Below, in pieces: positions 1 through 59,323 of a DNA stretch of 59,323 nt. The notes under the pieces were generated by a model. That model saw only the letters and a program-made list of their open reading frames with translations, made no database searches and had not been told where the DNA came from. Each line of letters starts with the position of its first letter. Positions within the stretch are counted from its first letter, which is position 1. The translations under genes were made by a program, and so were the position numbers. Origin of the DNA: an uncultured Bacilli bacterium (GTDB lineage: Bacteria; Bacillota_I; Bacilli_A; RF39; UBA660); assembly GCA_949425575.1 (NCBI GenBank), contig CASPVX010000003.1:1-59323 (forward strand). The letters run 5' to 3'.

Positions 1-914
1 TAACATTAGAATTTATATATGCACAAAAAACAGGTTCTGGAGTAGTACCAAGCGTACCAACAGCAGCAGAAATGCTTAAAGAAAAAGTTACTACAACAGG
101 AGATGGATTATATGAAGATGAGTATGAAGAAGGAAGACATGTATATAAAGGTGCAAATCCAAATAACTATATAACATTTAACGAGGAAAATGATGGAGCA
201 GCAGGCTGGAGAATATTTTCTGTAGAAGCAGATGGAACAATAAAAATCTTAAAAAAAGATAGTATAGGTAATAAGGTATTTGATTCTAAAGGGCGACGAG
301 ATAGTACAAGTAATGGTGCAGGAGGAACATATTGTGCGAAATATTGGTCTGGATGTAATGCATGGTCTATAAATGATAATTTTGTAAATGAAAGTATGAT
401 AGGAACAGTATTGATTGATTCAGAAATAAATGAATTTTTAAATAATGATTACTATGATGGAAAAATTACTAATGGAATGGCTGAAAAATCAAGAGGATTA
501 ATTGTAAGCAATAAATTTAATGTTGGACCAGTACTGTTTGCAAATTCGGACTTAAACAATCAAATAATTTCAGAAAATAGTATAACTTGGAATGGGGGAA
601 TAGGGTTGTTAACAGCGAGTGAAATTTTGAGATCCAATTCAAATGAAACTCAATGTAGAAACCTTAAATTAAATTCAGAGAATGCAGATTTATGTAAGGC
701 GACTAGCTATATATCAGCAATGGGAAAAGATTTATGGACAATGTCTCCATCAACACAATCGACAGACATGCAAAATGTTTTATATTCAAGAGGGTATCTT
801 GGACGTGATAGTGTAACACAGTCTTATGGAATATATCCAGCCCTTTATCTTAAATCTGATATAACTTTATCAGGTAGTGGAACAATTGATGATCCATATA
901 TAATTAATTCTTAA
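1..914 (+). CDS. Secreted/surface protein, 3' part only (5' end lies upstream of the window). DUF6273-like C-terminal domain. Paralogue of 28280..29545
   Basis: Frame 3 is open from nt 3 (TLEFIYAQKTGSGVVPSVPTAAEMLKEK...), so the M at 72 is internal. GDGLYEDEYEEGRHVYKGANPNNYI aligns with DDGLYEDSYESGRYIYKGSNPKNNI of the 28280 gene. Both proteins end ...LYL.S.I...G.G...DPYII. Confidence 0.75.
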   Translation, partial: TLEFIYAQKTGSGVVPSVPTAAEMLKEKVTTTGDGLYEDEYEEGRHVYKGANPNNYITFNEENDGAAGWRIFSVEADGTIKILKKDSIGNKVFDSKGRRDSTSNGAGGTYCAKYWSGCNAWSINDNFVNESMIGTVLIDSEINEFLNNDYYDGKITNGMAEKSRGLIVSNKFNVGPVLFANSDLNNQIISENSITWNGGIGLLTASEILRSNSNETQCRNLKLNSENADLCKATSYISAMGKDLWTMSPSTQSTDMQNVLYSRGYLGRDSVTQSYGIYPALYLKSDITLSGSGTIDDPYIINS

Positions 915-920
915 TATATA

Positions 921-948
921 AACTTTAGATTTTTTCTAAAGTTTTTTT
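921..948 (+). terminator. Intrinsic terminator
   Basis: Stem AACTTTAGA/TCTAAAGTT, 5-nt loop, T-run. Confidence 0.75.
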
Positions 949-1033
949 ATTTTTCATAAAATAAAAAGGAAATTAAAAAGTTTTCTTCTATCATATTAAT
1001 AGAAGGGTAAAAAGGTGGAAGAAAGGAGGATAT

Positions 1034-1906
1034 ATGATTGGACATGTGTTAGTAAACACAAATGAAGTTATGACAAATGATTATCAGATGGAACATCAGG
1101 CATTAGATTTGATAGGAAATGGAAATTCAATAAGTGATGTTATTTCATTGGAAGATGGGGTAGTAGAATTAGTAGTATCTGATGTCGTAAATACTGATAG
1201 AAATGCTAGAGGAACTGATAGTTATGGAAACTTCGTAAAGATAAGACATGAAAATGGAAAAAAGACATTATATGCACATTTAAAATATGGCAGCGTAAAT
1301 GTTAAGAAAGGAGAAAAGATAGAAAAAGGAGAAAAAATTGGTACAATGGGAGCCACTGGAAATGCATATGGTGTTCATCTTCACTTCGAAGTAAGAAATC
1401 AAGATGAGAGTAGAGAAAATCCTTACGAATATTTATGGGGGCAAAAACAAATTAAAGAAAAAAATTTGAAAAAAACAAATGTAATAAGTAAAATACAGGA
1501 ACAAAATGTAGAAGTACCAAAAGAAGAAATAAAAGAAGAAAACATAAATAAAATTAGTGTAAAAAAAGAAGAAAAAATGAAAGAGGAGAAAGAAGAAAGC
1601 AAAAAAGATGAAAAGGAAGAAAGTACTAAGTATGATAATATAGTTCAAAATAAAAAAGTACAAAAAAAGGAAATTCAAATAAATAAAACTGAAAAAACTG
1701 TAAATATTAAAAATGAATATTTAGAAAATATAAATTATAATTATTATTCAATTGTAGATGCATTAAAAGAAATTGAAATAGATAGTAGTTTTGAATATAG
1801 AAGTAAACTTGCTTTAAAAAATGGAATTAAAAACTATAAAGGAACAGCTAGTCAAAACTTAAAACTTTTAAAGCTTTTAAAAAATGGGAAATTATTAAGC
1901 GTTTAA
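1034..1906 (+). CDS. M23/LytM-family peptidase with Lys/Glu-rich linker and short C-terminal module
   Basis: AGGAGG RBS. H-x3-D (HQALD) and GVHLHFEV motifs. GNFVKIRHENGKKTLYAHL. KE-rich low-complexity region, then ...NGIKNYKGTASQNLKLLKLL. No signal peptide visible. Confidence 0.75.
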   Translation: MIGHVLVNTNEVMTNDYQMEHQALDLIGNGNSISDVISLEDGVVELVVSDVVNTDRNARGTDSYGNFVKIRHENGKKTLYAHLKYGSVNVKKGEKIEKGEKIGTMGATGNAYGVHLHFEVRNQDESRENPYEYLWGQKQIKEKNLKKTNVISKIQEQNVEVPKEEIKEENINKISVKKEEKMKEEKEESKKDEKEESTKYDNIVQNKKVQKKEIQINKTEKTVNIKNEYLENINYNYYSIVDALKEIEIDSSFEYRSKLALKNGIKNYKGTASQNLKLLKLLKNGKLLSV

Positions 1907-1956
1907 ACGCTTTTTCTTTTATTTAATATATTGTATAATAAATATAGGAGGATATT

Positions 1957-3465
1957 ATGACAAAAGGAGAAAATAATTTAGGTGCTGGGATAATTAAGTT
2001 TATAATTGTATTTGGGATTTTTTTATTTCAGGTTATAGTAATAGCATTCTTAATAAAAACAACTAAAGAAATAGAATTATATGCTAATGTATTTTTTGAA
2101 TTATTAAAATTGGCTTTGGTTCTTATGATTATTTATAAACCAGGTAATTCTTCATTTAAAATTGCTTGGATTATTTTAATCATGTTTTTCCCAATCTTTG
2201 GATTTTTACTATACTTATTATCAGGTAACTTAGATATGAATAAAAAATTTAAAAGGAAAAATAAGAATTTCGAAAAACACTATAACTTAAATAATAATAT
2301 CGAAATGACTAATGTTCCTAGAGAAATATCAAATCAGTTTGAATTCGCTAAAAATGTAACAGATTTGCCATTCTATAAAGCATCTGATATTAAATATTTT
2401 AAATTAGGTGAAGAATACTTTAAAGACATGATTGAAGACTTAAAAAATGCTAAAGAATATATTTTGTTTGAGTACTATATTATTTCTAAAAGTAATTTAT
2501 GGGATCAAATTTATGAAATATTAAAAGAAAAAGTAAAAGAAGGCGTAAAAGTATATCTGTCATTTGATGAAATGGGTTCTTTATTTAGTAAACCTAAAAA
2601 CTTTAAGGAAAGCTTACAAAAGGCTGGAATAAATGCAGTTTCTTTTAATCCAATAACCCCAATTTTAAAATTATCATTAAGTTATAGAAATCACCGAAAA
2701 ATAACTGTAATTGATGGTAATATTGCCTATACAGGTGGTATTAATATAGGTGATGAATATATTAATAAAAAAGAAAGATTTGGTCATTGGAAAGATACTG
2801 GAATAAAAATAACTGGAAAGCCAGTTTTAAACTTTGTTAAAATGTTTTCATTAGTTTGGTATTATCATACAAATGAAATTTTAAAATTTAATGAACCTAA
2901 ATATTCAGCAGAAAAAAAAGGTTATATTATACCTTACTGTGATTCACCTATGAATAAGCAAAATCCATCAGAAATGATATATATTAATATGATTAATAGT
3001 GCTACAGAAAACGTTTATATAACAACACCATACTTAATTTTAGATAATGAGATGGTAACTGTACTTTGTAATGCAGCAAGAAAAGGTGTTGATGTTAAAA
3101 TAATTACACCTTATATTCCTGATAAAAAAACAATAAAAGCATGTACTATTTCTTTTTATGGTATTTTATTAGAAGCAGGAGTTCACATTTATGAATATAC
3201 CCCAGGATTTATTCATGCTAAAAATTGCGTTGTTGACAATAAAATTGCTTCAGTAGGAACAGCTAATTTTGATTATAGAAGTTTATATTGGAATTATGAA
3301 TGTGGTGTACTTTCTTATGGTACTGGTGAAGAAAAGAAAGTTTCAGAAGACTTTTTAAATATAGTTTCTAAAAGTAATGAAATAACTTTAAAAAAATGGA
3401 ATCAAAGAAGCCTGATCACTAAAATTAAAGAAGCAATTTTAAAAGCACTTGCTCCTTTGTTATAA
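1957..3465 (+). CDS. cls: Cardiolipin synthase (two PLD/HKD domains)
   Basis: N-terminal TM helices. HKD motifs NHRKITVIDGNIAYTGGINIGDEY and IHAKNCVVDNKIASVGTANFDYRS. Confidence 0.9.
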   Translation: MTKGENNLGAGIIKFIIVFGIFLFQVIVIAFLIKTTKEIELYANVFFELLKLALVLMIIYKPGNSSFKIAWIILIMFFPIFGFLLYLLSGNLDMNKKFKRKNKNFEKHYNLNNNIEMTNVPREISNQFEFAKNVTDLPFYKASDIKYFKLGEEYFKDMIEDLKNAKEYILFEYYIISKSNLWDQIYEILKEKVKEGVKVYLSFDEMGSLFSKPKNFKESLQKAGINAVSFNPITPILKLSLSYRNHRKITVIDGNIAYTGGINIGDEYINKKERFGHWKDTGIKITGKPVLNFVKMFSLVWYYHTNEILKFNEPKYSAEKKGYIIPYCDSPMNKQNPSEMIYINMINSATENVYITTPYLILDNEMVTVLCNAARKGVDVKIITPYIPDKKTIKACTISFYGILLEAGVHIYEYTPGFIHAKNCVVDNKIASVGTANFDYRSLYWNYECGVLSYGTGEEKKVSEDFLNIVSKSNEITLKKWNQRSLITKIKEAILKALAPLL

Positions 3466-3508
3466 AATATAATAAGAAGGTGCATAATAACCATAGAGGT
3501 TTGATAAT

Positions 3509-4066
3509 ATGCATTTTATAAAAAATATTAATGAAAATGAAATACACCTTCATGGGATAAAGAGATTCACTAAATATATGTTAGTGTTTTTCTTACTCTC
3601 GGTCTTTGGATGGATATATGAAGAAATTTATTTTTTAATTGCATCCCATGAATTCGTAAATAGAGGTTTTTTCTACGGACCATATCTACCTGTTTATGGG
3701 TTTGGATGTATTCTCATAACATTTTTTATTAAAAAATTTAAAAATAAACCATTGTTATTTTTTATACTCACTATGTTAATAACAGGCGTTTTAGAATACT
3801 TAGTAGGATTTGTTTTAGAAAAAGTATGGCATAAACATCTGTGGGACTACAGTAATGAATTTTTAAATATAAATGGATTTATTTGTTTTAAATCAGTTAT
3901 TTCTTTCGCACTAGGTGGAATGATATTAATTTATATAATTGAACCATTAATTAATAATTTTACAAATAAAATATCTAAAAAACATGATATTATTATTAAT
4001 ATTTTTATTCCATTTATTTTAATAATTGATTTTATTTTTTCAATAGTTTATAAGCACCCATTATAG
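3509..4066 (+). CDS. Polytopic membrane protein, 'putative ABC-transporter type IV' (CmpB-like, PF06541-type). Paralogue at 40963..41550
   Basis: GWIYEEIYF...GFFYGPYLPVYGFG...LEY..GF.LEK...H.LWDYS matches the same blocks in the 40963 gene. Confidence 0.55.
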   Translation: MHFIKNINENEIHLHGIKRFTKYMLVFFLLSVFGWIYEEIYFLIASHEFVNRGFFYGPYLPVYGFGCILITFFIKKFKNKPLLFFILTMLITGVLEYLVGFVLEKVWHKHLWDYSNEFLNINGFICFKSVISFALGGMILIYIIEPLINNFTNKISKKHDIIINIFIPFILIIDFIFSIVYKHPL

Positions 4067-4076
4067 GTGCTTTTTT
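4052..4076 (+). terminator. Intrinsic terminator overlapping the stop codon
   Basis: Stem AAGCACC/GGTGCTT, 7-nt loop, T6. Confidence 0.75.
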
Positions 4077-4125
4077 CGTAATTATTTTAGCTTTTTGTGT
4101 TATAATTTAAATAGGAGGTATAAAT

Positions 4126-6696
4126 ATGCTAGAACTTAAAAATATAAAAAAAACATATATTTCGGGAAATGAAAAAGTAAAAGCACTAAAAGGAATAAGT
4201 CTTAATTTTAGAGAAAACGAATTCGTTTCAATTTTAGGTCAAAGCGGGTGTGGAAAAACAACACTTTTAAATATTGTAGGAGGACTTGATAGTTATACAA
4301 GTGGGGATTTAATTATTAATGGAAAATCTACTAAAAAGTATAATGCTAAAGATTGGGATACATATAGAAATCATTCGGTTGGATTTGTTTTTCAAAGCTA
4401 TAATTTGATTCCACATCAAACAGTTTTGTCTAATGTAGAACTTGCATTAACTTTATCTGGTGTTTCTAAAGAAGAAAGAAGAAAAAGAGCTATAGAAGTT
4501 TTAACTAAAGTTGGATTAAAAGAACAAATAAATAAAAAACCAAATCAAATGTCTGGTGGTCAAATGCAAAGAGTGGCAATAGCAAGAGCACTTATTAATG
4601 ATCCAGATATTTTGTTAGCTGATGAACCAACGGGAGCTTTAGATAGTGCGACTAGTGTTCAAATAATGGAATTATTAAAAGAAGTAGCAAAAGATAGATT
4701 AGTTGTTATGGTTACACATAATCCAGAACTTGCAGAGCAATATTCAACTAGAATTATTAATCTTTTAGACGGTGAAGTTACTAGTGATAGCAATCCATAT
4801 AATGGAAAAGGAAAAATAAAAGAAACAAAAAAGGGTAAAACCTCAATGTCATTTTTAACAGCTTTATCTTTATCTTTAAATAATTTAATGACTAAAAAAG
4901 GAAGAACACTTTTAACAGCTTTTGCAGGTAGTATTGGTATAATTGGTATTGCCCTTATAATGTCATTATCTAATGGTGTACAAAAATATATAGATAGAGT
5001 AGAACAAGATACATTATCATCATATCCGCTCACTATTGAAAAATCTTCTATGGATATGAGTGTTATGATGGAAGCTATTATGGGTATGCAAAATACTACA
5101 AGCAAAGATTATAAAGATGGAAAAATTCATCCAAATTTAATAATGAATGATTTATTAGATATGATGTCATCTAAATTGACTACAAATAATTTAGAAGAAT
5201 TTAAAAAATTTTTAGATTCCGACAAAGAAATAAAAAAATATATTAATGATATTCAATATGGTTATGGACTTACAGTTAACATTTACAATGAAAATAGTGA
5301 GCATGGAATTGTTCAAGTAAATCCAACAGAGATTGTTGAGAAAATTGGCATGTCTGATATGAAAGATATGCGTTCTAAAATGAATGTAAGTGATACCTTT
5401 GGAAGTTTTGACATTTGGACTGAACTTTTGAATAATCAAGACACTTTAAAAAAACAATATGATTTAGTAAAAGGTGCATGGCCTAAAAAATATGATGAAG
5501 TTGTTCTTATTTTAGATGAGAGCGGAAATATTAGCGATTATTCATTATATGCCTTAGGCGTTATGAATCCAGATGAACTTGCAGATAAATTTAACGACTT
5601 ATTAGACGGTAAAAAAGTTGATAAGGTTAAAACTAAAAACTATAGTTATGATGAATTAATAGATATGAAGTTTAAATTGATCTTACCAACAGATTATTAT
5701 GAAAAAGAGAATAATATGTGGGTAGATAAAAGTGATGATGAAGAATATCTTAAAAAAATAATAAAAGATGGCGAAGAAATAAAAGTAGTTGGAATTATAA
5801 AACCAAATGAAGAATCTGTGATTTCAAATCCATATGGTGGAGTAGGTTATACTAGTGATTTACAAAAACATATTATGGAAAAAACTAATGATACTCAAAT
5901 CGCTAAAGATCAGATGGAACATAAAGATACAAATGTATTTACTGGTATGGAGTTTAATTCTTCAGAAAAATTTGATTATTCTTCATTGAGTAAAGAACAA
6001 CAAATGTATTTAATGAATTTACCTCAAGAAGAAATGGCTAATTTAATTAATAGTTTTACTGAAAATGCGACTGCAACATATGAGTCAAATTTACAAAAAT
6101 TAGGTATTGCTGAACTTGATAAACCATCAAAAATTAATATTTATCCTAATGATTTTGAGGCTAAAGAAGAAATTGCATCTTTAATAGATAAGTATAATCA
6201 AAAGCAAACAGATAATAAAAAAGACGAAAATGTTATTAGTTATAGTGATGTAGTAGGTTCAATGATGAGTTCTGTTACAACTATCGTTGATATTGTTAGC
6301 TATGTATTGATGGCATTTGTTAGTGTTTCACTTATAGTTTCATCAATAATGATTGGAATTATCACTTATATTTCAGTATTGGAAAGAACAAAAGAAATAG
6401 GAATTTTAAGAGCTATAGGGGCATCTAAAAAAGATATTTCAAGAGTATTTAATGCTGAAACATTTATAATAGGATTAGTTGCTGGAGTCCTTGGAATTTT
6501 AGTAACACTTTTACTTAATATTCCAATTAATATGGTCTTAAAAAGTGTATTAGATGTTTCAAATATAGCATCATTACCTTTAAAACCTGCCTTAATATTA
6601 ATTGTAATTAGTATGGTACTTACAGTTATAGCTGGTTTAATCCCATCAAAAATGGCAAGTAAAAAGGATCCTGTTGAGGCACTTAGAACAGAGTAG
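4126..6696 (+). CDS. Fused ABC transporter ATPase plus FtsX/MacB-type permease with large extracytoplasmic domain
   Basis: Walker A GQSGCGKTT, signature MSGGQMQR, Walker B ILLADEPT. C-terminal FtsX-like helices (ERTKEIGILRAIGASKKDI). Confidence 0.85.
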   Translation: MLELKNIKKTYISGNEKVKALKGISLNFRENEFVSILGQSGCGKTTLLNIVGGLDSYTSGDLIINGKSTKKYNAKDWDTYRNHSVGFVFQSYNLIPHQTVLSNVELALTLSGVSKEERRKRAIEVLTKVGLKEQINKKPNQMSGGQMQRVAIARALINDPDILLADEPTGALDSATSVQIMELLKEVAKDRLVVMVTHNPELAEQYSTRIINLLDGEVTSDSNPYNGKGKIKETKKGKTSMSFLTALSLSLNNLMTKKGRTLLTAFAGSIGIIGIALIMSLSNGVQKYIDRVEQDTLSSYPLTIEKSSMDMSVMMEAIMGMQNTTSKDYKDGKIHPNLIMNDLLDMMSSKLTTNNLEEFKKFLDSDKEIKKYINDIQYGYGLTVNIYNENSEHGIVQVNPTEIVEKIGMSDMKDMRSKMNVSDTFGSFDIWTELLNNQDTLKKQYDLVKGAWPKKYDEVVLILDESGNISDYSLYALGVMNPDELADKFNDLLDGKKVDKVKTKNYSYDELIDMKFKLILPTDYYEKENNMWVDKSDDEEYLKKIIKDGEEIKVVGIIKPNEESVISNPYGGVGYTSDLQKHIMEKTNDTQIAKDQMEHKDTNVFTGMEFNSSEKFDYSSLSKEQQMYLMNLPQEEMANLINSFTENATATYESNLQKLGIAELDKPSKINIYPNDFEAKEEIASLIDKYNQKQTDNKKDENVISYSDVVGSMMSSVTTIVDIVSYVLMAFVSVSLIVSSIMIGIITYISVLERTKEIGILRAIGASKKDISRVFNAETFIIGLVAGVLGILVTLLLNIPINMVLKSVLDVSNIASLPLKPALILIVISMVLTVIAGLIPSKMASKKDPVEALRTE

Positions 6697-6715
6697 AGAA
6701 ATCTACTCTTTTTTT
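6690..6715 (+). terminator. Intrinsic terminator overlapping the stop codon
   Basis: Stem AGAGTAG/CTACTCT, 6-nt loop, T-run. Confidence 0.75.
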
Positions 6716-6820
6716 ATAAATTATTTACAGTATTTCTGTAAATTTAAATTTTTAAAGTAATCTTTTATTTACAAGTTAAGTAAAGTTACGTTATACTTTA
6801 AATAAAGTAGGAGGTATAAA

Positions 6821-7684
6821 ATGAAAATAAAATTATTTTGGCTAACGCTAATTGTAGGAATTATAAGTATTTTTGGTATGACTGAGGTAAGTGCAGAAGA
6901 ATACAATAAATGGGATGAAGTTTATACAAAATTTTCTGAATTTACTAAAGAAGATGGAATTACACTAACAAAAACAGATAACGAAATAAATATTTCTTTA
7001 ACTAATACTAAATATGGTGCATATTCTATGAAAATGACTTATCAAGATAATAAATTAAGTTATATAAATGATAGAGATGTATCATCAGCAAACGATGAAA
7101 CAAAAATTTATTATTCTGATAATGATCTTTATTTTCTTGGATTAATGGTTTGTTCTATGTTTGATGCATATAAAATTGATCCATCATTAATAAGTGATGA
7201 AGGCGGCTTTTTTGCTAATGGAATAAAAATAGATTATGGAAAACAAATAGAAATCTCAAAAGAAGTAAATGGAGCTACTGTAACACGTACAGGGTCTCCA
7301 ATTAATTCATTTACTATTGATTTTAAATCTTTTTTTGAACAAACAGAAGATGTTCAAAATACTTTAGATAAAGACAGTGAAGAAAATATTAACCTTGTTG
7401 TAACATTATTCAAAGTATTAGTAAATCCATTAGATGATAATGTTTGGAAGTTTGATGGTTCTATTTCAGATAAAGTAGAAGATGAAATGAACAAAGTAGA
7501 AGATGAACAAACTCCTTCAAATGAAAATTCTGTAAACAACAAAAATACTAATACAGTTGAAAAAACAAATGAAAAAAATCCTGAAACAGGATTTGAATTA
7601 CCAATATTTTTAGTTGGTGCATTGATTACACTAGCAGGTGCATTAATTATTATAAGAAAGAAAAATTTATTCCAAAATATTTAA
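6821..7684 (+). CDS. Cell-wall-anchored surface protein with NPETG sorting signal (candidate sortase B substrate)
   Basis: Signal peptide MKIKLFWLTLIVGIISIFGMTEVSA. C-terminus NPETGFELP + hydrophobic stretch + RKKNLFQNI, the same tail architecture as the 39782 gene. Confidence 0.7.
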   Translation: MKIKLFWLTLIVGIISIFGMTEVSAEEYNKWDEVYTKFSEFTKEDGITLTKTDNEINISLTNTKYGAYSMKMTYQDNKLSYINDRDVSSANDETKIYYSDNDLYFLGLMVCSMFDAYKIDPSLISDEGGFFANGIKIDYGKQIEISKEVNGATVTRTGSPINSFTIDFKSFFEQTEDVQNTLDKDSEENINLVVTLFKVLVNPLDDNVWKFDGSISDKVEDEMNKVEDEQTPSNENSVNNKNTNTVEKTNEKNPETGFELPIFLVGALITLAGALIIIRKKNLFQNI

Positions 7685-7703
7685 GATGATGAAAATCATC
7701 TTT

Positions 7704-8642
7704 TTATATTGTAATAGTAGTTCCGTTTATCTTATAACCATGAAACTTAAGTTGTCTTAATAGTCTAAATAATGCATCATCTTTAGCTTTACACTCAAGC
7801 ATTATATCTATATCTCTGTTAAATTTTTTTAAAATATTTAAAAACTCCATAAAACTTTTTTCATTAATATATTCACTATGTGATCTTTTATCCCTAAAAC
7901 TTTTAGGTGAAGAAAAATGCATTTTGGGGTTTAATTCAGTATTTTTCCAAGTATTCAAAATTCTTTCTAAATAATCTTCAATATTTTCTTTTTCATTATT
8001 ACATTTATAATGATGATAGTCTAAAACCATTGGTATATCTAAGTCTTCACATAAAGATAAAGTATCTTTAATATTATATACTCGGTCATCATTTTCAAGC
8101 AAAACCAAACTTTTTATAACTTTGTCTAATTTGTTAAAGTTTTTTTTAAATCTTTCTATCGATTCTTCTTTTCCATTTTCACCACTACCAACATGTAAAA
8201 TAATTTTACTATTAATATTCATAGCCTTAATTATTTGATAGTTAAAATTTAAAATATTAAAAGAATTATTTACGACTTCTTTTTTTGTACTATTTAAAAT
8301 ACAGTATTGATCTGGATGAATATCTACTCGCATATTTAATTTATTAATTATTTTTCCTATTTTTTCCCATTCTTTTTTATAGTTTTTAATATAGTCGAAT
8401 TCAACTTTTTTATGTGAGGCTAGCGGAACCATACTATGTGATAACCTGTAAAAATAAATATTATTTTGCTCATTATATTTTAAAACGTTTTTTAATTCCT
8501 TAAAATTTAATTTTAAAATATTATCTAATTTTTTATAAGCATCATCTTTATTTAATTTTAAATAATTTGTATATGTTAAAGTGTGGCAATATGTTGTTCC
8601 GAGTGTTATAGGAACACATGCATATCCTAGTCTTATTTTCAT
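7704..8642 (-). CDS. uvsE: UV damage endonuclease UvsE/UvdE
   Basis: Collinear with B. subtilis UvsE: RLGY..., HPDQY, HVGS, LENDD, DYHH, SSPKS..RSH, ECKAKDDALFRL. Confidence 0.9.
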   Translation of the reverse strand: MKIRLGYACVPITLGTTYCHTLTYTNYLKLNKDDAYKKLDNILKLNFKELKNVLKYNEQNNIYFYRLSHSMVPLASHKKVEFDYIKNYKKEWEKIGKIINKLNMRVDIHPDQYCILNSTKKEVVNNSFNILNFNYQIIKAMNINSKIILHVGSGENGKEESIERFKKNFNKLDKVIKSLVLLENDDRVYNIKDTLSLCEDLDIPMVLDYHHYKCNNEKENIEDYLERILNTWKNTELNPKMHFSSPKSFRDKRSHSEYINEKSFMEFLNILKKFNRDIDIMLECKAKDDALFRLLRQLKFHGYKINGTTITI

Positions 8643-8797
8643 AAAATCACCATTTTTAGTATGTGATATAAAGATAATTTAAAACATAAAATATTTTAAT
8701 TATATAAACTAGAAAATAAATAAAAAAACATTTATTTTTCGATTTGACTAAATTAAAAAAATATATATAATATAGTCACAAGAAAAGGGGAATTTAT

Positions 8798-9802
8798 ATG
8801 TCATTAATGGTTTCTGAGTTGAGTACAAAAGAAAAAGATGAATTATATCAATTTTTACTTGATTATCAAATGGATTATCGTGATAGTTTAAATTTGCCAG
8901 AAGATGTAACATTTGGGGTTGAAATAGAATCTTCTTTAAGAAAACCTAAAAAACTTTTAGAAATGTATGATTGGATTTTAGACTCAAGAGAAAAAGGTAA
9001 AAATATTCCATTTGAGTATTGGAATTTAGTTTTTGAATCAAGTGTATATGACGATAATGGTGCTGGTTATGAAGTAGTATCGCCAATATTAACTGATAAT
9101 ATAGAAACATGGAATAAATTAAACGAAGTATGCCAAATTATTAGATCTTGCTGTGGAATTGCGACTGATGAATGTGGTGCGCATGTCCATGTTGGTGCTG
9201 AGAATACTATTCAAAATGATCCTAATAAGTTACTAAATATTTTTAAACTTTGGGTTGCATATGAAGATGTTATGTTTAAATTTGGTTACGGCAAAAATGC
9301 TGCTGGAAGAGAAAGTCTTTTAATGTATTCACCTCCTATAGCAGAAACAGTAAAAAAAATAATTGGTGATATTTCTCCTGAAGATTTTAGTAATGTGTTG
9401 AATTCTTTATTTTTATCTAAAAGAAGAGCTATAAATATTCAAAATATGCGTGATTTTTATTTATTTGGTAAAAGTAAAAATACAATAGAATTTAGAAATG
9501 CAAATGGTACTTTAGATCCAGTAGTATGGCAGAATTTAATAAATGTTTTTTGTAAATTTGTATTATATTCTACAAGCTCAGACTTTGATGAAGAATTTGT
9601 AGATTATAAAATTGACAGTGATGATAGACCATATTATGGGCCATCAAATGGTTATAGTGAAATATATTTTGAAAGAGCTTTAGAAATTGCTGATTTAATT
9701 TTTGATAATAATCATGATAAATTAAATTTTTTAAAGCAATATATAATGCAAAAACAAGTACCTGAATCACAACATAAATTAACATTATCTTATAAAAGAT
9801 AA
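8798..9802 (+). CDS. Amidoligase_2-family (glutamine-synthetase-like fold) putative ATP-dependent ligase
   Basis: FGVEIES, GYEVVSPIL, ECGAHVHVGA, NTIEFRNANGTLD blocks, as remembered for PF12224. Confidence 0.55.
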   Translation: MSLMVSELSTKEKDELYQFLLDYQMDYRDSLNLPEDVTFGVEIESSLRKPKKLLEMYDWILDSREKGKNIPFEYWNLVFESSVYDDNGAGYEVVSPILTDNIETWNKLNEVCQIIRSCCGIATDECGAHVHVGAENTIQNDPNKLLNIFKLWVAYEDVMFKFGYGKNAAGRESLLMYSPPIAETVKKIIGDISPEDFSNVLNSLFLSKRRAINIQNMRDFYLFGKSKNTIEFRNANGTLDPVVWQNLINVFCKFVLYSTSSDFDEEFVDYKIDSDDRPYYGPSNGYSEIYFERALEIADLIFDNNHDKLNFLKQYIMQKQVPESQHKLTLSYKR

Positions 9803-9898
9803 TGTTTTTTCTTTACAATTTTATACAAAAAACGAAAATATTTTATTTCGCAAAAGTTTCATAATAGATTATAATATATAATATAAGGGGAGATGAAT

Positions 9899-10792
9899 AT
9901 GAAATATATTATTGATACAGATCCAGGAATTGATGATGCAATTGCAGTATTGATGGCTCATTTATATAAACTTGATATTATTGGTTTTACTTTAACAAGT
10001 GGTAATGTAAGAATGAATGATGTCACTAGAAATATAAAAATAATTCAAGATTTTATGAATACAGATATAAAAATGTATAAAGGAGAAGAATATATAGATC
10101 CAGATGTTGAAATAGCAACTTATGCTCATGGAAAATATGGATTAGGGCATATAGTATATCCTGAAAGCAGAAGAGGTATAGAAGACAAAAGTGCGGAAGA
10201 TTTTTTAATAGAAGCCTCAAAAGAAAATGAAGAACTTACAATTATTTGCTTAGGAGCACTTACAAATATAGCTAATGCAATAAAAAAGGATCCTGAATTT
10301 CCTAAAAGAATAAAGAAACTATATATTATGGGACTATCCCATGAACCAGATGAAAATAAGGAAAAATATTTAGAATTTAATGTACGAGTAAATCCAGATG
10401 CTGCAAAATTAGTTTTTGAATCAGATTTTAGTGAAATAAATGTTATAACTCATGAAGCAGCTTTAAAGGTAATTGTTCCAAAAAAATATATTGATACACT
10501 TAAAGATTCTGATAAAATTTTAAGCAATTTTGTTTATCAATTAGCATCTAAGTATATAGAGTTTAATATTGAACATTATGGTATAGAAGGCCTTTCTATG
10601 CCTGATCCATTAACTATTGCATCTGTAATAGATCCTTCTGTTGTAAGATATACTAAAGCCGATGTGGAAATTATTACTGAGGGCGATAGAAAAAGTGAGT
10701 CTATTTTAAAAATGAATCAAGGAAAAATTAATGTTATAACAGCTATAGATGTTGAAAAATTTATAGATATGTTTAAGGCAGTATTTAATTAG
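9899..10792 (+). CDS. Inosine/uridine-preferring nucleoside hydrolase
   Basis: IIDTDPGIDDAIAVLMA aspartate cluster. The ATG at 9899 has better spacing to the GGGGAG RBS than the ATG at 9893. Confidence 0.85.
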   Translation: MKYIIDTDPGIDDAIAVLMAHLYKLDIIGFTLTSGNVRMNDVTRNIKIIQDFMNTDIKMYKGEEYIDPDVEIATYAHGKYGLGHIVYPESRRGIEDKSAEDFLIEASKENEELTIICLGALTNIANAIKKDPEFPKRIKKLYIMGLSHEPDENKEKYLEFNVRVNPDAAKLVFESDFSEINVITHEAALKVIVPKKYIDTLKDSDKILSNFVYQLASKYIEFNIEHYGIEGLSMPDPLTIASVIDPSVVRYTKADVEIITEGDRKSESILKMNQGKINVITAIDVEKFIDMFKAVFN

Positions 10793-10866
10793 TATAGTAT
10801 AAACTATACTTTTTATATGCAACTTTTTAAATAAAAAAAATATGATACTAAGAAAGAGGTATTGGA

Positions 10867-11475
10867 ATGATAACTTTTTTAGTGCTTATTTTTACATTAT
10901 CTTTAGATACATTTGTTGCGTCTTTATCTTATGAAGCAAGTAATATAAAAATACCAATAATTTCTAACATAATAATTAGCTTTATTTGTTCGTTTGTTTT
11001 AGCTCTATCGCTTATATTTGGAAATGTAATAGGTGAATACATTAATGACAATATATTAAAATTTGTATCTTTTCTAATACTATTTTCAATTGGTATTTTT
11101 AAAATATTTGATGAAAAATTAAAAATGTATATTAGAAATATTAGTTTTAAAAAAAGCAGTTTATCAAAAATAAAAATGATTATAAAAATTTATTCAGATT
11201 ATGAAAAAGCAGATGCTGATAATTCTAAAAGACTTTCAGCAGTAGAAGCTATTTCATTAGCACTAGCACTATCACTTGATGGTTTTAGTGCAGGAATTGC
11301 TTTTAATACTACTTATTTTTTAATATTTAATGTTTTTGTTTTATCTTTAGTTATTAATATGCTAATAATTTTATTTTCTAAATTTGTTAGTCACTTTACA
11401 TATAATATAAATATAGATTTTTCAAGAATCAGTGGAATGGTATTTATTATATTAGGAATTTTGAAAATTTTTTAA
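10867..11475 (+). CDS. MntP/YtaF-family membrane protein (sporulation YtaF-like)
   Basis: Duplicated LSLD.F motifs (TLSLDTFVASLSY and ALSLDGFSAGIAF), six hydrophobic segments. Confidence 0.6.
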   Translation: MITFLVLIFTLSLDTFVASLSYEASNIKIPIISNIIISFICSFVLALSLIFGNVIGEYINDNILKFVSFLILFSIGIFKIFDEKLKMYIRNISFKKSSLSKIKMIIKIYSDYEKADADNSKRLSAVEAISLALALSLDGFSAGIAFNTTYFLIFNVFVLSLVINMLIILFSKFVSHFTYNINIDFSRISGMVFIILGILKIF

Positions 11476-11524
11476 CTAGTAAAGTTACTAGTTTTGTTGT
11501 ATAATTAAAATAGGAGGAGATTAT

Positions 11525-12070
11525 ATGATATATGTAGTAGGGATTATTTTAATTATTTTAATTGTTTATATATTCATAATTTACAATACCTTTGTAAAAG
11601 CAGATAATAAAGTAAAGGAAGCATTTTCAACAATGGATGTTTATATGAAAAAAAGATGGGATTTAATTCCTAATCTAGTTGAAACTGTTAAAGGTTATGC
11701 AGATTATGAAAAGAAAACATTAGAAGAAATAACAAACCTTAGAAATTTAAGTTATAATTCTATGGGGGTTAAGGAAAAACTTCAAACAGGAGAAAAAGTA
11801 AATGAGGTTATTTCAAAACTCATGTTATTATCAGAAAGTTATCCAGAGCTAAAGGCAAGTGAGAATTTTATTAAGCTAAGCAGTGAACTTACACAAATTG
11901 AAAATGATATTGCTAATTCTAGAAAGTATTATAATGGAACAGTAAGGCAGTTTAATAATACTATTGAAACAGTTCCGAATAATATATTTGCAAAACTATT
12001 TGGATACAGTTCTAAAAAATGGTTTGAAGCAAATGAAAATGAGAGACAAAACGTTAAGGTGAAATTATGA
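11525..12070 (+). CDS. lemA: LemA family protein
   Basis: N-terminal TM helix, then YNTFVK..N.V.EAFS..DV..KRR.DLIPNLVETVKGYA.E..T. Confidence 0.85.
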   Translation: MIYVVGIILIILIVYIFIIYNTFVKADNKVKEAFSTMDVYMKKRWDLIPNLVETVKGYADYEKKTLEEITNLRNLSYNSMGVKEKLQTGEKVNEVISKLMLLSESYPELKASENFIKLSSELTQIENDIANSRKYYNGTVRQFNNTIETVPNNIFAKLFGYSSKKWFEANENERQNVKVKL

Positions 12071-13914
12071 AAAAAATAATTTTATTAATTACTTTAATGT
12101 TTATGCTGCCATTATCAGTATCAGCATATGATAGTGGTTATCAAATCGATTCTTATGATGTAAATATTAAAGTAAATGAAGATAATACACTTGATATAGA
12201 AGAAAAAATTATAGCTAATTTTAAAGAAAATAGACATGGAATTATTAGAAGTATTCCAAAGACAAATGAGGTTAAAAGAGCTGATGGTAGTACAGAAACA
12301 AATCATGTAAAAATAAGTGATATCAGTGTTAATGAAGAATATGAAACATCTATAGAAAACGGAAATTTGTCTATTAAAATAGGTAATGCCAATAGAACTA
12401 TAACTGGACCTAAAGAATATATTATTAAATATAAATATAGTTTAAGCAAAGATAAAAGTAAGGATTTTGATGAATTATATTTTAATATTATAGGTTCACA
12501 GTGGGATACATATATTTCTAAAGTAACTTTTAATATCACAATGCCAAAAGATTTTGATGAGTCAAAAGTAGGGTTTTCTTCTGGCTTTTATGGACAAATC
12601 GGTACAAATAGAATAAATTATACAGTTAATAACAATGTTATAAGTGGTAATTATAATGCTGTATTAGCGCCTAATAATGCCCTTACCATTAGAGTAGAAT
12701 TAGATGAGGGTTACTTTGTTTATCCACAAAAATCAATATTTTATTATATTTTTACATTTCTTATGCCAATTATTTTTGTTGTCATCGCATTTTATTGGTG
12801 GGTTAAATATGGAAAAGATGAAAAACCAGTTGAAACTGTTGAATTTTATCCGCCAGAAAATTATAGTAGTTTAGAAATTGGATTTTTATATAGAGGCCAA
12901 TTAGATAGTAAAGATGTAATTTCACTTTTGATTTCGTTAGCTAATAAAGGTTATTTAAAAATAGAAGACACATCTAAAGAGAAAAAAGGTATTTTTTCAA
13001 AAAAATCTGATTATATATTTTTTATAAAACAAAAAGAATATGATGGCGATAATGCAGGAGAAAAAATATTCTTTAATGACCTTTTTAAGCATGCAGGTTC
13101 AGATGGAAAAACAGTTAAATTATCTGATTTAGAACAAACATTTTATACTACAATACCAGCAGTTTTATCTACTGTTGATAATAAAGAATATAGCAAAAAA
13201 ATATTTGAAAGTAACACTAAATCTAAAACAATACTTATTTGTTTAATGATTTTTATAGTTATTTTATTTAATATAGTATTACCAGTATTAGAATATTCAG
13301 GTATGGAATTTATTGTATTTGCAGCTACTTTAATTTTTGGTTTTTTATTTTCATTATTTTTCTTAATAAGCCAAAAAACAAATATTATAATGAAAATATT
13401 TGGGGTTTTGTTCTCAATGTCGTTTATCGCTTTTCCCATAATTACAATTATTCCAGAAATGGACTCTAGTTTAATGTTTACTATAGTATATGGAAGTATA
13501 TTCATTCTTATATTACTAGGTCTCGCACTATTTATGCCTAAGAGAAATAAATATGGCGTGGAAATTTTGGGTAGGATAAAAGGGTTTAAAAACTTTTTAG
13601 AAACTGCTGAAAAACCACAATTAGAAGCACAAGTAGAAAAAAATCCAACTTATTTTTATGACATATTGCCATATACATATGTACTTGGAGTATCAGATAA
13701 ATGGATGAAAAATTTTGAGGGTATCACATTAGAACCACCAATGTGGTATTCTGGATATGTAACATTTAATATGACAGAATTTTCAACATCTATAAATAAT
13801 ACAATTTCTTCAGCTCAATTCGCAATGACATCTAGTCCATCTAGTAGTGGATCATCAGGTGGAGGTGGCTTTTCTGGAGGCGGCTCTGGTGGTGGGGGCG
13901 GAAGCTCGTGGTAA
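12067..13914 (+). CDS. DUF2207-domain membrane protein (usual LemA partner) with Gly-rich C-terminus
   Basis: Start overlaps the lemA stop (ATGA). Signal peptide, central TM cluster, tail SSGSSGGGGFSGGGSGGGGGSSW. Confidence 0.75.
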   Translation: MKKIILLITLMFMLPLSVSAYDSGYQIDSYDVNIKVNEDNTLDIEEKIIANFKENRHGIIRSIPKTNEVKRADGSTETNHVKISDISVNEEYETSIENGNLSIKIGNANRTITGPKEYIIKYKYSLSKDKSKDFDELYFNIIGSQWDTYISKVTFNITMPKDFDESKVGFSSGFYGQIGTNRINYTVNNNVISGNYNAVLAPNNALTIRVELDEGYFVYPQKSIFYYIFTFLMPIIFVVIAFYWWVKYGKDEKPVETVEFYPPENYSSLEIGFLYRGQLDSKDVISLLISLANKGYLKIEDTSKEKKGIFSKKSDYIFFIKQKEYDGDNAGEKIFFNDLFKHAGSDGKTVKLSDLEQTFYTTIPAVLSTVDNKEYSKKIFESNTKSKTILICLMIFIVILFNIVLPVLEYSGMEFIVFAATLIFGFLFSLFFLISQKTNIIMKIFGVLFSMSFIAFPIITIIPEMDSSLMFTIVYGSIFILILLGLALFMPKRNKYGVEILGRIKGFKNFLETAEKPQLEAQVEKNPTYFYDILPYTYVLGVSDKWMKNFEGITLEPPMWYSGYVTFNMTEFSTSINNTISSAQFAMTSSPSSSGSSGGGGFSGGGSGGGGGSSW

Positions 13915-13940
13915 AACATATTCAAATGAATATGTTTTTT
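13914..13940 (+). terminator. Intrinsic terminator
   Basis: 10-bp stem AAACATATTC/GAATATGTTT, 4-nt loop, T-run. Confidence 0.8.
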
Positions 13941-13999
13941 AATTTTCTATCTACAAAAATGGTGTATAATAGAATTGAATGAAGAAGGAGGAATTAAAA

Positions 14000-14680
14000 A
14001 TGAAGAATAAAAAAATATTGATATCTATTATCCTTTTAACAGTTACTATAGTAAGTATCTTAGTAATTTTATTTATAACAAATAATAATGACGGAGTAAA
14101 ATTTAAAAAGGAATATGAATCATTAAATGATACAGTAAGACAGAGTGATAGTGCGAAATACAACAATATTTATATTGATAAAAATAATCCGATAAAATAT
14201 ATAAATAGTGAAGAGGCTATTAATATTATCGATGATGAAAACGCAGTCATTTATGTTGGGGCTAATTGGTGTCCATGGTGTAGAAATGCGATTCCAGTTT
14301 TATTTGAAGTGTCTAAAAAAAATAATATCGAAACAATATATTACTTAAATCTGGATACAGAAAAATCTAATTTTGAAATTAAAAATGGTAAATTAGAAAA
14401 CGTAAATAAGGGAACAAAAGGTTATTATAAATTACTTGATAAATTAGATAGTGTTCTTGAAGAATATATTTTAACTGATGAAAATGGTAATGAATTTAAA
14501 ACAGGAGAAAAAAGAATTTATATGCCATTTGTATTTACTGTGAAAAGTGGAAAAATACTAGACAACCATACAGGCACAGTTTCATTAGATGATGGTCAAA
14601 CTAAATATGATAAAATGACTAAAAAACAACATAATGAGCTATATAAAAAATATGATGAAATGTTAGAAAAAATTAAATAG
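14000..14680 (+). CDS. Membrane-anchored thioredoxin-fold protein (CPWC active site)
   Basis: AGGAGG sits 8 nt upstream of the ATG at 14000, so the ORF-track start at 13979 is over-extended. TM anchor, then GANWCPWCRNAIP. Confidence 0.7.
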   Translation: MKNKKILISIILLTVTIVSILVILFITNNNDGVKFKKEYESLNDTVRQSDSAKYNNIYIDKNNPIKYINSEEAINIIDDENAVIYVGANWCPWCRNAIPVLFEVSKKNNIETIYYLNLDTEKSNFEIKNGKLENVNKGTKGYYKLLDKLDSVLEEYILTDENGNEFKTGEKRIYMPFVFTVKSGKILDNHTGTVSLDDGQTKYDKMTKKQHNELYKKYDEMLEKIK

Positions 14681-14692
14681 GAGGCTGATTAA

Positions 14693-15517
14693 ATGGCTGT
14701 TGAAGTTAAAATAAAACAAAAGGGTTTATTTAAGAAAAAAATAGAAATAGAAGATATGCTTAGTAATAATCTATTATTTGGAGTAATGGATGAAAATTTT
14801 AGAATGGTTCCAAATGAAAAAGGAAAATATACTATTATTTATGATCCTAATAATTTAGCTAGGGGGTTAGAGGTAAGTTTTGAAAAAAATATTATAGATT
14901 TAAGATTACCATTACCAACTGCTAAAAGTGATATTGAAATGTTTTATAATGTTATAAAAAGAATTTGTAATAAATTAAAGATAGACTCGTTTGAAAGATA
15001 TGATGAAGTATTAACTTTAGATACAATAGATCAGTTGATTAGAGATGATGTAGATGCATCTACAAGGGCTTTAGACGATATTTGTTATGATAAACAATAT
15101 GAAACTATAACTATTTTTGGGGCTTTAAATCCCATTGCAATAGGCAGTAAAGAAAAAGATACTATTAAAGGTAGTGTTGATAATTTTGGTAAGTTTTTAA
15201 AAGAAAAACAAGAAATCGATGCATATTATGCAGCTCCGAAACTTTATAAATCAGATACTGATATTATTGGAATATATGTAATTACTGAAAAGGTTGATTC
15301 AATTGTTCCTTTAAAACCAAAGGTTATAATGAATAATGAAAATCAAAATATTAAATTTTATACAATTATTGGAGATGGTACCAATGATGTTGTTAAATAT
15401 GAAGATTTTATTAGTTCGGTAGATCAGAGTAATTATTATGATGATGAACATATAATAATTAACTTATCTAAAAAAGAAATAGAAAATATTTTAGAAAAAT
15501 ATAGAACTGAAATTTAG
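14693..15517 (+). CDS. Hypothetical cytoplasmic protein (possibly DUF4299-like)
   Basis: Good RBS (AGGAGG) and coding-like composition. No motif I can assign. Confidence 0.5.
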   Translation: MAVEVKIKQKGLFKKKIEIEDMLSNNLLFGVMDENFRMVPNEKGKYTIIYDPNNLARGLEVSFEKNIIDLRLPLPTAKSDIEMFYNVIKRICNKLKIDSFERYDEVLTLDTIDQLIRDDVDASTRALDDICYDKQYETITIFGALNPIAIGSKEKDTIKGSVDNFGKFLKEKQEIDAYYAAPKLYKSDTDIIGIYVITEKVDSIVPLKPKVIMNNENQNIKFYTIIGDGTNDVVKYEDFISSVDQSNYYDDEHIIINLSKKEIENILEKYRTEI

Positions 15518-15532
15518 TGATGAGGTGATATA

Positions 15533-16474
15533 ATGATTAAGTTTTTCAAAACAGATAATCAAGTAATTTATAATGAAAATGAAATTGGTGAAAACGTATG
15601 GGTTCAAATGGTAAATCCAACAGAAGAAGAATGTGAAACAATTTCAAATTCTTTAAATATTGATGTTAGTGATATTAAAGCAGCTCTTGATAAAGAGGAA
15701 AGTTCACGTATTGAACTTGAAGACAACTATACTTTAATTCTTATTGATATACCGACATCAGAAATTAGACATAAGAAAAGATTATATACTTCAATTCCGC
15801 TTGGTATAATTTTAACAGCGAATAAAATTGTGACAGTATGTGTAGAAGATACGCCGGTTTTAAAAAAGTTTATTAAAGGTCAGGTTAAAGAATTTAGTAC
15901 AAAAAAGAGAATGCGTTTTGTTTATCAAATTTTATATCAAGTTGCCTCTGTATATCAATCAAATCTTAGAACTATCGATAAAAGAAGAAAAGAAATAGAA
16001 GAAAATATTGGTACTCATACAGAGAATGAAGATTTAATTGATTTACATGAGTTAGAATCTACCTTAGTTTATTTTGCTACTTCTTTAAGAGCTAATGGTG
16101 TTGTATTTGATAGATTAACAAGATACAAAAAAATAGAACAATATCCTGAGGATTCTGAACTCTTAGAAGATGTTATTATTGAAAACCAGCAAGCTGTTGA
16201 AATGACATCTATATATCATAATATTATAAATGGTACAAGAGAACTTATGTCTTCAGTTATTGATAATAGACTTAGTAATGTTATGAAATTTTTAACAGCA
16301 GTTACTATTGTTTTAGCTATCCCAACTGTTGTATCAGGTATTTATGGTATGAATGTAAATGAAGAGTGGGTGCCTTTTGCAAATACACCATATGGATTTT
16401 TTATAGTTTGTTTTATCACATTACTTCTTTGTTTTATTACAATTTTGATTTTAAAGAAAAAGAAAATGCTTTAA
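15533..16474 (+). CDS. corA: CorA-family magnesium/cobalt transporter
   Basis: C-terminal two TM helices with the YGMNV (GMN) signature. Confidence 0.9.
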   Translation: MIKFFKTDNQVIYNENEIGENVWVQMVNPTEEECETISNSLNIDVSDIKAALDKEESSRIELEDNYTLILIDIPTSEIRHKKRLYTSIPLGIILTANKIVTVCVEDTPVLKKFIKGQVKEFSTKKRMRFVYQILYQVASVYQSNLRTIDKRRKEIEENIGTHTENEDLIDLHELESTLVYFATSLRANGVVFDRLTRYKKIEQYPEDSELLEDVIIENQQAVEMTSIYHNIINGTRELMSSVIDNRLSNVMKFLTAVTIVLAIPTVVSGIYGMNVNEEWVPFANTPYGFFIVCFITLLLCFITILILKKKKML

Positions 16475-16566
16475 GGCATTTTTTTGTTTATATGTGTAAA
16501 ATAATAATTAAAATTATTATATAGATAACTTATAGTGTTATAATTAAAATAATAGGAGATGATTGT

Positions 16567-17571
16567 ATGAAATGTGTTGCAATTAAAGATGTTAAGCAAT
16601 TTGAAATTAAAGATATTGAAGAACCCAAAAAAGAAGATAATAAAGTTATTATTGAAGTTATTAAAACAGGAATTTGCGGATCAGATATCCATTATTGGGA
16701 TCTAGGCGAGCCTAAGGGATTAGTAATGGGACATGAATTTTGTGGTAGAGTAATAGACCCTGCTAATAGAGATGATTTAAAAGTTGGTGATAGAATAACT
16801 GCACTTCCGATTAGCCCTTGTGGCAGTTGTGAGGCCTGTTTATCAGATAATCCACAATATTGTAAAGAAACTTGGACTTATGCTGCTGGACTATCACTAG
16901 AGAATCCAGGAGGCCTTGCACCTAAACTAAGTGTTAGATCAGATATGGTAATCAAAGTGCCAAATGGTGTATCAGATGAAGAAGCAGCAATGGTTGAGCC
17001 AGCAGCAGTAGGTTTGCATGCTGTTAATTTAGCAAATATAAAAAAGGGCGATAATGTTTTAGTAATAGGCGCAGGTATTATTGGACTTGTATCTGCTATG
17101 TTTGCAAAAAAAGCAGGCGCTAATATTGTTGCTATTTCCGAAACAAATAGAAAAAGAATCGAGAAGGGTATAGCAATAAATGCAGCAGATGAATTTATTT
17201 ATGCTGAAGATTTAAATAAATATAATGAGTTTGATGTAGTCATTGAGTGTTGTGGTAATGCTTCAGCGGTTTCAAGTGCACTTATGATAGTGAAACCAGG
17301 AGGTACAGTAGTATTGGTTGGTGTGGCTACTGGACCTATAACAATTCCAACTGTTTTAGCTGTAATGAAAGAGCTTACAGTGAAAGGTGCAATTGCATAT
17401 ACTAAAGATGAATTTAAAACATGTTTAGATTTAATGGAAAACAAAGAAATTGATGTCTTAAAGTTTTTATCAGAAACTGTTAGTTTAAGTGCTGTTCAAT
17501 CAGCATATGAAAAATTAACTTCTGGAGATTCAGATGCTATTAAAATATTGGTTGATCCAAATAGACTATAA
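16567..17571 (+). CDS. Zinc-dependent medium-chain alcohol/polyol dehydrogenase
   Basis: GICGSDIHYW, GHEFCGRV, structural-Zn Cys cluster CGSCEAC...C, GAGIIGL Rossmann motif. Confidence 0.85.
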   Translation: MKCVAIKDVKQFEIKDIEEPKKEDNKVIIEVIKTGICGSDIHYWDLGEPKGLVMGHEFCGRVIDPANRDDLKVGDRITALPISPCGSCEACLSDNPQYCKETWTYAAGLSLENPGGLAPKLSVRSDMVIKVPNGVSDEEAAMVEPAAVGLHAVNLANIKKGDNVLVIGAGIIGLVSAMFAKKAGANIVAISETNRKRIEKGIAINAADEFIYAEDLNKYNEFDVVIECCGNASAVSSALMIVKPGGTVVLVGVATGPITIPTVLAVMKELTVKGAIAYTKDEFKTCLDLMENKEIDVLKFLSETVSLSAVQSAYEKLTSGDSDAIKILVDPNRL

Positions 17572-17599
17572 AAAAAATCAGGATTTTTCCTGATTTTTT
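17571..17599. terminator. Bidirectional intrinsic terminator
   Basis: A-run + stem AAAATCAGGA/TCCTGATTTT + T-run, between convergent genes. Confidence 0.8.
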
Positions 17600-17841
17600 A
17601 AGTATCTTTCAAAATTTGTTAGTCCATATATTGGATTATAATAATTTGGAAATTCATTTAAATGGGCAAGTGCTATTTTTGCGCTCATAATTAAATCATT
17701 GTTTGTAACGTTTGTTTGTGGATTAATTGTTCCGTGTTCTAACTCAATATTTATTCCTTCTAAAAACTCTTCGGGAGTAAATTTGTCAAATTTTACATTT
17801 AATATTGATGCAGCATAATATGCATCATTAATGTTATACAT
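17578..17841 (-). CDS. Small conserved protein (DUF5661-like, ELEHG motif)
   Basis: GGTGA RBS. FLEGINIELEHGT...IALAHLNEFPNYY. Confidence 0.5.
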   Translation of the reverse strand: MYNINDAYYAASILNVKFDKFTPEEFLEGINIELEHGTINPQTNVTNNDLIMSAKIALAHLNEFPNYYNPIYGLTNFERYLKNQEKS

Positions 17842-17874
17842 TTCATCACCATTATATTTTATGATGATATGCTT

Positions 17875-18582
17875 TTATTTATTAATGATTTCAGCTTTAC
17901 AAAGAGATACAAATGTAGGATTGCTATTATCATTTCCTACAACTACAACCATACCATATTCACTTTTTAAAATTGTTCCTTGGGCCACTGTTTGACCACC
18001 AGAGTTTATATCAACACTTGGTGTCCCAACCGGTAAATAAGAACGTATGGCAGTTTCACAGTTAGCGTCACAACCTGTAGGCAGTGGATCAGGTGCTGGT
18101 AAATAAGTAATTGTATCATTATATGTACTACTTGTGATATTAATTGAGGCAATTCGGCAAATGGATAATGCTTCTTCAGGTGTTCCTTGGTTATTTATTA
18201 ATTGAAACAATCCAGAGGTTGGGTTGTTATTAGGTCCAGGAATTAAAGAACCAGGGCGTCCACTCGCATTGTTTCCACTTTCCATAGCAACGATTATATT
18301 ATCATTTGGATATAAAGCTATTATTTGTTCAATTACATTTCTCATTTGATCTACACAAAAACAAGAGGCCGAGTTTGCATTGCTTCCAGCAGGTCCAGTA
18401 GCTCCCGTTGGACCTGTAGGACCAGGCATTCCTTGAGGCCCAGTAGGCCCAGTTGCTCCTCCAGCAGGCCCAGTTGGTCCAGTAGGGCCAGTAGGCCCTA
18501 CAATCCCTGAACAGCAGCATGTTGGTTTGCACCTTTGGTCGTGTTTTATTTTTTTGAGAGCCTTTTCATAATTGTTATTCAT
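17875..18582 (-). CDS. Collagen-like (G-X-Y) protein with Cys-rich N-terminus and globular C-domain. BclA-type exosporium/spore-surface candidate
   Basis: CKPTCCCS, then 14 uninterrupted GXY triplets ([39 protein letters not shown]), then a ~165-aa domain. Confidence 0.75.
18382..18507 (-). repeat. Collagen triplet (GGN-CCN-ACN type) coding repeat, a locally GC-rich island
   Basis: 9-nt periodic ggtcc/agtagg repeats. Both alternative-frame ORFs here are shadows of this repeat. Confidence 0.85.
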
Positions 18583-18743
18583 ATAATCTTCCTTTCGAAT
18601 TATTATATGAATTAATAATTATAATAGGGATTATATATATAATTAAAATGTAAAATAATTTGATAAAAAAGATAAATGTAGTATAATTTTATTAGTGATT
18701 ATTACAAAAATAGTAGAATATAAAATAATTATTAGGAGGTAAT

Positions 18744-19865
18744 ATGGAAGAAAAAATTAAAAATAATATGAATAGATTCGAGGAAAATTTAAGTCCTTAT
18801 GCATGTTTGAATAGTGAAGCTATTAGATTTATCAAATTGAACGATAATGATATAAGAACTGATTATTTTAGAGATATTGATCGCATAATTTTTTCTCTAT
18901 CTTATTCTAGATATAGTGATAAAACCCAAGTTTATAGTTTTACTGATAACGATCATATTAGTAAACGAATGACACATGTTCAATTAGTTAGTAAAGTTGC
19001 GAGAACAATTGGTAGGGCGCTTAGACTAAATGAAGATTTAATAGAAGCCGCTGCATTAGGCCATGATTTAGGTCATGTTCCATTTGGGCATGCAGGTGAA
19101 AGCATTTTAAATAAAATTTCATTAGAAAATAATGAGGGCTATTTTAACCATAATGTTCAAAGTGTTAGAAACCTTATGTATTTAGAAAAAAATGGGAAAG
19201 GTAAAAATATAACGGTACAAGTATTAGATGCTATTTTATGCCATAATGGAGAGTTCGCACTAAAAAAGTATAGGCCTAGAAAGAAAACTAAGGAAGAGTT
19301 TTTGGAGGAATATAATCTAACATATAAAGATCCAGATATGGTTAAAAAATTAGTACCAATGACACTAGAGGGGTGTGTTGTGCGAATAAGTGATATTATT
19401 GCTTATATCGGAAGAGATATTGAAGATGCAATTCGTCTTGGTGTAATTGATATAAATGATATTCCGAAAGATATAACAGATATTTTAGGAGTAAATAATA
19501 AAGCCACAATTTGTACATTAGTCAATGATATTGTAATGAATAGTTATGGTAAAGATTATCTATGTATGAGTGATGAAGTTTTTGATGCACTTGTAAAATT
19601 AAAACAATTTAATTATAAAAATATTTATGAAAAAGTGGTTAATGAAGAAATACTAAGTTATTATGAAAAAATGTTTAGGACAGTGTTTGACAAATTGTTA
19701 GAAGCTTTAAATAAACACGATATGGGTAGTTCTATTTATACAGTTTATTTAAATAACATGAATAAAGAATATTTAGAAAACACTACAAATGCAAGAAAAG
19801 TAATAGATTATATAGCAGGAATGACAGATGATTTCTTTTTGAAACAATATGAAATTATGAAATAG
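18744..19865 (+). CDS. HD-domain dNTP triphosphohydrolase (dGTPase-like)
   Basis: RMTHVQLVS...ALGHDLGHVPFGHAGE...CHNGEF...DD. Confidence 0.8.
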   Translation: MEEKIKNNMNRFEENLSPYACLNSEAIRFIKLNDNDIRTDYFRDIDRIIFSLSYSRYSDKTQVYSFTDNDHISKRMTHVQLVSKVARTIGRALRLNEDLIEAAALGHDLGHVPFGHAGESILNKISLENNEGYFNHNVQSVRNLMYLEKNGKGKNITVQVLDAILCHNGEFALKKYRPRKKTKEEFLEEYNLTYKDPDMVKKLVPMTLEGCVVRISDIIAYIGRDIEDAIRLGVIDINDIPKDITDILGVNNKATICTLVNDIVMNSYGKDYLCMSDEVFDALVKLKQFNYKNIYEKVVNEEILSYYEKMFRTVFDKLLEALNKHDMGSSIYTVYLNNMNKEYLENTTNARKVIDYIAGMTDDFFLKQYEIMK

Positions 19866-19886
19866 TTTTAACGAATGGAGTAGTTT

Positions 19887-20825
19887 ATGAAAAAAAGGCA
19901 AGAAGTATATGATTTATATTGGTATTTTGCATGTGAAAGACAAAATATTTTTATGAAAAAAACAAATGGGATGTCAGCTCCATGGACTGAAGATCCTATT
20001 TTGCAAGAGTATAAGTTTTGTAATAGTTATAGAGTGAATGATAGAGTAAGCCAATACTTATTAAAAAAGGTCATATATAATGGTAAAACATATTCTGATG
20101 AAGATATGCTATTTAGAATATTATTATTTAAAATCTTTAATAAAGAATCAACTTGGGAGTTATTATTAAATGAATTTGATGATATAACATTAAAAGGATT
20201 TAATAAAAAAGAGTATTCTAGAGTATTAGAAAATGCCATATCAAGTGGTATTAAAATATATAATGATGCTTATATAAGTTGTGCGAATAAAGTTTTTGGT
20301 TATGATAGAAAGCATGATAATCATTTAGAATTACTTAACAAAATGTTTAACGAGGATAATATTCAAAATAAAATAATTAAATGTAAGAACATGGAAGAAG
20401 CATTTAATATTATAAAAAGTTATCCCTTAATTGGTAATTTTATGGCTTATCAGTTAGTTACAGATATTAATTATAGTGAAGTTGTTAATTGGAAAGAAGA
20501 TGAATTTACAGTAGCTGGACCTGGTTCACTAAGAGGTATTAAAAAATGCTTTATTGATAAAGGCAACATGTCCAATGAAGACATTATTAGATACATGTAT
20601 GAACATCAAGATAAAGAATTTAAAAGATTAAATCTAAATTTCCAAAGAATAGGAAATAGACCTTTACAACTTATAGATTGTCAAAATATATTTTGTGAAT
20701 TAGATAAATATTGTAGACAAGCATTACCAGATTTAAAATCTAATAGAACTAAAATAAAGAAAAAATATATACCTAAAACACAACAAATTGAGTATATGTA
20801 TCCACCTAAATGGAATATAAAATAA
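19887..20825 (+). CDS. Putative DNA-base-hypermodification-type protein (5-hmdU DNA kinase helical domain / aGPT-pyrophosphorylase-like)
   Basis: N-terminal signature YDLYWYFACERQNIFMKK...PWTEDPILQEYKFCNSYRVNDRVSQYL, recalled from that superfamily. Needs an HMM check. Confidence 0.4.
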   Translation: MKKRQEVYDLYWYFACERQNIFMKKTNGMSAPWTEDPILQEYKFCNSYRVNDRVSQYLLKKVIYNGKTYSDEDMLFRILLFKIFNKESTWELLLNEFDDITLKGFNKKEYSRVLENAISSGIKIYNDAYISCANKVFGYDRKHDNHLELLNKMFNEDNIQNKIIKCKNMEEAFNIIKSYPLIGNFMAYQLVTDINYSEVVNWKEDEFTVAGPGSLRGIKKCFIDKGNMSNEDIIRYMYEHQDKEFKRLNLNFQRIGNRPLQLIDCQNIFCELDKYCRQALPDLKSNRTKIKKKYIPKTQQIEYMYPPKWNIK

Positions 20826-20857
20826 AAACTTACGAAATATTTATTCGTAAGTTTTTT
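20824..20857. terminator. Bidirectional intrinsic terminator
   Basis: 12-bp stem AAAACTTACGAA/TTCGTAAGTTTT, 7-nt loop, A-run and T-run flanks. Confidence 0.85.
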
Positions 20858-20869
20858 ATATAATTATTG

Positions 20870-21337
20870 TTATTTTTTATCTTTCCATTCATGATAAAGT
20901 ATATCTTTTAAAACTAACATACTATCTAATTCATTATAATCATAATCCTTTATTAATTGATTTAATAATTTTCTAATTTCTGTACGATATTTTAATATAT
21001 CTACTTTATTAGAATATGTTGCCAGTACTGGGTATTTCTTACTCCAAGCATTTGTCCAGTCAATTTTTGCTTCTTTTTTTTCATCAGAGTTTTTAATTAT
21101 TTCTTCTATTTCTTTTACATCAACATCAAATTCTATTAACTCATCTAAAGAAAGATTATATAACTTTGCTAATTTTTTTGATTGATAAACATCTGGAATT
21201 GTTTCATCTGTTTCCCATTTAGAAATTGTCTGTCTACTTACACCTAATTTTTCAGCCACCATTTCTTGGGATAGCCCTGTTTTTTTCTTGCTTGAAATAA
21301 ATTGTTTCCTAGATTCATTTTTCCACCTCCAAATCAA
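20870..21337 (-). CDS. XRE-family HTH transcriptional regulator. The 5' end is probably frameshifted (see finding)
   Basis: GLSQEMVAEKLGVSRQTISKWETDETIPD HTH. The ORF only opens with TTG, while the RBS-linked ATG at 21318 is in another frame. Confidence 0.7.
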   Translation of the reverse strand: MIWRWKNESRKQFISSKKKTGLSQEMVAEKLGVSRQTISKWETDETIPDVYQSKKLAKLYNLSLDELIEFDVDVKEIEEIIKNSDEKKEAKIDWTNAWSKKYPVLATYSNKVDILKYRTEIRKLLNQLIKDYDYNELDSMLVLKDILYHEWKDKK

Positions 21338-21412
21338 GTATATAATTTTTGTTTATATTTTTCTATCAATATTTTTTTGCACTTGCGCTAAAATAATTAA
21401 CATTTTATAAAT

Positions 21413-21438
21413 AAAAAACTCACATATAATGTGAGTTT
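21413..21438 (-). terminator. Intrinsic terminator downstream of tRNA-Gly
   Basis: Minus-strand stem ACTCACAT/ATGTGAGT, 3-nt loop, U-run (A6 on the + strand). Confidence 0.7.
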
Positions 21439-21447
21439 AAATATCAA

Positions 21448-21521
<74 letters not shown>

Positions 21522-21716
21522 AATTGGTAGGCACTTTTCATTTTACCATAATTTATTATTTTGTCAAGAACATTTGACGTAAAAAAATGTCAAAATAAAA
21601 AGTTATTTAATATTATTATAAAACAAGTTAAAAAATGACTATATTTAAAATTTTACAATCGTCATAAATTCAATTTGTATTCATAGTATTAAATATAGAA
21701 ATTGGAGGAATTATTT

Positions 21717-21977
21717 ATGGAAATACTTAAAGTAAGAGCTAAATCAAACCCAAATTCAGTTGCTGGGGCTTTAGCTAATGTTTTTAGAGAAAAAGGAACT
21801 GTAGAAATACAAGCAATAGGTGCTGGAGCACTTAATCAAGCAATAAAGGCAATTGCAATAGCTCGTGGTTTTGTCGCACCATCAGGTAAAAATTTAATAT
21901 GCATACCAGCATTTACAGATATTGTAATAGATGGTGAGGAGCGAACTGCAATTAAATTAATTGTAGAATCTCGATAA
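21717..21977 (+). CDS. spoVS: Stage V sporulation protein S
   Basis: MEILKVRAKSNPNSVAGALA...IQAIGAGALNQAIKAIAIARGFVAPSG..LICIPAFTDI.IDGEERTAIKLIVE is near-identical to B. subtilis SpoVS. GGAGG RBS precedes the ATG at 21717. Confidence 0.95.
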   Translation: MEILKVRAKSNPNSVAGALANVFREKGTVEIQAIGAGALNQAIKAIAIARGFVAPSGKNLICIPAFTDIVIDGEERTAIKLIVESR

Positions 21978-21978
21978 T

Positions 21979-22005
21979 AAAGCAAGGTATATTTCCTTGC
22001 TTTTT
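21979..22005 (+). terminator. Intrinsic terminator
   Basis: Stem AAGCAAGG/CCTTGCTT, 7-nt loop, T-run. Confidence 0.8.
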
Positions 22006-22044
22006 ATATACAATTGAATTATAATAAGCAAAAAAGGTGATTAT

Positions 22045-22479
22045 ATGGACGAAAATATGAAAAGAAGTATTATTTTGGAAAACTACCAAAATCCAACTAA
22101 TAAAGGATTAATTAATGATGACAGTTATATTAGAGTTAATATGAATAGTGAAAGTTGTATTGATGAAATTGATTTAATGGTAAAAATGCAAGATGGTATT
22201 ATTAAAGATATAAGATTTGATGGCGAATCATGTGCAATATGTACATCATCAACATCTGTAATGATTAATACTTTAATTGGTAAAACACTAATAGAGGCAA
22301 AAGAAATAATTAAAAATTTTGAAAATATGATAGATGAAAAAAAATATGATTCAAATTTACTTGGAGAAGCAAATGTATACGATGATATATATAAACAAGC
22401 CAATAGAAAAAAATGTGCTCTTTTGTCTTGGTGGGGAATAGAAAAAGCTTTTGAGGAGTTAGAAAATGAAAATAGATGA
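22045..22479 (+). CDS. sufU: SufU/IscU-type Fe-S cluster scaffold/sulfur transfer protein
   Basis: ILENYQNPTNKG, SCIDEI, FDGESCAICTSS, KKCALLSW. Collinear with B. subtilis SufU. Confidence 0.8.
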   Translation: MDENMKRSIILENYQNPTNKGLINDDSYIRVNMNSESCIDEIDLMVKMQDGIIKDIRFDGESCAICTSSTSVMINTLIGKTLIEAKEIIKNFENMIDEKKYDSNLLGEANVYDDIYKQANRKKCALLSWWGIEKAFEELENENR

Positions 22480-23116
22480 TATATTTTTATGTAGATGCCG
22501 TATTGGTATTAAAGTAAAAGATAAAAACGGAAAAATTATATTAAGAAAATTACCTAAAACGGAATTATGTTTTAGTGCAAATGGTATTTATTATGGAATA
22601 GTAGATTTTAAAAAATATTCAGTAGTTTCGGAGTTTAATGAGCTTGAAGAAGAATGTGTTGTGATGGCGACTAGACTTAATGAATTAGAATTACCTGCCA
22701 GTAGTCAGAAAAACTTTAGACAAATTAAAGAAGCTCTTTTTCATAGGATACAATCAGAAAGAAAAACTGTAAGAAGTATAGAAGAATACACACAAATGTT
22801 ACCACATATAGAATTAGTTTGGTGTAAAAAAGGTAAAGTTACAGAAAAAAATGGCAAAAAAGAAATTGTTGATCTTCCAGAAAAATCTTGCGTTGCAGTT
22901 TTATACAGTGGACTTTTTTATGATTTGAATGATGGAAAAGAAATAAAAAGATTAGATTATGAAGCTGATTGTGGAGAAATAGTAGCTTATTCCTTTGTTT
23001 CAATAGTTCCAGATGATTTTGGTGAAGAGTATAAAAACTATATGCTTGCTGCTGCAATGGTTGTATCATCATTAGAAAGTGAAGATGATTTACCTAAAGT
23101 ACTTTATCTTAGATAG
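22466..23116 (+). CDS. Hypothetical protein with internal ~55-aa duplication, translationally coupled to sufU
   Basis: Start overlaps the sufU 3' end. KVKDKNGKIILRKLPKTELC...G.YYGIVDFK aligns with KVTEKNGKKEIVDLPEKSC...GLFYDLNDGK. Confidence 0.5.
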   Translation: MKIDDIFLCRCRIGIKVKDKNGKIILRKLPKTELCFSANGIYYGIVDFKKYSVVSEFNELEEECVVMATRLNELELPASSQKNFRQIKEALFHRIQSERKTVRSIEEYTQMLPHIELVWCKKGKVTEKNGKKEIVDLPEKSCVAVLYSGLFYDLNDGKEIKRLDYEADCGEIVAYSFVSIVPDDFGEEYKNYMLAAAMVVSSLESEDDLPKVLYLR

Positions 23117-23186
23117 TTTAAAGAGAATAACAAAATTCTCTTTTTATTTTAATTTAATTTTAGTATAATAATTGTAGGTGAAAAAA

Positions 23187-24497
23187 ATGAAAGAACTAGG
23201 TTTAAGCAAAGAGAAAATAAAAACAATATCAAAATCAAAAAAAGAGCCTAAGTGGATGCTTGATTTTAGATTAAAATCATATGAAGAATTTTTAAATCAA
23301 TCTAATCCAAATTTTGGACCAGAACTTAAAATAGATTTTGATGAGGTAAACTATTATAAAAAAGTATCAGATAATGTTACAGATGATTGGGGTAATGTAG
23401 ATTGTCCAATTAGAAATACCTTTGAAGAGGTAGGGGTAATAGATGCTGAAAAGAAATATTTGGACGGTATAGGTGCACAATATGAAAGCGAAGTTGTTTA
23501 TCATAATATGATTAAAGAACTTGAAGATAAAAATGTTATATTTTGTAGTACCGATGATGCTTTAAAAAAACACCCAGAACTATTTAAAAAGTATTTTAAT
23601 AATTTAGTTAAATATAATGAAAATAAATATACTGCCTTAAATGGTGCTGTATGGAGTGGAGGGACATTTATTTATGTACCCCCGCATACTAAAATAGATA
23701 GACCACTTCAAAGTTATTTTAGAATAGATAGTAAAAACATGGGACAATTTGAAAGAACGATTATAATTGTAGATGAGGGTAGTAGTCTTCATTATATGGA
23801 AGGATGTACTGCTAGAAAACATTCGTCAAGTTCTCTGCACGCAGCAGTTGTTGAAATATACGTTGGTAAGAATGCTAGTTGTAGATATACAACTATTCAA
23901 AATTGGGCTTCTAACGTTTATAATTTGGTAACAAAAAGATCTATAATTGAAGAAAACGGATTAATGGAATGGATAGATGGTAATATTGGTTCAAAAATAA
24001 ATATGAAATATCCTAGTTGTATTTTAAATGGAAGAGGTGCCACAGGTAATTGTATTTCAGTTGCAGTTGCTAAAGATGACCAAATACAAGATACAGGAGC
24101 TAAAATGATTCATTTAGCGCCAAATACTACAAGTAAAATTATTAGTAAATCTATAGCTGCAAGTGGGGGAGAAGCAAGTTATAGAGGTACAGTTAAAATT
24201 TCTAAAAATGCGGTTAAATCAAAAGCCATTGTAAAGTGTGATACAATTATTTTAGATCAAAATTCTAAGAGTGATACAATTCCAAAAAATATTGTAGAAA
24301 ATAAAGAATCTTATTTAGAGCATGAAGCAACTGTTTCAAAAATTAGTAAAGAAAAATTATTCTATTTAATGAGTAGAGGTTTAAATGAAGAGCAAGCTAA
24401 AGAATTATTAATTATTGGTTTTATAGATGAATTTAGAGAAAATTTACCTATGGAATATGCTGTTGAATTAAACGCACTTATGAAGAGTTATTTTTAA
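23187..24497 (+). CDS. sufB: Fe-S cluster assembly protein SufB
   Basis: KKEPKWMLDFRLKSYEEF, GAQYESEVVYHN, MEGCTA, beta-helix region. AGGTGA RBS favours the ATG at 23187 over the GTG at 23178. Confidence 0.85.
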   Translation: MKELGLSKEKIKTISKSKKEPKWMLDFRLKSYEEFLNQSNPNFGPELKIDFDEVNYYKKVSDNVTDDWGNVDCPIRNTFEEVGVIDAEKKYLDGIGAQYESEVVYHNMIKELEDKNVIFCSTDDALKKHPELFKKYFNNLVKYNENKYTALNGAVWSGGTFIYVPPHTKIDRPLQSYFRIDSKNMGQFERTIIIVDEGSSLHYMEGCTARKHSSSSLHAAVVEIYVGKNASCRYTTIQNWASNVYNLVTKRSIIEENGLMEWIDGNIGSKINMKYPSCILNGRGATGNCISVAVAKDDQIQDTGAKMIHLAPNTTSKIISKSIAASGGEASYRGTVKISKNAVKSKAIVKCDTIILDQNSKSDTIPKNIVENKESYLEHEATVSKISKEKLFYLMSRGLNEEQAKELLIIGFIDEFRENLPMEYAVELNALMKSYF

Positions 24498-24510
24498 AGG
24501 GGATGAAAAT

Positions 24511-24885
24511 ATGTTTGATGAAAAATTAGAAGAAATGCAAAATGATGTGTATGGAAATGATGATAAACAAAAAATCAGAAAACTTATGATTATATGTGCG
24601 ATAGTATTGGTTATTATTTTAATAGGGCTTTTTATTAAAAGCAAAATAGACTATTCAAATAATAGTAAAAACCTAGAAAAATATGCTAGTGAATACTATA
24701 ATGAAAATATGAAAAGTGCCAATCTGGCTGCAGGGTATGTTGTAAATCTACAAATGTTAGAAAGTGTAGATAAATACGATTTGGATTATTTCAAAAAATG
24801 TGATAAAACAGATACAAATGTTGATATATATGTAGATGAAATTGGTGAAATTATTAAAACAAAAGCTAATATAAAGTGTAAATAA
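24511..24885 (+). CDS. Hypothetical single-pass membrane protein
   Basis: RBS GGGGA. One TM helix (LMIICAIVLVIILIGLFI). Confidence 0.45.
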   Translation: MFDEKLEEMQNDVYGNDDKQKIRKLMIICAIVLVIILIGLFIKSKIDYSNNSKNLEKYASEYYNENMKSANLAAGYVVNLQMLESVDKYDLDYFKKCDKTDTNVDIYVDEIGEIIKTKANIKCK

Positions 24886-24918
24886 AGAAAGTTGAAAATT
24901 GTCTAACTTTCTTTTTTT
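24884..24918 (+). terminator. Intrinsic terminator
   Basis: Stem AAAGAAAGTT/AACTTTCTTT, 11-nt loop, T-run. Confidence 0.7.
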
Positions 24919-25060
24919 GATACTATTTTTCATTTCAATTCGCCATTTTCGATTAATGAAAATAGTAAATTCACTATATAAATAATATATAATTTAACAA
25001 ATTCATCATTTGCTGTAAGTGATTTATATCAGTATATTATTTTACTGGAAAGGAGGAAAA

Positions 25061-25387
25061 ATGCTAAATCAAACAGTATTGGTAGGAAGATTAACAAGAG
25101 ATCCAGAGTTATATGAAACAGAAAATGGTAATAAAATGACTAGATTAACACTAGCGGTACCTCGTTCATATAAAAATGTAGATGGACAATATGATACAGA
25201 TTTCATAAACTGTAAGTTGTGGAAAGGCGTAGCTGAAAGTACTGCTGAATATTGCAAAAAAGGCGATCTTGTTGGACTCAAGGGAAGATTACAATCTGGT
25301 AGTTATGAAAATGAACAAGGGATGCAATATTTTACTGAAGTCGTTGCTGAAAAAGTTACATTTCTTTCAAGCAAAAGCAAGAACTAA
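25061..25387 (+). CDS. ssb: Single-stranded DNA-binding protein, short form without acidic C-terminal tail (SsbB-like)
   Basis: MLNQTVLVGRLTRDPEL...TRLTLAV.R...... OB-fold. Ends ...FLSSKSKN with no D/E-rich ...DDLPF-type tail. AGGAGG RBS before 25061. Confidence 0.8.
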   Translation: MLNQTVLVGRLTRDPELYETENGNKMTRLTLAVPRSYKNVDGQYDTDFINCKLWKGVAESTAEYCKKGDLVGLKGRLQSGSYENEQGMQYFTEVVAEKVTFLSSKSKN

Positions 25388-25401
25388 TTGTTCTTGCTTT
25401 T
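25374..25401. terminator. Bidirectional hairpin holding the stop codons of both convergent genes
   Basis: 11-bp stem AAAGCAAGAAC/GTTCTTGCTTT, loop TAATT. Confidence 0.7.
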
Positions 25402-25590
25402 AAATTCATCATAAAATAAATCATCAGGCTTTAAATTAAATATTTTGGCAATTTTTACAGCCATAGCATAACTAAGGTTTCTTTTTTTGTTTTCTAATTG
25501 CCAATAGTAAGATTTACAAAGCCCCAATTTTATTGCCATTTCTTGGTACGTCAGATTGTTTTCAATCCTTACATTTTTAAGCTTATTCAT
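25384..25590 (-). CDS. Small XRE/Cro-like HTH protein
   Basis: GGGGGG RBS, then MNKLKNVRIENNLTYQEMAIKLGL.KSYYWQLENKKRN. Confidence 0.75.
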   Translation of the reverse strand: MNKLKNVRIENNLTYQEMAIKLGLCKSYYWQLENKKRNLSYAMAVKIAKIFNLKPDDLFYDEFKSKNN

Positions 25591-25718
25591 AGAATCCCCC
25601 CAAACCATTATATATGACAATACCTCTTAAATCAAGAAAAAAGGTAACTACGAGTTAATTCGGGACAATTTGTATCTTTTCCTTGATATAATTTGCGATA
25701 GAAAGGGAGGTGTTTTAG

Positions 25719-26066
25719 ATGCTTGGACAAAGAATTAAAGAAGCTAGATTGTCAAAAGGTTTATCTCAAGAGCAACTTGGCGATTTAATTGGTGTATCAA
25801 AAGTAACTATTTGTTGGTATGAAAGCAATACTAGAACACCTAGTCTTGAAAATTTTGAAAAGTTAGTTGATGCTTTAGGAATAAGTGCAGACGACGCACT
25901 TGGTAAGGAAATAACTGCTGTAAGTGAAAACTCTGAATATACCGTAAAAGTAGCAAAGAAAGATTTAGAAATACTATCCGCACTTAAAGCTCAAAAGAAT
26001 GTTTATAATAAACTTTATGAAGATCCAATTAGAACTTCTGAATTAATTTCTAGAAAATTAAAATAA
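25719..26066 (+). CDS. XRE-family HTH regulator (cI-like partner, divergent from 25590)
   Basis: MLGQRIKEARLSKGLSQEQLGDLIGVSKVTICWYESNTRTPSLE. Confidence 0.8.
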   Translation: MLGQRIKEARLSKGLSQEQLGDLIGVSKVTICWYESNTRTPSLENFEKLVDALGISADDALGKEITAVSENSEYTVKVAKKDLEILSALKAQKNVYNKLYEDPIRTSELISRKLK

Positions 26067-26123
26067 CTTAATATAAGAATCTTATGATTCTTTTTTTGTG
26101 TTATAATTTTAATAGGTGGTAGT

Positions 26124-27977
26124 ATGGCAATAACAAAAACGAATTTTATTAATTATTCTAGATGCCCAAGATATGTGGCATTAGATGATGTAAAAAAAGA
26201 AAAGCTGGATAGTTTAATTTCCTTTGAAGAATACAAAAAAGAAGAAGAGGAACAACAACTTAGAGAGTTGTTAGGATCAATGTTTGATGGCGATGGAAAT
26301 GATTTAATCGATACTAAAAATGAACATTTAGAAGTAATGCTTCCATACTATAATATGGTAGAAATTTTAGCGGGACATATAGCTCCTAAATTTTTTAAGG
26401 GTAAGTTTAAATTTTCTAAAACAACACAAAAACAAGAAAGCTTCGATTTTAAAATAAATGGTATCAGATATTTATGTTATGTAGATATTTATAATGAAAC
26501 TGAAGATGCTTTTAATATTATAGAAGTAAAAGCTACAACGACTAAAAAATATTTAGATATGGGGGTAAGTATTAAAGGCGAAAAAAAATCTATTTTCGAA
26601 AAAAATGATGATGGCATTTACTATTTACTTGAGGATTTAAATATTAACATAGAAGACCATATGCCTATAGACAAATATAATTTACAAAAAGAAAAATTAT
26701 ATAATAAATTAACAGGCCCAGGACATTATGTTTATGATTTAGCAGTACAAAGATATATTATTGAAAATGATTTAAAACAAAATAATGGTGAAGATAAAAT
26801 AGGTAAAATAAAATATTATTTAGCAGTTTTAAATAGTGAGTATGTTTTTGATGGGACTTACGATCGCGGGGAACCCGTTTATGATACTGATGAAAATGGC
26901 AATGAAATAGTAAGCTTTATAGATTTGACAAGTGTTACAGGCCAAATGCTTGATATGATAGAAATTGATAGAAAAAAAGTAGAGAGATATTTAAATGAAC
27001 TAAAAGGTGATAAAGTACCAATTGGTGAATATTGTGAAAATAAAAAAACAACAAAATGTAAATACTCTAAAATTTGTTGGAATTTTATTCCTTCAACTAA
27101 TTCAATATTAAATTATTTTGAAAGTCATTTAGGTTTTAAAGGTCAAGATGGAGTGAAAAGAGAAAGATATGATTTGATTAATGATGGTTATGTCGATATG
27201 TTAGATATTCCAGAGTCGTTTTTAACAAAGGAAAAACATTTGATTCAAAGAAGAGCCTATGATACAAAGGAACCATATTCTAATAACCAAAAGATAAAAG
27301 ATGGTATTAATGAAATAAAATATCCAATTTATCATTTGGATTTTGAAACATTTCCTTGTCCGCTTCCAAGATATAGAGGAGAAAAATGCTATACACAATC
27401 AGTATTCCAATTTTCATTGCACATTGAGAGAAAACAAGGAGAATGTGATAAGGAAAAAGATCACTATGAGTATTTAGCAATTGATCATGAAGATAGAAGA
27501 GAAGAGCTTATTAAAAAAATGTGTGATTCAATTGGTAATGAGGGAACTGTTTTAGTTTATAATGAGTCTTTTGAAAAAACTAGATTAAAAGAATTAGCAT
27601 ATATTTTTCCAGAATACAGTAAAAAATTATTAAAAATAAGAGATATGGTTTTTGATTTAATGAACGTAGTTAAAACAAAAAGTAGTTTATATGAAGAACT
27701 TGGATATTCAAAAGAGGAAGCTAAAATGTTTAATTACTACGATTATAAAATGACAGGTTCTTTTTCAATAAAAAAAGTTTTACCATTATTTTCTGATCTT
27801 ACTTATAATGGTATGGAAATAGGTAATGGAATAGAAGCGTTAGTCGCATATGCTAAATTTCCTAAGTTAAATCCAAAGGATTATGAACATAAATATAAAA
27901 AGTTAGTTGAATACTGCAAACAAGATACTTGGGCTATGTTTTGTGTTTTAGAGGGACTTCGAAAAAATGTTAAATAA
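26124..27977 (+). CDS. DUF2779-type protein: N-terminal Cas4/RecB-like PD-(D/E)xK nuclease with Cys cluster plus C-terminal RNase-H-like (DEDD-type) domain
   Basis: TKTNFINYSRCPRY start. YVDIY..(x)..IIEVKATT. CENKKTTKCKYSKIC. IYHLDFETFPCPLPRY...SVFQFSLH. Confidence 0.6.
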   Translation: MAITKTNFINYSRCPRYVALDDVKKEKLDSLISFEEYKKEEEEQQLRELLGSMFDGDGNDLIDTKNEHLEVMLPYYNMVEILAGHIAPKFFKGKFKFSKTTQKQESFDFKINGIRYLCYVDIYNETEDAFNIIEVKATTTKKYLDMGVSIKGEKKSIFEKNDDGIYYLLEDLNINIEDHMPIDKYNLQKEKLYNKLTGPGHYVYDLAVQRYIIENDLKQNNGEDKIGKIKYYLAVLNSEYVFDGTYDRGEPVYDTDENGNEIVSFIDLTSVTGQMLDMIEIDRKKVERYLNELKGDKVPIGEYCENKKTTKCKYSKICWNFIPSTNSILNYFESHLGFKGQDGVKRERYDLINDGYVDMLDIPESFLTKEKHLIQRRAYDTKEPYSNNQKIKDGINEIKYPIYHLDFETFPCPLPRYRGEKCYTQSVFQFSLHIERKQGECDKEKDHYEYLAIDHEDRREELIKKMCDSIGNEGTVLVYNESFEKTRLKELAYIFPEYSKKLLKIRDMVFDLMNVVKTKSSLYEELGYSKEEAKMFNYYDYKMTGSFSIKKVLPLFSDLTYNGMEIGNGIEALVAYAKFPKLNPKDYEHKYKKLVEYCKQDTWAMFCVLEGLRKNVK

Positions 27978-28049
27978 TGTAAAATTATGACGTTTCGGTT
28001 GCATATTATACTAAAGTTATTATATTATCAAAATAGGAGAGGTGATAAT

Positions 28050-28253
28050 ATGATATATCCTTCAATTGATAAATTACTAACTTTAGTAGGATCAAAATAT
28101 TTATTAGTAAATGTTGTAGCTAAAAGGGCTGACGAAATGAAAAACACTGGTCATTATCAAATGAAAGAAAACGAGTATAAATCTAGTAAAGATATTGGAA
28201 GAGCATTAGAAGAAATTGCTCAAGGTTTAATTCATATGAAAAAAGAGGACTAG
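28050..28253 (+). CDS. rpoZ: DNA-directed RNA polymerase omega subunit
   Basis: MIYPSIDKLLTLVGSKYLLVNVVAKRADEM... parallels B. subtilis RpoZ ([30 protein letters not shown]). GGAGAGG RBS before 28050. Confidence 0.8.
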   Translation: MIYPSIDKLLTLVGSKYLLVNVVAKRADEMKNTGHYQMKENEYKSSKDIGRALEEIAQGLIHMKKED

Positions 28254-28279
28254 TTTTTATAAGATAGTAGGTGAAAAAA

Positions 28280-29545
28280 GTGAATAGGATAAAAAGGAAA
28301 AGAACATTAATTGGGCTTTGCAGTTTTGCTATACTTTTGTTTTTGGTTATAGGGTATGCAGCATATACAGAGCAGCTTAAATTAAAGGCAAATTATAATA
28401 TTAATGAAAATTTTAGTGTAAAAATAACAAATATAGAATCAACAACTTTAGGTGGTCATGCAATTAATGCAGAAGCGCCAACTTATACAGATACAACAGC
28501 AACTTTTAATACAAAATTATATTTACCTGGAGATTATGCAGAATATATAGTTACTGTTGTTAATGATGGAAACATTGATGCCTATTTAAAATCAATTGAT
28601 CCAGATCCAGAAAACGCTGTTGAAAATGAATCAGCTATTAAGTTTTCTTTGTCTGGAATTAAAACAGGACAAAGTTTAAAATCTGAGTCAACAGTACAGT
28701 TTAAGGTTCGAATTGATTATGATATTAATGTTACTGAACAACCTACAGAATTAAATGCTTCATATGATTTAACTTTATTTTATGAACAAGGCGAAGGAAC
28801 TGTAGACCCTGGAGAAATAATTGTTCCACCAACAGAAAATAAAACAGCAGATATTTTAAGAGCGAAAGCTAATGGTGATGATGGTCTATATGAAGATTCT
28901 TATGAATCTGGTAGATATATATATAAAGGTTCTAATCCTAAAAATAATATTAAATTTAATAACGAAAATTGGAAAATAGTTTCAGTAGAAAAAAACGATA
29001 CAATAAAAATAATAAGATCTAGTAATGTAGGAAATAAGCCATGGAATGAATCTGGATCTAAGGTATGGAGTGCTCCAGCAAGTTTAAATACATATTTGAA
29101 CAATACTTACTATTCAAGTTTAAGCAATGAGGCGCAAAATCAAATTACAGCAGGTACTTTTAATATAGGTAGTGTTAATCCACAAAATGTAGTATTATCA
29201 GATGCTATTTCTAAGGAAAAACTTACAACATCAAATAATAAAATTGCTTTAGCTTCTATTAGTGAGTATATGAATGCAAGTTCAGCAGGTAATTGTGATG
29301 AACCAATTCTTACATGTAGTGCTTCTTTAGCAAGTCAAAACTGGATGGCTAATATTTTAGGCCAATGTTGGTTAATCAATCCGTTTGCTGCAACAAATGA
29401 AATAATAAACATTGTTGCACCTAATGGTAATGTATATTATATTAGTGCTAATATAGAACAAGGTGTTGTACCAGTATTATATCTTAATTCTAATATATCC
29501 ATTACAGGAACTGGATCAGCTACAGATCCATATATAATTGCATAA
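28280..29545 (+). CDS. Secreted/surface protein: TasA/camelysin-like N-domain plus DUF6273-like C-domain
   Basis: Basic N-terminus plus anchor ending GYAAYTEQLKL. LYLPGDYAEYIVTVVNDGNIDAYL. C-domain paralogous to 1..914. Start is GTG at 28280 (or 28271). Confidence 0.7.
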   Translation: MNRIKRKRTLIGLCSFAILLFLVIGYAAYTEQLKLKANYNINENFSVKITNIESTTLGGHAINAEAPTYTDTTATFNTKLYLPGDYAEYIVTVVNDGNIDAYLKSIDPDPENAVENESAIKFSLSGIKTGQSLKSESTVQFKVRIDYDINVTEQPTELNASYDLTLFYEQGEGTVDPGEIIVPPTENKTADILRAKANGDDGLYEDSYESGRYIYKGSNPKNNIKFNNENWKIVSVEKNDTIKIIRSSNVGNKPWNESGSKVWSAPASLNTYLNNTYYSSLSNEAQNQITAGTFNIGSVNPQNVVLSDAISKEKLTTSNNKIALASISEYMNASSAGNCDEPILTCSASLASQNWMANILGQCWLINPFAATNEIINIVAPNGNVYYISANIEQGVVPVLYLNSNISITGTGSATDPYIIA

Positions 29546-29552
29546 TTAGAAC

Positions 29553-29582
29553 TTGACACTACACTCTAATGTAGTATATAAT
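29553..29582 (+). promoter_or_regulatory. Sigma-A-type promoter (TTGACA-18-TATAAT)
   Basis: TTGACA at 29553..29558, TATAAT at 29577..29582. Confidence 0.6.
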
Positions 29583-29690
29583 TTATTTGAGTTAAGCAGA
29601 TAAATTTCTCATAAACATACAATTATTTTAATGTAATTTTTATATCTACTATTTACTTTATATACTTAACTAGTTGTCTGTATTAACTCT

Positions 29691-29716
29691 AGCCGAATTT
29701 TTTCGGCTTTTTTTAA
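29691..29716 (+). terminator. Intrinsic terminator inside the leader of the 29740 gene (candidate attenuator)
   Basis: Stem AGCCGAA/TTCGGCT, loop TTTT, T7. Only ~23 nt separate it from the ATG at 29740. Confidence 0.7.
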
Positions 29717-29739
29717 TATCATTTTATTAGGTGATATAT

Positions 29740-30468
29740 ATGCGTAAGCCTATTATAGGAATAGTCGCTCCAAGAATAGTTAATGATGATAGACCATATA
29801 TGACATATAGTAAAGTTGTAGATAATTATTCAAAAAGAGTTTTAGAAGCAGGTGGAATTCCAATCGGAATGTTTTTCCCAGAGGGAAAGTTTAATACTTT
29901 GTCATTACTTTTATGTGATGGGATTTTAATTACAGGTGGTCCACATGTATCTTCATACCATATAAATGTCATTAATTATGCTATTAAAAATAAAATTCCT
30001 GTTTTAGGAATTTGTTTAGGTATGCAAGTAATGGCTGGTTATGAGTGGATAATAAATAAAATAGATAATTTAAGTTATGATGAGATTGAGAAATTTTATA
30101 AGCCAGAATATGAAAGGGAATTTACCAAAAGAGTAAAAAACCATAATAATATTGATCCATTTTACTTTAGTTTAGTAAACAAATCTAAACATACTGTTTT
30201 ATTAGAAGATTCAAAATTAAAAAATATTTACAATAAAAACAAATTATATGTACCTTCAATCCATAATAATGCTGTATTAGATAATTTCAACAATTTTAAA
30301 ATAGTTGGTAAAGCTTATGATGGAACAATTGAAGCAATTGAATATAAAGGAAATATATGGATGATAGGGGTTCAATTCCATCCAGAACTGGAGGAGGAAA
30401 ATATAAGTTTATTTAAAGAATTTATAAATGAAGCAAGTAAACGGCTTTACAAAAACATCTGTTCGTAA
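29740..30468 (+). CDS. Class I glutamine amidotransferase / gamma-glutamyl hydrolase (peptidase C26, PuuD-like)
   Basis: GILITGG, nucleophile elbow GICLGMQ, GVQFHPE. AGGTGA RBS before the ATG at 29740. Confidence 0.8.
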   Translation: MRKPIIGIVAPRIVNDDRPYMTYSKVVDNYSKRVLEAGGIPIGMFFPEGKFNTLSLLLCDGILITGGPHVSSYHINVINYAIKNKIPVLGICLGMQVMAGYEWIINKIDNLSYDEIEKFYKPEYEREFTKRVKNHNNIDPFYFSLVNKSKHTVLLEDSKLKNIYNKNKLYVPSIHNNAVLDNFNNFKIVGKAYDGTIEAIEYKGNIWMIGVQFHPELEEENISLFKEFINEASKRLYKNICS

Positions 30469-30491
30469 TATAATGTTTATAGGGTGAACTT

Positions 30492-31259
30492 ATGAAAATA
30501 GATAAAATCAAAAAAAATGGTTCTAGATATAAACTTTATTTAGATGATGGAACTGTCATTAATACATTTGATGAAGTGATTATAAAATATAATCTTTTAT
30601 TTAATAAAGAATTAGATTTAAATATGATAAGTAAAATTCATTTAGATAATAGTTACTATGATGCATATAATAAAGTTTTAAAGTTAATTGATAGAAGGCT
30701 TAGGAGCTCATATGAAATAGAAAAGTATTTAAAGAAAAATAATGTTGAAAACTATCATACAATAATTGCTTCATTAAAAGAAAAAGGGTTTATTAATGAT
30801 GAAAGATTTACTAAAGCTTTTATTTCTGATAAGATTCATTTATCAAATGAAGGCAAGGGTAAGATAAAAAAAGAATTACTAAATCACAATATCGATGAAG
30901 AGATTATTAATAGGGAACTCGAACAAATAAAAGATGAAAATATGGAAGAAAAGGTTGATAAGATAATTGCGAAAAAAATAGCGGCTAATAGAAAAGATAG
31001 TTCTTTCATATTGAAACAAAAAATTTCTAATTATTTATTTAATCTAGGTTATGATAAATCATTTATTAATTCAAGAATGAATTATTTTGATTTCAATAAT
31101 TGTGACATAGAAAAAGAAATGGATAAAATTTATAATAAACTTTCTTCAAAGTATGAAGGTAATGAATTAATTAATAAACTTAAACAAAAATTATATAGTA
31201 GAGGATTTAAAACAGAAGAAATAAATAATTATATAAATAAAAAAAGTTCTATTTATTAG
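30492..31259 (+). CDS. recX: RecX-like regulatory protein
   Basis: Size and repeated three-helix pattern: YKLYLDDGT...RSSYEIEKYLKK...L.EKGFINDERF... Confidence 0.65.
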   Translation: MKIDKIKKNGSRYKLYLDDGTVINTFDEVIIKYNLLFNKELDLNMISKIHLDNSYYDAYNKVLKLIDRRLRSSYEIEKYLKKNNVENYHTIIASLKEKGFINDERFTKAFISDKIHLSNEGKGKIKKELLNHNIDEEIINRELEQIKDENMEEKVDKIIAKKIAANRKDSSFILKQKISNYLFNLGYDKSFINSRMNYFDFNNCDIEKEMDKIYNKLSSKYEGNELINKLKQKLYSRGFKTEEINNYINKKSSIY

Positions 31260-32229
31260 AACTTTTTTCTATATTTTCAACTGTTTTATTGTAAGATTTT
31301 TTCATATCTTTATCATTGATTTCTAATTTATATTCTTTACGTTTAGCAATCATAGCTTTATTTTGTAAACTAGTATCAGATTCGATTTTTTTATCAACTA
31401 TTTTTTCAATTACATCTTCTTTAACTTCAGAAAGTTTTGGTTTATCTTTTTGACTTTCACGGAAAATAATATGATATCCATATTCAGATTTTACTGGTTC
31501 TGTAGTATATTTACCGTCTTTTAACTTATAAGTGGCATCCCAGAATTCATCTACAACGTCACCATAAGTAACAGTTAATTTACCACCTTTAGAAGCAGTT
31601 CCTTTATCATCAGAATACTCTTTAGCTAATTTTTCAAAATCTTCACCATTTTTTATTTTTTTGATAAGATCTTCAGCTTCATCTTTTGCTTTAGCTTCAG
31701 CTTCTTTGATTTCATCATCAGTCATATTGTCATTATGTTCTGGAGTTATTAAAATGTGTTTTGCTTCAATATCACCATAAACATTATCGTTGTAATAACT
31801 TTCGATTTCATCATTAGTTATTTGATCTTTAACATAAGCTTCAGTAACTAATTTTTTCTTATATTCTAAGATTAAAGATTCTTTAAATTCATCTTCATTA
31901 GCATAACCAGCATCTTTTAAGGCTTGTTCAAAATCTTGTCCATAGCTTTCATATGATGATTTATATGATTCAATATTTGAGTCAGCATAAGTTTTTGCAT
32001 CATCATCAGTTTCATATTCTTTATTTAAGATATATTCATCGATCATATTTACTAAAGTGTTAGAACCATTTTGTGCGACCATTTTTTCATATAATTGTTC
32101 AGCAGTAAAATCTTTTCCATCTATAGACGCTACTACTTCCTCACCATTTTTTAAAGTTGTTTTTCCAGCACATCCTGTAAGTGCTAAAGAAACTACAACT
32201 GTACCTACAATTAACAATTTGTTTTTCAT
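31249..32229 (-). CDS. prsA: Foldase lipoprotein PrsA (parvulin-type PPIase)
   Basis: Lipobox LALTGC. EAKHILI...GYHII parvulin motifs. GGAAAGGAAG RBS supports the start at 32229 (ORF-track start 32277 is over-extended). Confidence 0.85.
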   Translation of the reverse strand: MKNKLLIVGTVVVSLALTGCAGKTTLKNGEEVVASIDGKDFTAEQLYEKMVAQNGSNTLVNMIDEYILNKEYETDDDAKTYADSNIESYKSSYESYGQDFEQALKDAGYANEDEFKESLILEYKKKLVTEAYVKDQITNDEIESYYNDNVYGDIEAKHILITPEHNDNMTDDEIKEAEAKAKDEAEDLIKKIKNGEDFEKLAKEYSDDKGTASKGGKLTVTYGDVVDEFWDATYKLKDGKYTTEPVKSEYGYHIIFRESQKDKPKLSEVKEDVIEKIVDKKIESDTSLQNKAMIAKRKEYKLEINDKDMKKSYNKTVENIEKSSNK

Positions 32230-32353
32230 GTTATTCTTCCTTTCCCATATCTTTATAAAAATATGCGGGTTTCGCATATTTCTTACATACTAATGATATC
32301 AAATTTAACTATAAAAAACAATATTTTTGAAATATTTTTAGGGTTAAGTATGC

Positions 32354-32380
32354 ACGCATTTTGGTTTTTGCCATAAAATA
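32354..32380 (+). promoter_or_regulatory. Sigma-K-like promoter (AC-N16-CATAAAATA)
   Basis: AC at 32354..32355 and CATAnnnTA at 32372..32380, ~30 nt upstream of the first YjcZ-like ORF. Confidence 0.4.
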
Positions 32381-32411
32381 ATGTGAAAAGACAAAAAGGA
32401 GGATGATTTTT

Positions 32412-32495
32412 ATGTGTAATACAGGAGTAAGCGCTGCTGCTATCGTTTTAGTATTATTTATTCTTTTAATAATCATACTTGGAGCTTATATTTAA
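32412..32495 (+). CDS. YjcZ-family tiny sporulation membrane peptide (27 aa). Not in the ORF track
   Basis: AAGGAGG RBS. MCNTGVSAAAIVLVLFILLIIILGAYI has the ..ALIVVLFILLIIVGA.. family core. Confidence 0.6.
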   Translation: MCNTGVSAAAIVLVLFILLIIILGAYI

Positions 32496-32512
32496 GCTAG
32501 AAGGAGGTATTT

Positions 32513-32644
32513 ATGGCTTGCAATAACCAATGTGGCCACACAAATAATGGCTGCGGAACCACATGTTCAAATGGTGGGCAATTAGTAATATTAGTACTTT
32601 ATATCTTGCTTGCTATTTTAATCGGTTCACATTTATATTATTAA
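32513..32644 (+). CDS. YjcZ-like tiny membrane peptide with Cys/Gly/Asn-rich N-terminus (43 aa). Not in the ORF track
   Basis: GAAGGAGG RBS. MACNNQCGHTNNGCGTTCSNGGQLVILVLYILLAILIGSHLYY. Confidence 0.55.
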   Translation: MACNNQCGHTNNGCGTTCSNGGQLVILVLYILLAILIGSHLYY

Positions 32645-32650
32645 AAAATG

Positions 32651-32674
32651 AGAGGTCAGTTTGACTTCTTTTTT
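32651..32674 (+). terminator. Intrinsic terminator after the peptide pair
   Basis: Stem AGAGGTCA/TGACTTCT (one G-U), 3-nt loop, T-run. Confidence 0.65.
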
Positions 32675-32715
32675 GTTATTGTTATAATATGAGTCGTTAT
32701 TTTGGGGTGATAATG

Positions 32716-33582
32716 ATGGAGAAAAAACTTTATATTGATAATCTTAATATATTTAATACATTAGAATGCAACTTTAGATGCAATCACTGTATGCTTGGAG
32801 AAACAACACACGAAAGAATTTCTACGGAAGTTTTAGAAAAACTATTTGAAAACATTTTAATGATAGGAGTATTAAGGTTTATTGGCGGCGAATCTTTAAT
32901 GAGTCTTGAAACAATGAGAGAAACACTAAGAATAATGAAAGAAAGACGTATAGTAGTATTTAAACTCAGAATAACCACTAATGGTAGTTTATATACAGAA
33001 GAAGCCGAAAAAGTTTTTGATGAATTTTCTGAATATATTGAATTATGCAGAAGTAAATATAAGGATTTTATGGATGACTTCGGAATTAGACCAACACAAA
33101 ATGTGGGACTTATTTGGTCGGTTGATGATTATCATCAGGAATATTTTTATGATGAAGTTTGTAAAGTCCCATCATTGGCTAGATTTTATACAGAAAATAT
33201 GCAAAGGTTAGAAAGTTCAAACCATTTTCTTGATGTTAGAGGTGGATCAGGACTATTTAAATCAGGAAAAGCAGAAAATCTTGAAGAGGCTTTAGATGAA
33301 GTTGATAACTATCATAGTTATTATTATGAAGATGATGACATGATGTTTGTAGCACCTTGTTTAAATGTTCTTACTGATGGAACAATAACAGAACATAATG
33401 GAAGTATAGATAATTTGAAAACAAGATTTAATTATGGAAATATTATGGAAGAAGATCTTAGAGAAATTATTAGAAGAAAGTTAGAGAAAACAAATTCCTT
33501 CAAAGAATTTAATGATAAACAATATGAAGAAGTAGGTAGATTTAATAGTTCTAATGGTTTTGACGATTCACTAACTAGATAA
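32716..33582 (+). CDS. Radical SAM domain protein (no SPASM-type C-terminal Cys cluster)
   Basis: CNFRCNHC (CxxxCxxC), IGGESL. TTGACT-16-TGtTATAAT promoter at 32661..32688 puts the ORF-track ATG at 32689 upstream of the transcript. GGGGTGA RBS before 32713/32716. Confidence 0.7.
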   Translation: MEKKLYIDNLNIFNTLECNFRCNHCMLGETTHERISTEVLEKLFENILMIGVLRFIGGESLMSLETMRETLRIMKERRIVVFKLRITTNGSLYTEEAEKVFDEFSEYIELCRSKYKDFMDDFGIRPTQNVGLIWSVDDYHQEYFYDEVCKVPSLARFYTENMQRLESSNHFLDVRGGSGLFKSGKAENLEEALDEVDNYHSYYYEDDDMMFVAPCLNVLTDGTITEHNGSIDNLKTRFNYGNIMEEDLREIIRRKLEKTNSFKEFNDKQYEEVGRFNSSNGFDDSLTR

Positions 33583-33606
33583 AATAGGGCAAGCCCTATT
33601 TTTTTG
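33583..33606 (+). terminator. Intrinsic terminator
   Basis: Stem AATAGGGC/GCCCTATT, T-run. Confidence 0.75.
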
Positions 33607-33678
33607 TGTAAAATTCTTTTAAAAATAAAAAAATATAATATAAATCTATTTACTTTTATATTGCCTTAGGGTAAAATA

Positions 33679-33713
33679 GTGGTGTCTAGTGTTTAATTGT
33701 GGTGAAAAGTGGG
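33679..33713 (+). promoter_or_regulatory. Four direct GTGKK pentamers at exact 10-bp spacing (candidate MraZ operator)
   Basis: GTGGT 33679, GTGTT 33689, GTGGT 33699, GTGGG 33709. They lie just downstream of TTTACT-17-TAAAAT (33649..33677). Confidence 0.55.
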
Positions 33714-33720
33714 TGATATT

Positions 33721-34146
33721 ATGTTCATGGGTGAATACCACCATTCGATTGATGAAAAGGGACGAATTATAATTCCATCAAAATTAAGATATGATCTTGG
33801 AGAATCATTTATCGTTACAAGAGGTCTAGATGGATGTTTGTTTATTTATCCTAAAAATGAATGGGAAAATATTGTAAACAAATATAAAGAATTACCCAAT
33901 GTAAAAGACGCCCGTAATTTTATGAGATTCTTTTTATCAGGAGCAGTTAATGCAGAATTTGATAAACAAGGAAGAATTAATATAAGCACGCCACTTGCAT
34001 CATATGCTGGGCTAAAAAAAGATTGTGTCATTATTGGAGTAAATGAACGATTAGAAATTTGGTCAAAAGAAAGATGGGAAGAATTCATGACTCAAAATGA
34101 AGAAAACTTTTCAGACATGGCCGATAATTTGTTTTCCAATTTTTAG
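33721..34146 (+). CDS. mraZ: Transcriptional regulator MraZ
   Basis: MFMGEYHHSIDEKGRIIIPSKLR...DKQGRINI, the duplicated SpoVT/AbrB-like motif. Confidence 0.92.
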   Translation: MFMGEYHHSIDEKGRIIIPSKLRYDLGESFIVTRGLDGCLFIYPKNEWENIVNKYKELPNVKDARNFMRFFLSGAVNAEFDKQGRINISTPLASYAGLKKDCVIIGVNERLEIWSKERWEEFMTQNEENFSDMADNLFSNF

Positions 34147-34154
34147 GGGGATTT

Positions 34155-35057
34155 ATGCATATTAGTGTTTTGCTTAATGAAAGCATCGAATATTTAAACC
34201 TAAAACCAAATAGTGTAGTTGTGGATTGCACACTTGGTTATGGTGGTCACAGCAGTGAAATATTAAAAAGAATTCCAGATGGTTTTTTGTATGCCTTTGA
34301 TCAAGATCAAAGAGCCATAGAAGAAGCAAGAAAAAAATTAGATACAATCGGAAAAAACTACAAAATAATCAATGATAATTTTGTAAACTTAAACAAACAT
34401 ATTGAAAAAGCAGATGGGATACTTTTTGATTTAGGTGTTTCATCACCACAATTAGACGAAGCTGAAAGGGGCTTTAGTTTTCACAAAGATGCTAATTTAG
34501 ATATGCGAATGAACGAAAATAATCCATTATCAGCATTTAATGTTGTAAATGAATATCCATTAAATGATCTAATTAGAATCTTTAGAGAATATGGAGAAGA
34601 AAAGTTTGCAGTAAGTATTGCTAAAGGTATTGTTAAAGCCAGAGAAGAAAAGAATATTGAAACAACTTTAGAACTTACTGAAATTATTAAAGCCAATGTT
34701 CCTATGAAATATAGACGTGAAAAACACCCAGCACGTAAAGTATTTCAAGCGATAAGAATAGAAGTTAATAATGAATTAGAGGTATTTGAAATAGCGCTTA
34801 AAGATGCCTTATCTAAAATAAATATAGGTGGCAGAATTTGTGTTATAACTTTTCATTCATTAGAAGATAAATTATGTAAAAAAATATTTAAGGAAGTTAG
34901 TACTGTTCCAAAAGAGTTTAAAGATTTACCAATTCTTCCAGAAGAGTATGAGCCTAAATACAAAATAATAGCTAATATTGCACCAACTGATGAGGAAATA
35001 GAAAATAATGCAAGATCAAGGAGTGCAAGACTTAGAGTCATAGAAAGAAGAAGATAG
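34155..35057 (+). CDS. rsmH: 16S rRNA (cytosine1402-N4)-methyltransferase RsmH
   Basis: HISVLLNE...VDCTLGYGGHS...DLGVSSPQLD...FHSLEDK. Confidence 0.92.
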   Translation: MHISVLLNESIEYLNLKPNSVVVDCTLGYGGHSSEILKRIPDGFLYAFDQDQRAIEEARKKLDTIGKNYKIINDNFVNLNKHIEKADGILFDLGVSSPQLDEAERGFSFHKDANLDMRMNENNPLSAFNVVNEYPLNDLIRIFREYGEEKFAVSIAKGIVKAREEKNIETTLELTEIIKANVPMKYRREKHPARKVFQAIRIEVNNELEVFEIALKDALSKINIGGRICVITFHSLEDKLCKKIFKEVSTVPKEFKDLPILPEEYEPKYKIIANIAPTDEEIENNARSRSARLRVIERRR

Positions 35058-35059
35058 AC

Positions 35060-35353
35060 ATGGTTAAAAAGAAGAAGAAAAGCAGATTTACTAAAGGTGA
35101 AAGATTATTAATTTTTTATGGTGCTTTAGCATTTGTTTTTATGGTGGGATTTAAAATTTTCTGCGAAGCTTCTGTAAGTGAACTTAAAATGAGTATTGAA
35201 CAAGTGAAATATAATATTGATGCTCAAGAAAAGAAAAATGAAAGTTTAACTATGAAAGTTAATGAACTTACTTCTTTTGAAAATGTTAACAGTGTTGTCA
35301 AAGAGATGGGATTAGCGTATAATAATGATAATATCATCGTAATAGACGATTAA
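35060..35353 (+). CDS. ftsL: Cell division protein FtsL
   Basis: Position after rsmH. Basic N-terminus, single TM helix, coiled-coil. Confidence 0.7.
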   Translation: MVKKKKKSRFTKGERLLIFYGALAFVFMVGFKIFCEASVSELKMSIEQVKYNIDAQEKKNESLTMKVNELTSFENVNSVVKEMGLAYNNDNIIVIDD

Positions 35354-35366
35354 AGAAGGTGTTAAT

Positions 35367-37541
35367 GTGAAAAATGGGAAACGAAAAAGTAGCACATGGA
35401 AAACTCCTAAAAGACTCTTTTTTGTTTTTTTTCTAATATTTGGAATTTTATTTGCTAGATATTGTTATCTAGCTCTTTCGACTACTGTAAATGGTCACAA
35501 TATCCAAGAGTTTGCTGCCAATCGTAACACCGTTGCTAAAATTCTTCAAGCTAAAAGAGGTACTATTTATGATACTGAGGGAAATATTTTAGCTAATAAT
35601 GTAACTTCATATACAATAATTGCATATTTAGATGAAAAAAGAAGTACAAAAAAACAATTAAATCATGTGGAAGATATAGAAGCAACTGCTGAAGCACTCG
35701 CACCTATATTAGATGCAGATAAAAATAAAATAATTGATATTTTACAAAAGGGTAAAGATAAAAAAAGATATCAAGTTGAGCTTGGTACAATGGGAAAAGA
35801 TTTAACTGAATTAAAAAAAGGTGAGGTAGAAGAATTAAATTTACCAGGAATTGATTTTGAAGAGAGTTATAAAAGATATTATCCAAATGGAGATTTTGCT
35901 TCTTATATTTTAGGGTATGCTAAAACAAATGAGAAAAAAGAAGAAGATGGAAGTATTACAACTACCATTGATGGTGAACTCGGAATAGAAGCTAAATTTG
36001 ATAAAAAGTTAAAAGGTACAGATGGTTATTTATCTTATCAAAGAGATAGGTTTGGTTATAAAATTCCAGATACAAAAGAAACAAGAATAGATGCAGTTGA
36101 TGGAAGTAATATATATTTAACTTTAGATGCTTCTATTCAAAGGTTTACAGAAACAGCAGTTAAAACAATTGAAGAAAAATATAAACCAGATTGGTCAATT
36201 ATTTCTGTTATGGACGCTAAAACAGGAGACATTTTAGCTTCATCTTCAACACCATCATTTGATCCAAATAAAAGAAATATTACGAATTACGAAAATCCAT
36301 TAGTTTCAAACGCGTTTGAACCAGGAAGTACAATGAAAATTTATACATATATGTGTGCATTAGAAAAAGGAACTTATAATGGAACAAATACTTTCAAGTC
36401 AGGATCTATTAAAGTGGAAGATGCTACAATTAAGGATTGGAATAATACTGGATGGGGAACAGTAACATATGATAAAGGGTTTGAGTATTCAAGTAATGTA
36501 GGTATTTCTTATATGCTTCAATCATTTATTGGTAGAGAAGATTTAAAAAATTGTTTTGAAAAATATGGTTTTGGAAAAGCTACTGGCGTTGATATGGCAA
36601 GAGAACTTAGTGGGAAATTAGGATTTAAGTATCCTGTTGAAGTTGCGAATGCTGGATTTGGACAAGGTATTCAAACCACACCAATTCAGCATTTAAAAGC
36701 GTTAAGTATGCTTGCTAATAATGGTAAGGCTTTAACGCCACATGTTGTTTCAAAAGTTGTAGATCCAAATACAGGTAAAACAACATACAAGAGAAAAGTT
36801 GAACTTTCTGAACAGTTAGCAAGCAAAGAGACTATATCGAAGATGAAAGATTTAATGTATAATGTTATCAATAGTGACGATCCACAAGCAACGGGTAGAA
36901 GATATAAAATAGATGGTTTTGAAATTATTGGGAAAACAGGAACCGCGCAAATATATGATAGTAGGAATGGTGGGTATTTAAAAGGAAGCAATGCTTATGT
37001 TTATTCATTCGCAGGAATGTATCCTAAAGATGATCCAGAAATTATTATATATGCTGCTGTTAAAAGACCAAATGTAGGTGCTACAACGGTTTTATCAGAA
37101 CCTATTGTAGAACTTATAAAAAACATTTCTAAATATAAAAAAATGTTTACTTCTATTACAAATAAAGATAGTATGAAATCTATTAAATTAGATTCTTATA
37201 TTAATAAAAAAACAGAAAATGTTAAATTAGAACTTGCTAATAGTAAAATTAATACAGTAGTTATAGGTAATGGTGAAAAAATAATTAATCAATATCCTGC
37301 TAAAGGAGAAACAGTTTTATCATATGACAAGGTATTTTTAATTACTAATGATAACTCTAAAAAAATGCCAAATTTAATTGGGTATTCAAGATCTGAGGCA
37401 ATTTATTTAATGAAAACTTTAGGTTATGATTATGAAATAGAAGGTTATGGCTATGTCACTAATCAAAGCGTTGAAGCTGGTAAGAATGTCAACGGAAAAG
37501 TTATTATTAAATTAGAGAGTAAGGAAGAAAAAAAAGAATAG
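35367..37541 (+). CDS. pbpB: Class B penicillin-binding protein (PBP2B-type, two C-terminal PASTA domains)
   Basis: Dimerisation domain, STMK-type active site (EPGSTMK), SSN, KTGT. Two PASTA-like repeats at the C-terminus. Confidence 0.88.
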   Translation: MKNGKRKSSTWKTPKRLFFVFFLIFGILFARYCYLALSTTVNGHNIQEFAANRNTVAKILQAKRGTIYDTEGNILANNVTSYTIIAYLDEKRSTKKQLNHVEDIEATAEALAPILDADKNKIIDILQKGKDKKRYQVELGTMGKDLTELKKGEVEELNLPGIDFEESYKRYYPNGDFASYILGYAKTNEKKEEDGSITTTIDGELGIEAKFDKKLKGTDGYLSYQRDRFGYKIPDTKETRIDAVDGSNIYLTLDASIQRFTETAVKTIEEKYKPDWSIISVMDAKTGDILASSSTPSFDPNKRNITNYENPLVSNAFEPGSTMKIYTYMCALEKGTYNGTNTFKSGSIKVEDATIKDWNNTGWGTVTYDKGFEYSSNVGISYMLQSFIGREDLKNCFEKYGFGKATGVDMARELSGKLGFKYPVEVANAGFGQGIQTTPIQHLKALSMLANNGKALTPHVVSKVVDPNTGKTTYKRKVELSEQLASKETISKMKDLMYNVINSDDPQATGRRYKIDGFEIIGKTGTAQIYDSRNGGYLKGSNAYVYSFAGMYPKDDPEIIIYAAVKRPNVGATTVLSEPIVELIKNISKYKKMFTSITNKDSMKSIKLDSYINKKTENVKLELANSKINTVVIGNGEKIINQYPAKGETVLSYDKVFLITNDNSKKMPNLIGYSRSEAIYLMKTLGYDYEIEGYGYVTNQSVEAGKNVNGKVIIKLESKEEKKE

Positions 37542-37666
37542 AGTAATCTGTTCTTTTTTTGTAAATATACTAATTTTCTAAATTGGAGTATAAAAAAATA
37601 GGTTTCAATGTTATTTAATTATATGAAAATGGCAAAATAGCTAGGCGAAAATACCAAATTGGTCAT

Positions 37667-37695
37667 TTGTATTAATATTAAAAGTAATATATAGT
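37667..37695 (+). promoter_or_regulatory. Candidate promoter of the small-ORF mRNA (TTGTAT-17-TATAGT)
   Basis: The predicted TSS (~37702) coincides with the first base of the left inverted repeat. Confidence 0.45.
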
Positions 37696-37700
37696 GCATA

Positions 37701-37733
37701 TTGGAGAAATTGAAATCTCTATCGATGTCTACC
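37701..37733 (+). repeat. Left arm of a ~32-nt inverted repeat flanking the small ORF
   Basis: TTGGAGAAATTGAAATCTCTATCGATGTCTACC pairs with 37905..37936 as 14 bp + internal loop + 13 bp. Confidence 0.85.
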
Positions 37734-37768
37734 TCTCATAACCAAAAGTTAGAAAGGGGTTTGATATT

Positions 37769-37849
37769 ATGAATAAGAAAGATTACTTAGTAATATTGCT
37801 TGTTATAATCATCATTTTATTGATTTTATTTCCGCAAGGAATTAATTAG
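37769..37849 (+). CDS. 26-aa hydrophobic peptide, candidate type I toxin. Not in the ORF track
   Basis: RBS AAAGGGG 8 nt upstream. MNKKDYLVILLVIIIILLILFPQGIN. Confidence 0.5.
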   Translation: MNKKDYLVILLVIIIILLILFPQGIN

Positions 37850-37851
37850 AT

Positions 37852-37937
37852 AAAAAAAGACATCAAAACTAGTAATTGTTTTAATGTCTTTCACAATGAA
37901 AATTGGGTAGACATTGATATGTTTCAATATCTCCACT
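37852..37937 (-). ncRNA. Candidate ~85-nt antisense RNA (antitoxin), convergent with the small ORF
   Basis: Minus-strand extended -10 TGtTATAGT (37944..37952). Minus-strand terminator hairpin 37856..37891 followed by a U-run, ending 3 nt after the ORF stop. Confidence 0.45.
37905..37936 (+). repeat. Right arm of the inverted repeat
   Basis: GGGTAGACATTGATATGTTTCAATATCTCCAC. Confidence 0.85.
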
Positions 37938-37976
37938 AATTAAACTATAACACATTCCCTATAAATATTCTAGTAA

Positions 37977-38002
37977 AAAGAGAAAATTATTTCTCTTTTT
38001 TT
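37977..38002 (+). terminator. Intrinsic terminator closing the small-ORF transcript
   Basis: Stem AAAGAGAAA/TTTCTCTTT, loop ATTA, T-run. Confidence 0.7.
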
Positions 38003-38064
38003 GTGTCTATTTCTCCCATTACAGTATATATGTATAAAAGAATTTCATAAAAAAACGCTTATAA

Positions 38065-39615
38065 CTAAGCGATTTTTTTTGCATGTACTACTAGTCTATT
38101 ATCAGAATTGTTATAACAAGTAGACAATGTTAGAATTTTATCATTCGAATTTATATCTGTATTGAAGTTGTAAATACTTTTTTGTTTTATTGTTTGTAAG
38201 AAATCATTATAATTATTTTGATGTTTAAAATTAACTACTAAATAATCATTAGTAACTGGTGTTGTATAAATGGAAAATATTTTCCATTTTGATGATCCAC
38301 TACCAGTATCAAATGTTATTGTATGGTTGCTAGAATTAGTATACCAACTTTTGTTTAATACCTTTTTAAGTGAACCAAACATAATATTACCATCATTATG
38401 TCCATAAATAATAGTATTATTATCAAGTGGATTTATTTTATTTCGATAATCAGCAAATAACCATCCATTTTGATTCGCTTTTTTAGAAAAACTATGGTTT
38501 AAATAATAACTATTATCATTATGTTTTACAACTGGATAATCTACATTGGTATTATTTACTTTTAACCACCCAATAGTTTCATTATTTATTTTTTTTAGCT
38601 CACTTAAAATTTTGCTGTATTTTTTATTATATTCATTTTCTTCTTTTTTAATTTCTGTTTTAGCAACAGGAATAGGTTCCTTGTCAATTTTTTCAATTTT
38701 TTCTTGAACTTGTTTAATTTCATCATTAGCTTTAAAGTCAAAAAATTTATAAATTATAATTATTCCAATAATTAGCGTAATCATTATAAATAGAGAAGTT
38801 GTTAAGAGATTTAAATTAATTTGTTTTAAAAAATATTTTTCCTTATATTCATCTGAATATATTATTTTAATTTTGATTTTTTTCTCTTTTATTATACTTT
38901 GAATTTTCTTTAAGTAATCAATGGATTTAGAAATGTTTTCATTTTCCTCATATATATTTACTTTGATGTTCTTCTTGCCATTTTTAATTAAACATTCGAT
39001 AATGTTATGAATATCTTTATCATTATAATTTTTGACATCAATTGATTTTAATTTTTTATTTACTTTTAAAAATGTTTCAAAATCAATTAAATCATTTTTA
39101 TCAAATGTATTAATTATAATATTTTTCTTATAATAAATATCAGAGTAGGTAGCAATATTATTAGCTTTCATAAAATTGCTTATAAATAATAATTCACTTC
39201 TTACTTCCACAGTTAGTTTTTTGTTTAATTTTTCAAACATAAAATTAGAAATATTGAAACAATTTAAATGATTTAAATATTTTGAACTGTAAATCATTTC
39301 TGCCAAATCACTAGTAATATTTTCATCACTAGTAATATGTAACTTGGTTAAATTAGGGAGATAATTAGTAAGGTGAAGGACTAGTTTTGTTAGTTTTATA
39401 TCTTTTACAACTATATTAGTTACATTATTTTTTAAAATAACAACATTTAAAAATGCTGATACTAATTCCATATTTTCAATTATATACTCATCTGTAAAGA
39501 TTATGTTTTTAGTATTAATTATGTTGGTATTATTAAGATTAGCATTATCTGTTTCTTTGTTATATGTACTAAAACATAAATCGTTTTTTGTAACTTTTAT
39601 AAGTATTTTATGCAT
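38065..39615 (-). CDS. srtB: Class B sortase with ~270-aa N-terminal cytoplasmic extension
   Basis: GWLKVNNTNVDYPVV...YYLNH, IIYGHN (His), TLSTC (Cys), NRLVVHA (Arg). TM helix at ORF residues ~275-296. GGAGGG RBS before the ATG at 39615. Confidence 0.8.
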   Translation of the reverse strand: MHKILIKVTKNDLCFSTYNKETDNANLNNTNIINTKNIIFTDEYIIENMELVSAFLNVVILKNNVTNIVVKDIKLTKLVLHLTNYLPNLTKLHITSDENITSDLAEMIYSSKYLNHLNCFNISNFMFEKLNKKLTVEVRSELLFISNFMKANNIATYSDIYYKKNIIINTFDKNDLIDFETFLKVNKKLKSIDVKNYNDKDIHNIIECLIKNGKKNIKVNIYEENENISKSIDYLKKIQSIIKEKKIKIKIIYSDEYKEKYFLKQINLNLLTTSLFIMITLIIGIIIIYKFFDFKANDEIKQVQEKIEKIDKEPIPVAKTEIKKEENEYNKKYSKILSELKKINNETIGWLKVNNTNVDYPVVKHNDNSYYLNHSFSKKANQNGWLFADYRNKINPLDNNTIIYGHNDGNIMFGSLKKVLNKSWYTNSSNHTITFDTGSGSSKWKIFSIYTTPVTNDYLVVNFKHQNNYNDFLQTIKQKSIYNFNTDINSNDKILTLSTCYNNSDNRLVVHAKKIA

Positions 39616-39683
39616 AAAAGCGCCCTCCATTATCCATGCTATAAATATAATAGCACACCCATGTTATATAAGTAAAGAAAATC

Positions 39684-39704
39684 CTTGACATTATATTTGT
39701 CAAG
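39684..39704. promoter_or_regulatory. Perfect palindrome CTTGACA-N7-TGTCAAG in the divergent srtB/substrate intergenic region
   Basis: 7-bp arms, read directly. It contains TTGACA on both strands. Confidence 0.4.
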
Positions 39705-39781
39705 TTTTGAAAACTTACAATTAATAACATTTACATTATAAGTGTCATCTGGTAATATTTATAGTAGAAAGAAGGTATATT

Positions 39782-40891
39782 ATGAAGAAGCTAAAAATGT
39801 TATGTATAGCCTTTATTGCAATGATATTCAGTATGACAGGGGCAAGTGCAATAAGTCTAAGTTTTTCAGAAAATTCAAGCAATGGAAATATTACGGTTTC
39901 ACCATATTCAAGTGGGCTTAAATATCAATGGGTGCATGTTGATTACGAACCATATCATAAGGTGGAAGCGCATCTTAAGGGAATCGTTAATGAAATTAAA
40001 GAAATGCATAAAGATTTAGAGGCGGCTAGAGTTAAAGCAAATAATGCAAGACAAAAACATAGCGATGCTAATGAGAAATTAAAAGCAGAACAAGCAAAAG
40101 ATCCAAACTCTGATGCAACAAAGCTTGCAAGACAAGAAGCACTAAATGCGTATAATGAATATGAAGCAGCTAAAGCAAAATATGATGTAGAGGAAAATAA
40201 ATACAGTGCTAAATATGCAGAATTTAATAATGAAGTAGCTAAAATTGCTCCAATAAATGAAAGTAATTGGAAAGATATGACAAGTGGAACTGTAGCGTTT
40301 GATTCTACTGGTTATTCTCAATCAGATGCAGCAGTTATATGGGTAAAAACTAGTACTGGCAATGAAAGTAAAATTTATCTTTATGATCAACCAACAAATT
40401 CTTTAAGGGCTGAAGTTGACTGTCCTGTTATAAGAAAATTTTGTGAAGTAGATGGAAATACATATTATGGTAAAGATGGAAACAAAGTAACAAAAGAAGT
40501 TTACGAAGATGAATGCTTACCTAAAATTTGTAAAATAGTAGATGGTAAACATTATGGTCTTTCAGGAAAAGAAGTAGATGAAAAAACTTATAATGAAGAA
40601 TGTGGACCAAAAGTATGTGTATTTGACAATGGAAAGTATTACAATAAAGAAGGTAAAGAAGTTACAGAAGAAGAGTATAATAAAGAATGTCATCCAACAT
40701 GTAAAGTAGAAGATGGAAAATACTATGGACCTGAGGGAGAAGAATTAACAAAAGCAGAATATGAAAAATTATGTGCTTCAAATCCTAAAACAGGGTTCGG
40801 ATTACCATTCACAGTAGGATTCATTTTACTTGGTGGTGGAGCAGCAGGAATTATGCTTGCTAACAGAAAAAAACTATTTAAACAAATTTAA
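39782..40891 (+). CDS. Cell-wall-anchored surface protein with NPKTG sorting signal. Coiled-coil region plus four Cys-bracketed repeats
   Basis: Signal peptide. C-terminus NPKTGFGLP + hydrophobic stretch + RKKLFKQI. Adjacent to and divergent from srtB. Confidence 0.8.
   Translation: MKKLKMLCIAFIAMIFSMTGASAISLSFSENSSNGNITVSPYSSGLKYQWVHVDYEPYHKVEAHLKGIVNEIKEMHKDLEAARVKANNARQKHSDANEKLKAEQAKDPNSDATKLARQEALNAYNEYEAAKAKYDVEENKYSAKYAEFNNEVAKIAPINESNWKDMTSGTVAFDSTGYSQSDAAVIWVKTSTGNESKIYLYDQPTNSLRAEVDCPVIRKFCEVDGNTYYGKDGNKVTKEVYEDECLPKICKIVDGKHYGLSGKEVDEKTYNEECGPKVCVFDNGKYYNKEGKEVTEEEYNKECHPTCKVEDGKYYGPEGEELTKAEYEKLCASNPKTGFGLPFTVGFILLGGGAAGIMLANRKKLFKQI
40442..40774 (+). repeat. Four tandem 25-aa Cys-to-Cys repeats (period 28-29 aa)
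   Basis: CEVDGNTYYGKDGNKVTKEVYEDEC / CKIVDGKHYGLSGKEVDEKTYNEEC / CVFDNGKYYNKEGKEVTEEEYNKEC / CKVEDGKYYGPEGEELTKAEYEKLC. Confidence 0.9.
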
Positions 40892-40962
40892 TTAAAAAGG
40901 CGGTAACGTCTTTTTTTATTGGCATTTTTAAAGTTTATTGCTATAATATAGGTAGGAAGTGA

Positions 40963-41550
40963 GTGGTAAAATTGGAAAAGGAGAAAAGGCTTCAAAATAG
41001 TAATGTAAAATACACTATTTTGAATTATATTTTATTCTTTTTTGCTTTTTCATTTATTGGCTGGATTTGGGAAGTAGGTCTTTGTCTAGTTCAAAGTGGT
41101 GAACTTGTAAAAAAAGGAACATTGTTTGGTCCTTGGCTTCCAATTTATGGAGCAGGCGGAGTTTTAGTCTTAATTTTATTTAGACGATTTTATAAAAAAC
41201 CAGTATTAACATTCTTTTTATCTATGATAGTTTGTTCAATACTAGAATATTTTACAAGCTATTTTTTAGAAAAGGCAACTGGACTTAGATGGTGGGATTA
41301 TAGTGGATTTCTTTTAAATTTAGATGGAAGAATTTGCTTAGAAGGTTCTATTATATTTGGTATTGGGGGCTGTTTAGTAATTTATTATGCGGCACCATTT
41401 TTAAAAAAATACTTTGATAAAATAAAACGACTACCACTTATTATTTTTACAATAATTCTTTCATTACTGTTTATCGCAGATGAAGTGTATTCTAGGTTTC
41501 ATCCAAACGTAAGTGCAGGAATAAATATAACAGAAAAAAACACAGGCTAA
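40963..41550 (+). CDS. CmpB-like 'putative ABC-transporter type IV' membrane protein (paralogue of 3509..4066)
   Basis: GWIWEVGL...GTLFGPWLPIYGAGG...LEYFTSYFLEKATGLRWWDYS. Confidence 0.55.
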   Translation: MVKLEKEKRLQNSNVKYTILNYILFFFAFSFIGWIWEVGLCLVQSGELVKKGTLFGPWLPIYGAGGVLVLILFRRFYKKPVLTFFLSMIVCSILEYFTSYFLEKATGLRWWDYSGFLLNLDGRICLEGSIIFGIGGCLVIYYAAPFLKKYFDKIKRLPLIIFTIILSLLFIADEVYSRFHPNVSAGINITEKNTG

Positions 41551-42377
41551 ATGCTTGTGTTTTCTTTTTTGTTTTTAAGTTTAATATATAATTCTGTAAA
41601 CGTTGCTAGATGGTATGGATTAGAATATAAAATTCCAGTAATACCTAATGTTAATGCATCTAGTATATTCCATCCAATAAATGATAAATCTAAAACGAAT
41701 GCTCTCCACTTATTACCATACATCATTTCTTTTGAACGTTTAAATATTTCTTTTCGGTCCAATTCAGGATTATCAGCTAATATGTATGGAATCATACGAT
41801 ATTCATAATATTTTATTGGAAGACCAATAATTGTAAAGGTCCATAGAACTAAATAAATATATCTAAATATCATTGTTACAACAACATTATCATAGTAGTT
41901 TCCTTTTTGGAATGCGAATAAAAGTGTTTTTAATTTTACTTTGCTTTTAGAATGATTTTCAATAAAAAACTTTCGGCTACCTACAATAAAAGGGTAGGCA
42001 AATAGGAATTTATAAGCTATTTCTAAACAAAATGCTAGTAGTAATCCGAATGCTAAATAATAGTGATTTTCGAAAAATCTTTCTATTGAGCCAATTAGTT
42101 TAAATAAAAAAGATTGTGATTCTGAAACTATATCTACAAGTTGATCTGTTACCGTTCCATCATTTAAATTAATAATTTCTAAATTAGTTTTATTTTCTGA
42201 GTGATTCACCACATTTTCATCAATAACAACCTCAGCGTTATAAGATTGTGTTATGGTAAATGAACCTGTGTACTCATAAGTTAGAAATCCAAGTAAGAAA
42301 CAAACAGCTATACAAAGCAAATAGTTTTTAGATATTTTTTTTCTTGCTGAAGATTTTAGTTCAGATCTTTTCCACAT
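41547..42377 (-). CDS. DUF975-family membrane protein
   Basis: MWKRSELKSSARKKISKNY start typical of DUF975, polytopic. AGGAG RBS. Confidence 0.55.
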   Translation of the reverse strand: MWKRSELKSSARKKISKNYLLCIAVCFLLGFLTYEYTGSFTITQSYNAEVVIDENVVNHSENKTNLEIINLNDGTVTDQLVDIVSESQSFLFKLIGSIERFFENHYYLAFGLLLAFCLEIAYKFLFAYPFIVGSRKFFIENHSKSKVKLKTLLFAFQKGNYYDNVVVTMIFRYIYLVLWTFTIIGLPIKYYEYRMIPYILADNPELDRKEIFKRSKEMMYGNKWRAFVLDLSFIGWNILDALTLGITGILYSNPYHLATFTELYIKLKNKKENTSI

Positions 42378-42512
42378 ACTGTTAACTCCTATCTACTAGT
42401 AATTATATATTAATTTTTTATACTTTTCAATAAAAGGAGGTATATTAATTATGGACAATTGAATGTTTTTCACTTTTATAGTATAGTAAAAATGAAAAAT
42501 CGAGGTGATTAT

Positions 42513-42985
42513 ATGGGAAGATTAATAATGACACAAGAAGGTTATGATAAAAAACTGAAAGAGTTTAATAGAATAAAGCAAAAATTAAAACAAACCTCCA
42601 GAAATAAAATTGAAGCAGCTTATGATGGATCAGGCGATACATGGCATGACAATTTTACTTATGAACAATTAGATTTACAAGAAGAAGGGCTATTATCCCG
42701 TTTAGAAAATATGCAGGATGATTAAATAATACTGTTATTATAAAGAGAGAAAATCTTAATAATAATTTAATTAATATAGGTGATAAGGTTTTGGTAACAA
42801 TAATGTATTTTGATGGTGATAGTGAGGAATTGCTTCTTATATTAGATGATGGATCCAGTGAAAAAAATGCCGTGACCTTAAATTCCCCTTTAGGAAAAAT
42901 TTTATATAAGGCGGAAATAGGAAAAGAATATGAGTATAATGTTAATGATGAATTAAATAGAGTTATAATCAAGAAAAAATTGTAA
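42513..42985 (+). pseudogene. GreA/Rnk-like factor interrupted by a frameshift near 42720 (paralogue of 43050..43556)
   Basis: The N-part (42513..42725) stops at TAA. The C-part continues in another frame, open from 42722 (LNNTVIIKRENL...INIGDKVLVTIMYF...VTLNSPLGKILYKAE). Together they are collinear with the intact neighbour. Confidence 0.7.
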
Positions 42986-43049
42986 TATATTAATTAGTTT
43001 GACTTATTTTAACTAATGATATATTATAGCCAAATAAGAAGTGGTATAT

Positions 43050-43556
43050 ATGGCAAAATTAGTTTTAGATGCAGCTGGGTATGAAAATTATTTAGCAGAT
43101 ATTGCAGAATTAGAAGAAAAATTATCAAAATTAAGAAGATTTAAAGGTGAAGTTGCAGTTCATGAAGGAAATGTATGGCATGATAATTTTACATTTGAAC
43201 AAGCAGAGAATGAGGAAAGAATGCTTATGAGAGAAATTTCTAATAGATATAAATTATTGGCTGAGGCAGAAATAGTAGAAGTTGGCAATTCTTTAGGTGT
43301 AGAATTAAATGATATTGTAAGTATTGAGCTTAATACAGAATATGGTGTTAGAAATATGATTGTAAAATTAGTTTCAACTTTATCTGATAATGGCGATGAA
43401 ATTAAGGAAATAACCTTAAATAGTCCAATGGGACAGGCTATTTATCAAAAAGAACCAAATGCTGCTTTTTCATACTCAGTTAATGGTAGAATATTAACTG
43501 GTACAATAATGAATATAGAGAAACCTATTCTTTTGATAAAAAGTAGGGAAGAATAA
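43050..43556 (+). CDS. GreA/GreB/Rnk-like protein (coiled-coil plus Gre C-terminal domain)
   Basis: GNVWHDNFTFEQAE (position of the Gre GD.SENAEY block). C-domain ...ITLNSPMGQAIYQKE... Confidence 0.55.
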   Translation: MAKLVLDAAGYENYLADIAELEEKLSKLRRFKGEVAVHEGNVWHDNFTFEQAENEERMLMREISNRYKLLAEAEIVEVGNSLGVELNDIVSIELNTEYGVRNMIVKLVSTLSDNGDEIKEITLNSPMGQAIYQKEPNAAFSYSVNGRILTGTIMNIEKPILLIKSREE

Positions 43557-43557
43557 A

Positions 43558-44172
43558 ATGGTAATAGCGATTGAAGGTATGGATGGAGTAGGTAAGACGA
43601 CGATTGCTAAACATCTTTCAGAAAAATATGGTTTTGCTTTTATTGATAAACCTATAAAATATCTTTTTGGAAAAGAAAATGAAAAAATAACACCAGAATT
43701 AGACCGATTACTTAATTTAATTTATGATTATGATGATAATATAATAAAGACATGGTTTTTTGGATTAGGTAATATTATGGCAGTTAGAAATTTTGCAGGT
43801 CATGATATAATAATCGATAGACATTTTGTTTCTAACTACTACTGGAATAGTGATGATTCTTGTCAAGCGATTTATAGAGCCTTGTTTGATATAATAGGTA
43901 AACCTGATTTAACGATAATACTTTATGCTGATACTGAAACAAGAATGCAAAGAATTAAGCACAGGGATGAAACTGATCCAGATTTGTTTGATGATGAAAA
44001 ATATGATGATGGCTTTTCAAGAATGATAGAGTTTGTTGAAAATAATTCCCATTTTTATAGAGTAATTGATACAAGTGGTTTAACAATTAATGAAGTAAAA
44101 CATTCAGCTGATTCTATCATGGATGATTTTCTAAATAAAAATATATCTTTAGTGATGACAAAGACTAGATAA
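43558..44172 (+). CDS. Thymidylate-kinase-like P-loop (d)NMP kinase
   Basis: IAIEGMDGVGKTT P-loop (Tmk pattern ..EG.DG.GKTT), DRHFVSNYYW (Tmk DR...S..AY). Confidence 0.55.
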   Translation: MVIAIEGMDGVGKTTIAKHLSEKYGFAFIDKPIKYLFGKENEKITPELDRLLNLIYDYDDNIIKTWFFGLGNIMAVRNFAGHDIIIDRHFVSNYYWNSDDSCQAIYRALFDIIGKPDLTIILYADTETRMQRIKHRDETDPDLFDDEKYDDGFSRMIEFVENNSHFYRVIDTSGLTINEVKHSADSIMDDFLNKNISLVMTKTR

Positions 44173-44196
44173 AATAATATACAAATGGAGGAATGA

Positions 44197-45324
44197 ATGA
44201 TAAATTTAAAGAATGTTATAGAAAATGAATTAGAATTTGATTTATATTTGTCTAAAATAAATGAAATTAAAAACTATTTAATGACCTTTGGGAAAAGGTC
44301 TTTTTGGCAAATAGTAGAATATGTAGGCGGCAGTGAACGTAGGATGTTAAGATTGCTAGAAGAAATGGTTAATGAAAAAATTATTTATTTTGATAAACTA
44401 GATAATACCTTCTATTTGAAAAATAACAAAAGTAATAAGCATGATGATTATAAGTGCAAATATTGTAATGGTAGTACCGTCGAATTAAAAAAATTGAATA
44501 ATTTAATTCCAATTATGAAAAAGATATGGGAATCAAAGCCCAAACCAACATTATTATTTGATCAAAGACCAGTAACATTAAAAACTTCATTAAAAAGAGT
44601 GGCTTATTTTTTAAATAATAATGATGTATATCAAAAAAATATTGTTTTTCTTGGTGATGATGATTTAACCGGAATTTGTTTAGCATTAGCCAATAAAGAT
44701 TGTAATGTTACTGTTTTAGATGCTGATAAAAGATTAATTGATTTTATAAATGATATAGCACAAAAATATAAATTAAAAATTAATGCGAGAGTTTTAAATG
44801 TTATGAACAAAATCCCAAAAGATTTACGAATGAAATTTGATGTTTTAATGACAGATCCAACGCCAGAAAAAATACCATTCACTGTTTTTATGAATGCTGC
44901 TATAGATCTTTTAAAAAAAGAGGGTGTGCTGTATACCTCAATATATTCAAGTGCAATGATGAAAAATATGGATTTACAAAGAATTATAACGGACATGGGA
45001 TTATATATTACAGAAATGATCTCTGGTTTTACTCATTATCAATATATTTACAATTTATATTCTACTAAAGATGTTGATTTGTTAAACAAATATAATATAA
45101 AATTTAATGACGATAGTATATGTTTTACGGAAACAATGTTTAGATTAGAAAAAAATATTAATACAGTAAAATTACCTATTGAATATAGTTCTGAACAAAT
45201 GATGGGAAAAGCGACTAAAAGGGTAATTAATAATGACGATGCTGAAGTTGCAGAAAACAGTGTTTATTTAACAAATTTAAAAAAAAGTATGAAAAATAGT
45301 ATTAAGGAAACATATAGGAGTTAG
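44197..45324 (+). CDS. BpsA/DUF43-type aminopropyltransferase (branched-chain polyamine synthase-like) with N-terminal wHTH-like region
   Basis: FDQRPVT, VFLGDDDLTGICLAL, VTVLDADKRLIDFI, FDVLMTDPTPEK. Confidence 0.65.
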   Translation: MINLKNVIENELEFDLYLSKINEIKNYLMTFGKRSFWQIVEYVGGSERRMLRLLEEMVNEKIIYFDKLDNTFYLKNNKSNKHDDYKCKYCNGSTVELKKLNNLIPIMKKIWESKPKPTLLFDQRPVTLKTSLKRVAYFLNNNDVYQKNIVFLGDDDLTGICLALANKDCNVTVLDADKRLIDFINDIAQKYKLKINARVLNVMNKIPKDLRMKFDVLMTDPTPEKIPFTVFMNAAIDLLKKEGVLYTSIYSSAMMKNMDLQRIITDMGLYITEMISGFTHYQYIYNLYSTKDVDLLNKYNIKFNDDSICFTETMFRLEKNINTVKLPIEYSSEQMMGKATKRVINNDDAEVAENSVYLTNLKKSMKNSIKETYRS

Positions 45325-45325
45325 T

Positions 45326-45694
45326 ATGACAATAGGTAGACAAGCAATTATGGATGTTTATGATTATAAGAAGATAGATGTCGAAAATATAGAAGAGATA
45401 AAGGAAATGCTCATAAAATCGGCAAAAGAATCAAATTTACATATAGTAGACTCTAAATTCCATAAATTTGAACCGATTGGAATTAGTGGTGTTTTAATTT
45501 TGGCGGAATCTCACTTGACTATTCATACATGGCCTGAGTATAATTATATTGCAATAGATATTTTCACTTGTGGTAATAGCATTAATCCAGTGGCAGCTTG
45601 CGAAATTATTGCAAAAAATATTTGTTCTAATAATTTTGATATAAAATATTATGAAAGGGGAGATAAAAATGCAATATCAAGAATTGGAAATTAA
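45326..45694 (+). CDS. speH: S-adenosylmethionine decarboxylase proenzyme (pyruvoyl, class 1)
   Basis: GISGVLILAESHLTIHTWPEYNYIAIDIFTCG, the self-cleavage ES site and flanks as in B. subtilis SpeD. Confidence 0.9.
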   Translation: MTIGRQAIMDVYDYKKIDVENIEEIKEMLIKSAKESNLHIVDSKFHKFEPIGISGVLILAESHLTIHTWPEYNYIAIDIFTCGNSINPVAACEIIAKNICSNNFDIKYYERGDKNAISRIGN

Positions 45695-46475
45695 GTTGTT
45701 AGGAATAAATAAGGAAGAAATAATCAAAAAACTAAATGATTTGGGTGCAAAATTTGAAGGTGATAGGATCCAAAAAATTTATACATATGATTGTTATGAT
45801 CCTATTTTAATGTATAAATTAGCCATTGAAGATTATAAAATAACTGGTCTTAGAAATGCCTTAAGAAAAATTATTAATGTAATTTCCTATATTAAACCAA
45901 CTTTTATAGATGAGGATAAGCTTATTTTTAAGGAAATCCTAGGTTATGATACTATAGATGATTATATTGAAAGTAATTTTGAGAATATTGATATTGGTAA
46001 ATTAACAAATAAAAAAATACTTTCTGTTATAGAAGAAACAAAAAATAGATTTTTTAAATGGATTCGTTTAAGACAAGATGGAGAGAAAATAGAACTAACT
46101 TTAAAATATATTTACAATACTAATGCGGAATATGAAATTGATCAAGTTAAAGAAGTAGAAATACTTGTAAATGATTTTGAAACAGCTAATAAATTGGTTG
46201 AAGAAATGGGATATTTCAAAAGAAAATTAGTTGAAAAAAGAAGAATTAGTTATACTTATAATGATTTACAAATAGAGATTGATGAATGGCCATTGCTTGA
46301 ACCCTATGTTGAAATTGAAGGTACAAATGCTGATGAGATTTATGCATTAGCTAAAAAGCTAGGATATGCTAAAAATAAAACAAAAGTAATGAATACAGAG
46401 GATGTTTATCTTGCTAAAGGAATAGATTTAACTAATTATGAAGTTATGACCTTTGATTATCAGGAGCTAGCATAA
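45669..46475 (+). CDS. CYTH-domain (triphosphate tunnel metalloenzyme / CyaB-like) protein with an internal insertion
   Basis: N-terminal ExExK (QELEIKL), WIRLR, ELTLKY, EVEI, EIDEW..EPYVEIE. AGGGGAG RBS. Start lies inside the speH 3' end. Confidence 0.65.
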   Translation: MQYQELEIKLLGINKEEIIKKLNDLGAKFEGDRIQKIYTYDCYDPILMYKLAIEDYKITGLRNALRKIINVISYIKPTFIDEDKLIFKEILGYDTIDDYIESNFENIDIGKLTNKKILSVIEETKNRFFKWIRLRQDGEKIELTLKYIYNTNAEYEIDQVKEVEILVNDFETANKLVEEMGYFKRKLVEKRRISYTYNDLQIEIDEWPLLEPYVEIEGTNADEIYALAKKLGYAKNKTKVMNTEDVYLAKGIDLTNYEVMTFDYQELA

Positions 46476-46514
46476 GAAAAGAGTATAAGTTTTTTTCTGA
46501 AAAAGGAGTATTTT

Positions 46515-47159
46515 ATGACTTGGTATGATATATATTTAAACGAAATAAAACTAAAAAAAAATGCAAAAAATTATATAGAAGATAAAGTAAAACACAAACA
46601 GATTTTTATAAAAATGTTAAAAAAATATGGCGACATGGGAAATGGGAAGTTAATAGAAGCGGGCTGTGGTACAGGAATTATATCATCATATATGGCTTCA
46701 TTTGGATATAGTGTTGTTGGAGTTGATATAGATGAAAATATTCTTGAATTATCTAGTAATTTAGCTCAGGAGTATTTTGGCAAAAAAGGAAAAATTTCAT
46801 TTATAAAAAAATCAATTTTTAATTTAAAATACAAATACAAAGAATTTGATGTATGTTTTAGTAATGGTGTGTTAGAACATTTTGAAGACAGCGATATAAT
46901 AAATTCTTTAAAGCAACAATTATATATTTCAAAGTATGTAATTGTAGGAATACCAACACAATTTTTTAATCAAGATGAGGCCTTATATGGAGATGAACGC
47001 TTTTTGCCATTAAAGCATTGGAGGAAACTTATAAAAAAATCTGGCGGAAAAATTATTGAGGAGCATTCTTTTCATTATATGTCTCTTTTTGAAAAAATAA
47101 TGGCATTTAATAAAGTGGGTAGGCCAAAACCTTTTAGATTATTTGTTATTGAAAGCTAA
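46515..47159 (+). CDS. Class I SAM-dependent methyltransferase
   Basis: LIEAGCGTGIIS (motif I), VVGVDID (motif II), FSNGVLEHF. Confidence 0.75.
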   Translation: MTWYDIYLNEIKLKKNAKNYIEDKVKHKQIFIKMLKKYGDMGNGKLIEAGCGTGIISSYMASFGYSVVGVDIDENILELSSNLAQEYFGKKGKISFIKKSIFNLKYKYKEFDVCFSNGVLEHFEDSDIINSLKQQLYISKYVIVGIPTQFFNQDEALYGDERFLPLKHWRKLIKKSGGKIIEEHSFHYMSLFEKIMAFNKVGRPKPFRLFVIES

Positions 47160-47178
47160 ACTTATGTCCAATACAAAT

Positions 47179-47205
47179 AAAAAAGACTTTTATAGTCTTT
47201 TTTTA
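47179..47205 (+). terminator. Intrinsic terminator closing the six-gene operon
   Basis: Stem AAAAGACT/AGTCTTTT, 5-nt loop, T-run. Confidence 0.75.
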
Positions 47206-47239
47206 ATTTGTTAATCGTATACTTAAATGGTGACTGGAC

Positions 47240-49144
47240 ATGTTTACAAAAAATATTCATTCGCGTATGAAAATAGCAGTTTTATGTTTTGCTTTTTTGT
47301 TTCTTGTAATTATAGGGAAAGTGTTTTATATTCAGGTAATTGATTATAAAAAAATAAATGGCTATGCTGAAAATTTATGGAGTCGTAATTTACCTATAAA
47401 AGCTGATAGAGGAATTATTTATGATAGAAATGGTGTTATTTTAGCTGATAATGTAACAACAACTTCTTTAGTTGTAATTCCAAATCAAATAAAAGATAAG
47501 AAAAAAGTTGCAGTTGATTTAGCCAAAATATTAAATGTTAGTGAAGATGCAATGTATAAGCATATTAGTAAAAAAACATCAATTGAAAGAGTTCATCCAG
47601 AAGGAAGACGTTTATCTTATGAAATAGCTGATAAGATTAAAAATTTAAACTATGAAGGTGTTTATTTAGTAAAGGAATCTAAAAGAAATTATCCTGGAGA
47701 TACTTATTTATCACATACCTTAGGATATGTAGGAATTGATAATCAAGGCCTTAGCGGACTTGAACTTATGTATGATGATTGTTTAACTGGTGAAGATGGG
47801 GCAATTAAATATTTTAGTGACGCTAAAGGAAATAAGCTTAAATTAAACGAAGTTTATGAGCAACCTCAGAAAGGTATGAATATCACATTAACAATTAATG
47901 ATGAAATTCAAAAGGCAGTTGAAAAAGAACTTGATAATGCTGTTACTAAATATAATCCAGACAGAGTTATCGCACTAGTGATGAATCCTAATAATGGAGA
48001 AATACTAGCTATGTCATCAAGACCTAATTTTTCTCCAGCAAATTATCAAAAATATACAGTAGAAGAGATTAATAGAAATTTGCCAATTTGGGCTACTTAT
48101 GAACCAGGATCAACTTTTAAAATAATTACATTAAGTGCAGCATTAGAAGAAGGTAAGGTTGATTTACATAAAGATAAATATCATGATAGTGGATCTATAA
48201 GAGTAGAAAATGCTACTTTGCACTGTTGGAAACATGGCGGGCATGGGTCTGAAACATTTATGCAAGTAGTTGAAAACTCATGCAATCCTGGATTTGTTGT
48301 GTTAGGACAGAGGCTTGGCAAAAATACATTATTTGATTATATTGATAAATTTGGATTTGGCGCAAAAACAGGTGTTGATTTAAATGGAGAAGCTAGTGGA
48401 ATTATTTTTAGTAGAGATAAAGTAGGACCTGTAGAGCAAGCTACAACTGCGTTTGGGCAAGGTGTTTCTGTAACCCCAATACAACAAGTAACTGCAGTAA
48501 GCGCAGCTATCAATGGAGGTATTTTATATAAGCCTTATATTGTAAAAAGTATTAATGAACCAGAAACAAATACTGTAGTTAAACAAAATAATAAAACAAT
48601 GGTTAGAAGAGTTGTTAGTGAAAAAACAAGTAAAGAGGTAAGAGAGGCTTTAGAAAGTGTTGTTAGTAATGGTACTGGAAGAACTGCTTATATAGATGGA
48701 TATAGAGTTGGTGGAAAAACAGGAACCGCCCAAAAAGTATCTAATGGTAGATACTTATATAATAATTATATTTTATCTTTTATCGGTTTTCTTCCTGCTG
48801 ATAAACCAGAAGTTGTAGTTTACTTTGCGATTGATAATCCAAAAGGAGTTCAGCAGTTTGGTGGTGTTATAGCAGGTCCTCCTGCAAAAACAATTTTAGA
48901 AGCATCGATAACCGCTTTAAATATTGAAAAACCTACTGGAGGAACTGAAAAAAAATATAACTATTTAGATAAAAAATATATAACAGTTTCTAATGTGGTA
49001 GGAATGGATGTAAATAAGGCAAAAGAAACACTTAAAGACTTTGAAGTAAAAGTTGATGGTAATGGAAAAACAATTACATATCAATCTCCAGAAGCTGGTT
49101 CAAGAATTTTAGAAGGATCTAAAGTTAGAGTATATACAGGATAG
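47240..49144 (+). CDS. spoVD: Class B penicillin-binding protein, SpoVD-type (one PASTA domain)
   Basis: EPGSTFK, SCN, KTGTAQ. A single C-terminal PASTA domain. Position upstream of mraY. Confidence 0.8.
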   Translation: MFTKNIHSRMKIAVLCFAFLFLVIIGKVFYIQVIDYKKINGYAENLWSRNLPIKADRGIIYDRNGVILADNVTTTSLVVIPNQIKDKKKVAVDLAKILNVSEDAMYKHISKKTSIERVHPEGRRLSYEIADKIKNLNYEGVYLVKESKRNYPGDTYLSHTLGYVGIDNQGLSGLELMYDDCLTGEDGAIKYFSDAKGNKLKLNEVYEQPQKGMNITLTINDEIQKAVEKELDNAVTKYNPDRVIALVMNPNNGEILAMSSRPNFSPANYQKYTVEEINRNLPIWATYEPGSTFKIITLSAALEEGKVDLHKDKYHDSGSIRVENATLHCWKHGGHGSETFMQVVENSCNPGFVVLGQRLGKNTLFDYIDKFGFGAKTGVDLNGEASGIIFSRDKVGPVEQATTAFGQGVSVTPIQQVTAVSAAINGGILYKPYIVKSINEPETNTVVKQNNKTMVRRVVSEKTSKEVREALESVVSNGTGRTAYIDGYRVGGKTGTAQKVSNGRYLYNNYILSFIGFLPADKPEVVVYFAIDNPKGVQQFGGVIAGPPAKTILEASITALNIEKPTGGTEKKYNYLDKKYITVSNVVGMDVNKAKETLKDFEVKVDGNGKTITYQSPEAGSRILEGSKVRVYTG

Positions 49145-49154
49145 GGGGAATAAA

Positions 49155-50147
49155 ATGTTAATAATGACAAAAATGGTTATGGCAATGATGATTGGTTTTA
49201 TAATTTCACTTTTAGTGTCTTTATTAATAATTCCTTTTCTTTCTAAGATGAAAGCAAATCAAAGCGAAAGTATCTATTTAAGAGAAGCTCATAAAAGCAA
49301 AGAGGGTACCCCAACTTTAGGAGGACTTATCTTTATAATAGCAACTTTAATAATTGTTTTCATATTTTTATATTTAGGTAAAATACATATGTCACATACC
49401 TTAGCTATTATTTTATTTACTTTTTTTGCCTATGCCATTATAGGTATGATAGATGACTTACTAATTGTAAAAAGGCATAATAATAAAGGATTATCTAGAA
49501 CACAAAAATTAATAATGCAAATAGTGGTAGCTATTATATTTTTCTATTTATTTTTAAAAGGGGATAATGAACCATTATTATGGGTTCACAGTTTAAACTT
49601 TAAACTTGATATTGGCTTTTGGTATGGATTTTTCATTCTATTTGTTTTAGTTGCAAGTAGTAATGCAGTTAATTTAACTGATGGGTTAGATGGTCTTGCT
49701 GGGGGTCTTTGTTTTATAGCATTTTTAGTCTTTGGAATTTTAAGTCTAAGAGCTGACTGGTTAGAAGGTTATATTGATATTGCTATAGTAGCATTTGTAA
49801 TCGCTGGAACTTTGTTAGGGTTTTTAATTTTTAATACTCATCCGGCTAAAATATTTATGGGGGATACTGGTTCACTTTGTTTAGGAGCTACTTTAGGAGC
49901 TTATGCAATTATGACAAGACACGAATTACTTCTCGCTTTAATTGGAATAGTGTTCGTAATTGAAACTCTTTCATGTATGATTCAAATTGGCTATTATAAA
50001 ATGACAAAAAAAAGATTATTTTTAATGACACCAATTCATCATTCCCTAGAAAAAAGGGGTTTTTGTGAAAGTGATATTGTTAAAATCTTTTGGACTTTAG
50101 GTCTTATGGCAGCTATGCTATCACTTGTATATGGGGTGTGGTTATGA
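49155..50147 (+). CDS. mraY: Phospho-N-acetylmuramoyl-pentapeptide transferase
   Basis: GTPTLGG, NAVNLTDGLDGLA, FMGDTGSL. Confidence 0.92.
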   Translation: MLIMTKMVMAMMIGFIISLLVSLLIIPFLSKMKANQSESIYLREAHKSKEGTPTLGGLIFIIATLIIVFIFLYLGKIHMSHTLAIILFTFFAYAIIGMIDDLLIVKRHNNKGLSRTQKLIMQIVVAIIFFYLFLKGDNEPLLWVHSLNFKLDIGFWYGFFILFVLVASSNAVNLTDGLDGLAGGLCFIAFLVFGILSLRADWLEGYIDIAIVAFVIAGTLLGFLIFNTHPAKIFMGDTGSLCLGATLGAYAIMTRHELLLALIGIVFVIETLSCMIQIGYYKMTKKRLFLMTPIHHSLEKRGFCESDIVKIFWTLGLMAAMLSLVYGVWL

Positions 50148-51211
50148 AAAAAAATACCTTTTTCTTTATTATGAGCATCACTTTAATTTCGCTATTTGGA
50201 CTTATGATGGTATATTCAGCTTCGTATGTTTGGGCAGATTATAAATTTGCAGATCCATATAAATATCTTAAGAATCAAGGGTTGTTTTTAATTCTCGGAT
50301 TTGTGTTAATGTATTTTATTAGTAAGATAGATTACCGAGTTTATTTAAAACATAGTAATAAAATATTTTTAATTTGCTTTATACTGTTAATTTTAGTTTT
50401 AATATTTGGTACTGAAAGAAACGGAAGTAAAAGTTGGTTTGGTATTGGTTCGTTTGGAGTGCAGCCTAGTGAATTTATGAAACTTGCTTTAGCTATTTTA
50501 ATAGCGAAGATTTTATCTTTTAATAAACTTACAGATAAATTAGTTTTTAAAATTCTAATACTTGCAGTTTTAGTTTTTGGTCTTATTATGTTACAACCTG
50601 ATTTTGGAACAGGTGTTATTATACTTATGGGAACAGTAGGGCTTTTATTTGCTGCTGGAGCTAATTTAAAGTTTTTTGGAAAACTGGGAATAATGGGAAT
50701 AGCTGCTTTTGCAGTATTAATAGCTTCTGCGCCTTATAGAATAAAAAGAATACTATCATTTTTAAATCCTTGGGAAGATCCTTTAGGTAGTGGCTTTCAA
50801 ATTATTCAAAGTTTATATGCAATAGGACCTGGAGGACTTTTAGGATTTGGGCTTGGTAATTCAAGGCAAAAACACTTTTATTTACCTGAACCACAAACAG
50901 ACTTTATTTTTTCAATTATAAGTGAAGAGTTTGGATTTTTAGGAATTTTACTTCTTGCGATTTTATTTACAATAATTATTGTATGTGGGGTTAATATTGC
51001 TTTAAAGTCAAAGGATTTATTTGGAAAATTTTTAGCCTTTGGAATTATATTTGAGTTAGCTTTTCAAACAATTCTTAATTTAATGGTTGTAGTAGGGCTT
51101 ATTCCAGTAACTGGAGTAACACTTCCATTTTTAAGTTATGGTGGATCTAGTTTAATGATTACATTAATGAGTATGGGAATTATTTTAAACATATCAAAAC
51201 ATCAGAAGTGA
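50144..51211 (+). CDS. ftsW: FtsW/SpoVE (SEDS family) peptidoglycan polymerase
   Basis: ATGA overlap with the mraY stop. SWFGIG.FGVQPSEFMK, PDFGT, LPEPQTDFIF, GVTLPFLSYGGSS. Confidence 0.88.
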   Translation: MKKNTFFFIMSITLISLFGLMMVYSASYVWADYKFADPYKYLKNQGLFLILGFVLMYFISKIDYRVYLKHSNKIFLICFILLILVLIFGTERNGSKSWFGIGSFGVQPSEFMKLALAILIAKILSFNKLTDKLVFKILILAVLVFGLIMLQPDFGTGVIILMGTVGLLFAAGANLKFFGKLGIMGIAAFAVLIASAPYRIKRILSFLNPWEDPLGSGFQIIQSLYAIGPGGLLGFGLGNSRQKHFYLPEPQTDFIFSIISEEFGFLGILLLAILFTIIIVCGVNIALKSKDLFGKFLAFGIIFELAFQTILNLMVVVGLIPVTGVTLPFLSYGGSSLMITLMSMGIILNISKHQK

Positions 51212-51220
51212 TGTTTTTTT
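51197..51220 (+). terminator. Intrinsic terminator overlapping the ftsW stop
   Basis: Stem AAACATCA/TGATGTTT, loop GAAG, T-run. Confidence 0.7.
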
Positions 51221-51314
51221 AATTAGTTAATTAAATGTAAAGGTTGATATATTTCAATTGAAAGTGATGTATTAAAGGGGGTATAATAAAAATAGAAAGA
51301 TAAGGAGTAACATT

Positions 51315-52289
51315 ATGAAAAATAGAAGAAATATACTAATGATAATGTTCGCAGTAGTAGTAATAATGGGAATAGGTTTTGCAGCTTATAGCCAGCAGCT
51401 TAAAATAAGTGATACTTCGAGCATTGATTCAAACTGGGATGTTTATATTAAAAAAGCAGTAGCAGGTACTAAAAGCGAAGGAGCAACAGGAAGTGCAGTG
51501 GTAGAACCAACAACAAAGTTACATGCAGATTTAAAAACAGATTTAAAATATCCAGGAGCTTATATTATTTATACAATTACAGTAGCAAATGATGGGAATA
51601 TTGATGCAGTATTAGAAAAAATAGATTTAAAACCCGAAAAAGAAGGTACTGTAATTAAATATAGTTATATATTAAAAGATGGAACAGAAACTACTGATAA
51701 TGAATTAATGAGGCAAGAGCTTGAAGAATTAAATGTTGGGGATATTAAGGAGTTTTCAATTAAAGTCAGTTATGATAGTACAATGACAGGAACAGCAACA
51801 GATTATCAAAAATCAAATAGTTTTAAACTTGAACTTACTTATGTACAAAAAGGAACTAGCGGGGGAATTGTAGAACCTATTAATAATGTAGTATATAGTC
51901 TTAATACAGAAAATATAAAAATTGGTGATAGTATTGATAGTATTTCTACAACTGTAGATAAGTCAACACTTGGAAAAAATTATTATCTAAAATATGAAAT
52001 AGACTCTGAAAATAAAGTGTTAGCAGCATATTTATGTTTTGTTACAGATTCAGACCAATGTATGCAAGCTGGAACTAATAATTATCAAAATAATATCGCA
52101 CTTTTAAAACAACAAAAAAGTTGGTTTACAAATAATGGTGGTAATTGTACAGGCGATGATTTAGATTATAGTTGTACAGGGGCAGGTTTTAATAGAGTGG
52201 CAGCAAATGATCGTGGCAATGCTTATGTTAATGAAACAGCTACTAGTTATTGTAGTACAAGCGCTTTTGGTTCATCATGTACAAATTAA
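51315..52289 (+). CDS. Secreted/surface protein: TasA/camelysin-like N-domain plus Cys-rich C-domain
   Basis: Anchor ending GFAAYSQQLKI. LKYPGAYIIYTITVANDGNIDAVL. FKLELTYVQKG hinge as in the paralogues. C-domain with 8 Cys. Confidence 0.65.
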   Translation: MKNRRNILMIMFAVVVIMGIGFAAYSQQLKISDTSSIDSNWDVYIKKAVAGTKSEGATGSAVVEPTTKLHADLKTDLKYPGAYIIYTITVANDGNIDAVLEKIDLKPEKEGTVIKYSYILKDGTETTDNELMRQELEELNVGDIKEFSIKVSYDSTMTGTATDYQKSNSFKLELTYVQKGTSGGIVEPINNVVYSLNTENIKIGDSIDSISTTVDKSTLGKNYYLKYEIDSENKVLAAYLCFVTDSDQCMQAGTNNYQNNIALLKQQKSWFTNNGGNCTGDDLDYSCTGAGFNRVAANDRGNAYVNETATSYCSTSAFGSSCTN

Positions 52290-52302
52290 ATATTATTTAA
52301 AT

Positions 52303-52327
52303 AAAAGTGTTTAAATACACTTTTTTT
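52303..52327 (+). terminator. Intrinsic terminator
   Basis: Stem AAAAGTGT/ACACTTTT, 6-nt loop, T-run. Confidence 0.75.
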
Positions 52328-52352
52328 GATATAATGAAAAAGAGGTGTAATT

Positions 52353-53561
52353 ATGAAACAAGTTGTAGTAATTGGTGGGGGAGCTTCTGGAATAATAGCT
52401 GCTATATTTGCGGCTATGAATGGTAATAAAGTAAAAATATTAGAAAGAAATTCAAGTCCACTAAAGAAATTATTAATAACTGGTAATGGTAAATGCAATT
52501 ATTTTAATAATGATATGGAATTAAAATATTTTAATTCATCTAATTTAGAATGTTTAAATGAAATAATTAATGAAAAAAATGTAAAAGAAATACTTTCATT
52601 TTTTGATACTATTGGAATTGTTCCAAAAATAAAAGACGGATATTATTATCCTTTTTCTGGAATTTCTGCAAGTATAAAAGAAGCACTTTTAATAGAAGCA
52701 AAACTAAATGATATAGAAATAGTAAATGATTTTTTAGTAGAAGAAATTATAAAGGAAGGAAAATTTATAATTAATCCAAATAAAGAAAAAATAAAAGCAG
52801 ATAGTATTGTTATTGCTTGTGGTGGGGTAGCATGTCCTAAAACAGGATCTGATGGAATTGGATTTGATTTAGCCAGTAAATTTAATCATACAGTGATAAA
52901 ACCACTACCAGCTTTAGTTAAATTAAAAGGCCATGAAAATTATTTTAAAGATTGGGACAAAATAAGAAGTAATGTAAAAATTTCATTGTATGAAGATGGT
53001 CATTTTGTAAAAAAACAGGATGGAGAACTACAATTTACCTCTTCTGGTATAAGTGGAATATGTGCGTTTAATTTAAGTGGTATAATTGCAAGAGGATTAA
53101 ATGATGGTAAAAAAGAAGAAGTAAAAATTAATTTTATACCTTGGAATAAAAAAGACGTATTAGATATGCTAGAAGAAAGAAGTGAAATGGTTACAGGTAG
53201 AACTATTTCAGAATTTTTAGAAGGTTTTATGCACTATAAACTTGTTAAAATAATATTAGACAAATCTAAAATAAATCCATATAAGTATTATGAAGAATTA
53301 AATGGTAAAGAGAAATATGCATTAGGAGAAAATCTAACTAACTTTAATTTAGAAATAACTGAAGTCGGAACACTTGAAGAAGCGCAAGTAAGTTCAGGTG
53401 GCGTTTCTCTTTTAGAAATAAATCCGTTAACAATGGAGTCTATTAAAGAAAATAATTTATTTTTTGTAGGTGAAGTGTTAGATGTTTATGGGGACTGTGG
53501 TGGTTATAATTTAGGTTTTGCTTTTATTTCTGGAATGCTTGCTGGAAAGGCTATTAAATGA
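52353..53561 (+). CDS. HI0933/BaiN-like NAD(P)/FAD-dependent oxidoreductase
   Basis: VVVIGGGASGIIAA, ITGNGKCNYFN, C-terminal GEVLDV.G.CGGYNL. Confidence 0.8.
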   Translation: MKQVVVIGGGASGIIAAIFAAMNGNKVKILERNSSPLKKLLITGNGKCNYFNNDMELKYFNSSNLECLNEIINEKNVKEILSFFDTIGIVPKIKDGYYYPFSGISASIKEALLIEAKLNDIEIVNDFLVEEIIKEGKFIINPNKEKIKADSIVIACGGVACPKTGSDGIGFDLASKFNHTVIKPLPALVKLKGHENYFKDWDKIRSNVKISLYEDGHFVKKQDGELQFTSSGISGICAFNLSGIIARGLNDGKKEEVKINFIPWNKKDVLDMLEERSEMVTGRTISEFLEGFMHYKLVKIILDKSKINPYKYYEELNGKEKYALGENLTNFNLEITEVGTLEEAQVSSGGVSLLEINPLTMESIKENNLFFVGEVLDVYGDCGGYNLGFAFISGMLAGKAIK

Positions 53562-55120
53562 TTAGAGTAAGACAAATAAAAATAAGTATTCAAAGTAACT
53601 CACTTGAAGAACTTAAAAGTAAAATTGCAACTAAATTAAAAATAAAAGCAGAAGATATTAAAAATATAAAAATAAATAAAAAATCTATAGACGCAAGAAA
53701 AAAAGATAATATTATGTTTGTATATGAGTTTGATGTATCTGTTTTAAATGAAGAAAAAATTCTTGCTAGAAATAAATCGAATGATATTTTAAAAACGCCT
53801 AATGAGGAATATATTTTTCCAAAGGGGAATGTTAAAGATGTTGTAATTGTAGGTGCAGGACCAGCAGGTTTGTTTGCTTCTTACATTCTTTCTCAAAATG
53901 GATTTAAACCATTGATAATTGAGCGTGGCGAAAAAGTAGAAGATAGAGAAAAGACTGTAGAAGAATTTTGGAAAACAGGTGTACTTAATGAAAATTCAAA
54001 TGTTCAGTTTGGTGAAGGCGGGGCAGGAACATTTTCAGATGGAAAATTAAATACTTTAGTAAAAGATAAAAACTTTAGAATGAAAAAAGTATTTGAAATT
54101 TTTGTAGAGTGCGGTGCTCCTTCTGAAATAATGTACTTAAATAAACCACATATAGGAACTGATGTACTTAAAAAGGTTATTAAAAATATGCGAGAAAAAA
54201 TTATAAATATGGGAGGTACTTTTAAATATAATACAACCCTTACAGATATAATTATAGAAAATCAAAAACTAAAACAAATCGAAGTTAATAATTCAGAAAT
54301 AATAAATTGTGAAAATCTTGTTTTAGCTATCGGTCATAGTGCGAGAGATACATTTGAAATGTTATATAATAAAAAAATAAATATAAGTGCTAAACCATTT
54401 GCAGTAGGTGTTCGTATCCAGCACCCACAAAAAATGATAGATATGCAGCAATATGGAAATAACTATAAATTACTAGATCCAGCTAGTTATAAATTAACCT
54501 TTACTGCATCTAATAAAAGAGGCGTTTATTCATTTTGTATGTGTCCTGGAGGATACGTTGTAAATGCTTCTTCAGAAGAAGGCTTTTTAGCAGTAAATGG
54601 TATGAGTAATCATGCAAGAGAAAGTGAAAATGCTAATAGTGCACTTGTTGTTACAGTAAGCCCAAATGATTTTGGAGAAAATGCTTTAGATGGAATTAAA
54701 TTTCAAAGGGAGTTAGAAAAACTTGCTTATGAAAAAGGAAATGGTAAAATCCCAGTCCAATTATTAGAAGATTTTAAAAATAATATAGTTAGTAAAAATT
54801 TCAAAGAAGTAAATCCAATTTTCAAGGGAAAGTATGAATTTGCAAATCTAAATGAAATACTTCCTTTATATGTATGTGATTCACTAAAAGAAGCAATAGA
54901 TGAATTTGATAAAAAAATAAAAGGTTATGGTAGAGAGGATGCTATTTTAGCTGGCGTTGAAAGCAGAACATCATCGCCTGTTAGAATTGAAAGAGATGAA
55001 AAATTAGTTTCTAATATAAAGGGAATTTATCCTTGCGGAGAAGGTGCTGGGTATGCTGGTGGCATTACTACTTCTGCAATGGATGGAATAAAAGTAGCTG
55101 AAGAAATTGCTAAGAGTTAA
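53558..55120 (+). CDS. FAD-dependent protein (COG2509-type dehydrogenase)
   Basis: ATGA overlap with the upstream gene. VVIVGAGPAGLFA, FGEGGAGTFSDGKL, CGEGAGYAGGI. Confidence 0.75.
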   Translation: MIRVRQIKISIQSNSLEELKSKIATKLKIKAEDIKNIKINKKSIDARKKDNIMFVYEFDVSVLNEEKILARNKSNDILKTPNEEYIFPKGNVKDVVIVGAGPAGLFASYILSQNGFKPLIIERGEKVEDREKTVEEFWKTGVLNENSNVQFGEGGAGTFSDGKLNTLVKDKNFRMKKVFEIFVECGAPSEIMYLNKPHIGTDVLKKVIKNMREKIINMGGTFKYNTTLTDIIIENQKLKQIEVNNSEIINCENLVLAIGHSARDTFEMLYNKKINISAKPFAVGVRIQHPQKMIDMQQYGNNYKLLDPASYKLTFTASNKRGVYSFCMCPGGYVVNASSEEGFLAVNGMSNHARESENANSALVVTVSPNDFGENALDGIKFQRELEKLAYEKGNGKIPVQLLEDFKNNIVSKNFKEVNPIFKGKYEFANLNEILPLYVCDSLKEAIDEFDKKIKGYGREDAILAGVESRTSSPVRIERDEKLVSNIKGIYPCGEGAGYAGGITTSAMDGIKVAEEIAKS

Positions 55121-55152
55121 CAGTCAAGAAGATATCTTTATATCTTCTTTTA

Positions 55153-55181
55153 TTGACTTTGTATTTTTAACAACTTATAAT
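55153..55181 (+). promoter_or_regulatory. Consensus-like sigma-A promoter TTGACT-17-TATAAT
   Basis: Hexamers at 55153..55158 and 55176..55181, 26 nt upstream of the pilin ATG. Confidence 0.65.
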
Positions 55182-55207
55182 TGTTATAGAATAACAGGAG
55201 GGTAAAT

Positions 55208-56269
55208 ATGAAAAAGGGTTTTACTTTAATTGAATTATTAGGTGTTATTGTTATTTTAGGTGTACTTAGTGTATTAATTGTACCAGTTATTAATAATATT
55301 ATGCTAGAAAGTAGAGAAAAACTTGCTAAGTCACAAGGCGATGCTATTTTAAAAGCTGCTAAAAACTGGGGTCATGCTAATATGTTTATGCTTCCTGATT
55401 GTGATGGGGCTGCAACTTGCGAAGATGATACAATAACTATTACATTAGGTCAAATAATGAATGATGGTTTTTTAGATAACCAACTTATAAAAGATGTAAA
55501 TAAAGATAAAATTTATTCAGAAGCAACTGAAATTGTAATAGGTAAAAAAAATAATCAAAATACATATACATTTGGAGATAATCCTTATGCTGATGATATA
55601 GAAATGCCTGAGGGTGGTCCTACTATTGTTCTTACAGGTTCTTCAACAATTACAGAAGAGGCTAATCGTGATGGAACAGATTTATATTTAGATCCAGGTG
55701 TAACTGTTAAAAATGCTGCAGGGCAAAATATTAGTTATAAAATAGAAGTTGTAAGAACATCAAAAAAAGGTAGTAAAGTTACTGAGAATATTTTGAAAGC
55801 AGATAAGGTCGCAGGAGCTTCTAATTATTCACTTAATTTTAATACGCAGCTTGTTGCTAATTATAAGATTACTTATACAGCAACCTCTGATGGAAAAACT
55901 GCTAAAATGGTAAGAAATATTCAAGTAAAAGATACAACACCTCCAACTATTAGTTTCGTTAATAATATTGAAGTGGCTAAGTCATTTGCTAATCAATATA
56001 ATACACTTAACACGCTTAAAGGCAATATTGTTTATTTACCTTCAAATATTTCTTCAAATGAGGTTAATACTCAAAGAAGTGTACATTTAAGACAAATTTC
56101 AAAAGTAGTTATTTTTGATAATAGTTGTGGCCCTGGTGAATATAAAAATCTTAAAATTACATCTAATGTTGAACCAAATCTAGGTTCATACACAATTACT
56201 TATGAAATATCAGATAAATATGGTAATAAAAATAAGAAAGTGAGAAATGTTAGAATCATAAATGATTAA
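55208..56269 (+). CDS. Type IV pilin-like protein (prepilin N-terminal cleavage/methylation motif) with Ig-like C-terminal modules
   Basis: MKKGFTLIELLGVIVILGVLSVLIVPV (G/FTLIE class III signal). Later DTTPPTISF-type Ig-like module boundary. Confidence 0.8.
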   Translation: MKKGFTLIELLGVIVILGVLSVLIVPVINNIMLESREKLAKSQGDAILKAAKNWGHANMFMLPDCDGAATCEDDTITITLGQIMNDGFLDNQLIKDVNKDKIYSEATEIVIGKKNNQNTYTFGDNPYADDIEMPEGGPTIVLTGSSTITEEANRDGTDLYLDPGVTVKNAAGQNISYKIEVVRTSKKGSKVTENILKADKVAGASNYSLNFNTQLVANYKITYTATSDGKTAKMVRNIQVKDTTPPTISFVNNIEVAKSFANQYNTLNTLKGNIVYLPSNISSNEVNTQRSVHLRQISKVVIFDNSCGPGEYKNLKITSNVEPNLGSYTITYEISDKYGNKNKKVRNVRIIND

Positions 56270-56290
56270 GGAGATTATTCTCCTTTTTAT
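56268..56290 (+). terminator. Intrinsic terminator overlapping the stop
   Basis: Stem AAGGAGA/TCTCCTT, loop TTAT, T-run. Confidence 0.7.
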
Positions 56291-56316
56291 TTTTATAAAA
56301 GTATGCTAAAATTTAA

Positions 56317-57051
56317 ATGGTGATGGCTGTGATTTATACATCTATAAATAATTCAAAAATTAAGGATTTAAAAAAGTTACAAAATAAAAAATATAGAGAT
56401 GAAACTAATATGTTTTTAGTTGAAACTAGGCATTTAGTAAAAGAAGCTTATGATAGTGGTTATTTAGAAGAACTATTAGTTTTAGAAGATTCAGATTTTT
56501 CTTTAGATATTGAAACAAATTATATAAATGAAAGCGTTTTAAAATATTTATCAAATCTTCCTAGTCCTAGTGAAGTAATTGGAATATGCAGAAAAAAGAA
56601 TGAAGAATTAAAAGGTAATAAGATTTTGATTTTAGATGATATTCAAGATCCTGGTAATTTAGGAACAATAATTAGAAGTTCAGCGGCTTTTGATGTAGAT
56701 ACAATTGTCCTTAGTAAAGGATGCGCTGATGTATATAGTGACAAGGTAATTAGAGCTAGCCAGGGTATGCTTTTTAAAGTAAATATAATTAGAGATGATA
56801 TAGAAAAAATTATTTCTAAATTAAAAAGTGAAGACTATAAAATATTTGGTACAAAAGTAGATGGCGGAAAAGATGTAAAAAGTGTTTCAAAATCTGAAAA
56901 ATTTGCTATAATAATGGGCAATGAGGGAAACGGCGTTTCTAAAGAAATATTAGATATGTGTGATGAATATCTCTATATTCCAATGAATAATGAATGTGAG
57001 AGTTTGAATGTTGGAGTTGCAACAAGTATAATTTTATATGAATTAAGGTGA
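56317..57051 (+). CDS. TrmH/SpoU-family RNA 2'-O-methyltransferase
   Basis: IQDPGNLGTIIRSSAAF, IMGNEGNGVS, ESLNVGVATSI. Start uncertain (56317, 56323 or GTG 56329). Confidence 0.8.
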   Translation: MVMAVIYTSINNSKIKDLKKLQNKKYRDETNMFLVETRHLVKEAYDSGYLEELLVLEDSDFSLDIETNYINESVLKYLSNLPSPSEVIGICRKKNEELKGNKILILDDIQDPGNLGTIIRSSAAFDVDTIVLSKGCADVYSDKVIRASQGMLFKVNIIRDDIEKIISKLKSEDYKIFGTKVDGGKDVKSVSKSEKFAIIMGNEGNGVSKEILDMCDEYLYIPMNNECESLNVGVATSIILYELR

Positions 57052-57055
57052 TAAT

Positions 57056-57529
57056 ATGATTTATATTGGTGATTTAGTAAATACTCATGGTATAAAGGGC
57101 GAGGTAAGAATAATATCTGATTTTAAATATAAAGATATTATTTTTAAAAAAGGTAATTATTTATATATTGGTAATGATAAATTAGAAATTAATTCATATA
57201 GAAAACATAAAAATTATGATATGGTAACATTTACTAATATAAATGATATTAATGATGTGTTAAAATATAAGGGAAAAAGTGTTTATATAAACGAAGAAGA
57301 ATATGTTTTTCCAGGAATACTTCCAGAAAAATTGATAGGTTATGAAGTTTATTCAGATAAAAAATTAGGTGTAGTTAAAGAAATTTTAATAACACCAGCG
57401 CATGAAATATTGGTTGTAGAAAATGAAAGAGGAACATTTCAAGTTCCGTATGTAGATGCATTTATTAGGGAAATAAAAGATAAAAAAATTTATATTAATT
57501 TAATAGAGGGACTTTTAAATGAAGATTGA
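57056..57529 (+). CDS. rimM: 16S rRNA processing protein RimM
   Basis: [19 protein letters not shown]-barrel C-domain. Position upstream of trmD. Confidence 0.85.
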
Positions 57530-58196
57530 TATTTTAACTATTTTCCCAGAAATGTTTAAACCATTTATTTCTGAATCAATTGTTGGAAGAGCAGTAAAAG
57601 AAAATTTAGTAGAGATAAATATTCATAACATAAGAGATTATTCTAAGGATCCTCATAAAAAAGTTGACGATTATGGTTACGGCGGAGGTAAAGGAATGGT
57701 ATTAATGCCACAGCCTATATTTGACGCTGTAGATGATTTGAAAACAGATGATTCTATTGTTATTTTAATGACTCCACAAGGAGAAAAATATAGTCAAAAA
57801 AAAGCATATGATTTAAAAGATAAAAAACATTTAATTTTAATTTGTGGTCATTATGAGGGATTTGATGAGAGAATTAGAACTCTTGCTGACGCAGAGCTTA
57901 GTATTGGAGATTATGTTTTAACTGGTGGGGAGCTTGCAAGTATGGTAATTACTGACAGTATAGTAAGGCTTATTCCAGGAGTTATAAAAGAAGAATCTCA
58001 TTTAAATGAATCATTTAATGATGGCCTTTTAGATTATCCAGTTTATACAAAACCAGTTAGTTTTAGAGGAATGGATGTTCCAGAAGTTTTGCTTTCAGGA
58101 CATCATGCAAATATTGATAAATATAGATATGAAGAAAGTTTAAAAAGGACAAAGGCACGAAGACCAGATTTATTAGAAGGTGAAAACTATGAGTAA
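57519..58196 (+). CDS. trmD: tRNA (guanine37-N1)-methyltransferase
   Basis: [49 protein letters not shown]. Confidence 0.93.
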
Positions 58197-58617
58197 ATAC
58201 GAATGTATTCGAGATTTTGTTTGCAATAAAATAAAAATAGATGTTTGGAAAGTTGAATATGGTTTTAAGGTAAAACCACTTAATAAAATTCCATATCCAG
58301 GAATGAAAATAAGCAGAATGACTATTCTTCAGCCAGAATTTGCTAAAAGGGTTATTGATAAAAAGATAAAAAGAAAAATAGATTTATATTTATCTTTTTT
58401 AGCATCTCTTGAAGACGATGATAGTGATAACACTGAGGCTTCATTTGTTTTAGATGATTTGCTTAAATTTAAAGAAATGTTACTTATCAGATATTCTAAG
58501 TATTTGTCAAAAAGTGAGCTCGCTAAAATTTTAAAAGAAGTTTCATTTATTGAAAGTAAGCTTAAAATAAAAGCTTATACTTATAATGAACAAATAGGTT
58601 TTGGTAAAAGTCGTTAG
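58189..58617 (+). CDS. Hypothetical protein, sitting where rplS usually follows trmD
   Basis: The ATG at 58189 overlaps the trmD 3' end. No recognisable motif. Confidence 0.45.
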
Positions 58618-58635
58618 TAAAGGATTGTGATTATC

Positions 58636-59323
58636 ATGGGAAATTATCAATTAACTAAGAAAATTAAGGAATGTATAAAAAGTAAAGGTGATGCCCAAGC
58701 AATAGAAACATATGAACAATATATTTTAGATGAAAAAGATGCAAAACTTTCTTATTTTTTTGCAGCAAACATTAAAGGTGCGAATATTAGAGCTCATGAA
58801 AAAATAGTTATTGATAGTAAAGATGTCGATTATATTTATAATTTTGCACGTAATGTAGAAGGAGCAGATATAAAGGCCTTAGCAAATGCAATAATAGAGA
58901 CCAAAAATGTTCAGAAAATTTATGAATTCGCGCGTGATATAAAAGGAGCAGATATAAAAGCCTTAGCAAATGCAATAATAGAGACAAGGAATGCTTATTG
59001 GATTTATTTTTTTGCGCGTGATGTAAAAGGAGCAGATATAAAAGCCTTAACAGATGGAATAATAAAGACAAAAGATGCCAAGAAGATTTATAATTTTGCA
59101 CATAATGTAGAAGGAGCAGACATAAAAGCCTTAACAGATGGAATAATAGAGACAAAAGATGCTTGTTGGATTTATTTTTTTGCACGTGATATAGAAGAAG
59201 CGAATATAAATGCTTTAGAAAAAGTATTTATAGAGACAAGGAATGCTTATTGGATTTATGAATTTGCGCGCGATATAGAAGGAGCAGATATAAGAGCCTT
59301 AACAGATGCAATAATAGAAACAC
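58636..59323 (+). CDS. Tandem 28-aa helical-repeat protein, 3' end beyond the window. Absent from the ORF track
   Basis: ATG at 58636, no stop in frame to 59323. At least 7 units of ..IY.FAR(D/N)(V/I).GADIKAL..(A/G)IIET(K/R)(N/D)A.. Confidence 0.7.
   Translation, partial: MGNYQLTKKIKECIKSKGDAQAIETYEQYILDEKDAKLSYFFAANIKGANIRAHEKIVIDSKDVDYIYNFARNVEGADIKALANAIIETKNVQKIYEFARDIKGADIKALANAIIETRNAYWIYFFARDVKGADIKALTDGIIKTKDAKKIYNFAHNVEGADIKALTDGIIETKDACWIYFFARDIEEANINALEKVFIETRNAYWIYEFARDIEGADIRALTDAIIET
58780..59323 (+). repeat. 84-nt in-frame tandem repeat array (at least 6 copies, continuing off the window)
   Basis: gcagatataaaRgccttaRcaRatgSaataata core recurs at 58864, 58948, 59032, 59116, (59200 diverged), 59284, exactly 84 nt apart. 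Confidence 0.9.

Follow-up and report, generated by a model that had tools for sequence, protein, structure and literature searches.

What does a bacterium make with an operon that joins decarboxylated S-adenosylmethionine (dcSAM) and aminopropyl chemistry to a set of nucleotide-handling enzymes? The question is raised by a locus of an uncultured Bacilli bacterium, analyzed here within a window (the whole stretch of DNA studied) of 59,323 nucleotides. Six ORFs, all on the plus strand, form one operon (43041/43050-43556, 43558-44172, 44197-45324, 45326-45694, 45651/45669-46475 and 46515-47159). Their junctions are, in gene order, a 1-nt gap, a 24-nt gap, a 1-nt gap, a 26-nt overlap and a 39-nt gap. 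The unit is closed by an intrinsic terminator on the same strand (47173..47211) made of an A-tract, a hairpin and a U-tract; the hairpin and U-tract have a minimum free energy of -11.9 kcal/mol (z = -4.15), a stability reached by none of 200 shuffled sequences. Rechecking of the ORFs and folding thus bore out the six frames, junctions and terminator of the initial annotation, as well as the placement of the operon within the dcw cluster, where it sits between the two PBP genes (mraZ, rsmH and PBP upstream; PBP, mraY and ftsW downstream). The six genes stand, but the membership was incomplete: a seventh gene, a broken Gre-like gene at 42514-42985 upstream, had been missed. A consensus scan places a promoter-like site (TTGACT-17 nt-TATTAT, 10/12 matches, plus strand) before gene 1 at 42999..43027 and a second candidate before the broken gene at 42459-42487. 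Such sites are no commoner across the region than in shuffled sequence, so the site at 42999..43027 is only a candidate.

Judged by their recurrence in other genomes, the genes of the operon are functionally linked. Loci encoding the subfamily of BpsA-like proteins to which gene 3 belongs were dereplicated at <90% identity, giving 25 loci from Bacillota, CPR bacteria, DPANN archaea and others, and genes within 7 kb were counted. SpeH is a neighbour in 24 of them, the methyltransferase in 16, the CYTH protein in 12 and a viperin/MoaA-like radical SAM enzyme in 12; Gre-like (6), LysR (6) and HAD (4) genes are rarer. The Tmk-like kinase is present in 12/25 and "u223", a possibly NDK-like protein, in 10/25; the two are mutually exclusive, and one or the other is found in 22/25. 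The gene order is repeated in many unrelated contigs of many lineages at protein identities of 40-75%. P0017 and P0063 are fusions of SpeH with the BpsA-like protein, and in a Nanoarchaeota locus (P0081/L028) the BpsA-like protein is joined to the methyltransferase. At two loci, L022 and L097, only the BpsA-like gene and SpeH are found. The linkage supposed in the initial annotation is upheld by these neighbour counts and gene fusions. Our literature search, partly blurred by prefix matches, found neither the gene combination nor aminopropyl-nucleotide chemistry described, and within the literature searched the combination is, as had been claimed, undescribed.

The dcSAM would come from SpeH (122 aa, 45326..45694, plus strand), a pyruvoyl S-adenosylmethionine decarboxylase that scores 131.9 bits with TIGR03330 (cut-off 75.65) and 9e-34 with Pfam AdoMet_dc; direct reading of its sequence finds the Glu-Ser self-cleavage site LAESH and the Cys of FTCG. 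The product of gene 3 (375 aa, 44197..45324, plus strand) is predicted from Pfam, PDB and alignment columns to be a BpsA-like dcSAM-dependent aminopropyltransferase (BpsA_C 4e-44; Tk-BpsA in the PDB 8e-27). It belongs to a distinct and rare subfamily that, clustered at 50% identity, accounts for about 30 clusters among 1.84 billion; identity to canonical BpsA is at most 31%, and a clear break in the score distribution separates the two. The DQ motif, GDDDLT (Tk Asp159/160), Asp225 and Tyr290 are common to the subfamily and Tk-BpsA, and the dcSAM motifs and donor-binding residues are conserved. In contrast, Glu228 is replaced by Pro, Glu259 by Ser and Tyr316 by Phe (Tk numbering), and two of the four polyamine-activating residues are lost. 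The acidic C-terminal lid of BpsA, GDELYNDEE, has given way to a basic GKATKRV motif and about 30 extra residues. The subfamily has new invariant residues (R124, R48, R49 and R52), a GGSxRRxxRLL motif in its winged-helix-like N-terminal domain and a mean net charge of +3.2, versus -8.5 in canonical BpsA. On the evidence of these alignments, the acceptor side of the enzyme is remodelled and basic. Orthology to BpsA was rejected on the identity of at most 31%, Glu259 to Ser, Tyr316 to Phe and the basic GKATKR lid. For the same reasons the initial view of the locus as the hyperthermophile BpsA polyamine route in a mesophile is not supported; the enzyme represents a separate subfamily.

The families assigned to all six genes were otherwise confirmed by Pfam and NCBIfam profiles and, for the Gre-like and CYTH proteins, by AF2 models and Foldseek. 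Gene 2 (43558..44172, plus strand) encodes a Tmk/CMPK2-type P-loop nucleotide kinase of 204 aa (Pfam Thymidylate_kin 4.5e-16) that also matches the PADLOC models PDC-M51B (3.9e-18) and VakA (2.8e-13). It was rejected as a dTMP kinase orthologue, scoring 47 bits with TIGR00041, below the cut-off of 83. Gene 5 (45669..46475, plus strand), whose first 26 nt lie within the end of speH, encodes a CYTH/triphosphate-tunnel metalloenzyme (TTM) of 268 aa. A Pfam search with it gave no match; a profile of its homologues, whose starts correspond to 45669, reaches the TTM Saci_0718 at 2e-8. Its AF2 model (pLDDT 94.2) matches CYTH/TTM, class IV cyclase and ThTPase structures with E values of 1e-9 to 1e-5. 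The protein has a helical insertion of ~80 residues (residues ~45-126) and the invariant residues E5, E7, K9, R133, R135, K146, E162, E164, D205, E215 and E217. Gene 6 (46515..47159, plus strand) encodes a class I SAM-dependent methyltransferase of 214 aa (Methyltransf_11, 31 and 25, each about 1e-14).

Gene 1 (43050..43556, plus strand) encodes Gre2, a 168-aa factor with the Gre/Gfh1 fold of proteins of the RNA polymerase secondary channel. Its sequence profiles are weak (Pfam GreA_GreB C-terminal domain 0.0045; NCBIfam GreA 8e-8, under the cut-off). The Gre-like fold is confirmed by structure prediction: the AF2 model (pLDDT 80) matches the Gfh1-RNAP complex (3aoi_X, E 5.9e-10, TM 0.67/0.72), followed by GreB, GreA and Rnk. 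The start at 43050 is consistent with homologues. The coiled-coil tip, GNVWHDNF, follows the pattern G-[DN]-x-W-H-D-N that is invariant among all cluster-associated Gre-like homologues, and Gre2 has Asn at the first acidic tip position. The upstream gene, Gre1 (42514..42985, plus strand), is a pseudogene in which a 1-nt frameshift close to position 42720 puts a coiled-coil N-terminal part (42514-42725) and a C-terminal domain (42791-42985) into different frames (Pfam GreA_GreB_N 0.0043 and GreA_GreB 1.2e-4). With the intact 159-aa orthologue of the syntenic relative L100, tblastn aligns aa 1-70 at 87% identity in frame +1 and aa 71-156 at 74% in frame +3; unbroken copies are present in L100/L101 and L009/L010. 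Given the Asn in the Gre2 tip and the frameshift of Gre1, Gre function in the operon may be impaired. Among 45 metagenomic loci of the Gre family of at least 8 kb, genes of the nucleotide set are found in 25, and 20 of the loci have two or more of them. Housekeeping-looking contexts, such as PolA-Fpg-TruB-Gre-YebC or a place beside a UvrD/HelD-like helicase, are seen in 20/45, and we count them, with the Asn tip and the frameshift, against the reading of the operon given below.

Comparison with sister loci suggests that the operon is one variant in a diversified family of clusters. Gre-like factor, kinase, CYTH and methyltransferase would form the constant part, and the chemistry module joined to them varies: SpeH with the BpsA-like enzyme in this operon, and a viperin-like radical SAM enzyme, U32, or GHMP-kinase and CobD-like proteins elsewhere. 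The radical SAM partners in sister loci score best to viperin (NF038283 8e-33 and 1.9e-32; PADLOC pVip 9e-38), and that of the DPANN version is MoaA-like (2.7e-43). Larger operons with a pVip-like enzyme (PADLOC 1.8e-42) encode likely orthologues of the Tmk-like kinase (45-49% identity), methyltransferase (53-55%), CYTH (36-38%) and Gre (35-38%) proteins, a kinship that the initial annotation did not include and that is added here. Unlike these loci, the operon under study has no radical SAM enzyme and therefore cannot make a ddh-type chain terminator. Close relatives contain further genes for a PynA/YjjG-like pyrimidine 5'-nucleotidase (1e-23), a cytidine-deaminase-like protein (1.8e-13), NUDIX and DHH pyrophosphatase-like proteins and a Ham1 XTP/dITP diphosphatase (1.3e-40).

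We prefer, at about even odds, the reading that the operon is not a polyamine module but would make a nucleotide, aminopropylated and methylated, with RNA polymerase as its target or intermediary, probably in conflict or defence. This reading draws on the linkage of the genes, the nucleotide enzymes of sister loci, the remodelled acceptor side, the genes shared with viperin operons, the Gre link and the mobile, patchy occurrence of the loci. Of the two products first suggested, the aminopropylated nucleotide-type molecule is favoured; the branched or methylated polyamine made under nucleotide-linked control is weakened because the BpsA-like enzyme is not a BpsA orthologue and its acceptor residues are replaced. 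SpeH, by its family, would convert SAM to dcSAM, and the BpsA-like enzyme, which keeps the donor-binding residues, would transfer the aminopropyl group. The acceptor, which we infer only from the neighbour genes and the residue changes, would be a nucleotide, probably one with a pyrimidine base, and the modification could sit on that base, on the sugar or on an oxygen of a phosphate. Microcin C offers a precedent for aminopropylating a nucleotide phosphate (PMC10491745). The Tmk/CMPK2/VakA-like kinase may carry the nucleotide, or a precursor of it, on to the di- or triphosphate level, the methyltransferase may methylate the nucleotide or the new amine, and the CYTH enzyme, with its fold and catalytic residues in place, could hydrolyse or cyclise the triphosphate end. 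The Gre-like factor or factors, by their fold, would bind the secondary channel of the host RNA polymerase and couple the product to transcription. Their most likely function is self-immunity, in which they would let the polymerase cleave out or tolerate the analogue; alternatively, they might mediate or regulate its action. By analogy with prokaryotic viperin-kinase systems, the biological role is likely conflict, that is, anti-phage or anti-mobile-element defence or antagonism.

Several other explanations have to be weighed. That six genes of unrelated function are merely adjacent is extremely improbable, being contradicted by the co-occurrence across genomes, with order and adjacency kept at 40-75% identity in many lineages, and by the overlapping frames and gene fusions. 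A pathway in which SpeH and the BpsA-like enzyme yield a long, branched or N-methylated polyamine, with kinase, CYTH and Gre as regulators or passengers, is unlikely. The bona fide AdoMet decarboxylase, the matches to BpsA_C and Tk-BpsA, the retention of all dcSAM-binding motifs, Asp225 and Tyr290, and the two loci with the BpsA-like gene and SpeH alone would fit it. The residues of BpsA polyamine catalysis (Glu259, Tyr316, Glu228 and the whole acidic lid) are replaced, however, the net charge is reversed and the scores break clearly from canonical BpsA; the enzymes found consistently alongside act on nucleotides, viperin-like radical SAM proteins among them, and spermidine or agmatine pathway genes were found in none of the loci.

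We give a similarly low probability to modification of a macromolecule, in which the BpsA-like enzyme would aminopropylate a base or terminal phosphate of tRNA, rRNA or DNA, the methyltransferase would methylate it, the P-loop kinase and CYTH would act on 5' ends as polynucleotide kinase and RNA triphosphatase, and Gre on nascent RNA. Cet1-type RNA triphosphatases have the CYTH fold, and the U32 proteins of sister operons are members of the RNA pyrimidine hydroxylase family. The subfamily-specific Arg/Lys residues and the GGSxRRxxRLL motif also agree with it; basic residues and a winged-helix-like N-terminal domain suit an RNA or DNA substrate as well as a nucleotide. Against it, the kinase is of the Tmk/CMPK2 and not the Pnkp/Clp1 type, the partners in relatives (pyrimidine 5'-nucleotidase, cytidine-deaminase-like, Ham1, NUDIX and NDK-like proteins) handle free nucleotides, the substrates of viperin and MoaA are free NTPs, and nucleic-acid-binding domains were not seen in the other operon genes. 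Less probable is a signalling role, in which the operon would produce an alarmone or second messenger derived from a nucleotide, CYTH would be a cyclase of the class IV type or handle pyrophosphate, and the Gre-like protein would be the receptor on RNA polymerase, comparable to ppGpp/DksA. The structural match of CYTH to class IV adenylate cyclases (E about 1e-6), the Gre-like genes as constant partner and an Apyc1/RNase Z-like MBL phosphodiesterase beside CYTH in L004 and type D operons would suit such a role, but the match to triphosphatases is at least as good, the operon has no effector or sensor domain, and decoration by aminopropyl, methyl and radical SAM chemistry is unusually heavy for a messenger. 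More doubtful still is a small cluster for a secreted nucleoside-type toxin against competitors. The cluster is mobile and patchy, the APH-like kinase and nucleotidases of L001 might provide self-resistance or process a prodrug, and aminopropyl-bearing nucleoside and peptide-nucleotide antibiotics exist (PMC10491745); yet an exporter or uptake-peptide gene is absent from the operon and most relatives, and the cluster is found in CPR and DPANN genomes.

PADLOC holds no specific models for the BpsA-like, SpeH, CYTH and Gre proteins and gave only generic methyltransferase-type matches, and no relatives were found in IMG/VR or among PLSDB plasmids; both results, the loci L022 and L097 and the lack of a radical SAM enzyme in the operon were counted against the nucleotide reading. 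So were the LysR genes (6/25 loci) and the long sister operons with U32, DAHP-synthase-like and FemAB-like genes, which look more like metabolism or antibiotic biosynthesis than like typical defence systems. In its favour, relatives occur in mobile settings: L091 lies in a conjugative element, L001, L098 and L089 lie beside integrases or serine recombinases, and L004 occupies a variable island next to a DUF2290-helicase pair. In the Anaerolineales locus L097, a CBASS-type SAVED/DncV-like pair lies about 7 kb downstream, and in the relative L096 the same site of the chromosome carries a decayed copy of the operon.

The six reading frames named in the initial annotation are all present on the forward strand. 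They encode a Gre-like factor (gene 1, 43050-43556), a Tmk-like P-loop kinase (gene 2, 43558-44172), a BpsA-like aminopropyltransferase (gene 3, 44197-45324), the AdoMet decarboxylase SpeH (gene 4, 45326-45694), a CYTH enzyme (gene 5, 45669-46475) and a SAM-dependent methyltransferase (gene 6, 46515-47159). Comparison with homologues places the starts of genes 1 and 5 at 43050 and 45669. Spacers of 1, 24 and 1 nt separate the first four genes, gene 5 overlaps gene 4 by 26 nt, 39 nt lie between genes 5 and 6, and the terminator expected after gene 6 is a hairpin with a U-tract (-11.9 kcal/mol, z = -4.15). Gene 3 contains another terminator-like hairpin (44283-44300), GACCTTTGGGAAAAGGTC with a T-run after it, which is probably there by chance, since such sites are not in excess over shuffled sequence. 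An Rfam scan of 37500-47500 returned no riboswitch and no other RNA family.

As proposed earlier, the operon sits inside the dcw cluster. It is found between two PBP genes, with mraZ, rsmH and one PBP gene upstream and the other PBP gene, mraY and ftsW downstream. The accessory space is shared with genes for a 521-aa sortase-domain protein on the reverse strand, a 369-aa surface protein with repeated CxxxDGKYYG units and a terminal NPKTG sorting motif, a CmpB-like membrane protein and a DUF975 protein, all within 38065-42377; this block is also found in two homologous loci, L096 and L100. At the same dcw site, L096 (9733-11486) carries a decayed operon that has lost the kinase gene, the BpsA-like gene and both Gre genes; what is left is a truncated AdoMet_dc gene (97 aa) with the genes for CYTH and the methyltransferase. 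Its CYTH protein is 87% identical to that of the window. The operon is therefore dispensable.

Profile and structure searches bear out the proposed families of genes 2, 4, 5 and 6. Gene 4 encodes SpeH (AdoMet_dc, 9e-34; TIGR03330, 131.9 bits against a cut-off of 75.65), and its translation has the self-processing Glu-Ser site (LAES/H) of a class 1b pyruvoyl AdoMet decarboxylase. Gene 2 matches Thymidylate_kin at 4.5e-16. Only this domain-level Pfam match passes; the score to the dTMP kinase equivalog TIGR00041 is 47.3 bits, under the cut-off of 83.25, so the protein is a Tmk-fold kinase and not the housekeeping Tmk. It also matches the PADLOC models VakA (2.8e-13), a name that we take to stand for "viperin-associated kinase", and PDC-M51B (3.9e-18), and thus has the VakA-type kinase profile of prokaryotic viperin (pVip) systems. 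Gene 6 is a class I SAM methyltransferase (Methyltransf_11, 25 and 31 at about 1e-14). Its best PDB match, phospho(methyl)ethanolamine N-methyltransferase (9.4e-8), was set aside because it spans the SAM-binding region only.

The gene 5 protein itself has no Pfam match, and its TIGR00318 match is under the cut-off. Its assignment as CYTH comes from a profile of its homologues, which matches the Sulfolobus triphosphate tunnel metalloenzyme (TTM) at 2e-8, and from its AF2 model (pLDDT 94.2), which can be superposed on structures of CYTH/TTM proteins, class IV cyclases and ThTPase; Foldseek matches to PH1012, SaTTM and class IV cyclases range from 1e-9 to 1e-6. The tunnel residues (ELEIK, R133, R135, E162, E164, E215 and E217) are all invariant among homologues, and the predicted internal insertion is seen in the model as a helical segment of about 80 residues. 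An abundant group of gut CYTH proteins with such an insertion (266 aa; 66% identity to the gene 5 protein) is encoded at 8001-8801 in L093-L095, where the gene is preceded by one for a 162-aa P-loop kinase, the BpsA-like gene and SpeH are absent, and a cluster of radical SAM, PRTase-like-motif, short CYTH and NUDIX genes lies nearby. In the window operon, catalytic motifs are intact in SpeH, in CYTH, in the kinase (P-loop and DRH) and in the methyltransferase (motif I), and the transferase has an intact donor site.

Gene 3 belongs to the BpsA-type family (BpsA_C, PF01861, 4e-44; the Thermococcus enzyme Tk-BpsA in the PDB, 8e-27). With the BpsA plus SpeH/SpeD pathway (EC 2.5.1.128; Tk-BpsA, PDB 5XNC) it has in common the BpsA_C fold, the donor residues and the adjoining gene for a pyruvoyl AdoMet decarboxylase, and the initial annotation had framed the pair as this polyamine route of hyperthermophiles. 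That framing fails at the acceptor side of the enzyme. We compared 21 sequences of the gene 3 subfamily with 60 canonical, thermophile-type sequences column by column, with Tk-BpsA numbering taken from 351-aa Thermococcus sequences. The subfamily keeps the dcSAM donor side, namely the DQ motif, GDDDLT (Tk Asp159/160), Asp225 and Tyr290; D155/D156 and D220, which correspond to Tk D159/D160/D225, are invariant, and Tyr290 is retained as Y281. Glu259, Tyr290 and Tyr316 are the acceptor-activating residues of BpsA, and the acidic lid of Tk-BpsA is the proposed carrier of the aminopropyl group (PMC12979288). From the activating set, gene 3 keeps Tyr290 alone: Glu259, a Glu in 87% of canonical sequences, is S251, and Tyr316, a Tyr in 85% of canonical sequences, is F310, with Phe in 100% of the subfamily. 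Glu228 is replaced by Pro in the subfamily. The lid (Glu339, Asp342, Asp343, Glu344 and Glu345; "GDELYNDEE" in canonical sequences) is missing and aligns to a basic "GKATKRV" stretch followed by an extension of about 30 aa. The C-terminus has a net charge of +3.1 in the subfamily and -2.5 in canonical sequences, the mean net charge of the protein is +3.2 versus -8.5, and R124, R48, R49 and R52 are newly invariant arginines. This basic shift disfavours a polycationic acceptor and would fit an anionic one; we infer that the acceptor is anionic, for which RNA or DNA would fit no worse than a free nucleotide. Since defining features of BpsA are absent, we do not count the operon as part of the BpsA polyamine pathway. 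The setting differs as well: the hosts of gene 3 are mesophiles (gut, CPR and DPANN organisms) rather than hyperthermophiles, its partners are nucleotide enzymes rather than polyamine genes, and none of the loci contains polyamine precursor genes.

Relatives of gene 3 are few, with 82 matches among 5.8 billion clusters. A profile search of 1.84 billion representatives gave about 30 full-length, high-scoring clusters, after which scores fall to canonical BpsA. In species-representative genomes, thermophile BpsA proteins are at most 31% identical to the gene 3 protein; full-length matches of at least 35% identity come from gut Bacilli and Clostridia MAGs, a "Mycoplasma" MAG, Melioribacter, Saccharibacteria and Gammaproteobacteria among bacteria, and from Nano-, Woese- and Pacearchaeota among archaea.

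The genes are linked in other genomes too, with conserved order and with fusions. Across 25 subfamily loci at <90% identity, SpeH lies within 7 kb in 24, a methyltransferase in 16, and a Tmk-like kinase, a CYTH enzyme and a radical SAM enzyme in 12 each; an unnamed family, u223, is found in 10, a Gre-like factor and a LysR regulator in 6 each, and a HAD phosphatase in 4. At identities as low as about 50%, the order Tmk-Bps-SpeH-CYTH-methyltransferase is still kept and speH overlaps or abuts the CYTH gene. SpeH is seen fused to the BpsA-like protein, as is the BpsA-like protein to the methyltransferase. The six genes very probably form one functional unit. The Tmk-like kinase and u223 are mutually exclusive and never occur together in any of the 25 loci: u223 takes the place of the kinase in L004 (9951-10622), L027 (11741-12364), L098 (12239-12877) and seven other loci. 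Members of u223 are about 205-229 aa long; their N-terminal "KPE" and an invariant His within "FKYIHTPD" recall nucleoside diphosphate kinase. The family may be NDK-like, a lead only, as the profile matches are weak (E 0.012 in the PDB and 0.044 for Pfam NDK).

Further partners point to nucleotides. No radical SAM gene is present in the window operon; one is present in the sister loci L001, L004 and L098 and in a long operon type, type D. The radical SAM partners in sister loci score best to viperin (8e-33 and 1.9e-32 with NCBIfam, 9e-38 with PADLOC pVip), at about 113 bits against an NCBIfam viperin cut-off of about 180, while those in DPANN loci score best to MoaA (2.7e-43). Viperin and MoaA both act on nucleoside triphosphates, and eukaryotic viperin is partnered with the Tmk-family kinase CMPK2. 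A PynA/YjjG-like pyrimidine 5'-nucleotidase gene is inserted in two close relatives of the operon (L091 and L099), loci of the L001 type additionally encode an APH-like kinase and proteins resembling cytidine deaminase and DHH pyrophosphatase, and NUDIX and Ham1 genes recur among sister loci.

Type D operons comprise 12-14 genes and are found in five loci (L102, L115, L127, L149 and L167). The operon at L167:1-10845 encodes two Gre factors, LysR, a Cof-type HAD protein, a Tmk-like kinase, an Apyc1/RNase Z-like MBL protein, a 692-aa U32 protein, DAHP-synthase-like and methyltransferase-like proteins, a pVip-like radical SAM enzyme (PADLOC 1.8e-42), a second radical SAM-like protein, a CYTH enzyme with insertion and the unnamed family u227. 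Four of the six window genes have counterparts in these viperin-containing operons, with identities of 45-49% for Tmk, 53-55% for the methyltransferase, 36-38% for CYTH and 35-38% for Gre; the window-type methyltransferase is found in L102 and L149 only. In gene content, SpeH and the BpsA-like enzyme behave as an exchangeable chemistry module, and in L098 and L001 the module and the viperin-like enzyme occur together. PADLOC (2023) detects only the kinase in the window operon and, in sister loci, also the viperin-like enzyme; on type D operons pVip and the kinase genes would be its only calls.

Gene 1 was correctly recognised as Gre/Rnk-like. Its HMM matches are marginal, with a GreA equivalog score far under the cut-off (32 versus 145 bits), and its model (pLDDT 80), a predicted coiled coil with a C-terminal globular domain, superposes on RNAP-bound Gfh1 (E 5.9e-10) and also matches GreB, GreA and Rnk; Foldseek values for Gfh1, GreB and GreA are 6e-10 to 1e-6. 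All Gre-like proteins adjoining these clusters have the tip motif G[DN]xWHDN in place of the GDLxENAEY of GreA. This tip is one residue longer than that of GreA and keeps a conserved acidic residue, the D of WHDN. Stimulation of transcript cleavage requires two acidic tip residues, D41 and E44 in E. coli GreA; the first acidic position is Asn in the window factor (Gre2) and Asp in a second, frameshifted factor, Gre1. Gre1 is a seventh gene missed by the initial annotation. Its halves are the small reading frames 42514-42725 and 42791-42985, split by one 1-nt frameshift near 42720, which could mark a true pseudogene or a sequencing error. Intact Gre1 (159 aa) lies immediately before the six genes in L100, which has the same synteny and a BpsA-like protein 74% identical to that of the window, and intact counterparts are also found in L101 and in L009/L010, where tandem Gre-like pairs head the operon.

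Unlike the secondary-channel factors GreA/GreB, Gfh1 and Rnk, or DksA-ppGpp, genes of this type lie inside putative nucleotide-modification operons, often as tandem pairs. A metagenome scan for the tip motif yielded 279 relatives, and tandem pairs were found in 15 of all 80 Gre-family loci. Among the 45 loci of at least 8 kb, 25 contain at least one, and 20 at least two, genes of a nucleotide set (Ham1, u227, a GHMP-kinase-methyltransferase fusion, HisC/CobD-like PLP enzyme, U32, UMP/CMP-kinase-like protein, methyltransferase, Tmk, CYTH, viperin-like enzyme and MBL). Because the other 20 have different contexts, such as PolA-Fpg-TruB-Gre-YebC or an adjoining UvrD/HelD-like helicase, the motif is enriched near such clusters without being strictly tied to them. 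In L130 (7980-10489) and L170 (8008-10480) the Gre-like gene directly follows one for a UvrD/HelD-like helicase of about 670 aa, which would be a further pairing of RNAP-associated factors. Tandem Gre-like genes in L160 (3207-11544) and L176 (9355-17696) occur with an HTH-WYL regulator, a Vut_1/YhhQ-like transporter, a FemAB-like transferase, a 436-aa methyltransferase fusion, Ham1 and u227.

We classify the operon as a putative nucleotide-analogue-producing cluster related to viperin-kinase systems, in which both the chemistry module and the recurrent RNAP-factor partner are new. Bernheim and colleagues are said to have described, in 2021, antiviral systems of pVip and a nucleotide kinase. 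The likeness lies in the window kinase, which fits VakA/PDC-M51B, in the sister loci where viperin-like radical SAM enzymes partner the BpsA-like enzyme, in the likely orthologues of the window Tmk, CYTH, methyltransferase and Gre genes in pVip-containing operons, and in the mobile, patchy distribution of the loci. However, the window operon does not encode a viperin-family radical SAM enzyme, and we know of no described pVip system with SpeH, BpsA-like, CYTH, methyltransferase or Gre components. Plant TTM1/TTM2 (PDB 7Z67) likewise associate a uridine/NMP-type P-loop kinase with a triphosphate-tunnel enzyme, whereas the kinase and CYTH of the window are separate genes and the latter has a helical insertion; its model matches 7Z67 weakly (E 1.4e-3). 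In microcin C (MccD/MccE), a SAM-derived aminopropyl group ends on a nucleotide phosphate oxygen, the phosphoramidate of a peptidyl-adenylate (PMC10491745), which is a precedent for an anionic nucleotide acceptor. The likeness is chemical only: the microcin enzymes, a methyltransferase-fold acp transferase and a PLP decarboxylase acting on the product, are unrelated and do not make dcSAM first, family searches of the six proteins found no MccD-like acp transferase, MccE decarboxylase, MccB adenylase or MccA precursor peptide, and the window operon has no exporter.

For the operon itself, we give an even chance to a model of nucleotide modification. SpeH would supply dcSAM, from which the BpsA-like enzyme would transfer an aminopropyl group to a nucleotide, probably a pyrimidine; the kinase would carry the modified nucleotide towards the triphosphate, the methyltransferase would add a methyl group, and CYTH would hydrolyse or cyclise the triphosphate end. 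Gre-like factors, in the secondary channel of RNAP, would either mediate the effect of the analogue or protect host transcription from it, by rescue or by shielding. Least certain is the biological role, which may be defence, antagonism or regulation. The recurrent pairing of Gre-like RNAP factors with nucleotide-modifying operons, including viperin-containing ones, suggests self-protection of transcription in producers of toxic nucleotides. A broader reading, which we regard as rather unlikely, makes the operon one variant of unrecognised RNA-polymerase-directed conflict systems, in which exchangeable modules (dcSAM aminopropylation, viperin-type dehydration, U32-type hydroxylation with methylation, and a GHMP-kinase and CobD-like C3-amine route) would yield diverse modified NTPs that poison foreign polymerases, and dedicated Gre-like secondary-channel factors, often in tandem, would make host RNAP immune, either cutting out the analogue or keeping it out. 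On that reading the operon would also provide the first case of dcSAM-dependent aminopropyl transfer to a nucleotide.

In a 2023 review of SAM chemistry (PMC10491745), aminopropyl transfer from dcSAM is described for polyamine synthesis only. A nucleotide-decorating BpsA-like enzyme would widen this chemistry, and the operon product could be a natural nucleotide analogue of a new kind, of possible use as a scaffold for antivirals or antibacterials. A literature search found no published description of the gene combination (queries on GreA and DUF43 were uninformative).

Several of the loci adjoin mobile or defence-like genes. L091 is in a conjugative or mobilisable element (NikA, MobL, coupling protein, ArdC), L001 adjoins a serine recombinase and TnpV, and next to L098 are genes for an integrase, an excisionase and a Schlafen-like protein. 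The variable island around L004 contains XRE pairs, an ADP-ribosylglycohydrolase gene and a DUF2290-helicase pair, and L097 has a CBASS-like pair about 7 kb away. BpsA-like relatives were found neither in IMG/VR viral contigs nor in PLSDB plasmids. A reading as phage DNA hypermodification was dropped as unsupported. Given its presence in gut Bacillota, CPR bacteria, DPANN archaea and mobile elements, the cluster may be a widespread, overlooked part of microbial conflict or metabolism.

A second conserved module occurs in L007 (11072-16849), L089 (2923-8814) and L113 (10724-17038), either directly after the Tmk-Bps-SpeH-CYTH-methyltransferase cluster or adjoining tandem Gre-like genes. It comprises a UMP/CMP-kinase-like protein, Peptidase_U32, a fusion of a GHMP (homoserine-kinase-like) kinase with a methyltransferase, a HisC/CobD-like PLP enzyme and a Ham1 XTP/dITP diphosphatase, and might, speculatively, make a C3-amine phosphate in the manner of PduX/CobD.
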